A stretch of 64,000 nt of DNA from Rhodospirillales bacterium (GTDB lineage: Bacteria > Pseudomonadota > Alphaproteobacteria > Acetobacterales > Acetobacteraceae). The DNA lies in NCBI GenBank assembly GCA_947460455.1, contig CANHKG010000002.1:2004-66003 (forward strand). The letters run 5' to 3'. Every line of letters begins with the position of its first letter. The first letter of the stretch is position 1. Under the pieces are notes generated by a model. It searched no databases and was not told the DNA's origin. It saw only the letters and a program-made list of their open reading frames with translations. Of the stretch, positions 1 to 64,000 are shown in pieces. The translations under genes were made by a program, and so were the position numbers.

Positions 1-261
1 CGGGTGGCGCCGCCGGGGGAGCGGTTCGCGCTGGCGATCGAGTCTGCCGATGATGCGGGGCCGTTGCTGTATGCGGCGTTCACCGGGCGGCGGGGTGTGC
101 TGGGCGATGCCGGGTTGGCGCGGGCGCTGCTGGGGCATGGGTTGCAGGCGATGCGGGTGGTGGGCGGCATCCATTGGGAGGCGCTGAAGCTGTGGCTGAA
201 GGGGATGCGGTTGCGGCCGCGCCCGGCGCCGCCTTCGGAGCCGGTGACGGTAGGGCGATGA
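1..261 (+). CDS. DUF1365-family protein, C-terminal fragment (5' end outside window)
   Basis: Frame-1 ORF is open at the window edge. The tail ..VVGGIHWEALKLWLKGMRL.. resembles DUF1365 proteins of cfa-type clusters. Its stop overlaps the next start (ATGA at 258-261). Confidence 0.55.
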   Translation, partial: RVAPPGERFALAIESADDAGPLLYAAFTGRRGVLGDAGLARALLGHGLQAMRVVGGIHWEALKLWLKGMRLRPRPAPPSEPVTVGR

Positions 262-647
262 TCAGGCTTTGGGTGACGACGGCGCTGGTGCTGCTGCCGA
301 TCGATGCGGTGTGGCTGACGTTGGCGGCGCAGCCGTTCTATCGGGTGCATATCGGGCATTTGCTGGCGCCGGATTTCGCGGTGGCGCCGGCGGTGGCGTT
401 CTACCTGTTGTATGTGACGGGGATTGTGGCGCTGGCGCAGCGCGGGGCGGCGGATTGGCGCGAGGCGGGGTTGCGCGGGGCGATGCTGGGGCTGGTGGCC
501 TATGGCACCTATGACCTGACCAACCAGGCAACGCTGCTGGGGTGGCCCACGATTGTGACGGTGGTGGACCTGGTATGGGGCACGTTCCTGACCGCCACCG
601 GCGCTGCGCTGGGATATATGCTGTCAGGCCGGAAGCGGGCCGTTTGA
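258..647 (+). CDS. DUF2177-like small integral membrane protein
   Basis: 129 aa and strongly hydrophobic, with about 4 TM segments (LWVTTALVLLPIDAVWLTL.., AVAFYLLYVTGIVALA..). ATG at 258 is coupled to the upstream stop. High GC3. Confidence 0.6.
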   Translation: MIRLWVTTALVLLPIDAVWLTLAAQPFYRVHIGHLLAPDFAVAPAVAFYLLYVTGIVALAQRGAADWREAGLRGAMLGLVAYGTYDLTNQATLLGWPTIVTVVDLVWGTFLTATGAALGYMLSGRKRAV

Positions 648-682
648 CGCGGAGAAGCACCGCCTCTCCGCATCAAATTATT

Positions 683-719
683 GAAGTCTTTTTGCTTCTT
701 TTTCTTCAGAAAAAGAAGA
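683..719. repeat. Low-GC palindromic repeat element, copy 1 (hairpin 695-704/709-718); likely bidirectional terminator between convergent genes
   Basis: The sequence gaagtctttttgcttctttttcttcagaaaaagaaga contains a perfect 10-bp stem with a 4-nt loop. Its reverse complement recurs at 5946-5981 with 36 of 37 nt identical. Confidence 0.7.
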
Positions 720-722
720 CCC

Positions 723-1631
723 TTACTTCCTCGTCAGCCACTTCTTGCTGATCCGGCATCCCACGGTATAGGCCGGGTTGAACACGTTGCCGATATCGTA
801 GCTGACGGTCTGGCCCATGAGGTGCGAGGCGGCGCGGGGGGCAAGCCCGTAGTCCTCCCCGAGCCAGCGCATCATTTCCGTGGTGGCGTGTTGCAGGGCC
901 TGGTCGAGCGGGCGGGCGTTGCCGACGGTGAAGATGTCGTCTTCGGTTTCGCCGCGCGGCCAGGTGATGGTGCGCTTGAGGACCTGGAAAGTGACTTCCA
1001 TTTCGAACGAGGTTTCGATGCCGGTGCCGGTGATTTCACCGTCGCCTTGGCAGGCGTGGCCGTCGCCCAGGTAGAACAGGGCGCCGGGCTGGAAGACGGG
1101 CAGCCAGGCGGTGGTGCCGGGGCGGAACAGGCGGTAGTCCATGTTGCCGCCGTGGTTGGCGCTGGTGGCCGTCGAGATGGCCTGGCCGCGGGCGGGGGCG
1201 GTGCCGAAGCAGCCGATCATGGGCTGGATGGGCGGGGCGAAGTTTTCCAGGCCCTTTGCCGGTTCCCGCAGGTGGACGGTGCCGGCGTTGTTGTCGATCA
1301 CCCAGACGGAGCGTTCGTTGGCCGGGCGCTCGGGGATGGCGGCGGGATCGAGCACCGTCAGTGCCAGGGGGGAGTAGGTCCAGCCGGTGGCGCGGCTGGG
1401 GGTGAGGCGGTTGATGTGGACGGCCAGGGTATCGCCGGGTTCGGCGCCTTCGATGAAGAACGGGCCGGTCATGGGGTTGCCGCGTTCCCAGGCCTGGGCC
1501 TCGTTGGCGTCCAGGCCCGAGGCGTCGATGGTGGCGGCGATGAGCGTGTCGCCGTTGGCGAGGCGGAGCACCGGGTCTGCGGTGCCGATGACGGTGTGGT
1601 AGCGCGTGGGCTGGAAGCGGTGCGTGGCCAT
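723..1631 (-). CDS. Acetamidase/formamidase family protein
   Basis: 302 aa. Motifs ..GNPMTGPFFIEGAEPGDTL.., ..GGNMDYR.., ..YLGDGHACQGDGEI.. are typical of the FmdA/AmdA family. Confidence 0.85.
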   Translation of the reverse strand: MATHRFQPTRYHTVIGTADPVLRLANGDTLIAATIDASGLDANEAQAWERGNPMTGPFFIEGAEPGDTLAVHINRLTPSRATGWTYSPLALTVLDPAAIPERPANERSVWVIDNNAGTVHLREPAKGLENFAPPIQPMIGCFGTAPARGQAISTATSANHGGNMDYRLFRPGTTAWLPVFQPGALFYLGDGHACQGDGEITGTGIETSFEMEVTFQVLKRTITWPRGETEDDIFTVGNARPLDQALQHATTEMMRWLGEDYGLAPRAASHLMGQTVSYDIGNVFNPAYTVGCRISKKWLTRK

Positions 1632-1703
1632 CGGTGGTTCCCTGGGGTGCTGAGGCGGGAACGATAGCGGGGCCGGGCGTGGCTGCGAAGCGGTGGCGGG
1701 GGG

Positions 1704-2537
1704 TTATCCGAGCGCCTGGTTGACCAAGGCGAAGCTGCGCGTGGTGCCTGGCGCGGGTGGGGTGCCGCGGACCATGCGCAGGGCTTCGTCTACCACTGGC
1801 AGGCCGTGGGCGGTGAGCAGGGGGGCGAGGGCGGGGTCGGTGATGTCGATGCGGACGAAGGCGCCGGCGCGGGCGGTGAGGTAGTGGGCGATGAGGGCCC
1901 AGGCGCTGGCGGCATCGGGGGCGGCGACGGGGCCGATGACCTCGCCGCGGCCGAAGGGGCGCAGCATGGCGAAGCCTTCCGGCGTGCCGTTGCGTTCGAG
2001 GAGGATGGCCTGGCCCTGGGCGAGGATGGCGGACAGGGCGCGGGTGCGGTCCATGCCGGTGGCGGTGGTGTCGAGCGCGGCCAGGGCGGGGAGGTCGTGT
2101 GCGGTGGCGGGGCGCAGGGTTTGGCCGGGGGCGAGCGGGGCGGGGGGCGGGGCGATGGCGGGGCCCTGGTGCTGGTGGATGATGCCGGCGGGGGTGAAGC
2201 CGAGGCGGAGGTAGAGGGCCTGGCCGGCCTGGGTGGCGTGGAGTTGCACGGCGCGGGGGCCGAGGGCGGCGAGGGCTGCTTCCATCAGGCGGGCGCCGAG
2301 GCCGCGGCCTTGTTGGTCGTTGGCGACGATGAGCATGCCGAAGCAGCCCCAATCGGGGCCGAAGGGCCAGCTCATGGACGTGCCGAGCAGGCGTTCGCCT
2401 TCCGAGATGGCCCAGCCCTGGCCGAGCCCCAGGGCAAAGCGCCAATCCTGTTCGCGGTGCGGCCAGCGAACGGCCTGGGTGAGGCCGTGGGCCTGGGGGA
2501 GGTCGGCGGGCAGGAGGGGGCGCAGGGGCAGGGGCAT
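1704..2537 (-). CDS. GNAT family N-acetyltransferase
   Basis: The acetyl-CoA motif ..ANDQQGRGLGARLMEAAL.. is present. Start chosen at ATG 2537 (MPLPLRPLL), preceded by GGAGAAAG. Confidence 0.8.
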   Translation of the reverse strand: MPLPLRPLLPADLPQAHGLTQAVRWPHREQDWRFALGLGQGWAISEGERLLGTSMSWPFGPDWGCFGMLIVANDQQGRGLGARLMEAALAALGPRAVQLHATQAGQALYLRLGFTPAGIIHQHQGPAIAPPPAPLAPGQTLRPATAHDLPALAALDTTATGMDRTRALSAILAQGQAILLERNGTPEGFAMLRPFGRGEVIGPVAAPDAASAWALIAHYLTARAGAFVRIDITDPALAPLLTAHGLPVVDEALRMVRGTPPAPGTTRSFALVNQALG

Positions 2538-2679
2538 GATTCTTTCTCCAGGCGTCATATTCACCATTGCCGTGCGCGGCGCAATGTTGCAAACGCCTCG
2601 CAATTGCATTTGTGATGCAGGTCTTTCCCCCTACGCCGGTGGCCCTAGACTGGCCCGGCATGACGACGGAGCGCCCGTG

Positions 2680-3348
2680 ATGACCGCACTGCGGCCCAAG
2701 TATGTGACCTTCGATTGCTACGGCACGCTGACCTGGTTCCAGCCGGGCGAGACGGCGGCGCGGCTGATGGCGGACCGGGTGCCGGCCGAGCGGATGCCGG
2801 CGTTCCTGACCGACTTCATGTGGTACCGCTTCGACGAGGTGCTGGGCGCCTGGCAGCCCTATGTGGATGTGCTGAAGAACTCCCTGGAGCGCACCTGCAA
2901 GAAGCACGGCGTGGTGTTTCGCGAGGCGGATGGGCAGGCGATCTATGATGCGGTGCCGACTTGGGGGCCGCACCCCGATGTGGCGGCGCCGCTGACGCGG
3001 GTGGGGCAGCGCTATCCGCTGGTGGTGCTTTCCAACGCGGCGGACGAGCAGATTCAGCGCAATGTGGATTTGCTGCAGGCGCCGTTCCACAAGGTGTACA
3101 CGGCGCAGCAGGCGCAGGCGTACAAGCCGCGGATGCAGGCCTTTGAATACATGTTCGACATGCTGGGCTGCGCGCCGGAGGAGGTGCTGCATGTGTCCTC
3201 CAGCCTGCGTTACGACCTGATCCCGGCGCATGCGCTGCGGATCGGGCAGCGGCTGTATGTGAACCGGGGCTACGAGGTTTCGGTGCCGTCGTTCGGCTAC
3301 CACGAGACCACCACCATCGAGGGCCTGGCCCAGTTGCTGGGCTGCTGA
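2680..3348 (+). CDS. HAD-superfamily hydrolase (type II haloacid dehalogenase-like)
   Basis: N-terminal ..VTFDCYGTL.. (DxYGT motif), ..VLSNA.. and ..AYKP.. motifs. Start at ATG 2680. Confidence 0.8.
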   Translation: MTALRPKYVTFDCYGTLTWFQPGETAARLMADRVPAERMPAFLTDFMWYRFDEVLGAWQPYVDVLKNSLERTCKKHGVVFREADGQAIYDAVPTWGPHPDVAAPLTRVGQRYPLVVLSNAADEQIQRNVDLLQAPFHKVYTAQQAQAYKPRMQAFEYMFDMLGCAPEEVLHVSSSLRYDLIPAHALRIGQRLYVNRGYEVSVPSFGYHETTTIEGLAQLLGC

Positions 3349-3352
3349 GGCG

Positions 3353-4630
3353 ATGAAGCTCGATTCCTACTGGCTTGATACGTCCACGCGCTTCGCCGGG
3401 GTGGCGCAGGGGCCGGTGGAGGGGCGGGTGGACGTGGCGGTGATCGGCGCCGGATTCACCGGGCTTTCGGCGGCGCTGGCGCTGGCGCGGCGAGGGGCGA
3501 GCGTGGCGGTGCTGGAGGCCGGGCAGGTGGCCGCGGGGGCTTCCGGGCGCAATGGCGGGCATGTGAACAACGGCACGGCGCATGACTATGCCGGGCTCGC
3601 CGACAAGCTGGGCCAGGAGCACGCGCTTTCGCTGTACCGGGCGTTCGACGATGCGGTGGACACGGTGGAACGCATCGTGCGGGAGGAGCAGATTGCCTGC
3701 GACTTCCGGCGCAGCGGCAAGATCAAGCTGGCGGCCAAGCCGGCGCATTACGAGAACATCGCGCGCGGGTTCGAGCGGTTGAACCGGGAATGCGACCCGG
3801 AGACGGAGCTGCTGCCGCGCGCACGGGTGCGGGAGGAAATCGGCTCTGACGCGTTCCACGGAGCGTTGCTGTATCGCAAGAGTGCGATGATGCACATGGG
3901 CAAGTTCGGTGCCGGGATTGCCGATGCGGCGACGCGGGCGGGGGCGCGGATTTTCGAGCAGGCGGGGGTGACGGGGCTGACCCGGCTGGCGGGTGCGGCG
4001 CATCGCGTGACGACGGCGCGCGGCACGTTGGAGGCCGGGCAGGTGCTGGTGGCCACCGGGCCGAGCCGGGAAGGGCCGTTCGCCTGGTTCCGCCGGCGGG
4101 TGGTGCCGGTGGGCAGCTTCATCGTGGTGACGGAGAAGCTGAGCCCGGCGCAGCTCGACAGCATCATGCCGACGCGGCGGACGGCGACGACGACGCAGCA
4201 TATCGGCAACTACTTCCGCATCTCGCCCGACGACCGGCTGATCTGGGGTGGGCGGGCGCGGTTCGCTTTTTCCAACCCCACCGAGGATTCGCGCAGTGGC
4301 GAGGTGCTGCGGGAGCAATTGATGGCGGTGTTTCCGCAATTGGCCGGGGTGCGGTTCGACTATTGCTGGGGCGGGCTGGTGGATATCACCGAGGACCGGC
4401 TGCCGCGGGCGGGCGAGCACGACGGGCTGTTCTACGCCATGGGGCTTTCGGGGCACGGGGCGCAGATGTCGGTGCATCTGGGCCAGCAGATGGCGCGCGT
4501 GATGGGCGGGGAGGCGGAGGCCAATCCGTTCCGCAAGCTGCCGTGGCGGGCCTTGCCGTTCAACTGGGGCACGCCGTGGTTCCTGCCGCTGGTGGGTGCC
4601 TATTACCGCTACAAGGACCGGGTGGGATGA
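3353..4630 (+). CDS. FAD-dependent oxidoreductase (DAO family, PuuB/amine-oxidoreductase-like)
   Basis: 425 aa with the N-terminal dinucleotide fold VDVAVIGAGFTGLSAALALARRG. Typical DAO length. Confidence 0.85.
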   Translation: MKLDSYWLDTSTRFAGVAQGPVEGRVDVAVIGAGFTGLSAALALARRGASVAVLEAGQVAAGASGRNGGHVNNGTAHDYAGLADKLGQEHALSLYRAFDDAVDTVERIVREEQIACDFRRSGKIKLAAKPAHYENIARGFERLNRECDPETELLPRARVREEIGSDAFHGALLYRKSAMMHMGKFGAGIADAATRAGARIFEQAGVTGLTRLAGAAHRVTTARGTLEAGQVLVATGPSREGPFAWFRRRVVPVGSFIVVTEKLSPAQLDSIMPTRRTATTTQHIGNYFRISPDDRLIWGGRARFAFSNPTEDSRSGEVLREQLMAVFPQLAGVRFDYCWGGLVDITEDRLPRAGEHDGLFYAMGLSGHGAQMSVHLGQQMARVMGGEAEANPFRKLPWRALPFNWGTPWFLPLVGAYYRYKDRVG

Positions 4631-5937
4631 GCGCGCTGCCGGGGCATTGGGTTGATCCCGTTGAGGGCGATGCGCGCCCGCCGGCTTCGGCCGATGTGGT
4701 GGTGATCGGGGCGGGAATCGCGGGGACGGCGGCGGCCTATACGCTGGCCAAGGCCGGGCATTCCGTGGCGCTGCTGGAGAAGGGTGTTGTCGCCGGCGAG
4801 CAATCCAGCCGCAACTGGGGCTGGTGCCGGCTGATGAGCCGCGATGAGCGTGAGATTCCGCTGATGCAGCGGGCGCATGCGCTGTGGGACCAGTGGCCGG
4901 GCGAGACCGGGCAGGAGATGGGGTTCCGGCGCAACGGGCTGCTCTACGTGACGAAAGACCCCAAGGAACTGGCGGGCTGGGAAGCCTGGGCCGAGATGGC
5001 GCGGCCGTATCAGGCGCCGGTGCGGATCATCGGGGCGGAGGAGGCGCGGCGCCTGGCGCCGGGGGTGCCGCAGGAGTGGATCGGTGGCGTGGTCTCGCCG
5101 CAGGATGGGCGCGCGGAGCCGGGTTTGGCGGCACCGGCCATTGCGCGGGCGGCGCGGGCGCTGGGGGCTTCCGTGGTGCAGAACTGCGCGGTGCGCGGGC
5201 TGGATACCACCGGGGGGCGGATCAGCGGGGTTTTCACCGAGCATGGGTTGGTGAAGACGAATGCGGTGATCCTGGCCGGGGGGGCGTGGTCTTCCATGTT
5301 CCTGCGGCGGCACGGGATCGACCTGCCGCAGAGCTCCGTACATTCCACGGTGTTCGCCACCACGCCGGCGAAGCAGGTGGTGGAGGGTGGGTTCTATTCC
5401 GCCGATCTGTGCCTGACGCCGCTGCTGGATGGCGGCTACATCGTGGCGGCGAAGGCGCGCACGCGCATCGAGATCACGCCGGCGGCGATCCGCTATGCGG
5501 CGCGATTCGGGCGATCATTGCTGGCCAACCGCAAGGTGGTGGAACTGCGCATGGGGCGCTCCTTCTTCGAAGGGCCAGACACGATCCATCGCAAATGGCG
5601 CTTCGATCGGGAGACGGTGTTTGAGCGCATCCGCGTGCTGAACGCCAAGCCCAACCTGGCGCTGGTGGAGCCGGCGCTGCGCGATATCGTGGCGGCGTGC
5701 CCGGAGCTGGAAGGCATCCAGGCGGCGCGGGTCTGGGCCGGATGGATCGATCTTACGCCCGATGTGGTGCCGGTGATCGATAACCTAGCGGCACTGCCGG
5801 GGCTGACGGTGGCCACGGGGCTGTCCGGGCATGGGTTCGGAATCGGGCCGGCGATCGGGGAGTTGGCGGCGCAGCTGGCGACGGGGGCGACGCCTTTGGT
5901 GGATCCCGGGGCGTTTCGGTTGGCGCGGTTTCAGTAA
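4627..5937 (+). CDS. FAD-dependent oxidoreductase (DAO family), second copy
   Basis: Start ATG 4627 overlaps the upstream stop (ATGA). Dinucleotide fold ADVVVIGAGIAGTAAAYTLAKAG. Confidence 0.85.
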   Translation: MSALPGHWVDPVEGDARPPASADVVVIGAGIAGTAAAYTLAKAGHSVALLEKGVVAGEQSSRNWGWCRLMSRDEREIPLMQRAHALWDQWPGETGQEMGFRRNGLLYVTKDPKELAGWEAWAEMARPYQAPVRIIGAEEARRLAPGVPQEWIGGVVSPQDGRAEPGLAAPAIARAARALGASVVQNCAVRGLDTTGGRISGVFTEHGLVKTNAVILAGGAWSSMFLRRHGIDLPQSSVHSTVFATTPAKQVVEGGFYSADLCLTPLLDGGYIVAAKARTRIEITPAAIRYAARFGRSLLANRKVVELRMGRSFFEGPDTIHRKWRFDRETVFERIRVLNAKPNLALVEPALRDIVAACPELEGIQAARVWAGWIDLTPDVVPVIDNLAALPGLTVATGLSGHGFGIGPAIGELAAQLATGATPLVDPGAFRLARFQ

Positions 5938-5945
5938 GCAAGGAT

Positions 5946-5981
5946 TCTTCTTTTTCTGAAGAAAAAGAAGCAAAAAGACTT
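5946..5981. repeat. Low-GC palindromic repeat element, copy 2 (inverted relative to copy 1)
   Basis: The sequence tcttctttttctgaagaaaaagaagcaaaaagactt is the reverse complement of 683-718. It lies just after the stop of the second FAD oxidoreductase. Confidence 0.7.
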
Positions 5982-6040
5982 TTATGAACTTGCGCCCGAT
6001 TTCCATGGAGAGGCGGGTGCAAGGTCGGAAAAGTTTTTTG

Positions 6041-6062
6041 GTTCTTTTTTTCAAAAAAGAAC
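6041..6062. repeat. Related A/T palindrome (gttctttttttcaaaaaagaac)
   Basis: Near-perfect 22-nt palindrome about 60 nt from repeat copy 2, in the same low-GC spacer upstream of the dienelactone hydrolase gene. Confidence 0.5.
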
Positions 6063-6137
6063 ATGCTTGCTTTCTCAGGGCGTTGCGCGTGGCGGCGGGC
6101 GGGCGAATACTCCCTTTGCAAAATGGGAGGGCGAACC

Positions 6138-6887
6138 ATGGCATTCTATCGGGGCATGACCTGCGAGAACGTGACGCTGACGGGGCATGGCGGGACGGCG
6201 ATCACCGCCTATGTCGCCAAGCCGGAGGGGGCGGGGCCGTTTCCGGGCGTGGTGTTGATCCATCACCTGCCGGGTTGGAGCGAATACTACATCGAGACGA
6301 CGCGGCGGTTCGCGCACCATGGCTACATCGCGATCTGCGCGAACCTGTACGAGCGTGCGGGCGAGGGCCATCCGGACGACGTGGCGGCGAAGGTGCGGGC
6401 GGAGGGTGGCATTCCCGATGCGCAGATGGTGGGCGACACGGCGGCGGCGGTGGCGTGGATGCGGGCGCAGCCGGCGCTGAACGGCAAGGTGGGGCTGATC
6501 GGCTCCTGCTCCGGCGGGCGGCACGCGATGATCTATGCGGCGCAGCGGCATGACGTGGATGCGGTGGTGGACCAGTGGGGCGGGCGCGTGGTGATGGCGC
6601 CCGAGGAACTGAACGCCAAGACCCCTGTGGCGCCGATCGACATGACGGGGGATATCCAGTGCCCGGTGCTGGGCCTGTTCGGCAATGACGACCGCGCGCC
6701 GAGCCCGGAGCAGGTGAACCTGCATGAGGAAGCGCTGAAGAAGCACGGCAAGACCTATGAGTTCCATCGCTACGATGGGGCGGGGCATGGGTTCAACTAC
6801 TGGCATCGGCCATTGTATCGGCCGGAGCAGGCGATGGATGCGTGGGGCAAGACCTGGGCGTTCTTCAAGAAATATCTGGGGGGCTAG
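6138..6887 (+). CDS. Dienelactone hydrolase family protein
   Basis: 249 aa. Nucleophile region ..GLIGSCSGGRHA.. (Cys-type DLH) and ..HRYDGAGHGF.. Start ATG 6138 follows GGGAGGG. Confidence 0.85.
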   Translation: MAFYRGMTCENVTLTGHGGTAITAYVAKPEGAGPFPGVVLIHHLPGWSEYYIETTRRFAHHGYIAICANLYERAGEGHPDDVAAKVRAEGGIPDAQMVGDTAAAVAWMRAQPALNGKVGLIGSCSGGRHAMIYAAQRHDVDAVVDQWGGRVVMAPEELNAKTPVAPIDMTGDIQCPVLGLFGNDDRAPSPEQVNLHEEALKKHGKTYEFHRYDGAGHGFNYWHRPLYRPEQAMDAWGKTWAFFKKYLGG

Positions 6888-6891
6888 GCCC

Positions 6892-7188
6892 GTGTGCACC
6901 TCCATCGTGGAGATCACCGTGGCCGAGGGCATGGCGCGGCGGGACGAGGGCTGGTTCCCGCTGGCGCAGGCGGTGGTGACCTATGACCATGCGCGGCATG
7001 CGCCGTTGGGCGATGTGATCGCGCTGGATTTCCTCAACCCCGCGCTGGGACCTTCGGCGCGGGCGGGGGTGGAGCTGACGCTGGAGTCTGCGATCGCGCT
7101 GCGCGATGCGCTGGAGCGGGCGATCGCGGCGGCGGAGTTCGAGGAGGCCGAGGTGCGCGGCAAGGGTGCCTTGGAGCGGGCGGCCTAG
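6892..7188 (+). CDS. Small conserved hypothetical protein (DUF6295-like, from memory)
   Basis: GTG start 4 nt after the upstream stop. High GC3. (M)CTSIVEITVAEG..GWFPLAQAVVTYDHARHAP.. resembles the MCT..GWF..V.FDH..HAP pattern I recall for DUF6295. Confidence 0.5.
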   Translation: MCTSIVEITVAEGMARRDEGWFPLAQAVVTYDHARHAPLGDVIALDFLNPALGPSARAGVELTLESAIALRDALERAIAAAEFEEAEVRGKGALERAA

Positions 7189-8235
7189 CTACTCCGCGGC
7201 CTGGAGGCGGCCGTCGCGCATGGTCCAGCCGCGGGGCAGGATGCCGTCGCGCCGGCTCCAGCCGGAGTGGGGATCGTGGTCGAGCTGGACGGGGTCCAGC
7301 TTGCGCCAGCCGTGCAGCTTGATCCACAGGCGGAGCATGTGGCGTTCCTGCCCTGGCGCAGGGTTGTCCAGATATTCCGTGCGCGAGTGCATGACGGTGT
7401 AGTTGTTCACCCACTGCATGTCGCCGGGTTCCAGCATCATGGAGAACTTCACGTCCTCGCGCATGGAGATGCTGTCGAAGAAATCGAGCGCGGCCAGTTC
7501 TTCCTCGGTGAACTGCATGCCGAGCTTGGGGCGGGCGGTCTTGATGGCCTGGCGGACGTAGCGCACGGAGATGTCGCCATCCACGTCGCTGAAGATCGGC
7601 AGCTTGTCGGAGACGGGCTGCTGGAAGGGGGTTTCCTCGCCGCGGCGGTCGAACTCGAAGCCGCGCAGGAGGAGGGGGAGGTATTCCGGGTGTTCGGCGA
7701 GCACCGTGTTGTAGATGGTGTGCGCGCTGGAGATGGAGGAGAGGCCGCCCTCCTTCGCGCGGCGCAGGCACATGAGGCCGAGCAGGTCGCCTGAATCGGT
7801 GTGGAATTTCAGCTCGTGGTTGGTCTGGTAACCACGGACGTTCAGCGCCTCGTAGTCCTTGCCCTGGTTGAAGACGTGGCCGAGCTTGTCGCCGCTTGCG
7901 TTCTGGGAGACGCCCTGGCCGAGATGCTGGCCAAGGCCCCAGACGATCATCGCCGCCTCGGCATCCGAGTATTTCGTGATCGGCAGGCCGCGCATGACGT
8001 TGAAGCCGCGGCCCTGGCAGACCTCGCCCCACATGCGGCGGGCGAGTTCCGGGGCGAGGGTGGGCAGCGGGAAATCGTCGCGCGCCATGGTGTCGATGGT
8101 GGCGCCGATGCGGCGGAGGTTGACCACGGCGGTGTCGATCTCGTCGGTCCAGCGCGGCGTGAGCTCGAACAGCCAGGAGGTGTCGGCCTCCACGTCGGCG
8201 CGGTTCCAGGCGCTGCGGCCGGTGATCGGCTTCAT
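7189..8235 (-). CDS. TauD/TfdA-family Fe(II)/2-oxoglutarate dioxygenase
   Basis: ..LKFHTDSGD.. (HxD facial triad), ..NYTVMHSRTEY.., ..RHMLRLW.. Start ATG 8235 (MKPITGRS) follows GGGGAG. Confidence 0.85.
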   Translation of the reverse strand: MKPITGRSAWNRADVEADTSWLFELTPRWTDEIDTAVVNLRRIGATIDTMARDDFPLPTLAPELARRMWGEVCQGRGFNVMRGLPITKYSDAEAAMIVWGLGQHLGQGVSQNASGDKLGHVFNQGKDYEALNVRGYQTNHELKFHTDSGDLLGLMCLRRAKEGGLSSISSAHTIYNTVLAEHPEYLPLLLRGFEFDRRGEETPFQQPVSDKLPIFSDVDGDISVRYVRQAIKTARPKLGMQFTEEELAALDFFDSISMREDVKFSMMLEPGDMQWVNNYTVMHSRTEYLDNPAPGQERHMLRLWIKLHGWRKLDPVQLDHDPHSGWSRRDGILPRGWTMRDGRLQAAE

Positions 8236-8252
8236 GGCGGGCTCCCCGGTGT

Positions 8253-8269
8253 GTTCCATATGTTGGAAC
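8253..8269. promoter_or_regulatory. Palindromic operator candidate GTTCCA-TATGT-TGGAAC
   Basis: Perfect 6-5-6 inverted repeat between the iclR stop and the tauD-like start. A near-identical site lies at 9131-9147. Confidence 0.55.
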
Positions 8270-8327
8270 AATGGTTCGTGATGCGGAAAGCGTATGGGGT
8301 GGGGCCGGGTGGGTCAAGCCGTGGGGA

Positions 8328-9077
8328 TCAGGGGGCGGGGGCGCCGAGCAGGCGGGAGACCTTTTCTGCGGTGGCGGCGACGAGGGGGGCGAGGGTTTTC
8401 ACGCGGGCCGGCTTGAGGCGCTCGGCGGGGCCGGAGAGGCCGATGGCGGCGACGACGCGGCCATGGGCGCCGCGGATCGGGGCGGCGATGGAGTTGATGC
8501 CCGGGCGGAATTCGGCCCGCGTGGTGGCGAAGCCCAGGCGGCGGATCTGGGCCAGGCGGGTGGCCAGGGCCGTGGGGTCGGTGATTGTGGCCGGGGTGTG
8601 GGGTTTCATCTCTGCCAGGGCCTGGGCGAGGGTTTCCTCGGGCGCGTGGGCGAGCAGGGCAAGGCCGGTGCCGGTGCAGTGGGCGGGGTGGCGGTCGCCG
8701 ATACGGTTGTAGCTGCGGATGTAGGTGTCGGTCTCGACCCGGTCGATATAGACCATGAAGGGGCCGTCGAGCACGGAGAGGTTGGCGGTTTCCTGGGTTT
8801 CCGCGACCAGCCGGGCGAGGTGGGGGGCGGCGATGGATTTCACATCCAGCCGGGCGACGATGCGCGCGCCGAGGCGCCAGAGCTTGAGGCTGGAGGCGTA
8901 GCTGCCGCGCGGCTGGGTGGGCTCGGCATAGCCGGTGGCAACCAGGGCGGTGAGCAGGCGGTGGGCGTTGCTTTTGGTGATGCCCATGCGCCCGGCGAGC
9001 GCGGTGACGCCGAGCGGGGCCTCGCTTTCGGCGAGGATCTCCAGGGCCAGGAGGCCTTTGCCGAGGCTTTTGTCCAT
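8328..9077 (-). CDS. IclR-family transcriptional regulator
   Basis: N-terminal wHTH ..LGKGLLALEILAESEAPLGVTALAGRMGITKSNAHRLLTAL.. and a C-terminal IclR effector domain. Start ATG 9077 (MDKSLGKG). Confidence 0.85.
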   Translation of the reverse strand: MDKSLGKGLLALEILAESEAPLGVTALAGRMGITKSNAHRLLTALVATGYAEPTQPRGSYASSLKLWRLGARIVARLDVKSIAAPHLARLVAETQETANLSVLDGPFMVYIDRVETDTYIRSYNRIGDRHPAHCTGTGLALLAHAPEETLAQALAEMKPHTPATITDPTALATRLAQIRRLGFATTRAEFRPGINSIAAPIRGAHGRVVAAIGLSGPAERLKPARVKTLAPLVAATAEKVSRLLGAPAP

Positions 9078-9130
9078 GAGTGGGGTCCGGCGTGACAGGG
9101 TGGCGGCAGCGTGCCACAGTTTTGCACGGT

Positions 9131-9147
9131 TTTCCATATTGTGGAAC
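9131..9147. promoter_or_regulatory. Palindromic operator candidate TTTCCA-TATTG-TGGAAC
   Basis: Lies in the divergent iclR/amidase spacer. It shares TTCCATAT..TGGAAC with the 8253-8269 site. Confidence 0.55.
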
Positions 9148-9160
9148 GGAGCGGGCGGCG

Positions 9161-10564
9161 ATGGCGAGCGAGCTTTGGCGGATGGATGCGGTGGACCAGG
9201 CGCGGTTGATCCGCACCGGGCGGGCTTCGGCGCGCGAGGCGGTGGCGTCCTCGCTGGCGCGGCTGGACGCTGTGAACCCGTATCTGAATGCCGTGGTGCA
9301 GTTCATGGCCGAGGAGGCGCTGGCGGCGGCGGATGCGGCGGATGCGAAGCAGGCGCGCGGCGAGGTGTTGCCGCCGCTGCATGGCGTTCCCGTTACGATC
9401 AAGGTGAACGTGGACCAGGTGGGCTATGCCACCACCAACGGCGTGGTGGCGTTCAAGGATGCGGTGGCGAAGGAGGATGCGCCGGTGGTGGCGAACCTGC
9501 GCGCGGCGGGCGGCATCATCATCGGGCGGACCAATTTGCCGGCGTTCTCGATGCGGGTGTTCTCTGACAACGCGCTGCACGGGCGGACGTTGAACCCGCT
9601 GGACCCCGCGGTTTCCGCCGGCGGGTCTTCCGGTGGGGCGGGCTCGTCGGTGGCGACGGGCATCGGGGCGATTGCGCATGGCAACGATATCGGCGGCTCC
9701 GTTCGCATTCCGGCGATGTACAACGGGGTGGTGGGGCTGCGGCCGAGCCTGGGGCGGGTGGCGGCGTTCAACCCCAGCCAGCAGGTGGCGCGGCCGTTCG
9801 GCTCCCAGATGATGGCGGTGCAGGGGCCGCATACGCGCAGTGTGCGCGATTGCCGCGTGGCGCTGGCGGCGATGGCCAAGGGCGATCCGCGCGACACGCG
9901 CTGGGTGGATGCGCCGCTGGAAGGCCCGGCGCTGCCGAAGCGCGTGGCGCTGGTGGTGGAGAACCCCGGCGGCACGCTGCATCCGGCGCAGGCCGAGGCG
10001 GTGCGGACGGCCGGGAAGCATCTGGCGGCGGCGGGGTACGAGGTGGAGGAGGTGTCGCCGCCGAACCTGAACGACATCGTGGAATGCTGGATGGCGATCG
10101 GGGCGAATGAGCTGTTTCCCGCGCTGCTGCCGCGCATGCGCCAGCTGGGCGACCCCGACGGCATCGCCTCCATGGAAACCTGGAACCAGCTGGTGCCGCC
10201 TTCGGGCATGGCGCGGTTCCTGCAAGCGATTGCCGAACGCGACCTGTTCATTTGGCGTTGGCTGGAGTTCATGCAGACCCGGCCGCTGGTGATCCTGCCG
10301 ACGATGGGCAGCCTGGCGCCGGTGCACGGGCTGGACACCACGCTGGAGGGGCAGAAGCAGGTGCTGGACCAGATCCGGGTGAGCCTGATCGCCCCGGTGC
10401 TGGGGCTGCCCTCGCTGGCGGTGCCGGTGGGCTGGGCCGGGCGGCTGCGGCCGGGGGTGCAGATCATGGCGCCGCGGTTCCGCGAGGATCTGTGCCTGGC
10501 GGCCGGCGAGGTGATCGAGGCGGCGGAGGGCGTGGTGGTTCCGGTGGAGCCGTTCCGGGGTTGA
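9161..10564 (+). CDS. Amidase (amidase-signature family)
   Basis: AS-signature ..GGSSGGAGSSVATGIGAIAHGNDIGGSVRIPA.. Start ATG 9161 (MASELWRMDAV). Confidence 0.85.
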   Translation: MASELWRMDAVDQARLIRTGRASAREAVASSLARLDAVNPYLNAVVQFMAEEALAAADAADAKQARGEVLPPLHGVPVTIKVNVDQVGYATTNGVVAFKDAVAKEDAPVVANLRAAGGIIIGRTNLPAFSMRVFSDNALHGRTLNPLDPAVSAGGSSGGAGSSVATGIGAIAHGNDIGGSVRIPAMYNGVVGLRPSLGRVAAFNPSQQVARPFGSQMMAVQGPHTRSVRDCRVALAAMAKGDPRDTRWVDAPLEGPALPKRVALVVENPGGTLHPAQAEAVRTAGKHLAAAGYEVEEVSPPNLNDIVECWMAIGANELFPALLPRMRQLGDPDGIASMETWNQLVPPSGMARFLQAIAERDLFIWRWLEFMQTRPLVILPTMGSLAPVHGLDTTLEGQKQVLDQIRVSLIAPVLGLPSLAVPVGWAGRLRPGVQIMAPRFREDLCLAAGEVIEAAEGVVVPVEPFRG

Positions 10565-10744
10565 TCGCGCTGCGCGCCAGCGCCGGGCTGCCTTGAAACG
10601 GTTGCATGGCGCGGCCATGTGCCAAGGCCTCAGGGGAGGAAATCGGCGCCGGCCTCAGGGCGGCCCCGGCAACATGGAGAGCGGGGCCATGGAGATCGCC
10701 GTGGGCGGCGCGTGCCGGCCGGCCAGCCGGGCTGTTGGGTGGCG

Positions 10745-13564
10745 ATGACGGCCAGCCTGCTTCTGATCGTGCTCCTGGCGCCCTTCCTGGGCGCGCCGGC
10801 GATGCTGCTGTTGCAGCGTGGGCACCGGCGCTGGGCGGCGTGGGGCGCGGCGGCCGTGATGGCGGCGGCGCTTGGCGTGCTCGCGCCGCTGGTGCCGCGC
10901 GTGCTGGCCGGCGAGGTGCTGGTGGCGCGCTGGGCCTGGCTGCCGGAATGGGGTCTGGATGTCGCGCTGCGGCTGGATGGGCTCGGCCTGCTGTTCTGTG
11001 GGCTGATCCTGGGGATCGGCCTGCTGGTTGTGCTCTACGCCGCCTATTACCTGCCGGACGAGGACAGGCTGGGGCGGTTCTATGCCATGCTGCTGGCCTT
11101 CGCCGGCGGCATGCTGGGCGTGGTGCTGGCCGAGAACCTGCTGCTGCTGGTGGTGTTCTGGGAGGTGACGAGCCTTAGTTCCTTCCTGCTGATTGCCTAC
11201 AAATACGAGGCGCGCGAGGCGCGTGTGGCGGCGCGGATGGCGCTGGCTGTCACCGGGGGTGGCGGGCTGGCGCTGCTGGCCGGGGTGCTGCTGCTGGGGC
11301 AGGTGGCGGGCAGTTTCGAGCTGAGCGAGGTGCTGGCGCGCGGTGATGTGGTGCGGGCCGATCCGCTCTACCCCGTGATCCTGGGGCTGGTGCTGCTGGG
11401 CGCCTTCACCAAGTCGGCGCAGTTTCCGTTCCACGCCTGGCTGCCGGCGGCGATGGCGGCCCCCACGCCGGTGAGCGCCTATCTGCATTCCGCCACCATG
11501 GTGAAGGCCGGCGTGTTCCTGCTGGCGCGGCTGTATCCGGTGCTGGCCGATACCGGGTTGTGGATGGTGGTGGTGGGCGGCGTGGGCGCGCTGACCTTTG
11601 TCTATGGCGCCTACCTGGCGATGCTGAAGGACGACCTGAAGGGGTTGCTGGCCTATTCCACCATCAGCCACTTGGGCCTGGTGACGCTGCTGTTCGGCCT
11701 GGGCACGAAGATGGCGGCGGTGGCGGCGGTGTTCCACATCATCAACCACGCGATCTTCAAGGCCTCCCTGTTCATCGCCGCGGGGATCATCGACCACGAG
11801 GCGGGCACGCGCGACATGCGGCGCATGGGCGGGCTGTTCCGCTTCATGCCCTGGACCGGCGCGCTGGCGATGGTGGCGGCCGGCGCGATGGCGGGGGTGC
11901 CGCTGCTGAACGGGTTCCTCTCCAAGGAGATGTTCTTCGCCGAGACGATCGGCCATCCGGCCCTCGGCGGGGCGGCGAGCTACCTGCTGCCGGCCTTTGC
12001 CGTACTGGGGGGCGTGCTGTCGGTGGCGTATTCCGCGCGCTTCGTGCACGAGGTGTTCTTCGGCGCCGTGCCGCGCGACATGCCGCGCACGCCGCATGAG
12101 CCGCCGCCCTGGATGCGCCTGCCGGTGGATGTGCTGGTGGCGCTGGTGCTGCTGGTGGGGCTGCTGCCGCAAGTGATGGTGGGGGCGATCCTGGGCGCCG
12201 CCGCTGCTGCCGTACTGCATGGCGCGGTGCCGCCATTCACGCTGGCGATGTGGCACGGCTTCAATCTTCCGCTGCTGATGAGCGCGGCCGCGTTGGCGGG
12301 CGGGCTGCTGTACTACCGGTGGCGGCACGTGCTGTTCGCGCTGCATGCCTGCCTGCTGCCGCGGCCGGGCAGCACGGTGGCGTTCGAGCGCGTCTATCGC
12401 GCGGCGGAGCTGGGCGCGATACGGGCGATGGCGTGGCTCGACCGGCGTTCGCTGCCGGCCTATCTCGCGCTGTTCCTGGGCTTCGTGCTGGTGCTGGGCC
12501 TGTGGGCGTGGCGGGGCGGGGCGCCGGCCGCGCTGGCGGGGCCGCTGGGCTGGGGCGAGCTGGACCTGCTGACGGGGTTCGGGCTGCTGGTGCTGGTGGT
12601 GGGTGCCGGCGGCACGGTGCTGCTGCATCGCCGGCCGCTGCCGGCGCTGATGTTCCTGAGCCTGGCGGGGCTGATGGTGTCCTTGGGGTTCCTGCGCTTC
12701 GCCGCACCTGACCTCGCGTTGACGCAGCTTTCGGTGGAGGTGGTGTCGATCGTGCTGCTGCTGCTGGCGCTGCGCTACCTGCCGCAGCTGGCCGCCGCCG
12801 AGAGCGGGGCGGCGCGGCGCTGGCGCGATGCGGTGCTGGCGGGGCTGGGCGGGCTCGGCGTGGCCGGCCTGACCTTCGCCATGCTGACCCGGCCGTTCGA
12901 GACGATTTCCGGCTGGCAGATTTCGCACTCCGTGCCGGGCGGCGGCGGCACCAACGTGGTGAACGTGATCCTGGTGGATATCCGCGGCTTCGACACGATG
13001 GGCGAGATCGCCGTGCTGGCCATGGCGGCGCTGGGGCTGCATGCGCTGCTGCAGGGGCTGCGGCTGCCGCCGGCCGCGGGCGTGGCGTCGGCGGGTGAGG
13101 GCGAGCCCATGCCGGTGATGCTGGCGATGCTGATGCGCCCGTTGCTGCCGCTGGCGCTGGTGGTTTCGGTCTATATCTTCCTGCGCGGCCACAACCTGCC
13201 GGGCGGTGGCTTCATCGCCGGGCTGGTGACGGCGATTGCGCTGATGCTGCAATACGTGGCCGGCGGGATCGACTTCGCGCGGGCGCGGCTGCGTGTGAAC
13301 TATGTGCGGATGCTGGGCGCGGGGCTGGGCGTGGCGGTGGCGACCGGGCTGGGCAGCTGGGTGTTCGGGCGGCCGTTCCTGACCAGCACGCATGGCTACG
13401 TGGATCCGCCGCTGCTGGAGAAGTTCGAGCTTGCCTCGGCCATGGGCTTCGACCTCGGCGTGTACCTGGTGGTGGTGGGCACGGTGATGCTGTGCCTGAC
13501 CGAGCTGGGCGCGATGAGCCAACGCGAGGCTGCGGCCCCGCGCCCTGGCCAGGCGGAGGGCTAG
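10745..13564 (+). CDS. mrpA: Monovalent cation/H+ antiporter subunit A (fused MrpA/B, PhaAB-type)
   Basis: 939 aa polytopic protein with NuoL-like motifs (..WEVTSLSSFLLI.., ..AYSTISHLG..) plus the C-terminal MrpB-like extension. First gene of the A-C-D-E-F-G series. Confidence 0.85.
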   Translation: MTASLLLIVLLAPFLGAPAMLLLQRGHRRWAAWGAAAVMAAALGVLAPLVPRVLAGEVLVARWAWLPEWGLDVALRLDGLGLLFCGLILGIGLLVVLYAAYYLPDEDRLGRFYAMLLAFAGGMLGVVLAENLLLLVVFWEVTSLSSFLLIAYKYEAREARVAARMALAVTGGGGLALLAGVLLLGQVAGSFELSEVLARGDVVRADPLYPVILGLVLLGAFTKSAQFPFHAWLPAAMAAPTPVSAYLHSATMVKAGVFLLARLYPVLADTGLWMVVVGGVGALTFVYGAYLAMLKDDLKGLLAYSTISHLGLVTLLFGLGTKMAAVAAVFHIINHAIFKASLFIAAGIIDHEAGTRDMRRMGGLFRFMPWTGALAMVAAGAMAGVPLLNGFLSKEMFFAETIGHPALGGAASYLLPAFAVLGGVLSVAYSARFVHEVFFGAVPRDMPRTPHEPPPWMRLPVDVLVALVLLVGLLPQVMVGAILGAAAAAVLHGAVPPFTLAMWHGFNLPLLMSAAALAGGLLYYRWRHVLFALHACLLPRPGSTVAFERVYRAAELGAIRAMAWLDRRSLPAYLALFLGFVLVLGLWAWRGGAPAALAGPLGWGELDLLTGFGLLVLVVGAGGTVLLHRRPLPALMFLSLAGLMVSLGFLRFAAPDLALTQLSVEVVSIVLLLLALRYLPQLAAAESGAARRWRDAVLAGLGGLGVAGLTFAMLTRPFETISGWQISHSVPGGGGTNVVNVILVDIRGFDTMGEIAVLAMAALGLHALLQGLRLPPAAGVASAGEGEPMPVMLAMLMRPLLPLALVVSVYIFLRGHNLPGGGFIAGLVTAIALMLQYVAGGIDFARARLRVNYVRMLGAGLGVAVATGLGSWVFGRPFLTSTHGYVDPPLLEKFELASAMGFDLGVYLVVVGTVMLCLTELGAMSQREAAAPRPGQAEG

Positions 13565-13567
13565 GCG

Positions 13568-13909
13568 GTGGCGCTGGTTATCTCGATGGCGGTGGGGCTG
13601 CTGGCTGCCTGCGGCATCTACCTGCTGTTGCGCCCGCGCATCTTCAGCGTGATCCTGGGGCTGACGCTGCTCTCCTACGCCGTGAACGCGCTGATCTTCC
13701 TGGGTGGTCGGCTGGGTGCCACCGCGGCGCCGCTGGCCCTGCCGGGGGCGCGTGGGTTGTCTGACCCTCTGCCGCAGGCGCTGGTGCTGACGGCGATCGT
13801 GATCGGCTTCGGCATGACCGCGTATCTGGTGGCGCTGGCATTGCGCGCGCGGGCGGAAACCGGGACCGACCATGTGGATGGCGCCGATGGGCCGGAGGGC
13901 GAGCGGTGA
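13568..13909 (+). CDS. mrpC: Cation/H+ antiporter subunit C
   Basis: 113 aa, 3 TM, NuoK-like. GTG start 4 nt after the mrpA stop. Confidence 0.8.
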   Translation: MALVISMAVGLLAACGIYLLLRPRIFSVILGLTLLSYAVNALIFLGGRLGATAAPLALPGARGLSDPLPQALVLTAIVIGFGMTAYLVALALRARAETGTDHVDGADGPEGER

Positions 13910-15417
13910 TCCACGCCGTGATCCTGCCGATCCTGCTGCCGCTGGTGGCGGCGGTGGCCATGCTGCTGCGGCCGGCGGCGGGGCGGCCGCTGGCGGTGCT
14001 GTCGGTGGTGGCGCAGGTGGGGCTGGCCGCGGTGCTGCTGGGGCTGGCCGGGGACGATGCGGTGCGCGTGTATCGCCTGGGTGATTGGCCGGCGCCGTAC
14101 GGGATCGTGCTGGTGCTCGACCGGCTGGCGGCGATGATGCTGGCGGTCACGGCGGTGCTGGGCCTTGCGGCGCTGCTGTACGCGATCGGCGGCAACGACC
14201 GGGAGGGGCGGCATTTCCATCCGCTGTTCCAAATGCAGCTGGCCGGGCTGAACGGTGCGTTCCTGACCGGGGACGTGTTCAACCTGTTCGTGTTCTTCGA
14301 GATCCTGCTGCTCGCCTCCTACGGGTTGCTGCTGCATGGCGGCGGGGCGGCGCGGGCGCGGGCGGGCATCGGCTATGTGGTGCTGAACCTGGTGGGCTCG
14401 GCGCTGTTCCTGATTTCGCTGGGGCTGGTGTACGGCACGCTCGGCACGCTGAACCTGGCCGATATCGCGCTGGTGCTGCCCGGCGTGCCGGTGGCGGACC
14501 AGGCGCTGGTGCGCACGGCCGCTGCACTGATGGTGGCGGTGTTCCTGCTGAAGGCGGCGCTGCTGCCGCTGTCGTTCTGGTTGCCGCATGTCTATGCCGC
14601 GGCGGGGGTGCCGGTGGCGGCGCTGTTCGCGGTGATGACCAAGGTGGGCGTGTATGCGCTGCTGCGGGTGGAGGCGATCGGCTTCGCGGGCGCGCCGGCC
14701 ACATCGGGGTTGCTGCAGCCCTGGCTGCCGGTGCTGGCGCTGTTGACCATCGTGGCCGGCACGATCGGCGCCCTGGCGGCGCGGCGGCTGGCCGGGGTGG
14801 TGGCCAACCTGGTGCTGGTCTCCACCGGAACGCTTTTGGCCGCGGTGGCGGCGGGTGGGGCCACGGCGACGGCGGCGGCGCTTTTCTACCTGCCGCACAC
14901 CACGCTGGTGACCGGGGGCATGTTCCTGCTGGCCGGGCATCTGGCGCGCGGGCGCGGCGCGATGGGGGATGCGATCGACAACGGGCCCAGGGTGCCGGGC
15001 GCGTTGCTGCTGGGCGGGGCGTTCCTGGTGCTGGGCGTGGCGGCCACCGGCGTGCCGCCGCTGTCGGGCTTCCTGGCCAAGGTGATGGTGCTGCAGGCGC
15101 TTGGCGGCACACCGCTTGGGCCGTGGCTGTGGGCCGGGATTCTCGCATCCGGCCTGGTGATGGCGCTGGTGCTGGCCCGTGCGGCGAGCGCTTTCTTCTG
15201 GGAGGCGGGGGATGCTGCTCCCCCTGGTGCGCCGGTGCCGCGGCGGATGGTGTTCGCGCTGCTGCTGCTGGCCGCGTCTGGGCCGGTGCTGGCGCTGGCC
15301 GCCGCCCCGGTGGCCGCCTATGCCCGCGCGGCGGCGGAGCAGCTGCATGCCCGCCAGCCCTATATCGAGGCGGTGCTGGGCGCGCGGCCGGACGTGCAGC
15401 GGGAGACCAGGCCATGA
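13906..15417 (+). CDS. mrpD: Cation/H+ antiporter subunit D
   Basis: 503 aa NuoN/M-like polytopic protein. GTGA overlap with mrpC. Confidence 0.85.
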   Translation: MIHAVILPILLPLVAAVAMLLRPAAGRPLAVLSVVAQVGLAAVLLGLAGDDAVRVYRLGDWPAPYGIVLVLDRLAAMMLAVTAVLGLAALLYAIGGNDREGRHFHPLFQMQLAGLNGAFLTGDVFNLFVFFEILLLASYGLLLHGGGAARARAGIGYVVLNLVGSALFLISLGLVYGTLGTLNLADIALVLPGVPVADQALVRTAAALMVAVFLLKAALLPLSFWLPHVYAAAGVPVAALFAVMTKVGVYALLRVEAIGFAGAPATSGLLQPWLPVLALLTIVAGTIGALAARRLAGVVANLVLVSTGTLLAAVAAGGATATAAALFYLPHTTLVTGGMFLLAGHLARGRGAMGDAIDNGPRVPGALLLGGAFLVLGVAATGVPPLSGFLAKVMVLQALGGTPLGPWLWAGILASGLVMALVLARAASAFFWEAGDAAPPGAPVPRRMVFALLLLAASGPVLALAAAPVAAYARAAAEQLHARQPYIEAVLGARPDVQRETRP

Positions 15418-15902
15418 GCCGGATGCTGCCGCAGCCTCTCGTCTCGCTGATGATCCTGGCGCTGTGGATCGCGATCGCCCCGGCGCCGAGCCTGGGGCAG
15501 GTGGTGCTGGGCGGGGTGGTTGCGCTGGCGATCCCGTGGTTCACGCATCCGTTCTGGCCGGATCCGCCGCGGCTGGTGCGGCCCGGGGTGGCGGCGGTGC
15601 TGTTCCTGCGCGTGATGTGGGACATCGTTGTGGCCAACGTGGAGGTGGCACGGCTGGTGCTGGGGCCGGCCGACCGGCTGCACCCGGTGTTCATCGAGCT
15701 GCCGCTGGAGATCGAGGACCCGTTCGTGGCGACGATCCTGGCCAGCATCATCACGCTGACCCCCGGCACGCTTTCAGTCGACATCGACAGCGGGCAGCAC
15801 GTGCTGCTGGTGCATGCGCTGGACGTGACCGACATTCCCGCCACCATCGAGACCATCAAGCGCCGCTACGAGGCCCCGCTGAAGGAGATCTTCGGATGCT
15901 GA
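15414..15902 (+). CDS. mrpE: Cation/H+ antiporter subunit E
   Basis: 162 aa. ATGA overlap with mrpD. ..TLTPGTLSVD.. is typical of MnhE. Confidence 0.8.
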   Translation: MSRMLPQPLVSLMILALWIAIAPAPSLGQVVLGGVVALAIPWFTHPFWPDPPRLVRPGVAAVLFLRVMWDIVVANVEVARLVLGPADRLHPVFIELPLEIEDPFVATILASIITLTPGTLSVDIDSGQHVLLVHALDVTDIPATIETIKRRYEAPLKEIFGC

Positions 15903-16165
15903 CCGTGGCCCTGCATGCGGCACTGGCGATGGTGGTGGTGGCGATGGCGCTGACCGTGGTCCGGCTGGTGCGCGGGCCGCAGGCGGCGGACCGGATCCTG
16001 GCGCTGGACACGCTCTCGATCAACGCGATCGCGCTGCTGCTGCTGGCCGGGATGCTGCTGTCTGGCGCCGTGCTGTTCGAGGCGGCGCTGCTGATCGCCA
16101 TGACCGGCTTTGTTTCCACCGCGGCGCTGTGCCGGTTCCTGCTGCGCGGCGACGTGATCGGATGA
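15896..16165 (+). CDS. mrpF: Cation/H+ antiporter subunit F
   Basis: 89 aa, 3 TM. ..RGPQAADRILALDTL.. is an MnhF-type motif. Overlaps mrpE by 7 nt. Confidence 0.8.
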   Translation: MLTVALHAALAMVVVAMALTVVRLVRGPQAADRILALDTLSINAIALLLLAGMLLSGAVLFEAALLIAMTGFVSTAALCRFLLRGDVIG

Positions 16166-16467
16166 TGGCGATGCTGATCGAGATCATCGCTTCGCTGCTG
16201 GTGCTGCTGGGCGGCGCGTTCACGCTGGTGGGGTCGGTGGGGCTGGTGCGGCTGCCGGATTTCTTCACCCGGCTGCACGCGCCCACCAAGGCCACCACGC
16301 TGGGGGTGGGTGGCATCGTGGCCGCCGGGCTGGTGCAATCGGCCGCGGCCGGCACGATGGGGCTGCGCGAACTGGCGATCGCGCTGTTCCTGTTCATCAC
16401 CGCGCCGGTGAGCGCGCATCTGCTGTCGAAGGCCGTGCTCCGGCACCGCGATCCGCCCGGCAGCTGA
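16162..16467 (+). CDS. mrpG: Cation/H+ antiporter subunit G
   Basis: 101 aa. ..GLVRLPDFFTRLHAPTKATTLG.. is an MnhG motif. ATGA overlap with mrpF. Confidence 0.8.
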   Translation: MMAMLIEIIASLLVLLGGAFTLVGSVGLVRLPDFFTRLHAPTKATTLGVGGIVAAGLVQSAAAGTMGLRELAIALFLFITAPVSAHLLSKAVLRHRDPPGS

Positions 16468-16488
16468 ACTGCCACCGGGCGGGATGGG

Positions 16489-17478
16489 CTAGCGGGCGCC
16501 GAGGCCGAGCTTCTGGATCAGGTCCTGCTGCTCGGCGATCTGCTCCATGGCAAACTTCCGGTAGTCTTCGCTGTCCTTGTAGATGAAGGGCTGCGACAGC
16601 TCCTCCAGCACCTTGCGGTGCATGGGTTCCTCCATGCCTTTCTTGAAGGCATCGTGCAGGATCTTCATGACCTGCGGGTTGATCCCCTTCGGCCCGGCAA
16701 TGCCGTAGGGCGAGGTGGAGATGATGCGCTGGCCGGTTTCCACCAGCGTGGGAACAGTGGGGAAGCGCGGCGAGCGCTCCGGCGTCCACATCACCAGCAT
16801 CCGTACCTCGCCGGCATCCACCAGCGGGCCGAGGCCGGCGCCGGAGGCGGAGGCTTCCACGTGGCCGCCGAGCAGGGCGGCGGTGGCCTCAGCCTCGCCG
16901 CGGAACGGCACCTGGGTCCACTTGATGCCTTCCTGCAGCGCCACCTGTTCCATGGTGATGTGCAGCGTGGTGCCGGCGCCGGGGGTGGAATAGCGGATCT
17001 TGCCGGGGTTCGCCTTGGCGTAGGCGAGGAATTCCTGCCAGGTCTTCCAGGGCGAATCCGCCTTCACCGCGGTGCCGAACGTGTAGCCGGTGACATGGAT
17101 GACGTAGGAGAAATCCGTCTTCGGGTCGAACGACACCTTCTGCATGTAGGGCAGGCGGAACATGGTGATGGGTAGCTGCGCCAGCGTGTAGCCGTCTGGC
17201 CGGGCGGTGGCGGCCATGGTGGCGCCGCCGAGCGTGCCGGAGGCGCCGGGCTTGTTGTCGATGATGATCTGCTGGCCAAGGTGCTTGCTGGTCGCCTCCG
17301 CCAGCACGCGCAAATGCCGGTCTGTGGCGCCGCCGGCGGGCCAGGGCACGATCAGCGTTACCGGCCTGTTGGGAAAGCTCCCCTGTGCGCGTGCCTTGCG
17401 GGCCGGCAGCACCGATGCCGCCGCCAGAAGACCGAGACCTAATCCTCGCCGCGTTGTCCGCTTTACGTTCACGCGCAT
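16489..17478 (-). CDS. tctC: Tripartite tricarboxylate transporter substrate-binding protein (Bug/TctC family)
   Basis: 329 aa with a signal peptide, then ..FPNRPVTLIVPWPAGGATD.. and ..KPGASGTLG.. Bug-family motifs. Confidence 0.85.
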   Translation of the reverse strand: MRVNVKRTTRRGLGLGLLAAASVLPARKARAQGSFPNRPVTLIVPWPAGGATDRHLRVLAEATSKHLGQQIIIDNKPGASGTLGGATMAATARPDGYTLAQLPITMFRLPYMQKVSFDPKTDFSYVIHVTGYTFGTAVKADSPWKTWQEFLAYAKANPGKIRYSTPGAGTTLHITMEQVALQEGIKWTQVPFRGEAEATAALLGGHVEASASGAGLGPLVDAGEVRMLVMWTPERSPRFPTVPTLVETGQRIISTSPYGIAGPKGINPQVMKILHDAFKKGMEEPMHRKVLEELSQPFIYKDSEDYRKFAMEQIAEQQDLIQKLGLGAR

Positions 17479-17661
17479 CCTCCCATTGAATGTGGCCCGC
17501 GCTTCAGGTGGCGCGGTAGCCTGGTTGCCAGGATATGGTTAAGTGCGGGCCGATGTTCAATTCGTTCCGTACCGTCGCGCCGTTTGAACCCGACCGCCGC
17601 GCGTGATACAGGCCCGACCCCAAGTAGACATCGTTCTTTGCTGCCAGGAGGAAATGCACCC

Positions 17662-18639
17662 ATGCGACCCGCATCGACCCCGCTTGCCCGCCGCACACTG
17701 CTGGGTGCCGCCCTGGCGCTGCCCGCCATCGGTTCCGCCCGCGCCCAGGCCTGGCCGGCCCGGCCGGTGACGCTGATCGTGCCCTGGCCGGCCGGCGGCT
17801 CCACCGACGTTTCGATGCGCGCCATGGCGGAAGCGGCGGCCAAGCATTTGGGCCAGCAGGTGGTGGTGGACAACAAGCCCGGTGCGGCCGGCACGCTGGG
17901 CGGCGCCACCATGGCCGCCACGGCCCGGCCGGACGGCTACACCATCGCGCAGATGCCGATCTCGATGTTCCGCCTGCCCTACATGCAGAAGACGTCGTTC
18001 GATCCGCAGAAGGACTTCACCTACATCTCCAATCTCACCGGCTACACCTTCGGCGTGGTGGTGAAGAAGGATTCGAAGTTCCAGACCTTCAAGGAGCTGA
18101 TCGAGGCCGCGCGCGCCGAGCCGGGCAAGATCACCTATGCAACGCCCGGCGCGGGCACCACGCTGCACATCACCATGGAGCAGATCGCCGCCGCCGCCGG
18201 GGTGAAGTGGACGCAGGTGCCGTTCAAGGGCGGGGCCGAAACCTCGGCCGCCGTGATGGGCGGGCATGTCTCCGCCACCGCCGACAGCACCGGCTGGGGC
18301 CCGCTGGTGGATGCCGGCGAGCTGCGGCTGCTGTGCACCTGGGGCGGCGCGCGGACGAAGAAGTGGCCGAACGTGCCCACGCTGACCGAGTTGGGCTTTC
18401 CGATCGTATCCGACTCGCCGTTCGGCATTGCCGGGCCGCGCAACATGAACCCGGTGGCGGTGCAGAAGCTGGACGAGGCGTTCCGCGCGGCCATGCAGGA
18501 CAAGGCGGTGCTGGACACGCTGGAGAAGTTCGACATGGCGCCGCGCTACATGCCGACGGCGGACTACATCAAGTTCGTGAACGAGACGATCGCCGAGCAG
18601 AAGGTGCTGATCGAGCGCCTCGGCCTGAAGACCTCCTGA
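17662..18639 (+). CDS. tctC: Tripartite tricarboxylate transporter substrate-binding protein (Bug/TctC family), paralog
   Basis: ATG 17662 follows AGGAGGA. ..WPARPVTLIVPWPAGGSTD.., ..KPGAAGTLG.. Divergent from the other tctC. Confidence 0.85.
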   Translation: MRPASTPLARRTLLGAALALPAIGSARAQAWPARPVTLIVPWPAGGSTDVSMRAMAEAAAKHLGQQVVVDNKPGAAGTLGGATMAATARPDGYTIAQMPISMFRLPYMQKTSFDPQKDFTYISNLTGYTFGVVVKKDSKFQTFKELIEAARAEPGKITYATPGAGTTLHITMEQIAAAAGVKWTQVPFKGGAETSAAVMGGHVSATADSTGWGPLVDAGELRLLCTWGGARTKKWPNVPTLTELGFPIVSDSPFGIAGPRNMNPVAVQKLDEAFRAAMQDKAVLDTLEKFDMAPRYMPTADYIKFVNETIAEQKVLIERLGLKTS

Positions 18640-18641
18640 TC

Positions 18642-19112
18642 ATGCGCCTGCGCGCAGACACCTTCACCGCGCTGATCGCGCTGGGCATCTCCGCCTTCAT
18701 CCTGTTGCAGGGGCGCGAGCTGGGGCTGGGCCGACCGAACGACCCGGGGTCGGGCTTCATCCTGTTCTGGACGGGCATCATCATGACCGGGCTTTCGGCC
18801 GTGCTGCTGGTGCAGAGCCTGACGGCGAAGGCGGAGGATTCGTCCGGGCTGGGCGATGCCTTTACCGGGCTGCGCTGGGGCAAGGTGATCTACGTGGTGG
18901 GGCTGATGGTGCTGCATTCGGCGGCGATGGAGTATTTCGGCTTCGTCCTTTCCACCGCGGTGCTGCTGCTGGTGCTGTTCAAGACGGTGGAACCGCAGAC
19001 CTGGCGCGTGGCCATCCTGGGATCGGCGCTGACCACGCTGGGCGCCTGGGGCGTGTTCGTGGCCTGGCTGGGCACGCAAATGCCCGTCGGCTCCCTCTTC
19101 CTGCCGGATTGA
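18642..19112 (+). CDS. tctB: Tripartite tricarboxylate transporter small membrane subunit TctB
   Basis: 156 aa, 4 TM, located immediately between tctC and tctA. Confidence 0.75.
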   Translation: MRLRADTFTALIALGISAFILLQGRELGLGRPNDPGSGFILFWTGIIMTGLSAVLLVQSLTAKAEDSSGLGDAFTGLRWGKVIYVVGLMVLHSAAMEYFGFVLSTAVLLLVLFKTVEPQTWRVAILGSALTTLGAWGVFVAWLGTQMPVGSLFLPD

Positions 19113-19121
19113 GTGCACGCC

Positions 19122-20627
19122 ATGGACGTTTTCAATAGCCTATGGCTGGGTCTCGGCGTTGCGATGCAGCCGATGAACCTGCTGTTCTGCTTCGCCGGGG
19201 TGTTCATCGGCACGCTGATCGGCGTGCTGCCGGGGATCGGGCCGGTGGCGGCGATGTCGCTGCTGCTGCCGATCACCTTCAATATCACGCCGGAAGCGGC
19301 AATCATCATGCTGGCCGGCATCTACTACGGTTCCATGTATGGCGGCTCCACCACCTCCATCCTGGTGAACATCCCCGGTGAGGCGGCGAGCGTGATCACC
19401 TGCCTCGATGGCTACCAGATGGCGCGCAACGGCCGCGCGGGCCCGGCGCTGGGCATGGCGGCGATCGGCTCGTTCATCGCCGGCACGCTGGCGGTGGTGG
19501 GGCTGATGCTGCTGGCGCCGACGCTGGCACGGGTGGCGGTGAAATTCGGCCCGGCGGAATATTTCAGCCTGATGGTGCTGGGGCTGACGATCCTGGTCTG
19601 GCTCAGCCAGGGCTCCATCATCAAGGCGCTGATCATGGCCTGCCTGGGCGTGGTGCTGGGGCTGGTGGGGATCGACAGCATCACCGCCATGCCGCGCCTC
19701 ACCTTCGACCAGATGCAGCTGATCGACGGGCTCGGCCTGGTGCCGATCGTGATGGGGCTGTTCGGCATCGCCGAGATCCTGAACAACCTGGAGCAGCGGC
19801 TGGACCGCGAGGTGTTCCAGGCGCGCGTGGAAGGGCTGATGCCCACGAAGGAAGACTGGAAGCGCAGCGCGGGGCCGATCGCGCGCGGCTCCGTGCTCGG
19901 CTTCTTCCTCGGCATCCTGCCGGGCGGTGGCGCGGTGATCTCCTCCTTCCTGTCGTACGCGATGGAGAAGCGGCTTTCGAAGACGCCGGAGCGGTTCGGC
20001 AAGGGCGCGATCGAGGGCGTGGCGGGGCCGGAGACGGCGAACAACGCGGCGGCCGGTGCCGGGTTCATCCCGCTGCTGACGCTGGGCATCCCGCCCAACG
20101 TGGTGATGGCCCTGCTGCTGGGCGCCTTCATCGTGCACGGCGTGCAGCCGGGCCCGCTGATGATGACGCAGAATCCGCAGCTGTTCTGGGGCGTGGTGGC
20201 CAGCATGTATATCGGCAACGTCATGTTGCTGGTGCTCAACATGCCGCTGATCGGGCTGTGGGTGCAGCTGCTGAAGGTGCCCTACAAGATCCTGTTCCCG
20301 ATGATCCTGCTGTTCTGCGTGATCGGCGCCTACAGCGTGTCGAACCAGGTGTTCGACGTGTACCTGATGCTGGGCTTCGGCATCCTGGGCTGGCTGATGA
20401 AGAAATACGGCTACGAGCCGGCGCCGCTGGTGCTGGCTTTCGTGCTGGGGCCGATGCTGGAGAACAACCTGCGCAAGTCGATGATCCTGAGCCAGGGCGA
20501 CTTCATGATGTTCCTGGAACGGCCGATCTCCGCCGTGTGCCTTGCCTGCGCGGTGCTGCTGCTGGTCTCGCCGCTGCTGCCGATCTTCAACAAGCAGCGC
20601 AAGCAGCTGGCGACTGAGGAGAGCTGA
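19122..20627 (+). CDS. tctA: Tripartite tricarboxylate transporter large permease TctA
   Basis: 501 aa polytopic protein. ..[17 protein letters not shown].., ..[14 protein letters not shown].. A GTG at 19113 is an alternative start. Confidence 0.85.
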
Positions 20628-20935
20628 GCTTCAGGTGAAGGTGCTGCGCTTGAGGCCGTGGCGGCGGCAATAGGCCAGCGCGACCGCGCCATGGGCGGTG
20701 ATCATCACGATCTTCGCGGTGGCACCTGCGTGCCGCAGCGCGCCCACGCGGTGCTGGCCCAGATGCTCTGCTGGCCATGCCTGATGGCTGGCGCCAGCGA
20801 CAGTTCGCGCGTTGCGGGAGGCTGGCCAGCCCCTCGGCGACAGGCCGTGCCGGGCTTCAACGCCGATGTTTCGCCATCATGGGGTTGAGGACCTGTCCCG
20901 CTGCCGGATGCCGCGGCACTTTCCTGGCTTTTCGA

Positions 20936-21316
20936 TCACCGGCACGGCCTGGCCGGATCGGCCGCCCAGGCATGGGTCATCGCCGCGGGACGCAGGGTTT
21001 TGGCGACGGATTCAGGATGAAACTGGGCGTGCGGCCATGGCGGGGGCGCGCGGGCGATGTGTGCCGGGCAGGGTACGGGCGCGCGCTGGCCGGACAGGGC
21101 CATGCCTTCGGCGCGGTCGCAGCGCAGGATCCAACCGAGCCAGGCCCGCTGGCGGCGGATCTTGCGCAGGGCGCGGTCGTCCCAAAGGGACTCCGGGTGT
21201 TCGGCGGCGTCGAGTTCGGGGGAGGGGTACCAATCCTTGCGCGGGCGCCGCAGCGTGCGGCGCGTGGCCTGCGCCGCGGACAGCGCGGCGAGAAGGGCCA
21301 GCAGCAGGAGCTTCAT
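20936..21316 (-). CDS. Hypothetical secreted protein (possibly a decayed gene)
   Basis: ATG 21316 gives MKLLLLALLAALSAAQA (signal-peptide-like) with high GC3 over about 100 codons. No family recognised, and it ends abruptly in a region with no clean long frame. Confidence 0.25.
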   Translation of the reverse strand: MKLLLLALLAALSAAQATRRTLRRPRKDWYPSPELDAAEHPESLWDDRALRKIRRQRAWLGWILRCDRAEGMALSGQRAPVPCPAHIARAPPPWPHAQFHPESVAKTLRPAAMTHAWAADPARPCR

Positions 21317-21557
21317 GGCGGCCGGAATCCGGGCGTGCGTGATCGCCCGCGCCAAGGGGCGCAGGGCGTCGGCTTCGACCGGAGCGGCGGCTGAATTTGG
21401 CATTGGCAGGAAAAATAACTAACATCGAGGCCGACGGCAAGGGGTTTGCGGAAAAATTTCATCGCCATGGTGGGGCTGTACGGCCGGGGCGGGGAGACGC
21501 GGTTGGATCGCTTGCGCTGGCCGCAAGGCCCTCCACCGCCAACGGCACAAGGGCGAG

Positions 21558-23057
21558 CTACGCTGCCTGATCGGCCAACACCTGCGCGATGGGGAACGGC
21601 GCATCGAAGCACAGGCCCAGTTCGACCTGGCCATCAGCGGCTGCGACATTGACCACCTTGAACGCGATGGAGCCCGCCGACCAACCGCCGGGCAGTGCGA
21701 ATTGGCCACGCATGCCGTTTCGGACAACGGACCCCTCTGGCACAATGAGCCGCGCGCCGGTCTCGGACAGGTCCTTCGTCATGACATCGCGGATGTCTGA
21801 CGTTTCCAGCGTGATCTGCCAGGGCACCTCCAGGAGTATGCGATCGCTGCGGCGGCGGTTGACCTCGCTCGCCGACGTTCGCACCGCCATCGACACGGAT
21901 TGCCTGAAGCTCAGGATCAATCCATCGGTGACATCGGCCACCTCGTTTGCCGCCATGTGAACATCAGCCGCGCATTCGAAGCTGCTGCCGACATCGCCGG
22001 TCATGGCCAGGATGCGCTCGGAGAGGGCGGCGGCGGCATCAACGGTGCGGCCCACATGGCCCGCGATGTCGGCCGTTGCCTGGCGCTGTTCGGCGACGGC
22101 CTCGGCGATGCCCTGGGCGATCTGGTCGATCGCGACGACGGCATTGGCCATCCGGTCGACCGCCTTCACCACATCCTGGTTGGAGACATCGATGGCGCCG
22201 ATGGTGCCGGCGATCGACTGGGCGGACTGCGTGGTCATCCGCGCCAGTTCCTTGACCTCGTTGGCGACCACGGCGAATCCGCGGCCGGCTTCGCCGGCGC
22301 GGGCCGCCTCGATCATGGCATTGAGGGCGAGCATGTTGGTCTGCCCGGCGATCGTCTGGATCAGGTCGGCCACCGACTGGATTGTGGTGATGTTGCCGGT
22401 CATCGCGGCGATGACCTCCCTGGCATCGGTGGTGGCGCGCATGGCGTTGCCGACCGCGCTCGTTGCCTGCTCCACCTGCGCCGAAATTTCGCGGATCGAT
22501 ATGTTCAGGTGATCGGCCGTTTTGCTGAGCTGGCTGGCACTTTCCACCGAATGGTCGGCCGCCTCGCTGGACATCACCGCATTCTGGCCGGAGCGCTCGG
22601 CCACGGCGGCAATCGAATCCGATATGGCCTTCACCCGCTGCACGCCGTCGCCCAGCTGCTGCACCTTCTCATCGACCTTGTGCTCGATCGCATCGGCCAT
22701 GGCTTGCATCGATCGGATGCGTCGTGCCTCTGCCTCATTATCGAGTTCGGCGAGTTGCGCGCGCAAGGTGTTCGCTTCGATCTCCAGCGCCTGAATTCTG
22801 GCTTCGTGCACGGGCGGGCGGTGCGCGAGGCTTCCGCGGCGGGCGATCAGCAGCAGGGCAAGTGCGCCGAGGCCGGGAAGGGCGGACGCGGCCAGCACCA
22901 TCATCGCGCCATCGCCCCGGCTCGCAACGCCCCAGGACAGCGCGGCGGCCAGGACGCCCGCGCAGAAGGGAGCCGCGGCACCATCGATCAGGCGGGCAGA
23001 AAGCTGCCGTATCCGCTGGGTCCAAACCTGGTTGCCGTTTGACATGCTGGTCACCAT
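21558..23057 (-). CDS. Methyl-accepting chemotaxis protein with C-terminal PilZ domain (no periplasmic sensor or HAMP recognised)
   Basis: MCP hairpin tip ..[38 protein letters not shown].. C-terminal PilZ motifs RRRSDR and DLSETG. N-terminus has two closely spaced TM helices. Alternative starts at 23045 and 23090 (TTG). Confidence 0.85.
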
Positions 23058-23385
23058 TTGCCTCGTCCGCGTCAAATTGAGGAGCTGCAATTACAAAACG
23101 ATGAATTCCCAGAATCGTCGTTTTGGACCGTTGTTACGATTTGTTGTGCGTTGCGAGGCAACGATGGGGGCCCAGTGTTCTCTGCGCGGTATGGCGCGGA
23201 TGTCTGAACATCATGACAGGGAACAGAAATAAGTATAATTACTTAGGTATTTACTGTGTGATTGGCAATTCTGCCGCAAATTTCGCCATTGATTAAGCTC
23301 TTTGTCGAATTCTTCGCCCAGAGCAACGCCTCCCGGTCCCACCGACAGCCCGCCGGACCCGTCTCCGGCCCCGCCCGCCCATCGG

Positions 23386-25224
23386 ATGCGAGGAACCTTC
23401 AAGGTTATGACGATGCGAAACCTGACTGCAGCGCTTCGGAACCAGCCCCCGGCAGAACATGATTATGACTGGGCCCCCATCCAGATGCCGGGCACCATCC
23501 AGCCCTATGGCGCTCTGATCGTGGCGGATCCGCAGACGCGGCGGGTTCAGTTCGTCAGCGACAATGCCGGTGAGATGCTGGGCATCAAGGCGGCCGACCT
23601 GCTGGACAAGAGCTATCTCCAGCTGTGTGGCTCTGACCGGGAGCGGCGCTTCGTCAGCGACGCCATCATGCCGGACACGATCCTGTTCCCCAACCCGGTG
23701 CGGCTTACCATCAACGGCAAGCCTTTCGATGCGGTGTTCCACGCCGAGGGCGGCGCCCATCTGATCCAGCTGGAACCGGCCGATCCGGACGCGCTTTCCT
23801 ATGACGAGATGTCGCTGCGCGCGACCGCCGAGCTGTTCGATCCGCCGACCGTGGAGGAGCTGAACCAGCGCGCCGTGCGGATGATCCGCGAGGTGACGGG
23901 CTTTGACCGCGTGATGCTCTATCGGTTCGACAGCCGCTACAATGGCCAGGTGATCGCCGAAGCCGGACGGCCCGATATCGGGTCTTTTCTTGGGCTGTTC
24001 TTTCCTTCCAGCGACATCGGGGCGCGTGCGCGCAATCTGTATTTGGAGAATTTCACCCGATACATCCCGGATATCGGCGCTGCACCGGTCTCCCTGAGCG
24101 GGATCTATCCCGGTGGCGGCCATGCCGACTCCGCCCACCCCGTGGACATGTCCCACGCCAATCTGCGCAGCGTGGTGCCCTGCCATGTGACCTATCTGCG
24201 TAATATCGGTGTTCAGGCCTCGATGTCGTTCAGCATCAACGTGGACAACCGGCTCTGGGGATTGTTCGCCTGCCACCACTATGAGCCGAAGACGGTCTCC
24301 TTCGAGAAGCGGGTGGTCTGCGAGCAAGCGGCGATGATGTTCATCTTCCGGCTGGCGACCATGACCTCGACCGCCGCCCGCTATGCGCGGCGCCAGGAGG
24401 GCCTGGCCCGCCTGACCACCAGCATTACCGTTGGCGCCGCCTTGCGCCGCCGCCTGGCCGGGCTGGCGCAGGGCTGGGCGGGCGATCCGGCCGCGGACAC
24501 GGCAGAGGCGCTGATCGCCCGGGCCATCGAGGCGGTTGAGGCGGAGACCAGCCTGCTGCTGCCCACCGACCCCTCGCAGCTGCCGGCAAATGCGCCGGTG
24601 ACCGGCAACCAGAAGATCCTGCTGGACCTGGTGGAGGCCGATAGTGCCGCCATCGTGCATCACGGGCGTGTTACCCGCATCGGCGAAGCGCCGTCGGCGA
24701 TGGCGATCTATGCCGTTGCCTCGATGTTCGGGCGCGAGTTGCCGGACCTGCAGAACGCTGCGCCGCATGTCTACGCGACCGACGGGCTGAGCGCCGTTGT
24801 GGCGGCCGCCGACGACATCAAGGATCGCGCGGCCGGGATCATGGCGGCGGCGCTGTCGCTGGAATCGCCAAGCTACATCATCTGGTTCCGGCGCGAGCAG
24901 ATCGTCCATGCGACCTGGGCCGGCAACCCCGCCGCCGATGCCATGTCGGCCGGCAGTGAGGGGCTGAATCCCCGCGCCTCGTTCGAGGCCTGGAAGCAGG
25001 ACATCCGCAACCTTTCCCGCCCGTGGGAGATGGAGGATGTGGTGGTGGCGGACGAACTCGCCGCGGTGCTGCGCAGCGTGGCGGCGCCGGATGGTGCGGC
25101 GCGGCCGGCGAAGCCGGAGCTGCAGCGCCCCATCGTGCCCCCGGCACCGCCGCGGCCCGCCGCCCCGCCGCCGGCGGCGCCGGCGGGCTCCGATCGCAAG
25201 GTCATCCGGATCGGCCATCGCTGA
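23386..25224 (+). CDS. Phytochrome photosensory core (PAS-GAF-PHY) with GAF-domain Cys, no output domain, Pro/Ala-rich tail (Phy1)
   Basis: ..APIQMPGTIQPYGALIV.., ..FPSSDIGARARNLY.., ..LRSVVPCHVTYLRNIGVQASMSFSI..LWGLFACHHY.., PHY tongue ..ATWAGNP.. and ..PRASFEAWK.. The start is uncertain (ATG 23386, 23407 or 23413, or TTG 23302). Confidence 0.85.
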   Translation: MRGTFKVMTMRNLTAALRNQPPAEHDYDWAPIQMPGTIQPYGALIVADPQTRRVQFVSDNAGEMLGIKAADLLDKSYLQLCGSDRERRFVSDAIMPDTILFPNPVRLTINGKPFDAVFHAEGGAHLIQLEPADPDALSYDEMSLRATAELFDPPTVEELNQRAVRMIREVTGFDRVMLYRFDSRYNGQVIAEAGRPDIGSFLGLFFPSSDIGARARNLYLENFTRYIPDIGAAPVSLSGIYPGGGHADSAHPVDMSHANLRSVVPCHVTYLRNIGVQASMSFSINVDNRLWGLFACHHYEPKTVSFEKRVVCEQAAMMFIFRLATMTSTAARYARRQEGLARLTTSITVGAALRRRLAGLAQGWAGDPAADTAEALIARAIEAVEAETSLLLPTDPSQLPANAPVTGNQKILLDLVEADSAAIVHHGRVTRIGEAPSAMAIYAVASMFGRELPDLQNAAPHVYATDGLSAVVAAADDIKDRAAGIMAAALSLESPSYIIWFRREQIVHATWAGNPAADAMSAGSEGLNPRASFEAWKQDIRNLSRPWEMEDVVVADELAAVLRSVAAPDGAARPAKPELQRPIVPPAPPRPAAPPPAAPAGSDRKVIRIGHR

Positions 25225-25290
25225 CGCGGTCCGCGCCTTCTACGTCCACCACCATCGCGATGCCGAACCGCGGCACGACAGGAACCGAGC

Positions 25291-25602
25291 ATGAGCGATT
25301 TTGAAGTCAGCCTCACCGCCACCGATCTCGCGTCGATCCTGGCCACCAAGGGCACCCTGGACAGCAAGGTTGGCCAGGTTTTCAAGAGCAAGAGCGACAA
25401 GGCTCTGGAAATGGAGCCGAAGAACATCAACGTGGACTTCCAGAAGCTGGCGGTTCTGGATGCTTCGGCGGCCGGCATGCTGATGTTCTTCAACTACGCT
25501 GCCAAGACCAAGGGCAAGCAGATCAGCATCACCAATGCCAGCCCGGCGGTCCAGCAGGTGCTCAACCGCGCCAATCTCGGCAAGCTCCTGACGATCCGAT
25601 GA
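25291..25602 (+). CDS. Single-domain STAS protein (anti-sigma-factor-antagonist-like)
   Basis: 103 aa. ..NINVDFQKLAVLDASAAGMLMFFNYAAKTKGKQISITNASPAVQQVLNRANLGKLLTI.. matches the STAS/SpoIIAA C-terminal pattern. AGGAA RBS 6 nt upstream. Confidence 0.7.
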   Translation: MSDFEVSLTATDLASILATKGTLDSKVGQVFKSKSDKALEMEPKNINVDFQKLAVLDASAAGMLMFFNYAAKTKGKQISITNASPAVQQVLNRANLGKLLTIR

Positions 25603-25645
25603 TCCGCCCCGCCGCGCCCATGCCGCGTGCCCCCCTTGTCAGTGG

Positions 25646-26284
25646 ATGGCCCCCCTGATGTCTGAACATCACTCCCGCGTGACCCATTTGCGCACCCATA
25701 CGCGCGCCGCGCACAAGAGCATCGAGACCGTTCCCGCACTGGCCCGGCTGTTGGCGCCGGATCTGGGCCGCGGCGAATACGCCGATGTTCTGCTGGCGAT
25801 GCAGGCCTTCCACGCCGCGGCCGAGCCCGATATCGCCCTGGCGCTGGAGGGGTTGCCGGCTGCCCAATCCCTGCTCGACGGTCGCCGCCTCCGGGCCCTG
25901 TCGGACGACCTTGCCTTTCTCGGCACGGCACCGTGGCCGGCGAGCCCGGCACCCCTCGCCTTGGCGAACCGGGCGGAGGCGATTGGCGCACTCTACGTGA
26001 TCGAGGGGGCCAGCCTCGGCGGGCGGGTGATTGCCCGGCACATTGCCGACAGCCTGGACCTGGCGCCAGGCGCGGGGGCGAGCTTCTACGGTGGATTGTC
26101 GGCCGATGCGGCCCGCGAGCGCTGGGGCCGGCTCAGCGCCGTGCTGGAGGACCCGGCGATCGAGATCGATCTGCACGACCTCGCCCACGGCGCCTGCAAG
26201 ACCTTTGAAAGCCTGGAGCGGTGGATGCGGCGCGTGGCCGTCGCCGAAGCGCCGCACACCCTGGCCGTTTCAGCGGCCGCTTGA
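25646..26284 (+). CDS. Heme oxygenase (biliverdin-producing, BphO/HmuO-like)
   Basis: ..LRTHTRAAHKSIE.. (proximal His region), ..DDLAFLG.., ..GALYVIEGASLGGRVIAR.. ATG 25658 is an alternative start. Confidence 0.8.
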   Translation: MAPLMSEHHSRVTHLRTHTRAAHKSIETVPALARLLAPDLGRGEYADVLLAMQAFHAAAEPDIALALEGLPAAQSLLDGRRLRALSDDLAFLGTAPWPASPAPLALANRAEAIGALYVIEGASLGGRVIARHIADSLDLAPGAGASFYGGLSADAARERWGRLSAVLEDPAIEIDLHDLAHGACKTFESLERWMRRVAVAEAPHTLAVSAAA

Positions 26285-26316
26285 ACCGCTGGACACGTCA
26301 GCGAAAGGACCTGGAC

Positions 26317-27840
26317 ATGCTCGATAAGATGGTCGCTGGCCTGGAAAATCCCTACGCGAACCTGCGCGCGCCGGGCCAGGTCCAAAGCTTCGGTGCCATG
26401 CTGGCACTGCATCCGACGACGCTGCGCGTGCTCAACGCCAGCCAGAATGTCGCGGCGGAACTTGGTGTTGGCCATGCGGACATTCTCGGCAAGCCGTTGT
26501 TCGACCTGCTGGAAGGCGGCGAGGCGATCGCCGAGATCAAGGACGCGCTGCAGCAGGACCAGCCGGTGTTCAACAACCCGATCCTGGCCTCGATCGGTGG
26601 GCAGCGCTTCGATCTGTCGCTGCATTGCCATGACGGGCTGGTGATTGCGGAGTTCGAACGCCTGGCCCCCGGCGCGGCCACGCGGGCCGACATGGACCGG
26701 CTGAGCGACGACGCCATCATGGGGATGATGGTTCCCGGCACCGAGGAGGAGCTGCTCGCCGCCGGCCCCGAGGCCATTCGCAGGGCGACCGGCTTCGATC
26801 GGGTGCTGCTCTATCGCTTCGACGAGGCGTTCCGCGGCCAGGTGGTGGGCGAGGCGCGCCGCACGGGCGTGGAGAGCTTCATGGGGCTGTTCTTTCCCGA
26901 AAGCGACATCGGCGCCCCCGCCCGTGATCTCTACACGCAGAACTTCTCCCGCTACATTCCGCATATCGGCGCGCCCACGGCCAAGATCGAACCGGCCGAC
27001 AACCCGCTGACCAACAAGCCCATCGATCTCTCGCATTCCGTGCTGCGGGCGGTGGCGCCCTGCCACGTCGCCTATCTCGCGAACATGGGCGTGACCGCTT
27101 CGATGTCGTTCTCGATCGTGTCGGAAGGCCGGCTGTGGGGGTTGTTCGCCTGCCATCACTACAGCCCGAGCAATCTCTCCTTCACGCAACGGATGATCTG
27201 CGAGCAGATCGCGATGATGTTCGTGGCCAAGCTGCAGGAAGTGGTCAATCCGCTGGCGCTGGAGGAGGAGATGGAGCAGCGGCGCACGAAGCTGCTTGCC
27301 TCCTCGCCGCTGTTCCGGGGCAATCCGCTGAAGCAGAGCTGGAGCGAGGAGAACGAGCAGGACCTCGTCAGGCTCGTCAATGCCGGTGGCGTTGCCCTCT
27401 ACATCGATGGCCAGGTCGGTGAGATCGGCACCTGCCCGGACCTGAGCGACCTGCACGACTTCATCGAGCATTCGCCGCGGGACTTCGATGCGCTGCTGCG
27501 CCGCTACGACGAGCAGGGGCTGTTCTACACGAGCAGCATCGCCTCCGTCCTGCCGTTCGGCGCGAAGATGCGCGAGCAGGGCAGCGGCGTGATGATCGTT
27601 CCGCTGTCTGCCGAACGGCGCGAGTTCCTGTTGTGGTTCCGCCCCGAACTCGTGGTGACTGCCACCTGGGCCGGCAATCCGTCTGAGACCAAGATCAAGG
27701 ACCTGAACGCCACGTTCAGCCCGCGCCGGTCGTTCGCCGCCTGGAAGGAAGACATCCGCGATCTCTCCGCCCCCTGGACCGCGGCCGAGATCGCCAATGC
27801 CAAGGCCGTTCGCGACCACGTGATGGCCCTGATCAACTGA
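26317..27840 (+). CDS. Phytochrome photosensory core (PAS-GAF-PHY) with GAF-domain Cys, no output domain (Phy2)
   Basis: ..APGQVQSFGAMLAL.., ..FPESDIGAPARDLY.., ..LRAVAPCHVAYLANMGVTASMSFSI..LWGLFACHHY.., ..ATWAGNP.., ..PRRSFAAWK.. Ends 25 aa after the last PHY motif. Confidence 0.85.
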   Translation: MLDKMVAGLENPYANLRAPGQVQSFGAMLALHPTTLRVLNASQNVAAELGVGHADILGKPLFDLLEGGEAIAEIKDALQQDQPVFNNPILASIGGQRFDLSLHCHDGLVIAEFERLAPGAATRADMDRLSDDAIMGMMVPGTEEELLAAGPEAIRRATGFDRVLLYRFDEAFRGQVVGEARRTGVESFMGLFFPESDIGAPARDLYTQNFSRYIPHIGAPTAKIEPADNPLTNKPIDLSHSVLRAVAPCHVAYLANMGVTASMSFSIVSEGRLWGLFACHHYSPSNLSFTQRMICEQIAMMFVAKLQEVVNPLALEEEMEQRRTKLLASSPLFRGNPLKQSWSEENEQDLVRLVNAGGVALYIDGQVGEIGTCPDLSDLHDFIEHSPRDFDALLRRYDEQGLFYTSSIASVLPFGAKMREQGSGVMIVPLSAERREFLLWFRPELVVTATWAGNPSETKIKDLNATFSPRRSFAAWKEDIRDLSAPWTAAEIANAKAVRDHVMALIN

Positions 27841-27900
27841 CCGCAGGGCAGGCGCACCGTTCGCCTTCTGGGCCGATTGCATCGCGAGAAGAGACCTTCC

Positions 27901-28233
27901 ATGAAAATTCGCAATCTCAAGACGGCTTCCGAAACCGGTGACACCACGGTCCAGGCCAGCGTCGCGGAACCGTCACCCGCGATGGCCGACCAGCAGGTGG
28001 TTGCCACCGTGATCGCGGATGGCCCCGTGGACGACGCTGCGCATGACCGCCAGGCGCTTGAGATCGCCCTGCTGCGCGTGCGGGTGCAGCACCTGGAGCT
28101 GGTGGTTGAGACCGCGCGCAGCCTGCTCAACGCCAACCAGGACCGGCTGCTGCGGCGGCTGCACGAGATTCCCCGGGAGATGGCGTCGCTGAGCGCGCAG
28201 CTTCAGCGGGTTGATCCCCAGGCCAGCTGGTGA
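27901..28233 (+). CDS. Small hypothetical coiled-coil protein
   Basis: 110 aa. The C-terminal half is heptad-like (..LEIALLRVRVQHLELVVETARSLLNANQDRLLRRLHEI..). Sits in the operon between Phy2 and paralog A. The start is uncertain (TTG 27877 is possible). Confidence 0.45.
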   Translation: MKIRNLKTASETGDTTVQASVAEPSPAMADQQVVATVIADGPVDDAAHDRQALEIALLRVRVQHLELVVETARSLLNANQDRLLRRLHEIPREMASLSAQLQRVDPQASW

Positions 28234-28274
28234 GCCTGGAGCGCCGTGACAGTTCCCAACGGGAGGATCCCACG

Positions 28275-28814
28275 ATGAACGCATATCCCGGCCCGGCCGA
28301 CGCGCTCGCCGCCAGCGGCGACACCACCTCCTCCGCCGGCGACGAAAGCGCGACCTGCTTCAAGCTGAGGCGCACCGGCCACAAGGCCGTTCGTTTCGAC
28401 GGCTGGCAGCTCGTGGAGGCCTTCGGTGGCGGCCAGGGGAAGGATGTGTGGCACGACCTCAACCTGTATCGCACCGGGCAGGACCGGATCGTGGTTGAGC
28501 TCATCGCCCGGACCACCCTGCCGGACCAGCAGGATCTGCACCGCGTCAACACGTTCGAGACACTGACCGATGCGGCGGCCTGGCTGGAGGCGTATCGTGC
28601 GACTGACGATGCGCCGATCCCGGCCTCCCTCAGCCAGGCCAATACCGCCTTGCCCTGGGCGATGCTGCAGGCCGTTCATCTGCGCCACAACATCGATCGC
28701 ATCGATGCCGATTACCGGACGATGCTGAGTGAGGTGTTCATGGCGCTCGACCTCTCCGACCCGGCCGAGGCGGCCTTGTATACGGCAGCCGCTGCCTCGC
28801 CGCGGGAAGGGTGA
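28275..28814 (+). CDS. Unknown-family protein, paralog A of a four-member family in this window
   Basis: ATG 28275 follows GGGAGGA. ..CFKLRRTGHKAVRFDGWQLVE..DVWHDLNLYRTGQDRIVVELI..FETLTDAAAWLEAY..YRTMLSEVF.. aligns with the ORFs at 30790-32335. Confidence 0.7.
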   Translation: MNAYPGPADALAASGDTTSSAGDESATCFKLRRTGHKAVRFDGWQLVEAFGGGQGKDVWHDLNLYRTGQDRIVVELIARTTLPDQQDLHRVNTFETLTDAAAWLEAYRATDDAPIPASLSQANTALPWAMLQAVHLRHNIDRIDADYRTMLSEVFMALDLSDPAEAALYTAAAASPREG

Positions 28815-28821
28815 TCCCCTG

Positions 28822-29511
28822 ATGAATGCCCTGCCGATGATGCAACGCGCCGCGGTGCAGTTTGCCGATCGCCTGCGGCTGGTGCCGGGTGCGATCGAGC
28901 GCCACGTTCCGGACTACGCGCCTTCGACGGAGACGCTGCAGTGGACGAATGTCTTGCTGGAATCAGGCAGGTTTCGTCATGGCCATGTCGAGACGTTCGT
29001 TGTGGCGGACAGGCTTTCCGTGCTGCATGTGTGCCTGTTCCCGCATCTTGACGATCCCGGCCCGATCTTCGGTTTCGACATGATCGCGGGCCCGGCCAGG
29101 GTGACCGGCATCTTCCTCGACCTGTCGCCGACCACGGGGCAGGCGGACGGCCCGGGCCTGGGTGAGGTTCGCGCGGCGCAGGGCGTTGGAGCGTTCGAGC
29201 ATCCTCGCGTGCTGCCGGAGTGGGGCGATATCTTCTCAGCCGATTGCCTGGCGATCCGTCCGGCTGATCTGGATGAGGTCGCGCGAGCCATCGGGTTTGC
29301 GCAGGCCGCGCTGGATGCCTGCCTGGCCGGGACGCGCGTACGCGCCCCCCACCGCAGCGCCGAGATCAGCGCTGGCCAGGCGCGCTACATCGCAGCGCAG
29401 CGGCGCAACGAACACACCTTCCGGATGCTGGCTGGATTGATCGGACCCGACAAGGCCCGCGGCTTCATTGATCAGGTGCTGTTCCCGGCTGTTCCTGAAC
29501 TGGCGATCTGA
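28822..29511 (+). CDS. pcyA: Ferredoxin-dependent bilin reductase, PcyA-like
   Basis: ..GRFRHGHVETF..LSVLHVCLFP..PIFGFDMIAGP..GIFLDLSPT.. aligns by eye with the PcyA core (..FRKLHLEIA..ILHCVMFP..PLFGCDIVAGP..DLSPT..), including the Glu/His/Asp positions. Confidence 0.75.
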   Translation: MNALPMMQRAAVQFADRLRLVPGAIERHVPDYAPSTETLQWTNVLLESGRFRHGHVETFVVADRLSVLHVCLFPHLDDPGPIFGFDMIAGPARVTGIFLDLSPTTGQADGPGLGEVRAAQGVGAFEHPRVLPEWGDIFSADCLAIRPADLDEVARAIGFAQAALDACLAGTRVRAPHRSAEISAGQARYIAAQRRNEHTFRMLAGLIGPDKARGFIDQVLFPAVPELAI

Positions 29512-29518
29512 TATCGGC

Positions 29519-29551
29519 CCGCGTTGACCATAGGGATGGGTCGACGCGGGC
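29519..29551. terminator. Stem-loop between convergent pcyA-like and HhH genes
   Basis: cccgcgttgacc / ggtcgacgcggg form a 12-bp stem with one G-U position and a 9-nt loop, followed by a T-containing tract on the + strand. Confidence 0.5.
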
Positions 29552-29583
29552 TGGTATGATTTGGCGTTCTGCTCGGGCCCGAC

Positions 29584-30225
29584 TCAGCGGTCCTCGTCGG
29601 CTCCGGCTGCCAGCCTGCGCTTCGCGCTGCCGATCCACGCCTCCACGTCCACCAGGCGGCTGATGTCGCCGAGTGCGGCGCGCAGCTCGCCGAGATCTGA
29701 ATGTGCGAGTTGGCGTGTGGTCCTGACACCGATCTGGCTCATTCGGATCAGCATGCCGGGACCGAAGCCGATTTCAGCGAGCGGGGGATCGAATTCGGGG
29801 CTGTCAGGCATGGCCGGGGTTGCAGGTGCATCTGCTTCGGCGGTGGGTTCATCCTGGCTGGCTGCGACGGGCGCAGCGCCGGGATCGTCCTCTGCTGGCG
29901 GGCCTGCCGGCACCGGCGCTTCATCGATGGCAGCGGCTGCTTCGGGCGCCGTTTCCTCCGCCATGATGTGGGAATAGCTGGCAAAAACCGAACCGGACTG
30001 GAGCGGCTGTGCGGCGGCGGGATGGCGTTCTTCGGGCGGCAATGCCGGTTCGGGGGCGGCCGCCGGCGGCTCCGGCTTGGCGGCACCTTCCCGTTCGAGG
30101 CGGCGCGCCTCGTGCGACTCTCGCAGGCTGCTGCGCAAGATCGGCCGCTGGCGGAGACGCTCCTGGCGATAGGCTGCGATCATCATCATGCCTTTGGAGG
30201 CCGGCGGATCTGACCGAGAGCTCAT
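29584..30225 (-). CDS. Hypothetical protein with acidic/Pro-rich centre and C-terminal helix-hairpin-helix-like domain
   Basis: 213 aa. The C-terminus ..LAEIGFGPGMLIRMSQIGVRTTRQLAHSDLGELRAALGDISRLVDVEAWIGSAK.. resembles the HhH/DUF4332-like module common in alphaproteobacteria. Lies downstream of gvpA. Confidence 0.55.
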   Translation of the reverse strand: MSSRSDPPASKGMMMIAAYRQERLRQRPILRSSLRESHEARRLEREGAAKPEPPAAAPEPALPPEERHPAAAQPLQSGSVFASYSHIMAEETAPEAAAAIDEAPVPAGPPAEDDPGAAPVAASQDEPTAEADAPATPAMPDSPEFDPPLAEIGFGPGMLIRMSQIGVRTTRQLAHSDLGELRAALGDISRLVDVEAWIGSAKRRLAAGADEDR

Positions 30226-30285
30226 GTTCTATCCTGTGGGATGTGCGCGCGCCGCGGCATTGGGGGGGCGACCCTCAAGGGGAGG

Positions 30286-30335
30286 GGATCATGCGCTGCC
30301 CGGCACCGCGAGCAGTGCTGGGCGACGCATGATCC
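30286..30335 (-). terminator. Strong compound stem-loop 8 nt downstream of the gvpA stop
   Basis: Outer stem ggatcatgcg/cgcatgatcc (10 bp) encloses inner stem gcccggcac/gtgctgggc (9 bp with one G-U) and an 8-nt loop. Confidence 0.55.
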
Positions 30336-30342
30336 ACGCAAC

Positions 30343-30561
30343 CTAGGCTGCTGCCGCCACCGGATCGGTCGTGAGGCCGACGGCTTCGGCATAGCGCAGA
30401 TAGGTCTCCACCGATGCCACGACGACGCGGATCTCGATGGCAATCAGCTCGATGCCGACCAGCGCGATGCGGATGAACGCATCAACCACCACACCCTTAT
30501 CCAGGATGCGATCGATGACTTCGGCCAGGCTGCTCGAAGCAAGGCTTTTATTGATCGTCAT
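30343..30561 (-). CDS. gvpA: Gas vesicle major structural protein GvpA
   Basis: [63 protein letters not shown] is a near-canonical GvpA sequence. Start ATG 30561 lies 7 nt after GAAGGGA (an ATG at 30567 is too close to the RBS). Confidence 0.92.
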
Positions 30562-30703
30562 AGCCATTCCCTTCAATAAAATCGTCAACCCTCGAACGGG
30601 CAAACTGTGCAATTCGAGCGCCACTGGCCGAACTTCACCCCATCAACATAGGAATTTTGGATAAACTGACTATGACCGCTTATTATTATTTATATTCAGA
30701 CTT

Positions 30704-30724
30704 TGGAATATGTTATTCTGGAAT
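30704..30724. promoter_or_regulatory. Direct repeat TGGAAT-N9-TGGAAT in the AT-rich gvpA upstream region
   Basis: tggaatatgttattctggaat sits within the visibly AT-rich 30640-30725 tract, about 145-160 nt upstream of the gvpA start. Confidence 0.3.
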
Positions 30725-30789
30725 GCGCAGTTTGCGCAGCCTAGGCGGGTTCAGCAGAACAGCCGCACCGGCTTGGCCATGTGCGGCAG

Positions 30790-31356
30790 CTACGCCAGCC
30801 TGGGGTGTGGTGGGTTGGCGCGATGCACGGCTGCGCGGGCGCTGGCCAGGGCGATCTGGTACAGCAAGGCACCGGCCAGGGCGCGATACCTGGCTTCGAC
30901 AGTGCCGGAGAACATGGCGAGGATGTGGCTGTACCTGGAGTGCGCAAGCCAATCGAAACCCGATGGCTGCTCCGCAAACGCGGCACTCAACACGCTCGGG
31001 CAGATATCCGCGGTTGGGTCGTGGCCTTCGATGGCACCGAGTGCGTCATCCAGGGCTTCGAATGCAAGGGCGTGGCATCGAACGCGGCGTGCCAGCCCGG
31101 CGCGGTCCTTCGACCACGCGACGATCTCCACGACAAACAGGCCCTCGACGGTCTGGTACAGGCCGAGCTCGTGCCAGAAGCAGGCCGGCGCCACAACGAT
31201 GGATGGCGCTCCGAGCTGGGCCTGCAGCAGCCAGCCGACGAAACGCAGCGGTGATTCACCATGCCGCCGCAACCGGAAAGGCCGCCGCAGGTCTGCATGC
31301 GCGCCTGGCAGGTGCGGCTGCAGATGTGTGGGCGCATCTTGGAGGGCGCCCGTCAT
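30790..31356 (-). CDS. Unknown-family protein, paralog B
   Basis: ..PFRLRRHGESPLRFVGWLLQA..CFWHELGLYQTVEGLFVVEIV..FEALDDALGAIEGH..ARYRALAGALL.. The start overlaps the paralog C stop (ATGA at 31353-31356). Confidence 0.65.
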   Translation of the reverse strand: MTGALQDAPTHLQPHLPGAHADLRRPFRLRRHGESPLRFVGWLLQAQLGAPSIVVAPACFWHELGLYQTVEGLFVVEIVAWSKDRAGLARRVRCHALAFEALDDALGAIEGHDPTADICPSVLSAAFAEQPSGFDWLAHSRYSHILAMFSGTVEARYRALAGALLYQIALASARAAVHRANPPHPRLA

Positions 31357-31859
31357 CGCGGTTCGTTGCCAAAGAGGGCACGCACCATGCCGAACCAGGC
31401 GCCGCGGAACAGTCCGGCCAGCGCGATATCTTCGCCGGCCTGGCGGCAGCTTTCGCCTGGCACGACAAGATCCGCGCAGGGGAGGACCAAGGCGATCATC
31501 GGGTCGTGGGCCTGGATCGCCCGCGGGAGTGCAGGCGCGTTCGCGTGCAGCGCGGAGTCTCGCCAGACGCCACCGAGGCTCTCCGTCAGGTGATGCGTCA
31601 GCGTGGAGGCGAGGCCACTGGTGCGGGTTTCGAACAGCGTGAGCTCGGACCATGCGGGCAGGCCGACGCAGCGATTGCTGACATGCAGCAGGGCGCGCCC
31701 GCAGATGTGGAGCGGCCGCAGCCCGTGGCGCGGCAGGATGACCGGGTGGAAGTGGTGGTCCGCGCTCTCGATGGCCGGTGAGGCCCGATCGGGAGCGGCC
31801 GGCTCATGCGCGCAGAACGGATTGGCCGCAATCGGTGCCATCGCGCTGCGCCGGGTCAT
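31353..31859 (-). CDS. Unknown-family protein, paralog C (most divergent)
   Basis: ..PVILPRHGLRPLHICGRALLH..PAWSELTLFETRTSGLASTLT.. ATG 31859 overlaps the paralog D stop by 1 nt (TGATG). Confidence 0.6.
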   Translation of the reverse strand: MTRRSAMAPIAANPFCAHEPAAPDRASPAIESADHHFHPVILPRHGLRPLHICGRALLHVSNRCVGLPAWSELTLFETRTSGLASTLTHHLTESLGGVWRDSALHANAPALPRAIQAHDPMIALVLPCADLVVPGESCRQAGEDIALAGLFRGAWFGMVRALFGNEPR

Positions 31860-32335
31860 CAGCCAATGTCGAACTGGAACAGCAGTTCGCCGATCATCGA
31901 TCGGTACTGCATCTCGACCCAATCGGCACGCTGGCGCAGTGATGCCGCGCGCAGCGCGATCTCGGTGGCGCTGATGCGCCGGTCTGACGCGTCGAGGTCG
32001 GCAAAGAGATCGGCTGCCGGATCGAAGGCCTGCAGCCAGGCCAGGGCCTTCTCCAGCGAGTCGAACCGATGGGCGTGGAAGACGTCGCTTTCGCACTGGT
32101 TGTCCCGGCAGGTTCGCAGGGCCACGGCAACCTGCCCGTCGTCGCACCGGAAGATCTGCAGGTCCTGCCAGGCCGGTGCGGCCGGCGTTCGGCTCGTGCA
32201 TTCGGCCAGCAATTCCCCACGGACGCGCAGCGGCTTTCCGCCGGACTGGCGCAGCAGGTACCCGCCCTCGCTGATGGCGGGGGCGGTCGATGGCGACGAC
32301 GGGATGCCGGTTTCAAGGCTGAGCATCGCGGACAT
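31859..32335 (-). CDS. Unknown-family protein, paralog D
   Basis: ..GYLLRQSGGKPLRVRGELLAE..PAWQDLQIFRCDDGQVAVALR..FDSLEKALAWLQAF..QYRSMIGELL.. ATG 32335 follows CTGGAG. Confidence 0.65.
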   Translation of the reverse strand: MSAMLSLETGIPSSPSTAPAISEGGYLLRQSGGKPLRVRGELLAECTSRTPAAPAWQDLQIFRCDDGQVAVALRTCRDNQCESDVFHAHRFDSLEKALAWLQAFDPAADLFADLDASDRRISATEIALRAASLRQRADWVEMQYRSMIGELLFQFDIG

Positions 32336-32406
32336 GACAGCGCTCCAGGAATTTACGGCAGAGTGGACGGGAAGCCTTACCAATCCCCGAAAGATCAAGC
32401 GTGAGA

Positions 32407-34956
32407 CTACGCGGCCTGGCTGCGACCGGGCGGGCAATTCCCCGCATCGCTGGCGATCGCCACCGCGGTTGCGACGGATTGCAGCTGGCGGATGACCCTG
32501 TCGACGGCGCTCAGAATCTCCGGCGCGCGGCCGGTGATCCAATCCTCGCCCAGGCCGGTCCGGCCGGAGACGGCAGCCTCGGCAAGGGCCGCGCTGGAAT
32601 GCATGAGGACGGCCGCCTCCACCCCAACACCGGCGAGCTTCGCGACCGGATCGGTTGTGGGCACGGGGCGTGCCGGCGCATGGGCGGCCTCGGCGCAGGC
32701 CTTCGCACTCTCCATCATCTGATCGGCGACGAGCTGCACCTTGTCGATCGTGCCGGTGAGGATTGTGCCCGACTGTTCGACGGCGGAACAGGTCTGCGCG
32801 ACGCGGCCGAGGCCGTGCGAAAGCTCGCCTGTTGTGGCGGCCATGTCGCTTTGCAGCCGCGCAAGGACGGTGACCTGTTCGGCGAGGTTTTCGCGCCATT
32901 CAGTCGCAGCATCCACTTCGGCATCCGTAAGCTGCTCGGCGGAGGCGTGGAGCGCCGCCAGGCTGCCTTCGATCCGCGCGCAGGTGCCGGCCAACTCATG
33001 CAGCAGTGCTTCCGTGAGTGCCGGCGCGGCCGGCGCCTGGATGTCGTGCACGAGGCTTTCGAAGCGGTGCAGCATCGGCGGGACGCTGCCGATCATGCCG
33101 GCAATCTCCCGCAGCCTTTCGTTCGCCTCGGCGCGGAATTCGCCGGCGAGAGTGTCCAGGCGTTGGCCTGTGGACAGCCCGGCTTCGGAGAACAGGCTGA
33201 CGCGCTGTTGCACAGTGGCCAGCACCCGGTCGATCTCCTGCGCCCGGGCGCTCAGCACTTCCGCATCGCCGCGCAGGCTCGCGCCGGCCTCGGCCAGCGT
33301 TCCCGACACGAAACCAGCGTGATCGCGCAGGCTTGTCACGGCCTCCGCGCCAACCTGTGCGAGCTGGTCGCCGGCATCCTGCAGGGTCGCCTGCATATCG
33401 TCGGTGCGATGGCGCAGCGCGTCCAGCAGCGCGCCCAGCGACGCGTTGCCGGTGGTGTAGGCGGTGTCGATCGTGCCGCCCAGATGGGCGATGGAGGCCG
33501 CAAGCTCGCCGCCCGCACCGGACATCTCGGCGACTTTCTGGTCGATGCGATCTACCTCGCCACGAATTCGGCCGGCGGACGCGGAGGCGCTGGCGATCAT
33601 CTGTGCCGTTGCGGCACAGAGCTGCTGCGCTTCGTCATTCAAGGCCCGCACGCCGGCGTCGGCGGCGGTGTTCAGGGTGGGGATGGCGGCGAGCAAGGCC
33701 TCCGTTGCGTGCACGATGTCGCTGCCCACCGCCTCGCCGGCGGCAAGGCAGGCGCCGGCGGCCTCTCGCGCACGGCCGCTTTCCGCCTCTACCGCGCGGG
33801 CCGCGGCTTCGATCTGCTCGACGCCGGCGAACAACGCCTGGCTTGCGGCCGTGCCCGCATGCGTGGCCGTGGCGATCTCTGCGGCGGCCGCCTCCAGCGC
33901 CTGCGCGCCGGTGCCGAGCTCGACGACAAGCGCCGGAAGGGCCTCGGCATGGGCCAGCAATCCGGCGGAGGCGGATGCCATCATTTCGGCATGATCGCGC
34001 CCGGCCTGGGTGAGGTCGTTCACCCGCATCTGGAGATCTGTGCTGCCGTTGATGACCGCGTCGCGCATTTCGGCGTGCACCTGCGTGCTCTGCTGCAGGG
34101 CCAGGGCAGCGTCGTCGAGGGTCTGCAGGGCGCGGTCGGCCTGGGTTGTGATGGCGGCAGCAAGTTCCGGCAGGGTGGCCACGCCGGTCTCCACGCGACC
34201 CACAGCCTCGTGGGCGCGGGCAACCACGCCGGCACCCGCCGCGGCGATCTCTCGGCAGGCCTGATCCAGGGAGGCCGCGTCCCGTTCCATGCGGCCCGAG
34301 GCGTCGCCCATGGCGGCGATCCGCACAACGATGCCGGAGGTCGCGCGCTCCAGCGCGTGGGCCGCCGCGTCGGCTGCCGCCGTCAAGGTTTGCAATGGCA
34401 GGGACATCGCGGCGCCGGCCTCTTGCGGATAGGACGGCTCGATGCCGCGGGCTGCGAGGTCGCTTGCGATCCGCTCCAACCGATCTGCGATCGTGACGGC
34501 GCCTTCGAGTGTGGTCACCGTGTCGCGCAGGCACAGTTCCGCGTGTTCGGTGCTCTCGGACAGGCGTTTCTCCGCATCCATCGCGAAGCCTGCCAGGTTG
34601 GCGCCCACCACCATGGACTCCCGCGCCGCGGCATTGCCGGCGTCGCGCAGGTCGCTCCATTGCCGGCGCTCATCGTGCATCAGGGCACGCATATCCTCGA
34701 TCGCCGCGCGCAAGTCGGCGTGTTCGGGCGTGTGTGCGTGCGCGGCGTTGGATCCCGCACGTGCGGCTGTCGCCTGCGATCGCAGCACGATCACGGCGGC
34801 GGCGCAGCCGAGCGCGGCCGAGAGGAACGGCAGCAGCGTCCAGCCATGGGTGCCGATATCAGCCAGCAGCTGCGGCCCCCGCGCGGCGATGCCGGCCAGA
34901 CCGGCCAGGACTGCGAGGGCGAGGCACAGCCAGCCAAGCTTGTTCTGCCATTCCAT
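32407..34956 (-). CDS. Large (849 aa) Ala-rich, predicted all-helical protein with two N-terminal TM segments; unknown function
   Basis: N-terminus LGWLCLALAVLAGLAGIA / WTLLPFLSAALGCAAAVIVL, then about 750 aa of A/E/L/Q/T-rich helix-type sequence. Starts 12 nt after the gvpK stop. No MCP tip motif and no 33-aa GvpC repeat. Confidence 0.75.
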   Translation of the reverse strand: MEWQNKLGWLCLALAVLAGLAGIAARGPQLLADIGTHGWTLLPFLSAALGCAAAVIVLRSQATAARAGSNAAHAHTPEHADLRAAIEDMRALMHDERRQWSDLRDAGNAAARESMVVGANLAGFAMDAEKRLSESTEHAELCLRDTVTTLEGAVTIADRLERIASDLAARGIEPSYPQEAGAAMSLPLQTLTAAADAAAHALERATSGIVVRIAAMGDASGRMERDAASLDQACREIAAAGAGVVARAHEAVGRVETGVATLPELAAAITTQADRALQTLDDAALALQQSTQVHAEMRDAVINGSTDLQMRVNDLTQAGRDHAEMMASASAGLLAHAEALPALVVELGTGAQALEAAAAEIATATHAGTAASQALFAGVEQIEAAARAVEAESGRAREAAGACLAAGEAVGSDIVHATEALLAAIPTLNTAADAGVRALNDEAQQLCAATAQMIASASASAGRIRGEVDRIDQKVAEMSGAGGELAASIAHLGGTIDTAYTTGNASLGALLDALRHRTDDMQATLQDAGDQLAQVGAEAVTSLRDHAGFVSGTLAEAGASLRGDAEVLSARAQEIDRVLATVQQRVSLFSEAGLSTGQRLDTLAGEFRAEANERLREIAGMIGSVPPMLHRFESLVHDIQAPAAPALTEALLHELAGTCARIEGSLAALHASAEQLTDAEVDAATEWRENLAEQVTVLARLQSDMAATTGELSHGLGRVAQTCSAVEQSGTILTGTIDKVQLVADQMMESAKACAEAAHAPARPVPTTDPVAKLAGVGVEAAVLMHSSAALAEAAVSGRTGLGEDWITGRAPEILSAVDRVIRQLQSVATAVAIASDAGNCPPGRSQAA

Positions 34957-34968
34957 CGTGCCGCTCCG

Positions 34969-35277
34969 CTACATCAGCCGGCCCAAGGGTCCGAGATCCA
35001 GATTGAGGCTGTCTGGTGGGACGCCGAGCTTTTCGCACAGCGACACCACCGCATCGCGCGATCGCAGCAGGGTCAGGCCCAGCCGCTCGGCCTCCTCCGG
35101 CGTGATCGTCTCGGCCTCCATCCGGCGGACGGCCTGTGCCTCCATGAGGCGGCGGAGGAACTCGACCAGGGTCAGCACGAGCCGGGCCAGATCCTGCTCG
35201 ACCCGGTCGGGATCGATGCTGATGCGGCCCAGCACCGGGGGGGACGACGACGACGCATCAAGGTCCAGGACGCTCAT
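34969..35277 (-). CDS. gvpK: Gas vesicle protein GvpK
   Basis: ..RISIDPDRVEQDLARLVLTLVEFLRRLMEAQAVRRME..ITPEEAERLGLTLL..LNLDLGPLG.. is the GvpK signature. ATGA overlap with the upstream gene. Confidence 0.88.
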   Translation of the reverse strand: MSVLDLDASSSSPPVLGRISIDPDRVEQDLARLVLTLVEFLRRLMEAQAVRRMEAETITPEEAERLGLTLLRSRDAVVSLCEKLGVPPDSLNLDLGPLGRLM

Positions 35278-35489
35278 GCCTGCGGCCCTGCGCTGGGCAG
35301 CAGCGTCATGCGCGAGGCGGTGTCGACCGAGGCGAGCAACGCGCGCACGCCGAGATAGACCAGGTCCACGCCGGCGACGGTCAGCACGATCTGCCCATCG
35401 GCGACGACGCCGGTATCCAACAGGCGGTCCAGCACATCGACCAGCGTGGCCGGTTGGGCGCCGTCGGTGAGGGGGATGCGGTCAGACAT
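35274..35489 (-). CDS. gvpS: GvpA/J/M/S-family small gas vesicle protein (GvpS-like)
   Basis: 71 aa. ..ATLVDVLDRLLDTGVVADGQIVLTVAGVDLVYLGVRALLASVDTA.. is the GvpA-fold core. Confidence 0.8.
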   Translation of the reverse strand: MSDRIPLTDGAQPATLVDVLDRLLDTGVVADGQIVLTVAGVDLVYLGVRALLASVDTASRMTLLPSAGPQA

Positions 35490-36288
35490 GGGCGGCCTCC
35501 GCCTGCAGCGCCGCCCGGGCGAAGGCATAGGCGGGCCAGGGGCCGGTCAGCCGCACGGCAAGCCCGGACGGTGCCAGTTCCTCGGTGAGGGCGGCGAGCC
35601 ATGCCTGGACGAGGGGCGAGGCGCCGGCATCGGTGGGGGCGAGCACGCTCCAGCAGGGCGATCCATCCCGCTGGCGCTCGACCAGCACCGGCCAGCCAGC
35701 CGCCTGCAGCAGCGCGGTGATGCGCGCCTCCACGCTCGCCAGATGCTCGACGCGCGCGGCGACTTGCGCCTTGTCGATCCGTTTCGCCATCAGGAAGGCG
35801 GTGCCGGCGCCGGCATTCTCGGCCTGGCGGGTGAGGCGTTGCAGTTCGGCGTCGTGATGGGCAAGCCAGGCGGCGTGGCGGGCCGGGTCGGCGCAGATGG
35901 AGAGGCACCACTCCGCATGACCTGCCATGCGTGCGATCCCGTCGCGCATGGCGGCGGCGCGCGGTCGCAGCCACCCTGACAGCCGGTCGAGGCTCGAAAA
36001 CAGGGTTCCGAAACCGAGTGGCAGGCAGGCCTGCCGCGACGCGGCCGCGGCGACCACGGCGTGATGCGCGGCGGCGCGTTCCGCCATCCAGTCGGGATCG
36101 TCGGTGCGGTTGCCGTCCTGCCCGTCCTCGAACAGCGCGCGGGGCACCAGGGTGGCCAGGACATCGACCGTCCCGAAGGAAATCGCGTCCACCGTGGTGC
36201 CCGGAAGCAGGCCTGGAACATCCGGCGCCGGCTGGCCCGGGGCGATGACGGCATAGACATACCAGGCGCGGTCGGTGTGCGCGGTCAT
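35482..36288 (-). CDS. gvpL: GvpL/GvpF-family gas vesicle assembly protein
   Basis: ..AWYVYAVI.. start, ..HHAVVAAAASRQACLPLGFGTLF.., ..LTGPWPAYAF.. ATGA overlap with the upstream gene. Confidence 0.85.
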   Translation of the reverse strand: MTAHTDRAWYVYAVIAPGQPAPDVPGLLPGTTVDAISFGTVDVLATLVPRALFEDGQDGNRTDDPDWMAERAAAHHAVVAAAASRQACLPLGFGTLFSSLDRLSGWLRPRAAAMRDGIARMAGHAEWCLSICADPARHAAWLAHHDAELQRLTRQAENAGAGTAFLMAKRIDKAQVAARVEHLASVEARITALLQAAGWPVLVERQRDGSPCWSVLAPTDAGASPLVQAWLAALTEELAPSGLAVRLTGPWPAYAFARAALQAEAAHV

Positions 36289-37316
36289 GCCGCATGCTCC
36301 ACAACCTGCCCCGCCACCGGCGCCAACTCGGGCAGAACAAGGCGGTAGCCGGCCTGCCGCACCAGGCTGCGCAAGGTCCTCGGCGCGGCCCGCAGCAGCG
36401 GGCGGAGCAGGCGATAGGCCTCGGTGATCTCGGTGAAGGCCTCGGTGGACGCCGGCTGGCCGGGGCGACGGTCTGGATGGGCGGACGCGGCGAGGGCCCG
36501 CCACTGGCGATGCAGCAGGGTGATATCCACCTTCTCCGGCAGGCCGAGCACGCGCCAGCTTCGGGCGATGTCCCCAGCCTCAACGCGGGTGAGCCGGACC
36601 GGGTGAAAGCTGACCGGCGGCATCGGCCCGCGCAGATCGGCACTGGCCCCCGCCACCTGGGCCGGCGGCAACTGGCCGAGCGCGGCCTCGATCAGGTTCT
36701 CCCGGCCGCGGGGGACCAGAACGGTGGTGGTGATCTCGGTCTCCCCGCCCGCAGTGGACCCTGGCGCGATGGCCAGGACATGGCGGCTGAGCGCCTGCAG
36801 CACGACGGCCGAGCGGGCGGCGTGCTCGGCGCGCAGCAGCGCCTGGACGGCCTGCGCCAACAGGGCCGGATCACCCTTCGCGGCGGCTTCCTGCAGGGTC
36901 TCGCGCTGCGTCGCCAGCACCGCCTCGGGCGGCCAGCTGATCACCAGATCCCATTGATGCACGGCCCCGAGCTGGGCGAGCCTGGCGCCCAGATCCTCCC
37001 AGGACAGCTCCAGCAGCGCGTCGATCGCGCTGGTTGGGCAGCAGGCAGCGCCTGGGTCCATCGGCAGGAACGGTCCGAACTGGCAGGCAATCTCCAGCCG
37101 GCGGTGCACCGCCTGCAGCCCGCTGAGCAGGGCCTTGCGGCCGCGGCGGGCAAGGGGCGTCGTCGGCTCATCCTGGATCAGGGCAGCGACCGTCGGGCCG
37201 TACACCGCGCGCAGCGACGGACCCGGCACGGCGGACATCGCCGCGCACAGGCCTTCGATATCCGCGAGGCCGGCAAAGCCCAACAGCCGCGTCGGTGCCA
37301 TGTTCACATCCGCCAT
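36285..37316 (-). CDS. GvpL/GvpF-like protein fused to a C-terminal J-domain
   Basis: The N-terminal 270 aa are GvpF/L-like (..HRRLEIACQFGPFLPM.., ..LRGPMPPVSF). The C-terminus ..WRVLGLPEKVDITLLHRQWRALAASAHPDRRPGQPASTEAFTEITEAYRLL.. matches a J-domain including HPD. AGGAGG RBS. Confidence 0.8.
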   Translation of the reverse strand: MADVNMAPTRLLGFAGLADIEGLCAAMSAVPGPSLRAVYGPTVAALIQDEPTTPLARRGRKALLSGLQAVHRRLEIACQFGPFLPMDPGAACCPTSAIDALLELSWEDLGARLAQLGAVHQWDLVISWPPEAVLATQRETLQEAAAKGDPALLAQAVQALLRAEHAARSAVVLQALSRHVLAIAPGSTAGGETEITTTVLVPRGRENLIEAALGQLPPAQVAGASADLRGPMPPVSFHPVRLTRVEAGDIARSWRVLGLPEKVDITLLHRQWRALAASAHPDRRPGQPASTEAFTEITEAYRLLRPLLRAAPRTLRSLVRQAGYRLVLPELAPVAGQVVEHAA

Positions 37317-39400
37317 GATCGTCCTCCTGAGTGTTCTTGCAGTGCCACATCGAAATCGGCCGGGGAGACCACCGGCTCCGCCGCTGCCGGATCGCGCGAG
37401 AGCGACGCGAGGGCTGCCAGGCGGCAAATGCCGGCGATATCTGCGCCCACGCAGCCTTCGGTGCGGGCCGCGAGGGCCGGGATGTCCACGCCCGCCGCCA
37501 GTGGCATCGGGCGGGTGTGGACCGCGAACAGGGCGGCGCGGCCGGCCTCGTCCGGCACCGGCATTTCCAGCACCAGATCGAACCGGCCGGGCCGCAGCAG
37601 GGCGGGGTCGATCAGGTCGGGGCGGTTGGTGGCGGCGAGCACGACGAGGCCGCCGGGTTGGGTGATGCCGTCCATCTCCGTCAGCAACTGGGCGACCATG
37701 CGTTCCACCGTGGCGCCGGCGCCACTGCCGCGGCGCCCGGCGATGGAATCGATCTCGTCGAAGAACACCACGCAGGGCTGCGCCATCCTGGCGCGGGCGA
37801 AAATCTCCCGCAGCGCCCGTTCGCTCGCCCCCTGCCATTCCGCCAGCAGCTCCGGGCCGCGCACCGAGATGAACCCCGCCTGCGCCGCACTTGCGAGTGC
37901 CCGGGCGAGCAGTGTTTTGCCGGTGCCCGGCCGGCCGTGCAGCAGCACGCCGCGCGGCGGCTTCACGCCGAGCCGGGCGAACCGGCTGGGCTCGGCCAGC
38001 GGCAGCTGCACCGCGCGGATCAGCGTGTCGCGCAGATGGTCGATGCCGGCGACCTCGGCCCAGCTGACATCCGGGATCTCGACGAATACCTCGCGCAGTG
38101 CCGTGGGCGTCACCTCGCGCAGCGCCGTCTCGAAGTCGCCTGCCTCCACCTGCAACGAGCCGAGGTCAGGCGTCCGTCCGGCCGCCATCGCGCCGTCGCG
38201 CCGCAGTGCAGCCATGCCGGCTTCCCGGCACAGGGCCGCCAGATCGGCGCCGACATGGCCATGCGTGGCGGTGGACAGCAGGGCGAGATCGACATCGCCG
38301 GCCAGCGGCATGCCGCGGGTGTGCACGGCCAGGATCTCCCGCCGCCCCTCCCGGTCTGGCGGATCGACGCGGATTTCGCGGTCGAACCGACCGGGGCGAC
38401 GCAGGGCGGGATCGATGCCGTCGGGCAGGTTGGTTGCCGCCAGCACCATCACCTCGCCGCGCTCGGCCAGCCCGTCCATCAAGGTCAGCAACTGGGCGAC
38501 GATCCGGCGTTCGACCTGCTTCTCGCTGGACAGCGCATCGCGCTTCTGGGCGATGGCGTCGATCTCGTCGATGAAGATGATCGAGGGTGCCTGCTTGCGG
38601 GCGGTCTCGAAGGTGGCGCGCAGCTGCTGTTCGGAGGCACCGTAGTATTTGTCGACGATCTCCGGCGCGTTGATGGTGATGAAGTGCGAGCCGGTCTCGG
38701 CCGCCACGGCGCGGGCGATCATGGTCTTGCCGGTGCCGGGGGGGCCGACCAGCAGCACGCCCTTCGGCGGCGCGATGCCGAGATGGGCGAACACCTCGCG
38801 GTTGCGCAGCGGCCATTCCACCACTTCGCGCACCCGCTGCACAACGCGGCCGAGGCCGCCGACATCCTCGTAGCGCGGGCCGGCGCCGGGTTCGCGGGCG
38901 GCTTCACGCGGGCGGACGCTGATCTCCACCGCGGTGGCCTCCGCCAGCACGCACGGACCGTCTGGTGCGATGGCGAGCACGCGCAGCTCGGCCTCGCGCC
39001 CGTTGGTCAGGGCCAGGCGAAACCGCTCGCCGAGGCAGAGCGGCACGCCCGCGAGACCGCGCTGCACCATCGCGGCGGTGATCCCCGCCGGCGCCTCAAT
39101 CCGCAGTCGCTCGGCCGCTTCCGGCGGCGCGTGGAGAGCAATCTGCGCCTGCCCGCCCACGACCAGGCCGGCATTCGCGCGCGTTGCCGTGTCGATGTGC
39201 AGCAGGCCCTGGCCGCGCAGGGCCGGGCGCTGCGGTAGGGCGCGCACGAAACTGGTGCTCTTCCCCGTTACCGCCAGCAGGGTGCCGGTGCTGCCGCCGA
39301 GCGCCTGCAGGGCCGCCGGGTCGATGCGTGCCACGCCGCGGCCGGCATCCTCGGCGGTGGCCTGGGCCACGGCGAGGCTGAGGGCGGGCTCAGGCCGCAT
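37304..39400 (-). CDS. CDC48/VCP-like double AAA+ ATPase
   Basis: 698 aa. Two Walker A boxes (GPPGTGKT, GRPGTGKT), two Walker B boxes (IIFIDEID, VVFFDEID) and an N-terminal CDC48-N-like region. Confidence 0.88.
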   Translation of the reverse strand: MRPEPALSLAVAQATAEDAGRGVARIDPAALQALGGSTGTLLAVTGKSTSFVRALPQRPALRGQGLLHIDTATRANAGLVVGGQAQIALHAPPEAAERLRIEAPAGITAAMVQRGLAGVPLCLGERFRLALTNGREAELRVLAIAPDGPCVLAEATAVEISVRPREAAREPGAGPRYEDVGGLGRVVQRVREVVEWPLRNREVFAHLGIAPPKGVLLVGPPGTGKTMIARAVAAETGSHFITINAPEIVDKYYGASEQQLRATFETARKQAPSIIFIDEIDAIAQKRDALSSEKQVERRIVAQLLTLMDGLAERGEVMVLAATNLPDGIDPALRRPGRFDREIRVDPPDREGRREILAVHTRGMPLAGDVDLALLSTATHGHVGADLAALCREAGMAALRRDGAMAAGRTPDLGSLQVEAGDFETALREVTPTALREVFVEIPDVSWAEVAGIDHLRDTLIRAVQLPLAEPSRFARLGVKPPRGVLLHGRPGTGKTLLARALASAAQAGFISVRGPELLAEWQGASERALREIFARARMAQPCVVFFDEIDSIAGRRGSGAGATVERMVAQLLTEMDGITQPGGLVVLAATNRPDLIDPALLRPGRFDLVLEMPVPDEAGRAALFAVHTRPMPLAAGVDIPALAARTEGCVGADIAGICRLAALASLSRDPAAAEPVVSPADFDVALQEHSGGRSWRM

Positions 39401-39665
39401 CCGCCGGCTCCTCGGCTGCCGTGCCGGCCTGGATGGCGCGCATTTCCATGAGCTCCTCCAGCAAGCGGGATTCCTCGGCCTCGAACGCCTCCTCGGTGAT
39501 CTCACCGTTGTCGAGCTGGCGTTCCAGCAGCCGCAGCGCCTGCTCGATGCGGGCGGGATCCAGCATCTTCTGCAGTGCCTGCTCGGCCACCTGGCGGGCG
39601 ATCCATTGCAGCGCGCCCAGCGGGCCGGCCACGGGCAAGGCGATGAGGGAGCCGAGGATGCTCAT
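39390..39665 (-). CDS. gvpG: Gas vesicle protein GvpG
   Basis: 91 aa. ..PVAGPLGALQWIARQVAEQA.. then ..LERQLDNGEITEEAFEAEESRLLEEL.. is typical GvpG. ATGA overlap with gvpF. Confidence 0.85.
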   Translation of the reverse strand: MSILGSLIALPVAGPLGALQWIARQVAEQALQKMLDPARIEQALRLLERQLDNGEITEEAFEAEESRLLEELMEMRAIQAGTAAEEPADAA

Positions 39666-40435
39666 GCCTGCGCCGCCCCCATCTGCCAATCGGCGCGCAG
39701 CTGGACGAAGTTGTAGGGCGGCACCGGGCCGACATAGCGGAACACCATGCGGCCTTCCCGGCTCTCTGACAGGCTGCGCATCCGCGCGTCGAACTGCGGT
39801 TCGTTCGCGCGGGACACCAGGAAGGCGCGGTTGAGCACCATGTCGTCGTCCAGCGTCTTGAGCTCGGCTTCGCGGTCGGCCAGGGGAGCGAGCTCGGCCA
39901 GGATCGCCTCGGCATCGGCGGTGCGGCGCTTGGCCAGCGCCTGCTCGATCTGGCGACCGAGCTCCACCCGCTCGTAGTAGGTTTCGCTGGCCGGGCGGTC
40001 GCGCAGGCGATTGCGCAGCCGGGCCAGATTGGCGTCGGAGGCGATGATCTCCGCGAACACCACGCCTTCGCGCCAGCTTGCCTTCACGCCAAGTTCCACC
40101 TTGCCGTCGATCGCGGCCATCGCCGCGGTGAAGGCGGCCTGGTTGGTGGTGATGCAGGCATTCAGCGCCGCCTCGCCAGGCGCCACCGTGCCGAAGCGGA
40201 CGGGCAGCACCGTCGCCTGCGTCATCACGCGCTCCAGCAGGGCGGTGTGCGCCAGCAGGTTGCGGCGGGTCTGCGCGACCTCGCCCGGCTCGACGGCGCT
40301 GACCAGCGCCTGCAGGGCACCTTCGCCGCGCAGGGTCACGGCCGCACCGCCGACGCCGGTGCCCCAGGCGGTGGGGTCGAGACGCTGGCCGGCGGCGACG
40401 AGGCCATAGACGTAGAAGCGTTCCGGGGTGGTCAT
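39662..40435 (-). CDS. gvpF: Gas vesicle assembly protein GvpF
   Basis: ..RFYVYGLV.., ..NLLAHTALLERVMTQATVLPVRFGTV.., ..MVLNRAFLV.., ..YVGPVPPYNF.. ATGA overlap with the Hsp20 gene. Confidence 0.88.
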   Translation of the reverse strand: MTTPERFYVYGLVAAGQRLDPTAWGTGVGGAAVTLRGEGALQALVSAVEPGEVAQTRRNLLAHTALLERVMTQATVLPVRFGTVAPGEAALNACITTNQAAFTAAMAAIDGKVELGVKASWREGVVFAEIIASDANLARLRNRLRDRPASETYYERVELGRQIEQALAKRRTADAEAILAELAPLADREAELKTLDDDMVLNRAFLVSRANEPQFDARMRSLSESREGRMVFRYVGPVPPYNFVQLRADWQMGAAQA

Positions 40436-41028
40436 GCGCGCGTGCTCCGGGCCAGTCGCACTTCGAGGATGCCGTTCTGGAAGCTGGTCTGCAGGCTTTC
40501 GGGCGCAACCGTGGCCGGGAGCACCAGCGACTTGCGATAGGCCCGTGCACCGGCGGCCTCGATCAGCAGCGACAGCCCGTCCAACGTGCAGCGAACCGTG
40601 GCGGGGTCGGCGCCGGGCAGTTCGGCGACGACGATGATGGCGTCCGCCTCCTCGAAGATGTCGGTGATCGGCTGGCGGGAGGCCGGTTGGCTCGCCTCCG
40701 GCGATGGCTTGGCGGTGCTGTCCGGCACATCGCCGAAGCGCTCGGCAGAGACACCGTCCGCGCCCATGCGCAGGGTGTAGCCGAACACCATCCGGGCATC
40801 CTTGCCGCCGACCGAGAAGCCCTGCTCCGTACGGCCGTCGCCGCTTGCGCTTTTGGCGGCGTCGGCGAGTTTTTCCACCATGGATTGCAATGCCTCGACG
40901 ATGCCGCCGACGCCGGCGAAACCGCTGGTGTCCTTCATCGCGGCGGGGTCGGAGGGTTGCTCGGCGCGGTCGCGTTCCGAAAGCCGGCGCGCCACGCTGA
41001 AGCCGTGTCGGGGGGGGCGAAGTGCCAT
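40432..41028 (-). CDS. Hsp20/alpha-crystallin-domain protein (GvpH-like)
   Basis: C-terminal ACD ..DIFEEADAIIVVAELPGADPATVRCTLDGLSLLIEA..YRKSLVLPATV..SFQNGILEVRL.. AGGAGG RBS. Confidence 0.8.
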   Translation of the reverse strand: MALRPPRHGFSVARRLSERDRAEQPSDPAAMKDTSGFAGVGGIVEALQSMVEKLADAAKSASGDGRTEQGFSVGGKDARMVFGYTLRMGADGVSAERFGDVPDSTAKPSPEASQPASRQPITDIFEEADAIIVVAELPGADPATVRCTLDGLSLLIEAAGARAYRKSLVLPATVAPESLQTSFQNGILEVRLARSTRA

Positions 41029-41037
41029 GCCGACCTC

Positions 41038-41340
41038 CTATTGCCGCGCCGTGGCGGCGATGGTGTGCTCGAGCTTGGCGATCCGTTCGAGCAGGGCGGC
41101 ATTGTCGGCCTGCAGCTTGGCGGAGCCGGCGCCGTTCAAGGCGGCATCGTTCTCCCACCAGCGGATGCCCATTTCGAGGGCGCGATCGACCGAGGCCACC
41201 ACCAGGCGGATGCGCACGGTGAGCAGTTCGACGCCCACCAGGCTCACCGAAATGTCGCCCGCGACGACGATCCCCTTGTCGAGGATGCGCTCCAGGATAT
41301 CCGCCAGGCCGGAGCCGCCGACGCTGTGTTGCAAGGCCAT
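41038..41340 (-). CDS. gvpJ: Gas vesicle protein GvpJ (GvpA family)
   Basis: ..GLADILERILDKGIVVAGDISVSLVGVELLTVRIRLVVASVDRALEMG.. plus a C-terminal extension. Confidence 0.88.
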   Translation of the reverse strand: MALQHSVGGSGLADILERILDKGIVVAGDISVSLVGVELLTVRIRLVVASVDRALEMGIRWWENDAALNGAGSAKLQADNAALLERIAKLEHTIAATARQ

Positions 41341-41393
41341 AATGGGTCCCCTTTTGGGAATGGCGCGTGGATGAGGCGCGGTGGTGCCGCGCG

Positions 41394-41648
41394 TCAGCCC
41401 TGGCCGCGAATGAAGCGGCCGGTGCGGTGCCAGCCGGTGACCTGGCCATCATCGGCGAGCGTCACCTCGTAGCTCGCCAGCAGGTCTTGCGTGCGGGGGA
41501 TGGAGCGGTGTTCCAGCATGTCCATGCTGACCGTCCAGCCGCCTTCCGACCGGTCCAGCCGGCTGATCGCGTCTGGGCTGAGGCCGGTGATGGCGGTCAT
41601 CTGCCGTTTGGCCTCTTCAACCAGATTCACCAGCGCGTTCGTGCTCAT
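41394..41648 (-). CDS. gvpO: Gas vesicle protein GvpO
   Basis: 84 aa. ..AKRQMTAITGLSPDAISRLDRSEGGWTVSMDMLE..YEVTLADDGQVTGWHRTGRFIRGQ matches the GvpO pattern. Confidence 0.75.
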   Translation of the reverse strand: MSTNALVNLVEEAKRQMTAITGLSPDAISRLDRSEGGWTVSMDMLEHRSIPRTQDLLASYEVTLADDGQVTGWHRTGRFIRGQG

Positions 41649-41666
41649 CGTCTGTCTCCCTGTTGA

Positions 41667-42119
41667 TCAGCCGCGCCACTTGCCGGGTTGCGGCCGCAGG
41701 CCGGTCCGGCTTTGCAGGGCCGCCCATTGCCGCCCGGCCTGCGGTGCCGGCAGGGGAAGGTCGGCGGCGGCCACACGCGACGGGGCGGTGCGCCCGGTGC
41801 GCGCCACTGCCGGCGCCGGTGCCGGCGGCTGGATCGGTTCGGGCGGCGCTTCCAGCCCGGGGCGCAGGCTTGGGTCGAGCGCGTCTATCTGCTCCACCAG
41901 CCAGGACAGGCGGCGCTGGAGCTTGGCGAAGCTGCTTGTGGCCGCCTGCAATTGCTGCTCCAGCAGCTCGATCTGATGGGACTGGCGCGCGCGCCGCTGC
42001 GCCAGCAGGGCGAACTCCGCCGCGAGGCTTTCGATTTGCCGCTGCCGGGTGTCCTTGCGGGAGGTGCGCGTGCCAGGCGGGCGGCTGGCCATGCTGCGCG
42101 CGACGGGGCGGGGCATCAT
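41667..42119 (-). CDS. Hypothetical coiled-coil / Pro-rich protein within the gvp operon
   Basis: 150 aa. Basic N-terminus, heptad region ..QIESLAAEFALLAQRRARQSHQIELLEQQLQAATSSFAKLQRRLSWLVEQIDAL.., Pro-rich tail. The start overlaps the gvpN stop. Confidence 0.55.
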   Translation of the reverse strand: MMPRPVARSMASRPPGTRTSRKDTRQRQIESLAAEFALLAQRRARQSHQIELLEQQLQAATSSFAKLQRRLSWLVEQIDALDPSLRPGLEAPPEPIQPPAPAPAVARTGRTAPSRVAAADLPLPAPQAGRQWAALQSRTGLRPQPGKWRG

Positions 42120-43117
42120 GCCGCGACTCCTTGCCGGCTGCGGGCGAAGGCGGGGTCGGCGCCGCAGAAGTGATCGATCAACTGGATCAGCAATTGGCGC
42201 TGCTGCGGATCGGGCAGCCCGTCCCCGTCCGGCTTCAGCTTGCTGCCCAGCACATCGAGGCAGAGTTGAACAAAGCGCGGCTCGTCGGAGGCCACGCGCA
42301 GCTTCATCTCGCCGGCGATGCGCGCGATCATGATGGAGGCGCGCAGCGTTGGCCGATGCGCGTAGGAGCGCGAGGCGCGGAAGTCGCGCACCGTGTCGAC
42401 GATTCGCCCGGCATCGCGCGGCGTGAGGCCGGAGCGGGCGGCGACGATGGCAATTTCCGTGTCACGATCGAAGCTTTCCAGATCGAGCGTAATCATCCGG
42501 TCGGTCAGCGCGTCCTGCGCCAGATTGGTGCCGACGTGATCGGTGGGGTTGGAGGTGAAGATGGCGCGGAACTGCGGGTGCACCGGCAGGTAGCTCTCGC
42601 CCCGTCCGGCCTTGGCCAGCACCAGCAGCCGCTCTTCCAGCACTGTCAGCAGCACGTTGTTGGCACTCGGCGGGGCACGGTTGAACTCGTCGTAGACGAG
42701 GGTGCCGCCCTCCATGCAGGCCACGGTCAGCGCCCGGTCGAGCCAGACGGCATCGGTGTGGCTCTCTACCTTCGTGACGCTGCTGATGTAGCGGTCCACC
42801 ACGCGCTTGGTACGCTTGATCTCGTCACCGCCGACAAGCCGGCGGGTGTCGAAGCTGGCATCGCCGACCAGCAGCACGATCGGCCGCTTGAGCTGCTCTG
42901 CCACCCGCAACGCCAGGCTGGTCTTGCCGCTGCCGGCCGGGCCGCGCAGATGCAGGGGGTAGCCGGCGCTGAGATAGCTCAGGGCGCGGCGCTCCAGATC
43001 GGCAATCGCCTCCGAGGTTGCGATCTCTGGATTCTGTACGAGATGCCGCAGGGCCGGGTCTGTTTCGTCGGCCGGGATGGCGGGCGGGCGATCCGCCGGG
43101 GTGGTGAGCCGCGCCAT
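42116..43117 (-). CDS. gvpN: Gas vesicle AAA+ ATPase GvpN (CbbQ/NirQ/NorQ/GvpN family)
   Basis: 333 aa. Walker A LRGPAGSGKTSLA, Walker B ..GTLVYDEFNRA.. Typical GvpN length and position. Confidence 0.88.
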   Translation of the reverse strand: MARLTTPADRPPAIPADETDPALRHLVQNPEIATSEAIADLERRALSYLSAGYPLHLRGPAGSGKTSLALRVAEQLKRPIVLLVGDASFDTRRLVGGDEIKRTKRVVDRYISSVTKVESHTDAVWLDRALTVACMEGGTLVYDEFNRAPPSANNVLLTVLEERLLVLAKAGRGESYLPVHPQFRAIFTSNPTDHVGTNLAQDALTDRMITLDLESFDRDTEIAIVAARSGLTPRDAGRIVDTVRDFRASRSYAHRPTLRASIMIARIAGEMKLRVASDEPRFVQLCLDVLGSKLKPDGDGLPDPQQRQLLIQLIDHFCGADPAFARSRQGVAA

Positions 43118-43121
43118 GCTG

Positions 43122-43841
43122 TCAGCCTCCGTTCATGTCGATGGAGAAGCCGCGCTTCCAGGCGGAGCGCAGGGATGTGAGGCTGGCGGGGTCATCCGCC
43201 CAACCGAGAAACAGGTCGCGCGCCGCCCGCAACTGCGGACCCGCGCTCGACAGAAACGCCTCGCCCAGAACGCCACCGGATGCGCCCAAGCGTTCGGCCG
43301 CAAAGCCGGGGCGCTGCGTGGCATCGAGGGAGGCGGCGACGAGGTCGCACGTTCGCTGCGCATCGGCGCTGGGATGCACGCCGGTGGCGAGATAGCCGCA
43401 GGACGCCCCGAAATCCGTTGCCAGCGCGTCCCCGATGCCGAGTTCCCCCGCCATCGCCTGGCACATCGCAGCCAGGGTGCGGGAGACACACGCAGGGTCA
43501 TGCGGCGCGGGGGCGGCGATGGCGACGCCATCGCGCCAGCACAGGAACGGGATCTGGCTCTGGCCGAAGCGTGGCTGCAATCCGAAGGCGAAGACATCGA
43601 GCGGCAGCGGCCAGTGCCGTGCGCCATCCACAAGGACGCTGAGAACGGATTGCCACAAGGCCTGGAACGCACCCAGCGCACCGCGGAGGTCCGGCTGAAG
43701 CACGATGTCCGGGCGGCTGCCGTCTCGCAGCAGGATGCGACAGGGGAGCCCCACGAGATCGCGAAGGTCGGAAGGAAGCGTCAGCTCAATGCTTCCGCTG
43801 CCCTTCCCGGATGTTCTGATCTGTCGAGTGCCGAGCAACAT
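43122..43841 (-). CDS. Hypothetical protein with AbrB/SpoVT-like N-terminus; first gene of the gvp operon
   Basis: 239 aa. ..GKGSGSIELTLPSDLRDLVGLPCRILLRDG.. resembles a swapped-hairpin AbrB-type motif. The remainder is unrecognised. Stops 4 nt before the gvpN start. Confidence 0.5.
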   Translation of the reverse strand: MLLGTRQIRTSGKGSGSIELTLPSDLRDLVGLPCRILLRDGSRPDIVLQPDLRGALGAFQALWQSVLSVLVDGARHWPLPLDVFAFGLQPRFGQSQIPFLCWRDGVAIAAPAPHDPACVSRTLAAMCQAMAGELGIGDALATDFGASCGYLATGVHPSADAQRTCDLVAASLDATQRPGFAAERLGASGGVLGEAFLSSAGPQLRAARDLFLGWADDPASLTSLRSAWKRGFSIDMNGG

Positions 43842-44271
43842 CTGGTTCGATAACCTCGTTGGCTAGCACGGAACCTAGCAGCCAAAGATTAATCAAACCT
43901 CGCCAAAGCCTGATGCATTCACGGTTGTTAAGACTCAAACTTTGAAATCGGCTGCGGCCGACGCAGATCGACAGACCATTGATATTGCATATGGTCGATA
44001 AAATGTGAGGGTATACAGGCCTGGGTGCGGCGAGCCCTTGGGTGGTGAGGACAAGGTGGCTTTGTTTACGTCTATTTACTTAATATTAACAAATCGATAA
44101 AAAATGAGATTTTGCCGATCATGCCCAACCGGCCGCCTGCCGCCTGTCGAAAACAGACAGCCAGTTGAGCCGGATCAAAAATGAACGCTGGTGAGGGCCA
44201 CGTCCCTCTGGACCATGCGGCCTGGGGGCAGGAGGCACTGCATCTCCCCGGTGCGATCCAGGGGCTCGGCC

Positions 44272-44306
44272 CCTGGTGGGTCTGGGCGGAGTCCAGACCC
44301 ACCAGG
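44272..44306. terminator. Perfect 14-bp stem-loop downstream of the minus-strand SBP gene
   Basis: cctggtgggtctgg-gcggagt-ccagacccaccagg, 40 nt past the stop at 44346. There is no clear U-tract. Confidence 0.5.
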
Positions 44307-44345
44307 AGGTAAGATCACGGCGGCCTGAAATGGCAGCCTGTGGGT

Positions 44346-45581
44346 TCAGTTCTGCGCGTAGGGGCAGCCAGCTTCCTTCACGGTACGCCAGATCGAATCC
44401 GGCGCGACGGTCGCGGTGATCTTGTAGACGTCGTAGGGCTCCTTGGATTCCGCAGGCGACTTCACCTGCACCAGATGCATCGGCCGCAACACGTGGCCGT
44501 CGGCGCGGATGGGGACGTTCTTCATCTGGAAGTCGTTGATCGGCGTGGCCTTCATCTTGGCCATCACCGCCTCACCTTCCGTGGTGCCGGCGGCCTTGAT
44601 GGCGTTGAGGTAGTGCCAGGTGGCGCTGTAGGCGCCGGATTGCAGGAAGGTGGGCGCCTTGTTGCCGAAGCGGGCCATGAAGCGGCGCGACCAGGTGCGG
44701 GTTTCCTCGTTCATGTCCCAGTAGAACGGCACGGTGAACTGCATGCCCTGGGCGGCATCCAGCCCCACCGCCACGATGGTGTTGATGGTGGTGCCGGTGG
44801 AAGCGAGCGTTTGGCCGCGCTTGGCCAGGCCGAACTCGCCGGCCTGCTTCAGCGCGTTGGTGAAGTCTGCGCCGGCATTGGCGAAGGCGACGACCTTGGC
44901 GCCGCTGGCCTGGGCCTGGAGCAGCTGGGAGGCAAAATCGGTGGTGCCCAGCGGGTGCTTGGCGGTGCCGAGGACGCGTCCGCCGGCTTCGCGCACGAAC
45001 TGGGTGGCGGCGGCTTCCATGGCGGCGCCGAAGGCGTAGTCCACCGTGATGAAGAACCAGGTGTCCTTGCCCTCTGCCACCAGGGCGCGGGCGATGGCCT
45101 TGGGCATGACATAGGTGTCGTAGACGAAGTTGATCGCCATCGGCGAGCACGCGCGGCCGGTGAGGTCCGCGGTGCCGGTGCCGGCGATGAGGTGGGGCTT
45201 CTTCGCCTCCGTCATCAGCGACTGCACGCCCAGCGCCGTGGGCGAGATGGTGAAGGTGAGGATGGCATCCACCTTGTCGTCGTTCAGCCATTTGCGGGCC
45301 ATGGCCACGCCGATGTCGGGCTTGTTCTGGTCGTCGCCGACCAGGAGCTGGATCGGGCGGCCGAGCACGGTCTTGCCGAAATCCTCGATCGCCATGGTGG
45401 CGGCGAGAACGGAGCCGGGCCCGCCATTGTCGGCATAGGGGCCTGACTGGTCGCCCATGACGCCGATCTTGACCGGGGCCGGCGTTTGTGCGGCGGCGGG
45501 TGCGGCGAAGCCCGTTGCTGCGTAGGAGGCGGCGGCGAGCAGGGCGGCCAGCATGGGCCTGCGGCGATGGTTCGGCAGCAT
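44346..45581 (-). CDS. ABC transporter substrate-binding protein (LivK/branched-chain amino acid/amide type)
   Basis: Signal peptide MLPNHRRRPMLAALLAAASYAATGFAAPAAAQ, then ..VKIGVMGDQSGPYADNGG.. typical of family-4 periplasmic binding proteins. Confidence 0.85.
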   Translation of the reverse strand: MLPNHRRRPMLAALLAAASYAATGFAAPAAAQTPAPVKIGVMGDQSGPYADNGGPGSVLAATMAIEDFGKTVLGRPIQLLVGDDQNKPDIGVAMARKWLNDDKVDAILTFTISPTALGVQSLMTEAKKPHLIAGTGTADLTGRACSPMAINFVYDTYVMPKAIARALVAEGKDTWFFITVDYAFGAAMEAAATQFVREAGGRVLGTAKHPLGTTDFASQLLQAQASGAKVVAFANAGADFTNALKQAGEFGLAKRGQTLASTGTTINTIVAVGLDAAQGMQFTVPFYWDMNEETRTWSRRFMARFGNKAPTFLQSGAYSATWHYLNAIKAAGTTEGEAVMAKMKATPINDFQMKNVPIRADGHVLRPMHLVQVKSPAESKEPYDVYKITATVAPDSIWRTVKEAGCPYAQN

Positions 45582-45670
45582 GGAAATCCCCCGGCGTTTC
45601 TTTCGTTCTGGTGCCAGTTGGCCGCAAGCGCGCGCGCGGCGGGAGGGGGGGAGCCGTCGTGCGGCCAGAA

Positions 45671-46453
45671 TCACGGATGTGATATCGGCGGCGCGTCTGG
45701 CTGCTCCAGCGTGGCGCAATACGCGGCCAGTGCTTGCTGCACGATGGCGACGATACGGGTGCGGTTGCGGGCGATGCGGCTGCGCGCGCCGCCCACGCCG
45801 ATGGTGAGCGGGATGCCGTGCGGCGCATCGGGCATGGGCAGGGAGATGGTGGCGGCTTCCGGGAAGGGAATGCCGGCCAGGAAGCAGTGGCCGTGCTCGC
45901 GGATCCAGCGCAGCTGTTCGATCAGCTGCGGCAGGTCCGTCCGCGGCGCGGTGCCGCGGGCCTGGATGTCGATATGGCGCACCAGCCGGGCCACGGTGCG
46001 GTCCTGCATGCGGCTGAGCAGCACCAGCCCGGCGCCGGATTGGGTGAGCAGGCGCATCCCGCCCTCGGGGACCGGATAGGTGTGCGGGTGGTCCGGCACG
46101 ATCACGCGCAGGTACTGCACGTAGAGGTCGTTCTGCGAGACCAGGGCGACGGTTTCGTCTGTCTCCTCATGGATGCGGCGCATCATCTCCATGAGCTGGC
46201 CGGAGCCGTAGGTGTAGTGGTTGATCCAGTCGCCCACCGCGGCCACGCGCGTGGTGGGGAAGTAGGTGCGGCTGGCGCGGTGGTAGTTGAGGTAGCCGAG
46301 CGCCACGAGGCTTTTCAGCAGGCCGGTGGTGCTGGATTGCGGATAGGCGAGCCGCTCCACCACCGCCTTCTGGCGCAGCGGGGTGCGGCTGTCGGCGAAC
46401 AGCTCCAGCACCTCCAGCACGCGGGCGGCGGACTTGATCGGGCTGCGGGCCAT
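45671..46453 (-). CDS. IclR-family transcriptional regulator
   Basis: ..IKSAARVLEVLELFADSRTPLRQKAVVERLAYPQSSTTGLLKSLVALGYL.. wHTH plus an IclR effector domain. Divergent from the LLM gene. Confidence 0.85.
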   Translation of the reverse strand: MARSPIKSAARVLEVLELFADSRTPLRQKAVVERLAYPQSSTTGLLKSLVALGYLNYHRASRTYFPTTRVAAVGDWINHYTYGSGQLMEMMRRIHEETDETVALVSQNDLYVQYLRVIVPDHPHTYPVPEGGMRLLTQSGAGLVLLSRMQDRTVARLVRHIDIQARGTAPRTDLPQLIEQLRWIREHGHCFLAGIPFPEAATISLPMPDAPHGIPLTIGVGGARSRIARNRTRIVAIVQQALAAYCATLEQPDAPPISHP

Positions 46454-46501
46454 GTCCTCCCCCCTTCGGTGTTGCCCCGTGGTAGCAGGGTGGGCGGCGG
46501 T

Positions 46502-46526
46502 GGAAAATCGCCATGGTGATATTTCC
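46502..46526. promoter_or_regulatory. Imperfect palindrome GGAAAATCG-CCATGG-TGATATTTCC in the divergent iclR/LLM spacer
   Basis: GGAAA/TTTCC arms flank a central CCATGG, with one indel and one mismatch. The position fits an operator for the adjacent IclR. Confidence 0.3.
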
Positions 46527-46608
46527 CGGCGGCGCCGGTGGGGCTTTGACAGGGTGGGGGTGCCGTTCCCAGGCTGTGGCTGACGTTCCAACCTCCGCGA
46601 GGCCCGCC

Positions 46609-47919
46609 ATGAAGTTCGGCATCTTCTACGAGCACCAGCTGCCCCGGCCCTGGACCGAGGACAGCGAATACAACCTGGTGCAGGAGGCGCTGGACCAGGT
46701 GGAGCTGGCGGACAAGCTCGGCTTCGATTGCGCGTGGGAGGTGGAGCACCACTTCCTGGAGGAATACTCCCATTCCTCCGCGCCGGAGGTGTTCCTGGCG
46801 GCGGCATCGCAGCGCACCAAGAACATCCGGCTGGGGCATGGCATTTGCCTGACGGCGCCGAAATACAACCATCCGGCGCGGGTGGCGGAGCGGTTGGGGA
46901 TGCTCGACCTCGTCTCTGGCGGGCGGGTGGAATGGGGCTCGGGCGAATCCGGCTCCTTGATGGAGATGGCGGGGTTCGGGATCGACCCGCCGCAGAAGCA
47001 CCCGATGTGGCGCGAGGCGACCGAGCAGATCGCCAACATGATGACGATGGCGCCGTATCCGGGCTTCGCGGGCGAGCATTTCAGCATGCCGGCGCGCAAC
47101 GTGCTGCCGAAGCCGAAGCAGAAGCCGCACCCGCCGATGTGGCTGGCGTGTTCGCGGCGCGACAGCATCCTGCGCGCGGCGCGCTACGGCATGGGCGCGC
47201 TGGTGTTCGGCTTCGTGACGCCCGAGCAGGCGGGCGAGTGGGTGAAGGAATACTACGACATCATCCGCTCCGAGGAGTGCGTGCCGATCGGGCATACGGT
47301 GAATGCCAATTTCGCCTGCCTGGCCGGGATGAGCGTGCATCCCGATCGCGCCGTGGCGATGGAGCGGGGGATCGATGGGTTCCGGTTCTTCGGCTACTCG
47401 CTGGCGCATTATGCGATCTTCGGCATGCACAAGCCGGGCGTGACCAATGTGTGGGATGCCTATGAGAAGGTGCGCGACCAGATGCCGCCGACGCCGGGCG
47501 AAAGCTGCATCGGCACGCCGGAGGAGGTGCTGGCCAACCTGAAGCCCTATGGCGACGCGGGGGTGGACCAGATGATCTTCATCCAGCAATGCGGCAAGAA
47601 CCGGCATGCCGATATCTGTGAATCCATGGAGCGCTTCGCCGAGGGCGTGATGCCCTGGTTCAAGGAGCGCGAGGCCGAACGCGAGGCGAAGAAGCAGGCG
47701 GGGCTGGCGCCGTATTTTGCCGCCGCGCTGGCGCGCAAGCCGCGCATGGCGCCGCTGGCGGCCGAGGACGTGCCGGAGGTGATCTCCTTGGGGCGCAAGC
47801 TGCAGCAGGAGAAGGGGCTCGATTATTCCAACGCCGGCGGGGTGTATTCCGACAAGACGCGCGGTGGCTCCATCCCGGTGCCGATGGTGGATCCGGCGCT
47901 GATGAAGGCGCGCGGGTGA
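46609..47919 (+). CDS. LLM-class (luciferase-like) flavin-dependent monooxygenase
   Basis: MKFGIFYEHQLPRPW..LGFDCAWEVEHHFLEEYSHSSAPEVFL.. is the typical LLM N-terminus. 436 aa. Confidence 0.85.
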   Translation: MKFGIFYEHQLPRPWTEDSEYNLVQEALDQVELADKLGFDCAWEVEHHFLEEYSHSSAPEVFLAAASQRTKNIRLGHGICLTAPKYNHPARVAERLGMLDLVSGGRVEWGSGESGSLMEMAGFGIDPPQKHPMWREATEQIANMMTMAPYPGFAGEHFSMPARNVLPKPKQKPHPPMWLACSRRDSILRAARYGMGALVFGFVTPEQAGEWVKEYYDIIRSEECVPIGHTVNANFACLAGMSVHPDRAVAMERGIDGFRFFGYSLAHYAIFGMHKPGVTNVWDAYEKVRDQMPPTPGESCIGTPEEVLANLKPYGDAGVDQMIFIQQCGKNRHADICESMERFAEGVMPWFKEREAEREAKKQAGLAPYFAAALARKPRMAPLAAEDVPEVISLGRKLQQEKGLDYSNAGGVYSDKTRGGSIPVPMVDPALMKARG

Positions 47920-48689
47920 TGCCGATGCAGCTGACCCCGGCGCAGGAGGCGTTCAAGCAGGACTACATCAGGAAGCGTGGCTACTGGGTGACGTTCAACG
48001 ACGGGCTGCTGCAGTACAGCCAGGCCTTCCTGGAAACCTACATGAAGTATGCCGCACTGCCGGCGGCCGAGGGGCCGCTGAGCCCGCGCATGGTGGAGCT
48101 GGTGTATGTGGCCGCCGATGCCTCTGCCACGCACATGTTCGGCGAGGGGTTGCTGATCCATACCAAGCTGGCGCTGGCGCGCGGTGCCAGCCCGACGGAT
48201 GTGGTGGAGACCCTGCAGATCGCCACGGCCGAAGGGCTGGAGGGCGTGACGATGGGGGTGGAGATCCTGGTGGAGGAGCTGCAGGCGGCCGGGCAGGATA
48301 CCGGGTTCCTGGAGGCGGCGCTGTCGGCCGAGCAACTGGCGTTGAAGGCTGCGTATCAGGCGCGGTTTGGGGATTGGCCGCGCTTTGCCGATTATCTGCT
48401 GCGGCTGCATCCCAGCTATTTCGCGGTGATGACGGAGCTGGTGGCGGCGCCGGAGGTGACCGGGTCGCTTTCGGCCAAGGAGCGGTGCCTGATCGCGGTG
48501 GCGCTGAATGCGGCCTTTACCCATCAGAACCCCGCTGGTACGCGTCTGCACGTGGCCCGCGCCATCCGCGCTGGGGCGACGAAAGAGGAGATCCTGCAGG
48601 TGATGCAACTGACCGCGCATCTCGGCGTGCATGCCTGCGTGATCGGGGTGCCGATGCTGATGAAGGCGGTGGAGGCGGCAAGCGCATGA
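47916..48689 (+). CDS. Carboxymuconolactone decarboxylase (AhpD-like) family protein, two-repeat
   Basis: 257 aa. Two CMD-like halves (..LSPRMVELVYVAADASATH.., ..LSAKERCLIAVALNAAFTH..). ATGA-type overlap with the LLM gene. Confidence 0.75.
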   Translation: MMPMQLTPAQEAFKQDYIRKRGYWVTFNDGLLQYSQAFLETYMKYAALPAAEGPLSPRMVELVYVAADASATHMFGEGLLIHTKLALARGASPTDVVETLQIATAEGLEGVTMGVEILVEELQAAGQDTGFLEAALSAEQLALKAAYQARFGDWPRFADYLLRLHPSYFAVMTELVAAPEVTGSLSAKERCLIAVALNAAFTHQNPAGTRLHVARAIRAGATKEEILQVMQLTAHLGVHACVIGVPMLMKAVEAASA

Positions 48690-49864
48690 ACCTGGCGTTC
48701 TCCGCGGCCGAGGAGGCGTTTCGGCAGGAGGTGCGCGCCTTCCTGGCCGCCAACGTGGATGGGCCCATGCGCGAGATGGTGCGCACGGGCATGCGGCCGG
48801 AGCCGGCGGAGATCCAGGCCTGGCAGCGCCGGATGCATGCCCAGGGCTGGAGCGCGCCGACCTGGCCGCGTGAGCATGGCGGCACCGGCTGGTCGCCGAC
48901 GCAGTATTTCATCTACGAAACGGAGGCGGCGCGTGCCTATGCGCCGGTGCAGCCGCATCAGGGGTTGGAGCTGATCGGGCCGATCATCTTCACCTATGGG
49001 TCCGAGGCGCAGAAGGCGAAGTATCTGCCGCGCATCCTCTCTGGCGAGGCGTGGTGGTGCCAGGGCTATTCCGAGCCTGGGGCCGGGAGCGACCTTGCCT
49101 CGCTCAAGACGCGGGCGGTGCGGGATGGCGACCACTACGTGGTGAACGGGCAGAAGATCTGGACCAGCTATGCCCAGGCGGCGACGAACATCTTCTGCCT
49201 GGTGCGCACGGAGGTGAAGCCGCGCAAGCAGGAGGGAATCTCGCTGCTGCTGATCGACATGGACACGCCGGGCATTCGCGTGCGGCCGATCATCACGCTG
49301 GATGAGCGCCACCATGTGAACGAGGTGTTCTTCGACGAGGTGCGGGTTCCGGCGGAGAACCTGGTGGGCGAGGAAGGCAAGGGCTGGGGCTACGGCAAGG
49401 TTCTGCTGGATCGGGAGCGCGGCATCTCGGCGGCCGGGGCGCTGCGGCTGGCGCAGTTCGTGCGCGTGGTGAAGGAACGGGCGGCGGCGGTGCGGGCGGC
49501 TGGTGGCGCCTTGCTGGCGGAGCCGGATTTCCGCACCAAGCTGGCGCAGATCGAAGTGGAGATGCTGGCGCTGGAGGGCATGAGCCTGCGCACGCTGGCC
49601 GATGCCGAGGCGGGGGTGGATTCCGGGCCGCGCGGCTCCATGCTGAAGATCCGCTGGTCCGAGCTGGTGCAGCGCATCACCGAGCTGTGGGCGGAGGCGC
49701 TCGGGACGGATGCGGCGCTGATGGAGCCCTATGCCGGCGTGGAAGCGGCGGACGACATGCCGCATGCCACGGCCGCCTATCTGCACATGCGGGTCACCAC
49801 GATCTATGGCGGTGCCAACGAGGTGCAGCGCAACATCATCGCCCGGCGCGCGCTGGGGCTGTAG
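48686..49864 (+). CDS. Acyl-CoA dehydrogenase
   Basis: ..WWCQGYSEPGAGSDLASLKTRAVRDGDHYVVNGQKIWTS.. and the C-terminal ..IYGGANEVQRNII.. ACAD motifs. Confidence 0.88.
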   Translation: MNLAFSAAEEAFRQEVRAFLAANVDGPMREMVRTGMRPEPAEIQAWQRRMHAQGWSAPTWPREHGGTGWSPTQYFIYETEAARAYAPVQPHQGLELIGPIIFTYGSEAQKAKYLPRILSGEAWWCQGYSEPGAGSDLASLKTRAVRDGDHYVVNGQKIWTSYAQAATNIFCLVRTEVKPRKQEGISLLLIDMDTPGIRVRPIITLDERHHVNEVFFDEVRVPAENLVGEEGKGWGYGKVLLDRERGISAAGALRLAQFVRVVKERAAAVRAAGGALLAEPDFRTKLAQIEVEMLALEGMSLRTLADAEAGVDSGPRGSMLKIRWSELVQRITELWAEALGTDAALMEPYAGVEAADDMPHATAAYLHMRVTTIYGGANEVQRNIIARRALGL

Positions 49865-49874
49865 GAGCGAAGCG

Positions 49875-50993
49875 GTGGATTTCAGCCTGAGCCCGGAGCA
49901 GCAAATGCTTCGCGACAGCGTGGAGCGGTTCGCCGCCGAGCATGGCGACTTTCCCGCCTGGCGGCGGCGCGTGGCGGCGGGCGAGGCGTTCGATGCCGCG
50001 GCCTGGGCGCAGATGGCGCAGCTGGGCTGGCTGGGCATCGCGGTGCCGGAAGCGGCCGGCGGGATGGGGTTCGGGCCGGTGGAGACGATGCTGGTGGCCG
50101 AGGGGCTCGGGCGTTCGCTGTGCCGCGTGCCTTACGCCGGAAGCTGCGTGCTGGCCCCGGCGCTGCTGGCGGAGAGTGATCCGCTGCTGGGCGGTATCGT
50201 GGCTGGCACGGGGCAGGTGGCGGCCGCGGTGAGCGAGGCGGAGGGGCGTTATGACCTCGCGCATGTCGCCACCCGTGCGGTGCGGTTGGGCGGCGGTTGG
50301 GTGCTGGAGGGGGCCAAGAGCTTCGTGCCGGATGGGGCCACGGCGGATTGGTTCATCGTGCCGGCGCGCACCACAGGCGGCGTGGCGGATGCGGCGGGGA
50401 TCACCCTGTTCCTGGTGCCGGCAACGGCACAGGGGCTGGAGGTGCAGCGGCATCGCGGGCCGGACCATCACCATCATGCGCGGCTGGTGTTGCGGCAGGT
50501 GGAGGCGACGGTGCTTGGGGAGGTGGATGGCGGGCTCGCGCCGTTGGAGGCGGCGGTGGACCGGGCGATCGTGGCGCATCTGGCCGAGGCAATGGGCAGC
50601 ATGGAGGCGCTGCGCGACACGACGCTGGCCTATCTGAAAACCCGCGAGCAGTTCGGCGCCACGCTGGGCAGCTTCCAGGCGCTGCAGCACCGCATGGTGG
50701 ATATGGCGATCGCCTGCGAGGAGGCGCGGTCGCTGCTGTATCTCGCGGCGTTGCAGCTGGACGCCCCGGTGATGGCACGACGGCGGGCGGTTTCCGGTGC
50801 CAAGGCGCGGGTGGGGCAGTGCGCGGCGTTCGTGGCGCACCAGGCGGTGCAGCTGCATGGCGGCGTGGGAACCTCTGATGAGCTGGCGGTGAGCCACCAT
50901 CTGCGCCGGCTGCGGGTGATCGACGTGCTGTACGGCGATTCCGCGCATCACCTGCGGCGCTTTGCCGCCGCGACGGATGCGATGGCGGCTTGA
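49875..50993 (+). CDS. Acyl-CoA dehydrogenase (second subunit or paralog)
   Basis: GTG start gives (M)DFSLSPEQQMLRDSVERF.., ..QFGATLGSFQALQHRMVDM.., ..HGGVGTSDE.. Probably pairs with the upstream ACAD. Confidence 0.85.
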   Translation: MDFSLSPEQQMLRDSVERFAAEHGDFPAWRRRVAAGEAFDAAAWAQMAQLGWLGIAVPEAAGGMGFGPVETMLVAEGLGRSLCRVPYAGSCVLAPALLAESDPLLGGIVAGTGQVAAAVSEAEGRYDLAHVATRAVRLGGGWVLEGAKSFVPDGATADWFIVPARTTGGVADAAGITLFLVPATAQGLEVQRHRGPDHHHHARLVLRQVEATVLGEVDGGLAPLEAAVDRAIVAHLAEAMGSMEALRDTTLAYLKTREQFGATLGSFQALQHRMVDMAIACEEARSLLYLAALQLDAPVMARRRAVSGAKARVGQCAAFVAHQAVQLHGGVGTSDELAVSHHLRRLRVIDVLYGDSAHHLRRFAAATDAMAA

Positions 50994-50994
50994 G

Positions 50995-52413
50995 CTAGGC
51001 GCTAAGCGGTGATGGCGGTGCCGTGGGCATGGTGGCCAGCTGGGCTGCGATGGTGGCCGGGCCGGTGGCTTGCACGTGGTGCCAGATGCCGCCGCGCCAG
51101 CGCGGGAAGCCCAGCTGCAGGGACAGCGCATCGGCGGCGAGTGGCGCCAGGCCCCGGTCGATCAAACGGGCGGCCTCGCTGGCCAGGGCGGCGATGCAGC
51201 GGGCGGTGATCTCGGCCTCTTCCACCTGGCGGCGGCGGCAGGCGGCGCGGGCACTTTCGGCGAGCAGCGGCGCCAGGGCCGGGTCGGGCAAAGGGCGCGG
51301 GTCAGCGGGGGCATAGCGGTACCAGCCGGCGCCAGCCGCGCGCCCGGTGCGGCCGGCATCCAGCAGCAGGTCGAGCAGCGGGGAGTATTGGTGCCAGGCG
51401 TCTGGGCGCGGGTCCACACAGGCTTGGGCGACATGGTCCAGCCCGTCCTGGTCGGCGGCGGCCAGTGGCGGCGTGCGGAAGCCGAAGCGGCGCAGGGCGA
51501 GGTCCACCGCCTGTGGCGTGGCGCCCTCGTCCATCAGGTGGATTGCCTCCCGCAATAGGGCCCAGCGCAGGGCGGGCGCGGCCGTGCCGGGTGGGGGTGT
51601 GGCCTCGGCAAGGGTGGCGTGGCGCACTGCGAGGCCTTGGGGGGAGGCGGCGAGCGTGGCGGCGAGGTGTTTTGCCTCGGCCAGGGCGCGTTGGGGTGGC
51701 TGGCTGAGGGCCTGCATGAGGGACTGCAGCGCAGCCTGGGGGGCGGCCTCGCCGGGGGCTCGGCGGCGCAGGATGGCGTGCAGCGGGCGTGGATCCAGAT
51801 GGGGCGGCGGCCCTGCCGGTGCCGGCTGGGCTAAGAGCGCGATGCCCACAGGGTCCATGGCCACGGCATCGAGCAGGCCCAGCCGCTGGGCCAGGGGGGC
51901 CAGAAGCGGGGTGCCGAATGCCAGCATCTCCAGCGCCGCCTCGGGCGCCAGCAGGCGTGCCAGCCGGGCGATGCCACCGTTCAGCGGTAGGGTGCCGCGC
52001 AGGATGCCGGGAAAGCCCAGCCGCCCGGCCGGGGTGGCGGTGCGGGCGTGGCAGGCGAGCGCCAGCTCCAGCCCGGTGCCCATGGCATTGCCTGGAATGG
52101 CCGCGACGACAAAACGGCCCGGTGCGGCGATGGCAGCGAGCAGGGGGGTGATGTCCGCCTGGCCGGCCGTGTCCTCGAACAGGCGCGGCCCGGTCAACAC
52201 CACGGTGCTGGCGCGGGCATCGGCGCGGCAATGGCTCAGCAGCCCTGCCACCGCGGTGGTGAAGGCGCCGCTCCACTCGCCGGGGCTCGGCGTGCCGAAA
52301 CGCAGCACGATGGCCCCGGAGACGTGCTCCAGGTCGATGCCCGGCAACACCGCGGACGGGCGGCGGCGCGCGGCTGTGTGGCGACGTATGGCGCCCGGTG
52401 CGCTGGGCGGCAT
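50995..52413 (-). CDS. FadB-like protein: crotonase domain + 3-hydroxyacyl-CoA dehydrogenase C-terminal repeats, no NAD-binding domain recognised
   Basis: Crotonase ..VVAAIPGNAMGTGLELALACH.. and 3HCDH_C-like ..EAIHLMDEGATPQAVDLALRRFGF..GRAAGAGWYRY.. No GxGxxG Rossmann segment lies between them. ATG 52413 follows GGAGGA. Confidence 0.7.
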   Translation of the reverse strand: MPPSAPGAIRRHTAARRRPSAVLPGIDLEHVSGAIVLRFGTPSPGEWSGAFTTAVAGLLSHCRADARASTVVLTGPRLFEDTAGQADITPLLAAIAAPGRFVVAAIPGNAMGTGLELALACHARTATPAGRLGFPGILRGTLPLNGGIARLARLLAPEAALEMLAFGTPLLAPLAQRLGLLDAVAMDPVGIALLAQPAPAGPPPHLDPRPLHAILRRRAPGEAAPQAALQSLMQALSQPPQRALAEAKHLAATLAASPQGLAVRHATLAEATPPPGTAAPALRWALLREAIHLMDEGATPQAVDLALRRFGFRTPPLAAADQDGLDHVAQACVDPRPDAWHQYSPLLDLLLDAGRTGRAAGAGWYRYAPADPRPLPDPALAPLLAESARAACRRRQVEEAEITARCIAALASEAARLIDRGLAPLAADALSLQLGFPRWRGGIWHHVQATGPATIAAQLATMPTAPPSPLSA

Positions 52414-52504
52414 GCGTGGTTTCCTCCGGCGGCAGGACGCCGCTTCATTCATTGTTCCGCAAGGCTATGGGGGGGGCGGAACGCGGTCAAGCAAGGCGCG
52501 CGGG

Positions 52505-53257
52505 CTAGGCGAAGGAGTGCGTCACCCCGCCATCCACCAGCATGGTGGTGCCGGTGACCCAGCTGCTTTCGTCGGACGCCAGGAACAGGGCGGCGCGAGC
52601 GATGTCCTCCACCTCGCCCAGCCGGCGCAGCGGGGTGCGGGCCAGGCGCTTTTCCACCATCTCCGGCGTCAGCATCGAGACCACCTGCTCGGTTTGCGTG
52701 GAGCCCGGCGCGATGGCGTTCACGCGGATGCCGCGCGGGCCCAATTCCACCGAGGCGGCGCGGGTGAGGCCCGTCACACCGGCCTTGATCCCGCAATAGA
52801 TCATCGCGTTCTCCATGCCGAGAAAGGCGGCCGAGGAGGCGATGTTGATGATCGAGCCGCCCTTGGCCATGGCCTCCGCTGCGGCCTGGATCGACCAGAC
52901 GATGCCGCCGAAGCCGATGCCGGTCATGCGGTCGTAGCTTTTCTGGCTGATGCCGAGGATCGGTTCGTAGCGCACCCAGGCGGCGTTGTTCACCACGATG
53001 TCGAATCGGCCGTGGCGGGCGGCCAAGCCCAGGACCAGATCGCGCACCGTTTCGCGCGCGGAGGCGTCGCCGGGCAGGATCTCGGCCCGGCCGCCGGCGG
53101 CTTCGATCGCCGCCACGGTGGCGGCGGCGGCCTCGCCCTTGAAGTCGTTGACGCCGACGATGGCGCCCTCGGCGGCGAATTTCATCGCGATGCCGCGGCC
53201 GATGCCGTTGCCTGCGCCGGTGACAAGCGCCACGCGCCCTTCGAGCTTTCCGGCCAT
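52505..53257 (-). CDS. SDR-family oxidoreductase (FabG-like)
   Basis: ..ALVTGAGNGIGRGIA.., ..NNAA.., ..YCGIKAG.. (YxxxK). Confidence 0.88.
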   Translation of the reverse strand: MAGKLEGRVALVTGAGNGIGRGIAMKFAAEGAIVGVNDFKGEAAAATVAAIEAAGGRAEILPGDASARETVRDLVLGLAARHGRFDIVVNNAAWVRYEPILGISQKSYDRMTGIGFGGIVWSIQAAAEAMAKGGSIINIASSAAFLGMENAMIYCGIKAGVTGLTRAASVELGPRGIRVNAIAPGSTQTEQVVSMLTPEMVEKRLARTPLRRLGEVEDIARAALFLASDESSWVTGTTMLVDGGVTHSFA

Positions 53258-53275
53258 GATGCTGGTCTCCGTGCG

Positions 53276-53842
53276 TTACTGGCGGCGGGATTCGGACAGG
53301 CGCATGGAGCGCATTCCGTCGAGCAGAAGCGTCTGGCCGTTCATCAGCGCCATGCCGGGGCGGGCCAGGAAGGCGGCGGCTTCGGCCACCTCGGCGCGGG
53401 ATTTCGGCGTGTCCCAGCGCTCGCCGGCGAAATCCGGCGCGAGCAGGTTGGCGCGCAGGCCGCGTTCGCTCAGTTCCAGCGCGATGGAGCGGATGAAGCC
53501 GGCCAGTGCGGCGTTGGCGGCCATCAGATGCGCGCCGCCCCAGGCGCCGAGATGGCCGCGTGCCGCCACGGCGACGATGCGCGCGCCAGGGGCGAAGAGC
53601 GGCAGTGCCGATTGCACGGCGGCCACCACGTCGAACACCATCGTGTCCAGCGCTTCGGCCAGTTGCGCGTCGGTCACCTCGGCGAAGCGGGTGCCTTCGC
53701 GGACCACGGGCACGTTCAGGACCAGCGCGTCGATCGGGCCTTCGTGGGGCAGGGTGGTTTCCACCTCGCCCTCATGGGCCAGGCGGGTGGCGATCTCGGC
53801 GCCGAAGGGGCGGTCGGCGCCCAGGAGGATGATGCGGCTCAC
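53276..53842 (-). CDS. Truncated or atypical SDR-like protein lacking the canonical cofactor and catalytic motifs
   Basis: 188 aa. GTG start overlaps the upstream SDR stop (GTGA). ..IILLGADRPFGAEIA.. replaces TGxxxGxG, and ..HLMAANAALAGF.. sits where YxxxK is expected. Confidence 0.6.
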   Translation of the reverse strand: MSRIILLGADRPFGAEIATRLAHEGEVETTLPHEGPIDALVLNVPVVREGTRFAEVTDAQLAEALDTMVFDVVAAVQSALPLFAPGARIVAVAARGHLGAWGGAHLMAANAALAGFIRSIALELSERGLRANLLAPDFAGERWDTPKSRAEVAEAAAFLARPGMALMNGQTLLLDGMRSMRLSESRRQ

Positions 53843-54570
53843 AGCGGTGGCACTCCGATGCACTTGCCGCCATCGGCGAGGATCACCTGGCCGTTGACGA
53901 AGGCGGCGCCGGGGGAAGCGAGGAAGGCCACGGCGGCGGCGATGGCGCTGGGGTCCGCCGCGGCGCCGCTGGGTTCGCGGGCTTCCATGGCGCGGCGCAT
54001 TTCGGGCGAGTAGCCATCGAGCATGCGGGTATCGACCATGCCGGGGGCCACCGCGTTCACGGTGATGCCGGCCCAGCGCAGTTCCACGGCCATGGCGCGG
54101 GTGAGGCCCACCACCGCGGCCTTGCTGGCGACGTAGTGCGGCATGCCGGCGCCGCCGAGATAGCCGCGCGAGGCGATGTTCACGATGCGCCCGCCCTCGC
54201 TCATGCGGCGCGCGCCTTCCTGCGCCACGATGAACACGCCCTGGACGTTCACCGCGAAGATACGGCGCCAATCGGCCAGCGATACATCGGCCACGCCCTC
54301 CATGGTGGCGGCGATGCCGGCATTGTTCACCACCACGGCGAGGTCTTCGATGCCGTCCAGTAGTGCTGCGACCTCGGCGCGGCTGGTGACATCGAGGGGG
54401 GCGGCGCGTGCGGCGAACCCTTCGGTGCGCAGCGTGGCGGCAGTGTCCTCCGCCGCCGCGCCGTCGATGTCGGTGGCCAGGACGGTGAAGCCATCCTGTG
54501 CCAGGCGTGTGGCGATCGCGCGGCCGATGCCGCGCCCCGCGCCGGTAACCACGGCGGTGCCGCCTGCCAT
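53839..54570 (-). CDS. SDR-family oxidoreductase (FabG-like)
   Basis: ..AVVTGAGRGIGRAIA.., ..NNAG.., ..YVASKAAVVGL.. Confidence 0.88.
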   Translation of the reverse strand: MAGGTAVVTGAGRGIGRAIATRLAQDGFTVLATDIDGAAAEDTAATLRTEGFAARAAPLDVTSRAEVAALLDGIEDLAVVVNNAGIAATMEGVADVSLADWRRIFAVNVQGVFIVAQEGARRMSEGGRIVNIASRGYLGGAGMPHYVASKAAVVGLTRAMAVELRWAGITVNAVAPGMVDTRMLDGYSPEMRRAMEAREPSGAAADPSAIAAAVAFLASPGAAFVNGQVILADGGKCIGVPPL

Positions 54571-54731
54571 GCTGGAACTCCTCCACCCCTGCCATACCCT
54601 CCGGCGCCGGGGTGGCGCGGGTCAAGCGCCCGGCGCAATATCATCGCCGTGATAATCGCCCGCGCCCGGCCGGGGGCTCGCCCCGCGCGGGCGGACCGCG
54701 CAGTCTGGGCCGGCCAGGAGGAGACCAGACC

Positions 54732-55499
54732 ATGCCCATGATCCGCACCGAGATCAGCGACCACATCGCCGTCATCACCATGGATTCGCCGCCGGTGAAC
54801 GCGGTGAACCAGCAGTTCATGGAAGAGCTGATCGCCGCGGTGGACCGGCTGAACGACCTGGACGATGTGCGCGTGGCCGTGATCACCGGTGCCGGCAAGT
54901 GCTTCTCCGCCGGCGCGGATATCAAGGGCCGGCTTTCGATGAAGGAGGAGCCCGGCAGCTACTGGGCGCATGCCAGGCGGGCGCGCGAGATGAGCTGGTG
55001 CATGATCGAGTGCAAGAAGCCGCTGATCGCCGCCATCAACGGGCCGGCGCTCGGCGCGGGGCTGGGCATCGCGGTTTCCTGCGACATCCTGATGGCGGCC
55101 GAGACCGCCCGTGTGGGGCTGCCGGAGGTGGATGTTGGCCTGATGGGCGGCGGGCGCCACACCATGCGCGTGTTCGGCCATTCGCTGACGCGGCGGATGA
55201 TGCTCACCGGCTATCGCGTGCCGGGCGCCGAGCTGTATCGCCTGGGGATCGTGGAATGCTGCGTGCCGCCGGAGCAGCTGATGGACGAGGCGATGAAGAT
55301 GGCCGCCACCATCGCGGCGAAGAGCCCGCTGGCCACGGCCATGGCCAAGAACGCCGCCCAGACCATCGAGTTCATGACCCTGCGCGACGGCTACCGCTAC
55401 GAGCAGAACCTGACGCGGCAGCTGAGCCAGAGCGAGGATGCGCGCGAGGCGATGACGGCGTTCGTGGAAAAGCGCGCGCCGACGTTCAAGGGCCGCTGA
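54732..55499 (+). CDS. Enoyl-CoA hydratase/isomerase (crotonase) family protein
   Basis: ..VITGAGKCFSAGADIK.., ..LIAAINGPALGAGLGIAVSCD.. AGGAGGAGA RBS. Confidence 0.88.
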   Translation: MPMIRTEISDHIAVITMDSPPVNAVNQQFMEELIAAVDRLNDLDDVRVAVITGAGKCFSAGADIKGRLSMKEEPGSYWAHARRAREMSWCMIECKKPLIAAINGPALGAGLGIAVSCDILMAAETARVGLPEVDVGLMGGGRHTMRVFGHSLTRRMMLTGYRVPGAELYRLGIVECCVPPEQLMDEAMKMAATIAAKSPLATAMAKNAAQTIEFMTLRDGYRYEQNLTRQLSQSEDAREAMTAFVEKRAPTFKGR

Positions 55500-56391
55500 G
55501 GCGCGGCGCGCTGTCGTATTCCGGGTTGGTGGAACGCGACAGCACCAGCTCCGGGTCGGTGTAGCCAGGCTGGGCGGAGGGGCCGAAGCCGCCGCTGATG
55601 GCGGCGAAGCGCGCCTCCACCAGCGGCCGGTATTCCGGGTGCGTCATGATGTAGAGGTGGTTGGCGCGCACCCCCTGCACCACGTGCTCGCCCACGCTGC
55701 GCGGGTCCATGCGCGCGGCGCTGTCGGTGCGGCCGGGGGCGAAGGCCTGGGTGGCTTCCTCGCCCATGATCGCATCCCGCCGCACCGCGGAGGTGACGTA
55801 GAAATTGGTGGAGACGGCGCCGGGGCACAGCACGGAGACGCCGATGCCCTGCGGCGCCAGCTCCGCACGCAGCGCTTCCGACAGGCCGACCACGGCATAT
55901 TTGGAGGCGGCATAGGCGGTGAGCCCGGCCGGCGCGATCAGCCCGGCCATGGAGGCGGTGTTGACCACATGCCCGCCGCGCCCGGCGGCGATCATGCGCG
56001 GCACGGCGGCGCGGATGCCGAGATAGGTGCCGTGCAGGTTGGTGTCGATCACCAGCTTCCACACCTCCTCCGGCATCTCCGCCATCAGCACCGGGCCGCC
56101 ATCGGCGCGGCGCCCCTGGCCGAGGCCGGCGTTGTTGCAGAGCAGGGCGACGGGGCCCAGCTTTGCCTCCACTGCATCCAGCGCCGCCTGCCAGGCCGCG
56201 GCGCTGGTGATGTCCAGCACCACCGGCATTGCGCCGGCGCCGAGGCTGGCGGCGGCTTCCGCCAGCGCCGTTTGGTTGATGTCGGCGATCGCCACCTTCA
56301 TGCCTGCCGCGAGCAGGGCCTGTGCCATGCCCAGGCCGATGCCGCTGGCGCCGCCGGTAACGAAGGCGACGCGGCCGGAAAGCTCATCCAT
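55486..56391 (-). CDS. SDR-family oxidoreductase, about 300 aa type, paralog 1
   Basis: ..AFVTGGASGIGLGMA.., ..YAASKYAVVGLSE.. Alignable end to end with the 57640-58542 product. Confidence 0.85.
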   Translation of the reverse strand: MDELSGRVAFVTGGASGIGLGMAQALLAAGMKVAIADINQTALAEAAASLGAGAMPVVLDITSAAAWQAALDAVEAKLGPVALLCNNAGLGQGRRADGGPVLMAEMPEEVWKLVIDTNLHGTYLGIRAAVPRMIAAGRGGHVVNTASMAGLIAPAGLTAYAASKYAVVGLSEALRAELAPQGIGVSVLCPGAVSTNFYVTSAVRRDAIMGEEATQAFAPGRTDSAARMDPRSVGEHVVQGVRANHLYIMTHPEYRPLVEARFAAISGGFGPSAQPGYTDPELVLSRSTNPEYDSAPRLSGP

Positions 56392-56402
56392 GGCAGATCT
56401 CC

Positions 56403-57527
56403 TTACGCGAGGGTCTTGAAGGCATCGGGGGTGAAGGGGCGCCATTCGGCGGTGCGGCCCTGGCACAGCTTGGCGAACCAGTCGGGGTCGCCCAGCAGGG
56501 CGCGGCCGATGGCGATGAGGTCGAACTCGTCCTGCGCCATGCGTTCCAGCAACGCCTCCACCCCGGCCACGCCGGCGCTCTGGCCCTGGCGCAGGGAGGC
56601 GATGGCGTCGTTGTCCAGGCCCACCGAGCCCACGGACATGGTTGGCACGCCGAGCAGCTTGCGGGCCCAGCCGGCGAGGTTGAGGGGGGAGCCCGGGAAT
56701 TCCGGCTCCCAGAAGCGGCGGGTGGAGCAGTGCAGGATGTCGGTGCCGGCCTCCACCAATGGCGTGAGCAGGGCGGCGAGGGCCTGGGGCGTTTCTGCCA
56801 GGCGGGCGGCGTAGTCCTGCTGCTTCCATTGGCTGATGCGGAAGGCAATGGGGTAGCCAGGGCCGGCGCCTTCGCGGCAGGCGCGTACCACCGCGGCGGC
56901 GAAGCGCGTGCGCGCCACGGCGTCGCCGTTCCAGATGTCGTCGCGGCGGTTGGTGGCGGACCAGAGGAACTGGTCGATCAAATAGCCGTGCGCGCCGTGG
57001 ATCTCGATGCCGTCGAACCCGGCGGCGCGGGCGGCGGCGGCGCTGCGGCGATAGGCGGTGAGCACCTCGGCGATCTCCGCCTCCGTGGCCGGTTCGCCCA
57101 CCTGCTCCTCCGCCCCGCGCAGGCCGGAGGGTGAGAGTGGTGGCAGCTGCGCATTCGGCTGGCTGCCCGGCAGGCGCCAGCCGCCGACATGCCAGAGCTG
57201 GGCGAAGATCGCCGCGCCTGCCCCCTGCACGGCCTGCACCACCTGCTGCCAGCCGGCGAAGGCGGCGCCGGTGAGGGTGGGGATGTCGGCATGGTCCACC
57301 GCCACGGGATGGTCGATGGCGATCCCTTCCGTGATGATCAGCCCCACGCCGCCGGCGGCACGGCGGCGGTAGTATTCGGCGTTGGCCGGGCCCGGCACGC
57401 CGCCGGGGCAGGCGCGCCGCGTCATGGGGGCCATGGCCACGCGGTTTGGCAGGGTGAGCGCGCCCAGCCGGAACGGGCGCAGCAACGGGGCCAGCGCTTC
57501 GGCTTCTGCGAGGGGGTGCGGCGGCAT
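56403..57527 (-). CDS. NADH:flavin oxidoreductase (Old Yellow Enzyme family)
   Basis: ..LPNRVAMAPMTR.., ..GFDGIEIHGAHGYLIDQFL.. OYE motifs. Confidence 0.88.
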   Translation of the reverse strand: MPPHPLAEAEALAPLLRPFRLGALTLPNRVAMAPMTRRACPGGVPGPANAEYYRRRAAGGVGLIITEGIAIDHPVAVDHADIPTLTGAAFAGWQQVVQAVQGAGAAIFAQLWHVGGWRLPGSQPNAQLPPLSPSGLRGAEEQVGEPATEAEIAEVLTAYRRSAAAARAAGFDGIEIHGAHGYLIDQFLWSATNRRDDIWNGDAVARTRFAAAVVRACREGAGPGYPIAFRISQWKQQDYAARLAETPQALAALLTPLVEAGTDILHCSTRRFWEPEFPGSPLNLAGWARKLLGVPTMSVGSVGLDNDAIASLRQGQSAGVAGVEALLERMAQDEFDLIAIGRALLGDPDWFAKLCQGRTAEWRPFTPDAFKTLA

Positions 57528-57639
57528 GGGTTTACCCCCTTTCGGCCGTGGGCGTTTCGGACCGCCCGACGAGAGGCGCGCGGCGGCGCTGCGTCAAATG
57601 CCGCTTTGCTGCCGCCGGTTTATTGCATCGGTGATATCG

Positions 57640-58542
57640 CTATCGCGCTGCCTTGGCGTATTCGGGGTTGCGGAACCGCTCGAACGTCACGTCGGTATCG
57701 TGGTACCCGGGCTGCGCGGAGTCCCCGAACGCAGCCACCAGGGCGGCGTGCCTTTCGTCGACATGCCCGCGATATTCGGGATGGGGGATGATGTACATGG
57801 CATTCCCCGCGATCGCCCGCAGCACCATCTCGCCCACGCGAACCGGGTCCATCCGCTTGGACTGCTCGGTCCGCAGCGCCTCCGTGCCGATGGTCGCCAA
57901 TCCGTCGAACGAATCGGGGGCTTTTGCCCGCACAGCGACGGAACTGGCGAACAGGTTGCTGCGCACGCCGCCCGGGCACAGCACGCTCACCCCGATGCCG
58001 GCCGGGGCGAGTTCGGCGCGCATCGATTCCGACAGCCCCACAACGGCGAATTTCGATGCGCAGTACGCGGCGATCCCCGCGGGCGCCATCAGGCCGCCGG
58101 TGGAGGCGGTATTCACGATATGGCCCCATTGGCCGCGCGCGAGCATGCGCGGCACCAGCGTGCGTGCGCCCAGGAAGGTGCCGGTGGCATTCACCTCCAT
58201 CACCAGGCGCCACAGTGCCTCCGGCATCTCCGCCACGTTGGTGTTCCGGCCATCGGCGAAGCGACCCTGGGCGACGCCTGCGTTGTTGCAGAGGATCTCG
58301 ATCGGCCCCAGCGCGGCCTCTACCTTATCCACCGCCTCTTCCCATTCCGCGGCGCGCGTTACGTCCAGCTTCACCGCGGCCGCGAGGCCCGGCAGCGCGG
58401 AGCGCGCTGCATCCAGCGCCGTTTCGTTCACATCCGCGATTGCCACCCGCAGCCCGGCCGCGACGAAGGCGGTGGCCATGCCCAACCCGATGCCGCTGGC
58501 ACCGCCGGTGATCAAGGCTGTCTTGCCTGCGAGGCTTGGCAT
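57640..58542 (-). CDS. SDR-family oxidoreductase, about 300 aa type, paralog 2
   Basis: ..ALITGGASGIGLGMA.., ..YCASKFAVVGLSE.. AGGAGA RBS. Confidence 0.85.
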   Translation of the reverse strand: MPSLAGKTALITGGASGIGLGMATAFVAAGLRVAIADVNETALDAARSALPGLAAAVKLDVTRAAEWEEAVDKVEAALGPIEILCNNAGVAQGRFADGRNTNVAEMPEALWRLVMEVNATGTFLGARTLVPRMLARGQWGHIVNTASTGGLMAPAGIAAYCASKFAVVGLSESMRAELAPAGIGVSVLCPGGVRSNLFASSVAVRAKAPDSFDGLATIGTEALRTEQSKRMDPVRVGEMVLRAIAGNAMYIIPHPEYRGHVDERHAALVAAFGDSAQPGYHDTDVTFERFRNPEYAKAAR

Positions 58543-58770
58543 GGCGTTCTCCTGGTTGCAGGCCGGCACGGCCCGGGCCACGCAGCTAAGCCGCTCTCCG
58601 GGCGGTTCGCAACGCGCCCTGCGCGCCCGGCATGGCATCCGCGATGCCCACTGGATTTGACCGGCTCCACCGTTCATATGCTTATGCGATAGTGATACCG
58701 GCTGCGATGACCGGCTCGATTCGGGCATATGCAGGCAGGAAACGTGATCAAGATCAGTGAGGACATCGCG

Positions 58771-59139
58771 ATGCCCCCTTCGAAGAAGCCCGCTGCCGCG
58801 GCGAAGCCCGCAGCGAAAGCCCCGGCTGCGAAAGCCCCGGCAGCGAAGCCTGCCGTGGTGCAGGCCACCGTCACCCTCAAGCAGCTCGCCGCGCAGCTCG
58901 CTGAAAGCCAGCAGCTGACCAAGAAGCAGGCCGAGGCGCTGATGGGCGAGTTCGTCTCGACGGTGACCGAACACCTGAAGAAGGGCGACAAGCTCCGCCT
59001 CACCGGTCTCGGCACGCTGCAGGTGCGTGCGCGCCCGGCCCGCACGGGCCGGAACCCCGCCACCGGCGCGACGATCCAGATTGCCGCGAGCAAGAAGATC
59101 GCGTTCCAGCCCGCCAAGGAACTCAAGGAGAGCGTCTAG
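58771..59139 (+). CDS. HU/IHF-family DNA-binding protein with N-terminal Ala/Lys/Pro-repeat extension
   Basis: Core ..LTKKQAEALMGEFVSTVTEHLKKGDKLRLTGLGTLQVRARPARTGRNPATGATIQIAASKKIAF.. preceded by PPSKKPAAAAKPAAKAPAAKAPAAKPA. ATG 58729 is an alternative start. Confidence 0.8.
   Translation: MPPSKKPAAAAKPAAKAPAAKAPAAKPAVVQATVTLKQLAAQLAESQQLTKKQAEALMGEFVSTVTEHLKKGDKLRLTGLGTLQVRARPARTGRNPATGATIQIAASKKIAFQPAKELKESV
58813..58842 (+). repeat. 15-nt tandem repeat (gcgaaagccccggcN x2, with degenerate flanking units) encoding the AKAPA repeats
   Basis: gcgaaagccccggct gcgaaagccccggca, with related units on both sides (gcgaagcccgca, gcgaagcctgcc). Confidence 0.7.
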
Positions 59140-59354
59140 CTCTCCACGCGCTGGGCGAAGCCGGCGCAAGCCCTTCGCCCGCGCGCCAGCGTGGTTTTGA
59201 ACGTCCCCCCTTGCGCGCCAAGCGGGGGGCGCTACGCGTTGGTACTCCAACGGTATCCTCGATCTCGTGGTTCGGGCGGCTGAGGCCCCTGCCGCATGCC
59301 ATTGGATGGCGGACAACCATGGAACCCAGGTCCACAGCGGTCGGGCAACAGGCG

Positions 59355-60179
59355 ATGCGGGTGCTGGTGCTGGGCAGCAGCGGGCTGGTTGGCGCCGCGG
59401 TGGTGGATTGTCTGCGTGCCGAGGCGATCGAGGTGGTGCCGTTCGATATCGGCGCCGGGCAGGACGTGCTGGACCCATCGGCCGTGCGTGCCGCCGCCGA
59501 GGGCTGCCACGCGATCGTGAACGCCGCCGGCGGCAGCATGCCGGGGGTGGAGCCGGGGCGCGGCACCCTTACCCTGAACGTCACCGGCAACTGGAACGTG
59601 CTGCAGGCCGCCCGCGCGGTAGGGGCGCGCCGCGTTGTCACTTTCAGCAGCGTCAACGCCCTCGGCATCTTCCGTGGCGAGGCCACGCCCGACTACCTGC
59701 CGATCGACGACGACCATCCCATCCGCCCCCCCACCACCTACGGGCAGGCCAAGCGCCTGGTGGAGGAGCTGTGCCGCTGCTTCAGCGAAACCTCCGATAT
59801 CGCCACCATCGTCTTCCGTCCGCCGGCCGTTGTCGGGCCAGAGCGCCATGCCGGGATGCAGGCCCTGCGCAGCGCCGATCCGGCGGCGGAATGGACCCCG
59901 TTCTGGGAATACGGCGCCTGGATCGACACGCGCGACCTCGCCCGCGCCGTGCTGGCGGCACTGACCGTCCCCGGCATCCGCCACCTCACCGGGCTTGTGT
60001 GTGCCGATGACACATCCTCGCCGGTGCCGGTGCGGGATCTGGCGCGCAGGCTGCTGCCCGGCGTGCCCTGGCGTGGCCCGGAGCCGGAGGACCCCACCCG
60101 CGTGCTGGTGCGGTGCGATCGCGTGAAGCAGGCCCTTGGCTGGGCGCCGATCTACCGCTGGTCGGATGGGGGGATGTGA
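59355..60179 (+). CDS. NAD-dependent epimerase/dehydratase family protein
   Basis: MRVLVLGSSGLVGAAVV.. Rossmann start and ..YGQAKRLVE.. (YxxxK). Confidence 0.8.
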   Translation: MRVLVLGSSGLVGAAVVDCLRAEAIEVVPFDIGAGQDVLDPSAVRAAAEGCHAIVNAAGGSMPGVEPGRGTLTLNVTGNWNVLQAARAVGARRVVTFSSVNALGIFRGEATPDYLPIDDDHPIRPPTTYGQAKRLVEELCRCFSETSDIATIVFRPPAVVGPERHAGMQALRSADPAAEWTPFWEYGAWIDTRDLARAVLAALTVPGIRHLTGLVCADDTSSPVPVRDLARRLLPGVPWRGPEPEDPTRVLVRCDRVKQALGWAPIYRWSDGGM

Positions 60180-60181
60180 CC

Positions 60182-61231
60182 ATGCGCTGGCTCGTCGGCA
60201 CCTACGCGGATGTGATCGGGGATTTCGTGCTGGATCCCAAGGCCGGGCGCCTCTCCGCTGCCACGCTGCACCCCAGCCCACCGCGGCCCTCTTTCCTCGC
60301 GCTGCATCCGCATCAGCCGGTGATCTACGCGGTGCATGAGCTGCAAACCTGGCAGGGCGGCTTTGGCGGCGCGGCCGCGGCCTACCGGCTGGAAGCCGAT
60401 GGGACGCTGGCCCCGCTCGGGGCGCAGGGAACCGGCGGCAGCGACCCCTGCCACCTCGCCACCGATGCCGACGGGCGCTGGCTGGTGGTGGCGAACTACA
60501 GCTCCGGCCACGTCACCAGCCTGCCGATCGGCGCCGATGCAGCGCTGGGTCCGCCCGCCGAGATCCGCGCCCATTCTGGCGCCAGCATCGATCCCGTCCG
60601 GCAAACCCATCCCCACCCGCACCACGTTGCCTGGCGCGGCGGGCGCCTGCTGGTCTCCGATCTCGGGATGGATCGCCTGGTGGGCTATCGCCTGACCGCT
60701 GCCGGCCATTTCGCCCCGGCAGGCCACGACGTGGTGACGCCGCCGGGTGGCGGGCCGCGGCGCATCGTCTTCCATCCCTGCCTCCCATGCGGCTGGGTGC
60801 TCAACGAACTGCACGCCAGCCTGACGCGGATCGCCTTCGCCCCAGATGGCTCTGCCACCGTGGCCGAGACGGTCCCGATGCTGCCGGTGGGCCATGAAGG
60901 GCGGATCAGCGGCGCGGAGCTGCAGGTGACGCCGGATGGCCATTTCCTCTACGCCTCCAATCGCGGCCACGACTGCATCGCCCGCTTCGCCGTGGATGCG
61001 GCAACCGGCGCGCTCACGCCCCTGGGCCACACCCCGGCCGGCGGCGCGGAGCCGCGCCATTTCGCCATCAGCCCCTGCGGCGATTGGCTGCTGGCGGCCC
61101 ATCAGAACAGCGCGAGCGTGGTGCTCTTCGCCATAAGCCGCAGCAATGGTGCGCTGGCCCCCACGGGGCAGTCCGTTGCCATCCCGAAGCCCGTATGCCT
61201 GCTGGCCATTGGCGACGTGCCGCGCACGTGA
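60182..61231 (+). CDS. Lactonase, 7-bladed beta-propeller (6-phosphogluconolactonase-like)
   Basis: ..GGSDPCHLATDADGRWLVVANYSSG.., ..HPHHV.., ..LYASNRGHDCIARF.., ..PRHFAISPCGDWLLAAHQNS.. Confidence 0.8.
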   Translation: MRWLVGTYADVIGDFVLDPKAGRLSAATLHPSPPRPSFLALHPHQPVIYAVHELQTWQGGFGGAAAAYRLEADGTLAPLGAQGTGGSDPCHLATDADGRWLVVANYSSGHVTSLPIGADAALGPPAEIRAHSGASIDPVRQTHPHPHHVAWRGGRLLVSDLGMDRLVGYRLTAAGHFAPAGHDVVTPPGGGPRRIVFHPCLPCGWVLNELHASLTRIAFAPDGSATVAETVPMLPVGHEGRISGAELQVTPDGHFLYASNRGHDCIARFAVDAATGALTPLGHTPAGGAEPRHFAISPCGDWLLAAHQNSASVVLFAISRSNGALAPTGQSVAIPKPVCLLAIGDVPRT

Positions 61232-61307
61232 TGCGTCAAGCAGGCCGGGGCGAGTCGTTTCGCAGCGGCGTTGCGCGCACGGTTTTCGCCGCCTGCAAGC
61301 GACTGGC

Positions 61308-61595
61308 CTAGGAACGCGGCCGATCGGGTGATTCCAGCGATGCGGCGGCTGCCTTGGCTTCCGGTTGCTGTGCCACCCCAAAGGCGGCGTCGCGCAGGTC
61401 CCGCAAGACCCGGGCCTCGATCTCGTGCCGTCGCACTTCGTCATTCAGCTTTGCCACGTGCAGCAACGGGTCGCGGTCCCAGCCAATTGCCGCGAACTCG
61501 CGCCGCAGATGATGCTCCGTGGCGGCCGATATGGTGCCGTTCCGGACTTCCCGCTTCAGTGCCGCAATCAGGCCTCGAATGGGGCTCTCGGTCAT
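61308..61595 (-). CDS. Small hypothetical protein
   Basis: 95 aa from ATG 61595 (MTESPIRGLIAALKREV..). Reasonable GC3 but no family recognised. Confidence 0.35.
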   Translation of the reverse strand: MTESPIRGLIAALKREVRNGTISAATEHHLRREFAAIGWDRDPLLHVAKLNDEVRRHEIEARVLRDLRDAAFGVAQQPEAKAAAASLESPDRPRS

Positions 61596-62134
61596 GATGC
61601 GCGCTTCCTGAAATGCCTGGCGCACGATAGCACACCCACGGCGCTTCCCGGTCAGCCCGTGGGGCCGTGCCCGACCCATCCAAACCCACGCGCCCCCCTA
61701 GATATCCTGTGGTTCTGAATGGCTTGTTCGCCTGGACAGAAGAGTGGGGTGGGGGCCATGGGAGTAGGAGTCGGAGTCAGGGAACAAAATTCGCAGGCCG
61801 CCGGCCGGATCCAATACGGAAGACGAAAATACCACGGCCCATTCCGGTGAAGCGAGGCGCAAGGCCCGGCGGCACTGTCCAGGGCAGCCTGGAACATCAG
61901 CGCCGCGGTCGTCGGCTAGGCGACATTTCAGATATGAAATTGTGTGTCGACCGCCATCGCCCACTCGCTGTCTCCGCGCGTGCGGCCGGCAGCGGCGGTG
62001 GCATGCAGGCCACGGGTGGGATTGTCGACCACGACAACAGCGTGGCGGACAGTGCCCCCGCCCTCGCCGAATGAGAGCAGCGCGGCGATCCACCTGCGTC
62101 CGGAGGGGAGCGGCGCCTGGCGCGGGCGTCTGCT

Positions 62135-63118
62135 TCAGCCGCGCGGCCAGTTGCCGGCAGCAACGATGCGGTCGTGCAGCCGGCCGGGCGCCATGGCGCA
62201 GGCCTGGGCCATGGCCGGCTCGGTGCCGTAATGGCCACCCCCGGGCACCACAACGAGCCTGGCTTCGGGCAGGCAGCGCGCAAGGTCGTAGGAGTTGTCG
62301 GGCGTGCAGCAGCAGTCGTAGCGGCCCACCACCATCTCAACCGGCAGGTGGGCGATGCGGTGGGCTTCGTCGAGCAGCTGGGTATCGCGCAGGAAGAAGT
62401 CGTTGATCGCGTAGTGGATGAAGATCCGGCCGTAGCGGGCCCCGCGCGCCGGGTCCCACTCCGCCAGCGGGGTGTCGAAATGCATGAAGCCCTGCTCGTA
62501 GGCATAGAGCTGGAACGCAAAGCGATCGGCCTCCGCTTTGTCTGGGCCGAGGATGCGGCTTGCATAGGCGCTGCGCAGATCACCGCGCTCCTCCGGGCCG
62601 ACCAGGCTCGCGAATTGTTCCCATAGCTCGGGGAACATCGACCGCACGTCCTGGAACCACCAGGCGAGGTCCTTGGCGCGGCCGAGCCAGGTGCAGGTGA
62701 GGTTGATGCCGAGGCAGCGCTCGGGATGGGCTTGGGCATAGGCGAGCGCGACGATGCTGCCCCAGGAACCGCCGGCGACCACCCAGCTTGTGATGCCAAG
62801 CCTCTCCCGCAGTGCCTCCATGTCGGCGATCGTGGCCTGGAGCGAATTGCCTTCGAGCCGCCCGGTCGGCGTGGACTGGCCGCAGCCGCGCTGGTCGAAG
62901 CGGATGATGCGGAAGCGTGCCGGATCCCAGAAACGACGCCGGCTGGCGTTGCTCGCCCCGCCTGGTCCGCCATGACAGAGGATGACCGGCATGAGGCTGG
63001 GGTCGCCGGCATCCTCCCAGAAGATGGCGTGACCATCCGCACGATCCAGCATGCCGCTCGCGCGGGCCGGGCCGGTGGGATGAAAGGGGTCGTCAAGCCG
63101 CCGGATCGTTTGCATCAT
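62135..63118 (-). CDS. pip: Proline iminopeptidase (alpha/beta hydrolase)
   Basis: ..VILCHGGPGG.., ..IRFDQRGCGQS.., nucleophile elbow ..VVAGGSWGS.., ..GRYDCCCTP.. Confidence 0.85.
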   Translation of the reverse strand: MMQTIRRLDDPFHPTGPARASGMLDRADGHAIFWEDAGDPSLMPVILCHGGPGGASNASRRRFWDPARFRIIRFDQRGCGQSTPTGRLEGNSLQATIADMEALRERLGITSWVVAGGSWGSIVALAYAQAHPERCLGINLTCTWLGRAKDLAWWFQDVRSMFPELWEQFASLVGPEERGDLRSAYASRILGPDKAEADRFAFQLYAYEQGFMHFDTPLAEWDPARGARYGRIFIHYAINDFFLRDTQLLDEAHRIAHLPVEMVVGRYDCCCTPDNSYDLARCLPEARLVVVPGGGHYGTEPAMAQACAMAPGRLHDRIVAAGNWPRG

Positions 63119-63373
63119 GCTTCTTTCGACATCAACGGTGCGTGTGTGACGCAGAATGTATCCCCCGCCGGGGCGTCGCTGTCGTGCGCTTCGGCGATTT
63201 CGGTGCCGAAGTCGCTGTTGCGCGGGCGGTTGAAGTCTCCAGCGGCAACACGGCGTGGCGTCCTCAGACGTTATAACAAAATGGCTTGCGAACTTAGCGA
63301 ATTCGGGAATACTGGCAACAAGCATGCGTAGAGAGCGTCTCCGAATCATATAACATTCCGCATGGAGGCTGAA

Positions 63374-64000
63374 ATGAGGCGACGCCAGATGATGGCCGGC
63401 ATGGCAGCCGGGATCGCGGCCCCCTCGGTGGTGGGCGCCCAGGGCGCGCAGGTCCTGCGCTTCGTGCCCTCGGTCGACCTCACCGTGACCGATCCGATCT
63501 ACGGCACCTCGTTCACCACGCGAAACCACGCCGCGATGGTGTTCGACACCCTCTACGGCGTGGACGAGCAGATGCGTGCCCATCCGCAAATGGCCGCTGG
63601 CCACGTCGTGGAGAATGACGGACTCACCTGGCGCATCACCCTGCGCGACGGCTTGCGCTTCCACGACGGCGAGCCGGTTCTGGCGCGCGACTGCGTCGCC
63701 AGCCTGCAGCGCTGGGGCAGGCGCGACACGTTCGGCAGCACGCTGTTCGCGGCCACCAACGAGGTCGTCGCCGAATCCGACAAGGTGATCGTCTGGCGGC
63801 TGAAGCGGCCGTTCCGCATGCTGCCCGATGCGCTGGGCAAGATGCTCACCAACGTGCCGGTGATCATGCCCGCGCGGCTGGCGCAGACCGATCCGTATAA
63901 GGCGACGCCAGAGATCATTGGCAGCGGCCCCTATCGCTTCCTGGCGTCCGAGCACAACCTCGGCCACCGCGCCGCCTATGCGAAGTTCGACCGCTACGTG
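63374..64000 (+). CDS. ABC transporter substrate-binding protein, family 5 (peptide/nickel type), N-terminal part (3' end outside window)
   Basis: GGAGG RBS. Tat-like signal MRRRQMMAGMAAGIAAP, then ..LRFVPSVDLTVTDPI..TRNHAAMVFDTLYG..LTWRITLRDGLRFHDGEPV.. The frame is open to the window end. Confidence 0.8.
   Translation, partial: MRRRQMMAGMAAGIAAPSVVGAQGAQVLRFVPSVDLTVTDPIYGTSFTTRNHAAMVFDTLYGVDEQMRAHPQMAAGHVVENDGLTWRITLRDGLRFHDGEPVLARDCVASLQRWGRRDTFGSTLFAATNEVVAESDKVIVWRLKRPFRMLPDALGKMLTNVPVIMPARLAQTDPYKATPEIIGSGPYRFLASEHNLGHRAAYAKFDRYV

Follow-up and report, generated by a model that had tools for sequence, protein, structure and literature searches.

Gas vesicles are regarded as organelles devoid of lipid, the assembly of which takes place free in the cytoplasm. 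To our knowledge, none of the described gas-vesicle (Gvp) proteins is membrane-anchored, attachment of gas vesicles to membranes is known in no studied organism, and GvpU-driven clustering in Bacillus is the only known element of vesicle positioning. GvpU, which clusters the gas vesicles of B. megaterium, and MamJ of magnetosomes represent organelle tethers or organisers. Some Bacillus-type gvp clusters encode GvpP (YtxH-like) and DUF948 proteins, which are about 100–170 aa long and possess a single membrane helix. GvpC, the outer-surface gas-vesicle protein of cyanobacteria, haloarchaea and Serratia, is soluble, has 32–40-aa repeats, is encoded beside gvpA and matches PF01304. Outside the gas-vesicle context, MCPs and two-helix HAMP receptors have their N-terminus inside the cell, followed by two membrane helices and a long Ala-rich helical cytoplasmic part, a layout that the protein described here would share.

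The window analysed comprises 64,000 nt of contig CANHKG010000002.1 from a Rhodospirillales bacterium (Acetobacteraceae). It harbours a gvp locus in which gvpK is directly followed by a large gene, the 849-aa product of which belongs to an unnamed family of acidic, Ala-rich helical proteins with conserved architecture. The following features are located in this region:

29602..43841, minus strand: whole gvp locus (tblastn with the called genes of locus L001; Pfam matches)
34969..35277, minus strand: gvpK (PF05121, E 6e-30), the invariant upstream neighbour of the large gene
34957..34968, minus strand: spacer of 12 nt between gvpK and the large gene, with a GGAG Shine-Dalgarno sequence (direct sequence reading)
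32407..34956, minus strand: large gene for the putatively membrane-anchored 849-aa helical-repeat protein P0002 (ORF and translation, GC1/2/3, dN/dS, synteny of homologs)
31862..32335, minus strand: p159 (158 aa), the next gene downstream of the large gene (tblastn mapping)

The initial annotation of an 849-aa ORF spanning exactly 32407–34956 proved correct, with the gene residing on the minus strand. In this frame, the G+C contents of the three codon positions (GC1/2/3 = 0.75/0.54/0.83) are of the coding type, and dN/dS amounts to 0.39 in comparison to the 80 %-identical ortholog of locus L004. A plus-strand reading of the same span was rejected, since its translation resembles wrong-frame sequence, as was a 985-aa plus-strand ORF (32401–35358) as a gene, which does not show the coding-type GC pattern. 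At 70 % G+C many long shadow ORFs arise, the 985-aa ORF on the opposite strand included, and the large ORF itself combines a biased composition with the lack of a family match, as would also be expected of a spurious or decaying, functionless product of high G+C. Against this stand the coding-type GC pattern and the dN/dS value, a ribosome-binding site, the end-to-end conservation in full-length orthologs (42–97 % identity), and the retention of position and architecture down to 22–28 % identity. Such a reading is thus effectively refuted and can be regarded as extremely improbable; the large gene is a genuine gene under constraint.

Also in agreement with the initial annotation, the large gene starts 12 nt past gvpK: the gvpK stop codon TAG (34971–34969) is followed by the spacer cGGAGcggcacg and the ATG of the large gene at 34956. 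GGAG at 34964–34967 constitutes the ribosome-binding site, located 7 nt ahead of this ATG. No promoter-like or terminator-like site was detected in the spacer or the surroundings of the large gene, which is probably translated from one mRNA with gvpK.

The first part of the locus comprises, in this order, p241, gvpN, p151, gvpO, gvpA (100 aa), gvpH/Hsp20, gvpF and gvpG. These are followed by genes for a CDC48-type AAA+ protein and a GvpL-J-domain fusion, gvpF/L, gvpJ, gvpK and the large gene, and then by p159, a p159 paralog, gvpA2 (72 aa) and p211. In every homologous locus examined (L001–L009, L019–L021, L031–L035 and L026/L091), the family gene is located directly 3' of gvpK, even where identity has dropped to 22–28 %. 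Its usual downstream neighbour is p159, which is not the direct follower in L020 or L034. The link of the large gene to gas vesicles is therefore strongly supported, and the association proposed in the initial annotation stands on this adjacency to gvpK. The cultured Roseomonas sp. USHLN139 possesses the same cluster type without the large gene, which is hence dispensable for upkeep of the cluster and perhaps for the making of vesicles. The large gene lies distally in the assembly operon, and gvpA2 (98.6 %-conserved) is placed separately and far off, an arrangement that suggests a stoichiometry typical of accessory factors and not of shell coats. Genes for phytochromes, a STAS protein and an MCP-PilZ protein adjoin the gvp cluster.

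The family is small, with 38 hits among 1.8 billion representative proteins. Pfam and NCBIfam yielded nothing beyond sub-threshold coiled-coil noise, so that no significant match to a known family unrelated to gas vesicles emerged. The homologs carry hypothetical or spurious names in their sources, which agrees with the earlier remark that no role is established for such a protein. When the family alignment was used in a word-indexed search, no further homologs were gained, the candidate list being saturated by Ala-rich words, and tblastn against a plasmid collection gave no match to the large gene. The family was found only in Acetobacteraceae, where Pseudoroseomonas aestuarii KCTC 22692 is a cultured representative, and in a single further metagenome-assembled genome (MAG) of Alphaproteobacteria. 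Correspondingly, among 80 gvpK loci from many phyla, the family gene is present in three of Acetobacteraceae and in one of an alphaproteobacterial MAG, and absent from the approximately 75 others, which belong to other phyla.

The common layout of the family consists of a two-helix anchor, a conserved membrane-proximal region, a variable repeat body and a conserved C-terminal helix-loop-helix, with a total length of 600–1173 aa. In all of the 20 members examined, hydrophobic segments are present at the N-terminus and absent elsewhere; their number is two in 19 members and one in P0026, the start of which is probably truncated. Likewise, all 20 carry a net negative charge (-21 to -71) and contain few Lys residues. 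In every full-length member, the C-terminal helix-loop-helix ends in the signature SVATAxAxASD, more generally [ST][VA][AG]T[AS][VLI]A[LIVF][AV][SA]D, about 12–40 residues from the end. The 849-aa protein shares the two-helix anchor, the C-terminal motif, the adjacency to gvpK and the acidic Ala-rich repeat body. An ORF in a MAG of Tardiphaga (Bradyrhizobiaceae; locus L071) is likewise located directly after gvpK; its product has a pair of hydrophobic helices close to the N-terminus, and its long helical body contains tandem repeats of ~95 aa. It was rejected as a family member, since it goes undetected by the family profile, and is regarded as a positional and architectural analogue only; its contig ends ahead of the C-terminus, where the signature motif would lie.

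Within the 849-aa protein, the following segments can be distinguished:

34876..34938, minus strand: hydrophobic helix 1, residues 7–27 (peak of 2.25 in a 19-residue Kyte-Doolittle window; matching segment in all 20 family members)
34777..34845, minus strand: hydrophobic helix 2, residues 38–60 (hydropathy; matching segments in family members)
34057..34719, minus strand: conserved membrane-proximal cytoplasmic region, residues ~80–300 (identity to 12 distant homologs; invariant columns)
32677..34056, minus strand: variable acidic Ala-rich helical body, residues ~301–760 (degenerate 75–85-aa repeats; AF2 helices)
32437..32649, minus strand: conserved C-terminal helix-loop-helix domain, residues ~770–840 (motif, alignment A3, AF2, hhalign)

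The two N-terminal transmembrane helices of the initial annotation were recovered as hydrophobic segments, with no further such segment in the protein. According to hydropathy and the positive-inside rule, which are the basis of the topology, the protein would be oriented N-in with both ends in the cytoplasm, and the K/R-rich N-termini of relatives fit this orientation. The composition is dominated by Ala (23 %) and Leu (10.5 %) with only six Lys residues, and 108 D+E face 60 K+R (net charge -48). Hydropathy varies with a period of 3.5–3.6 residues, indicative of amphipathic helix. An AF2 model of the full-length protein is nearly all helix at low confidence (pLDDT 55, pTM 0.33), with long helices at residues 311–477, 483–623 and 644–759 of the variable body, likewise of low confidence; a rod shape of this body is accordingly tentative.

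The description of the protein as Ala-rich, helix-type sequence was upheld, in contrast to its reading as plain low-complexity sequence, since it contains conserved blocks and a cryptic repeat. Identity to the 12 distant homologs reaches 33 % for residues 101–150 and 41 % for residues 201–250 versus 12–23 % in mid-protein, and most phmmer matches fall on the membrane-proximal region. The best-conserved block, RDAASLDQACREIAAAGAGVVARA (residues 225–248), is also the prototype of the 75–85-aa repeat. At the other end, the motif SVATAVAIASD (residues 827–837, nt 32446–32478) lies in a domain that hhalign relates to the G511 protein (80 % probability, E 1.4e-5), and AF2 predicts two helices for the last 100 residues at pLDDT ~85–88. 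Judged by eye, this motif was also considered as a VIM-type CDC48-binding motif and rejected, because its pattern is a poor fit and some clusters that carry the gene are devoid of CDC48.

With its two membrane helices and the long, helical, Ala-rich part in the cytoplasm, the protein could be a degenerate receptor-like transducer of MCP or sensor-kinase topology, relaying an envelope or periplasmic cue along a long coiled coil in order to control vesicle assembly or the adjacent photosensory module. The best PDB profile match is indeed the cytoplasmic domain of the Thermotoga MCP 2ch7 (E 5e-6, 28 bits), a weak similarity to be read as compositional, because the same matches include designed coiled coils and heptad repeats of viral spikes. 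Foldseek with the full-length AF2 model revealed no PDB entry at E<1e-3 and only generic long-helix proteins (BAR, SMC, MCP), so that the structure-database search proposed at the outset returned only generic and compositional matches. The loop between the two helices ranges from ~10 to ~150 residues across relatives: it measures about 150 aa in the G511 relative, where it would be periplasmic, and 85–115 aa in the proteins of L035 and P0046. The G511 protein also has a HAMP match, at sub-threshold level (E 0.005, 17.6 bits vs a cut-off of 25). In the 849-aa protein, however, the loop of about 10 residues leaves no room for a sensor domain, and MCPsignal (PF00015), HAMP and YtxH are unmatched in Pfam even at E≤10, in line with the initial annotation, which had seen neither an MCP tip motif nor a HAMP domain. 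Unlike MCPs, the protein thus possesses neither tip, HAMP nor ligand-binding domain, no enzymatic or DNA-binding output domain is present, and its C-terminal domain with SVATAxAxASD is unrelated to them. A signalling coiled coil would, moreover, rarely vary so freely in length and in the number of its repeats. Even with the phytochromes, STAS protein and MCP-PilZ gene next to the cluster on its side, the transducer reading is quite unlikely.

Internal repeats became visible only in a search of the family with HMMs built from individual units. The unit at residues 255–335 of the 849-aa protein recurs at 538–604 (iE 8e-7), and the 75–85-aa repeat, weak in this protein, is strong in P0018, P0020, P0021 and P0022 (iE down to 1e-13); shuffled controls in this search gave no recurrences. 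Self-BLAST and hhalign self-alignment of the 849-aa protein detected no repeats. The suggested repeat analysis was therefore productive in the former approach and unproductive in the latter. Offset analysis of the 849-aa protein showed only the helical periodicities 7, 11, 18, 25 and 32, and the 33-residue repeat of GvpC is lacking, as had been noted from the start. Between orthologs, tandem units vary in number and type (11, 14, 40 and ~75 aa), and the repeat expansions of relatives fall in the variable body; in P0008, for example, a 40-aa unit is expanded in tandem at the point that corresponds to query residue ~375. Such variation is the behaviour expected of a spacer.

The repeats invite comparison with GvpC, since both proteins are long, helical, repeat-containing and encoded in gvp clusters, and repeat number varies among relatives of either. 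Haloarchaeal GvpC moreover has a distinct C-terminal portion past its repeats (PMC9501494), as does the large protein. The latter might hence be a GvpC analogue, i.e., an external helical-repeat protein on the GvpA ribs that stiffens or shapes the shell and replaces the missing gvpC. The initial statement that the cluster contains no recognisable gvpC was borne out, PF01304 being unmatched in the other ORFs of the cluster and anywhere in the genome (E≤1), and the large protein is the sole long helical-repeat protein of the locus. In the same bacterial family there is a second gvp cluster type, from which the large gene is absent; the interval between its gvpA and gvpN, the usual gvpC site, is occupied by an apolipoprotein-like ORF of 325 aa, which also speaks for the analogy. 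The 849-aa protein has no match to PF01304 at E≤10; this counts for little by itself, because the positional GvpC of the second cluster type misses PF01304 as well. Opposed to the analogy are the two membrane helices kept in nearly all members and absent from GvpC, the cryptic 75–85-aa repeats in place of a 33–40-aa tandem period, the strongly acidic and Lys-poor composition, the location of the gene next to gvpK, far along the assembly operon, rather than after gvpA, and the sister cluster of USHLN139 without the gene. No sequence similarity between the large protein and GvpC was detected. Taken together, the conserved anchor, the lack of a 33-residue repeat, the distal operon site and the sister cluster disfavour a coat of the GvpC type, which we consider improbable.

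A tether or scaffold is favoured instead, as conserved ends enclose a length-variable repeat spacer. The large protein would have an accessory function, conserved in one type of gas-vesicle operon of Alphaproteobacteria. Its two N-terminal helices may insert into the cytoplasmic membrane, leaving both protein ends in the cytoplasm, and the conserved membrane-proximal region may oligomerise there. The remaining ~790 residues would make up a rod of amphipathic helices, acidic and rich in Ala, that consists of degenerate 75–85-aa repeats, the repeat body serving as a length-tolerant spacer. The C-terminal helix-loop-helix with SVATAxAxASD could bind to the surface of gas vesicles or to one of the Gvp assembly proteins, and the protein would then tether or scaffold vesicles, or their assembly complex while it is forming, a defined distance away from the inner membrane. 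We infer the tethering role and the binding partner, as we do the topology and the rod shape. The general form of this explanation, in which a rod on the cytoplasmic side is held by its inner-membrane anchor and contacts vesicles or assembly complex through its C-terminal module, is tentatively preferred, at somewhat less than an even chance. Of the roles put forward in the initial annotation, tether or scaffold is accordingly the favoured one, and a GvpC-like stiffener of the shell is less likely. More doubtful is the specific proposal of a first dedicated tether between gas vesicle and cytoplasmic membrane, in which the repeat number would set the length and the SVATAxAxASD module would grip the shell or cap complex and so determine the place in the cell, and the distance from the membrane, at which vesicles lie or nucleate.

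The acidic, Ala-rich and repetitive nature of this cluster-encoded protein recalls the principle of MamJ and GvpU, which position an organelle rather than build it; these two are not membrane-anchored and have no sequence relationship to the large protein, the corresponding role of which is conjectural. GvpP and DUF948 proteins share with it the N-terminal hydrophobic helix, the subsequent apolipoprotein-like helical region and the gvp context. YtxH is unmatched in the 849-aa protein, and DUF948 appeared only sub-threshold in one relative (E 0.015).

The protein could alternatively act as a membrane-bound assembly platform or holdase that concentrates the hydrophobic shell subunits (GvpA/J) or the GvpF/L/G/K complex at the membrane as vesicles nucleate and has no later role. 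Such a function would suit a gene that stands at the close of the assembly operon and is probably co-translated with gvpJ and gvpK, as it would the chaperone-type Hsp20/GvpH, the CDC48-type AAA+ protein and the J-domain fusion encoded in the same operon and the apolipoprotein-like amphipathic helices (sub-threshold matches to ApoLp-III, DUF948 and DUF1664 in relatives). The large gene is nevertheless also found in clusters without CDC48 (L034) or without both CDC48 and GvpH (L020), and no client-binding site is identifiable from sequence. Overlapping with the tether or scaffold, and inseparable from it by computation, the platform is judged unlikely.

If anchored as predicted, the large protein would be the first membrane-anchored gas-vesicle protein. 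Literature searches on membrane-anchored or coiled-coil Gvp proteins, gas vesicles of Acetobacteraceae and the clusters of Bradyrhizobium or Rhodobacter revealed nothing about it, and the words 'transmembrane' and 'cytoplasmic membrane' are absent from a 2022 review of Gvp proteins (PMC9501494). The scope of these claims is bounded by the narrow distribution of the family and by the conjectural nature of the function. Pseudoroseomonas aestuarii KCTC 22692 (with the gene) and Roseomonas sp. USHLN139 (without it), both cultured, form a natural pair for comparison. Through a conserved protein of this kind, membrane-anchored and probably co-translated with gvpK, the organelle would be connected with the cell envelope, which would bear on the site of vesicle nucleation, on light-regulated buoyancy in freshwater Acetobacteraceae (phytochromes being encoded beside the cluster) and on engineering the placement of vesicles for acoustic reporters. 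Were the protein a tether, the sub-cellular positioning of gas vesicles would be genetically encoded, as it is for magnetosomes and carboxysomes.

The gvp locus of the window, mapped with the called genes of the related metagenomic locus L001, is a single one on the minus strand. It opens with p241, gvpN, p151 (a short coiled coil), gvpO, a 100-aa gvpA-type gene, gvpH/Hsp20, gvpF and gvpG, continues with a CDC48-type double AAA+ gene, a gvpL-J-domain fusion, gvpF/L, gvpJ and gvpK, and ends with the large gene, p159, a p159 paralog, a 72-aa gvpA2 and p211 (p-labels denote unnamed ORFs by approximate length in aa). Beyond it lies a divergent operon of phytochromes, heme oxygenase, STAS protein and bilin reductase. 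The main features are:

43841 to 29602, minus strand: gvp locus
43125-43841, minus strand: p241, first gene of the locus, no Pfam match
41044-41340, minus strand: gvpA, 100 aa, inside the operon, 94% identical to its L001 counterpart
34971-34969, minus strand: stop codon TAG of gvpK, read from the sequence
34956 (ATG), minus strand: preceded by the 12-nt spacer cGGAGcggcacg after the gvpK stop, read from the sequence
32407-34956, minus strand: large gene, 849-codon ORF
30346-30561, minus strand: gvpA2, 72 aa, 98.6% identical to its L001 counterpart

The 72-aa gvpA2 looks like the major shell gene, standing apart from the assembly operon. The N-terminus of p241 (SGKGSGSIELTLPSDLRDLVGLP) resembles, as judged by eye, an AbrB/SpoVT-type swapped-hairpin DNA-binding motif, and p241 may therefore be the regulator of the cluster.

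The 849-aa ORF of the initial annotation exists and lies on the minus strand, and the 12 nt placed between gvpK and its start are exact. A GGAG Shine-Dalgarno sequence is located 7 nt upstream of the ATG; promoter-like or terminator-like sites were not detected near the gene. Its minus-strand GC1/GC2/GC3 values (0.75/0.54/0.83) match those of real genes of the window, and the dN/dS ratio against the 80% identical ortholog of locus L004 is 0.39 overall and 0.23-0.48 in each 100-codon window after the first. The large gene is real and under constraint, and a spurious ORF is effectively excluded. A plus-strand reading of 32407-34956 was rejected, its translation resembling wrong-frame sequence. 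Likewise, a 985-aa ORF overlapping the whole gene (32401-35358, plus strand) does not show the GC-position pattern of a coding frame and was regarded as a shadow, since shadows are common at this high G+C content (70%); it could mislead an automatic gene caller.

Residues 7-27 and 38-60 are the only hydrophobic segments of the encoded protein. The protein is composed of 23% Ala and 10.5% Leu with only 6 Lys, carries 108 acidic vs 60 basic residues, has a strong hydropathy periodicity of 3.5-3.6 residues and is almost wholly helical in the AF2 model. Both the N-terminal helix pair and the alanine-rich helical character initially proposed were thereby recovered. Searches against Pfam and NCBIfam yielded no above-threshold match, and MCPsignal, HAMP, GvpC and YtxH did not match even at E ≤ 10, in agreement with the reported absence of an MCP tip, HAMP domain and GvpC repeat. 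In line with the initial statement that the cluster has no recognisable gvpC, GvpC (PF01304) matched neither its unnamed ORFs nor anything else in the 5.19-Mb assembly. Compared with known systems, every tested defining feature of GvpC is absent, similarity to YtxH/GvpP is not detectable, and of three MCP features tested the signalling tip and HAMP are lacking; only the arrangement of two predicted membrane helices recalls MCPs, and the loop joining them has about 10 residues here. In a 2022 review of Gvp proteins (PMC9501494), neither "transmembrane" nor "cytoplasmic membrane" occurs, and no description of the protein was found in the open-access full text searched.

Relatives are few. A word-indexed search of 5.8 billion proteins retrieved 8, five with 80-97% identity (844-849 aa) and three with 40-45% (1042, 882 and 620 aa). 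Exhaustive phmmer against 1.84 billion representatives returned 38 proteins at E ≤ 1e-3 (17 of them at E ≤ 1e-10), mostly 600-1005 aa long; the query was one sequence rather than a profile, and the family may be somewhat wider. Source names are "hypothetical protein" or conflicting automatic labels (MlaD, YhgE/PIP, FlaC). The family gene directly follows gvpK on the same strand in every locus open to inspection, i.e. in close loci (L001-L005), in Rhodopila and Acetobacteraceae MAGs (L006-L009, about 30-35% identity) and for the most distant full-length matches P0025 and P0027 (L031 and L032, 22-28% identity). The operon order of the window is common to nearly all inspected loci (L026 was mapped upstream of gvpK only, and L071 is a short contig). 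The large gene is thus one of an unnamed family that goes with gvpK in a single type of operon, and this adjacency upholds the gas-vesicle link of the initial annotation.

Hydrophobic segments are confined to the N-terminus in all 20 members examined and number two in 19, the exception (P0026, one segment) having a start that looks truncated; the loop between them is about 10 to about 150 residues long. Net charges span -21 to -71, with few Lys residues. Conservation concerns mostly the two ends. Compared with the 12 distant members, the window protein shows 33% identity over residues 101-150, 41% over 201-250 and 31-39% over 751-849, vs only 12-23% across 401-750. The signature [ST][VA][AG]T[AS]xAxx[SA]D occurs in every full-length member about 12-40 residues from the end, and AF2 of the last 100 residues places helices at 770-796 and 804-838 (pLDDT about 85-88). 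The full-length model (17-sequence alignment) is of low confidence (pLDDT 55, pTM 0.33) and made up of very long helices at 78-170, 185-240, 244-289, 311-477, 483-623 and 644-759. Foldseek of the model against PDB gave nothing at E < 1e-3, and a PDB sequence profile retrieved coiled-coil look-alikes only (top, MCP cytoplasmic domain, 28 bits).

Repeats make up the middle of the protein. HMMs built from the units 225-300 or 255-335 gave several recurrences in relatives, e.g. P0020 391-461 (iE 1.6e-13), P0022 347-418 (1.6e-13) and P0021 341-405 (7e-12), with 17-21 extra domains of at least 10 bits in total vs 0 in ten locally shuffled sets. Repeats of the window protein are degenerate (best recurrence 255-335 vs 538-604, iE 8e-7). 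Recent tandem expansions with units of other sizes were detected in orthologs (11 aa in P0011, 14 aa in P0026, about 75 aa in P0018). In P0008 (1042 aa; L001 10001-13129), about five tandem copies of the 40-aa unit ASVVKIAAAALAVQEETERARLVADGFAERAGTAVSEAAT, single at residues about 375-415 of the window protein, represent a recent expansion within the helical body. The large proteins of the window and of L001 share only about 45-48% identity, vs 98.6% for gvpA2.

Within the bacterial family of the window, 7 of 151 sampled genomes contain gvpK. Direct reading of the downstream ORFs revealed a family member right after it in five: P0046 (713 aa), P0047 (600 aa), L021, the window's own genome and G043 (cut by the contig end). 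The other two are devoid of the large gene and have a different order (gvpA-X-gvpN-F-G-J-K-A-H-CDC48). X of this second type (L023 1696-2673) is a 325-aa ORF with a Pro/Ala-rich tail that matches Apolipoprotein A1/A4/E below threshold (E 9e-7, 29 bits); it does not match PF01304 and is a GvpC candidate by position. Class-wide, gvpK occurs in 3 of 401 genomes, two with the C-terminal signature and the third (G235) with a different cluster.

A GvpK-alignment scan of 185,579 species genomes gave more than 560 loci, the best 80 of which were examined downstream of gvpK for the C-terminal domain or for an ORF that is acidic, rich in Ala and endowed with two membrane helices. These 80 derive from Actinomycetota, Acidobacteriota, Methylomirabilota, Myxococcota and other phyla, and only three Acetobacteraceae and G511 among them carry such features. 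One of them belongs to Pseudoroseomonas aestuarii KCTC 22692, which is in culture; its protein has about 640 aa and scores E 4e-23 with the family profile (for a database size of 10^6 sequences), and its cluster lacks CDC48. Roseomonas sp. USHLN139 (L051) shares this CDC48-less order and is a natural strain without the large gene; neither tblastn nor the C-terminal HMM revealed a remnant in the interval of roughly 1.2 kb (about 6261-7536) that follows gvpK. In a Tardiphaga sp. MAG (L071 1792-4054), the ORF after gvpK encodes two hydrophobic helices and tandem repeats of about 95 aa that are nearly identical; the family profile did not detect this ORF (contig end cuts it), and it may be an analogue in Bradyrhizobiaceae.

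The role proposed initially was left between stiffener, scaffold, ruler and tether. A GvpC-type shell stiffener would agree with a complementary pattern, the other Acetobacteraceae cluster type having the apolipoprotein-like ORF at the gvpC position and no large gene; it is nevertheless improbable, and less likely than a tether or scaffold, because the membrane anchor is conserved, a 33-aa period is missing, the gene lies at the distal end of the assembly operon without adjoining gvpA, and it is absent from a sister cluster. Outside Acetobacteraceae, the gvpK-adjacent protein of G511 ("Alphaproteobacteria bacterium" MAG; L026 10001-13522, minus strand; 1173 aa; C-terminal motif IATAVAIASD) separates its hydrophobic helices by a loop of about 150 residues and matches HAMP below threshold (residues 200-249), both hinting that the family may descend from a receptor-type membrane protein. 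A receptor-like signalling role would draw on this periplasmic domain and HAMP-like segment, on the membrane topology and on the photosensory neighbour genes, but is unlikely for the window protein, which possesses no sensor loop, HAMP or output domain.

Gas vesicles are cytoplasmic. The K- and R-rich N-termini of relatives and the short loop fit an N-in, C-in hairpin predicted from hydropathy only, which would leave most of the protein in the cytoplasm. Conserved ends and a length-variable, repeat-shuffled acidic helical body suggest a spacer design between two binding functions, of which the membrane-side one would comprise the anchor and the conserved region (residues 80-300) and the far-end one the C-terminal helix-loop-helix. 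Given these two ends joined by a spacer-like body, a tether or scaffold anchored in the inner membrane and acting on gas vesicles or their assembly complex is tentatively favoured. A membrane-bound assembly platform or holdase, overlapping with the tether or scaffold and computationally inseparable from it, has a rather low probability. In the window, the gas-vesicle operon includes a member of an accessory family, predicted to be membrane-anchored, that had not been described before.
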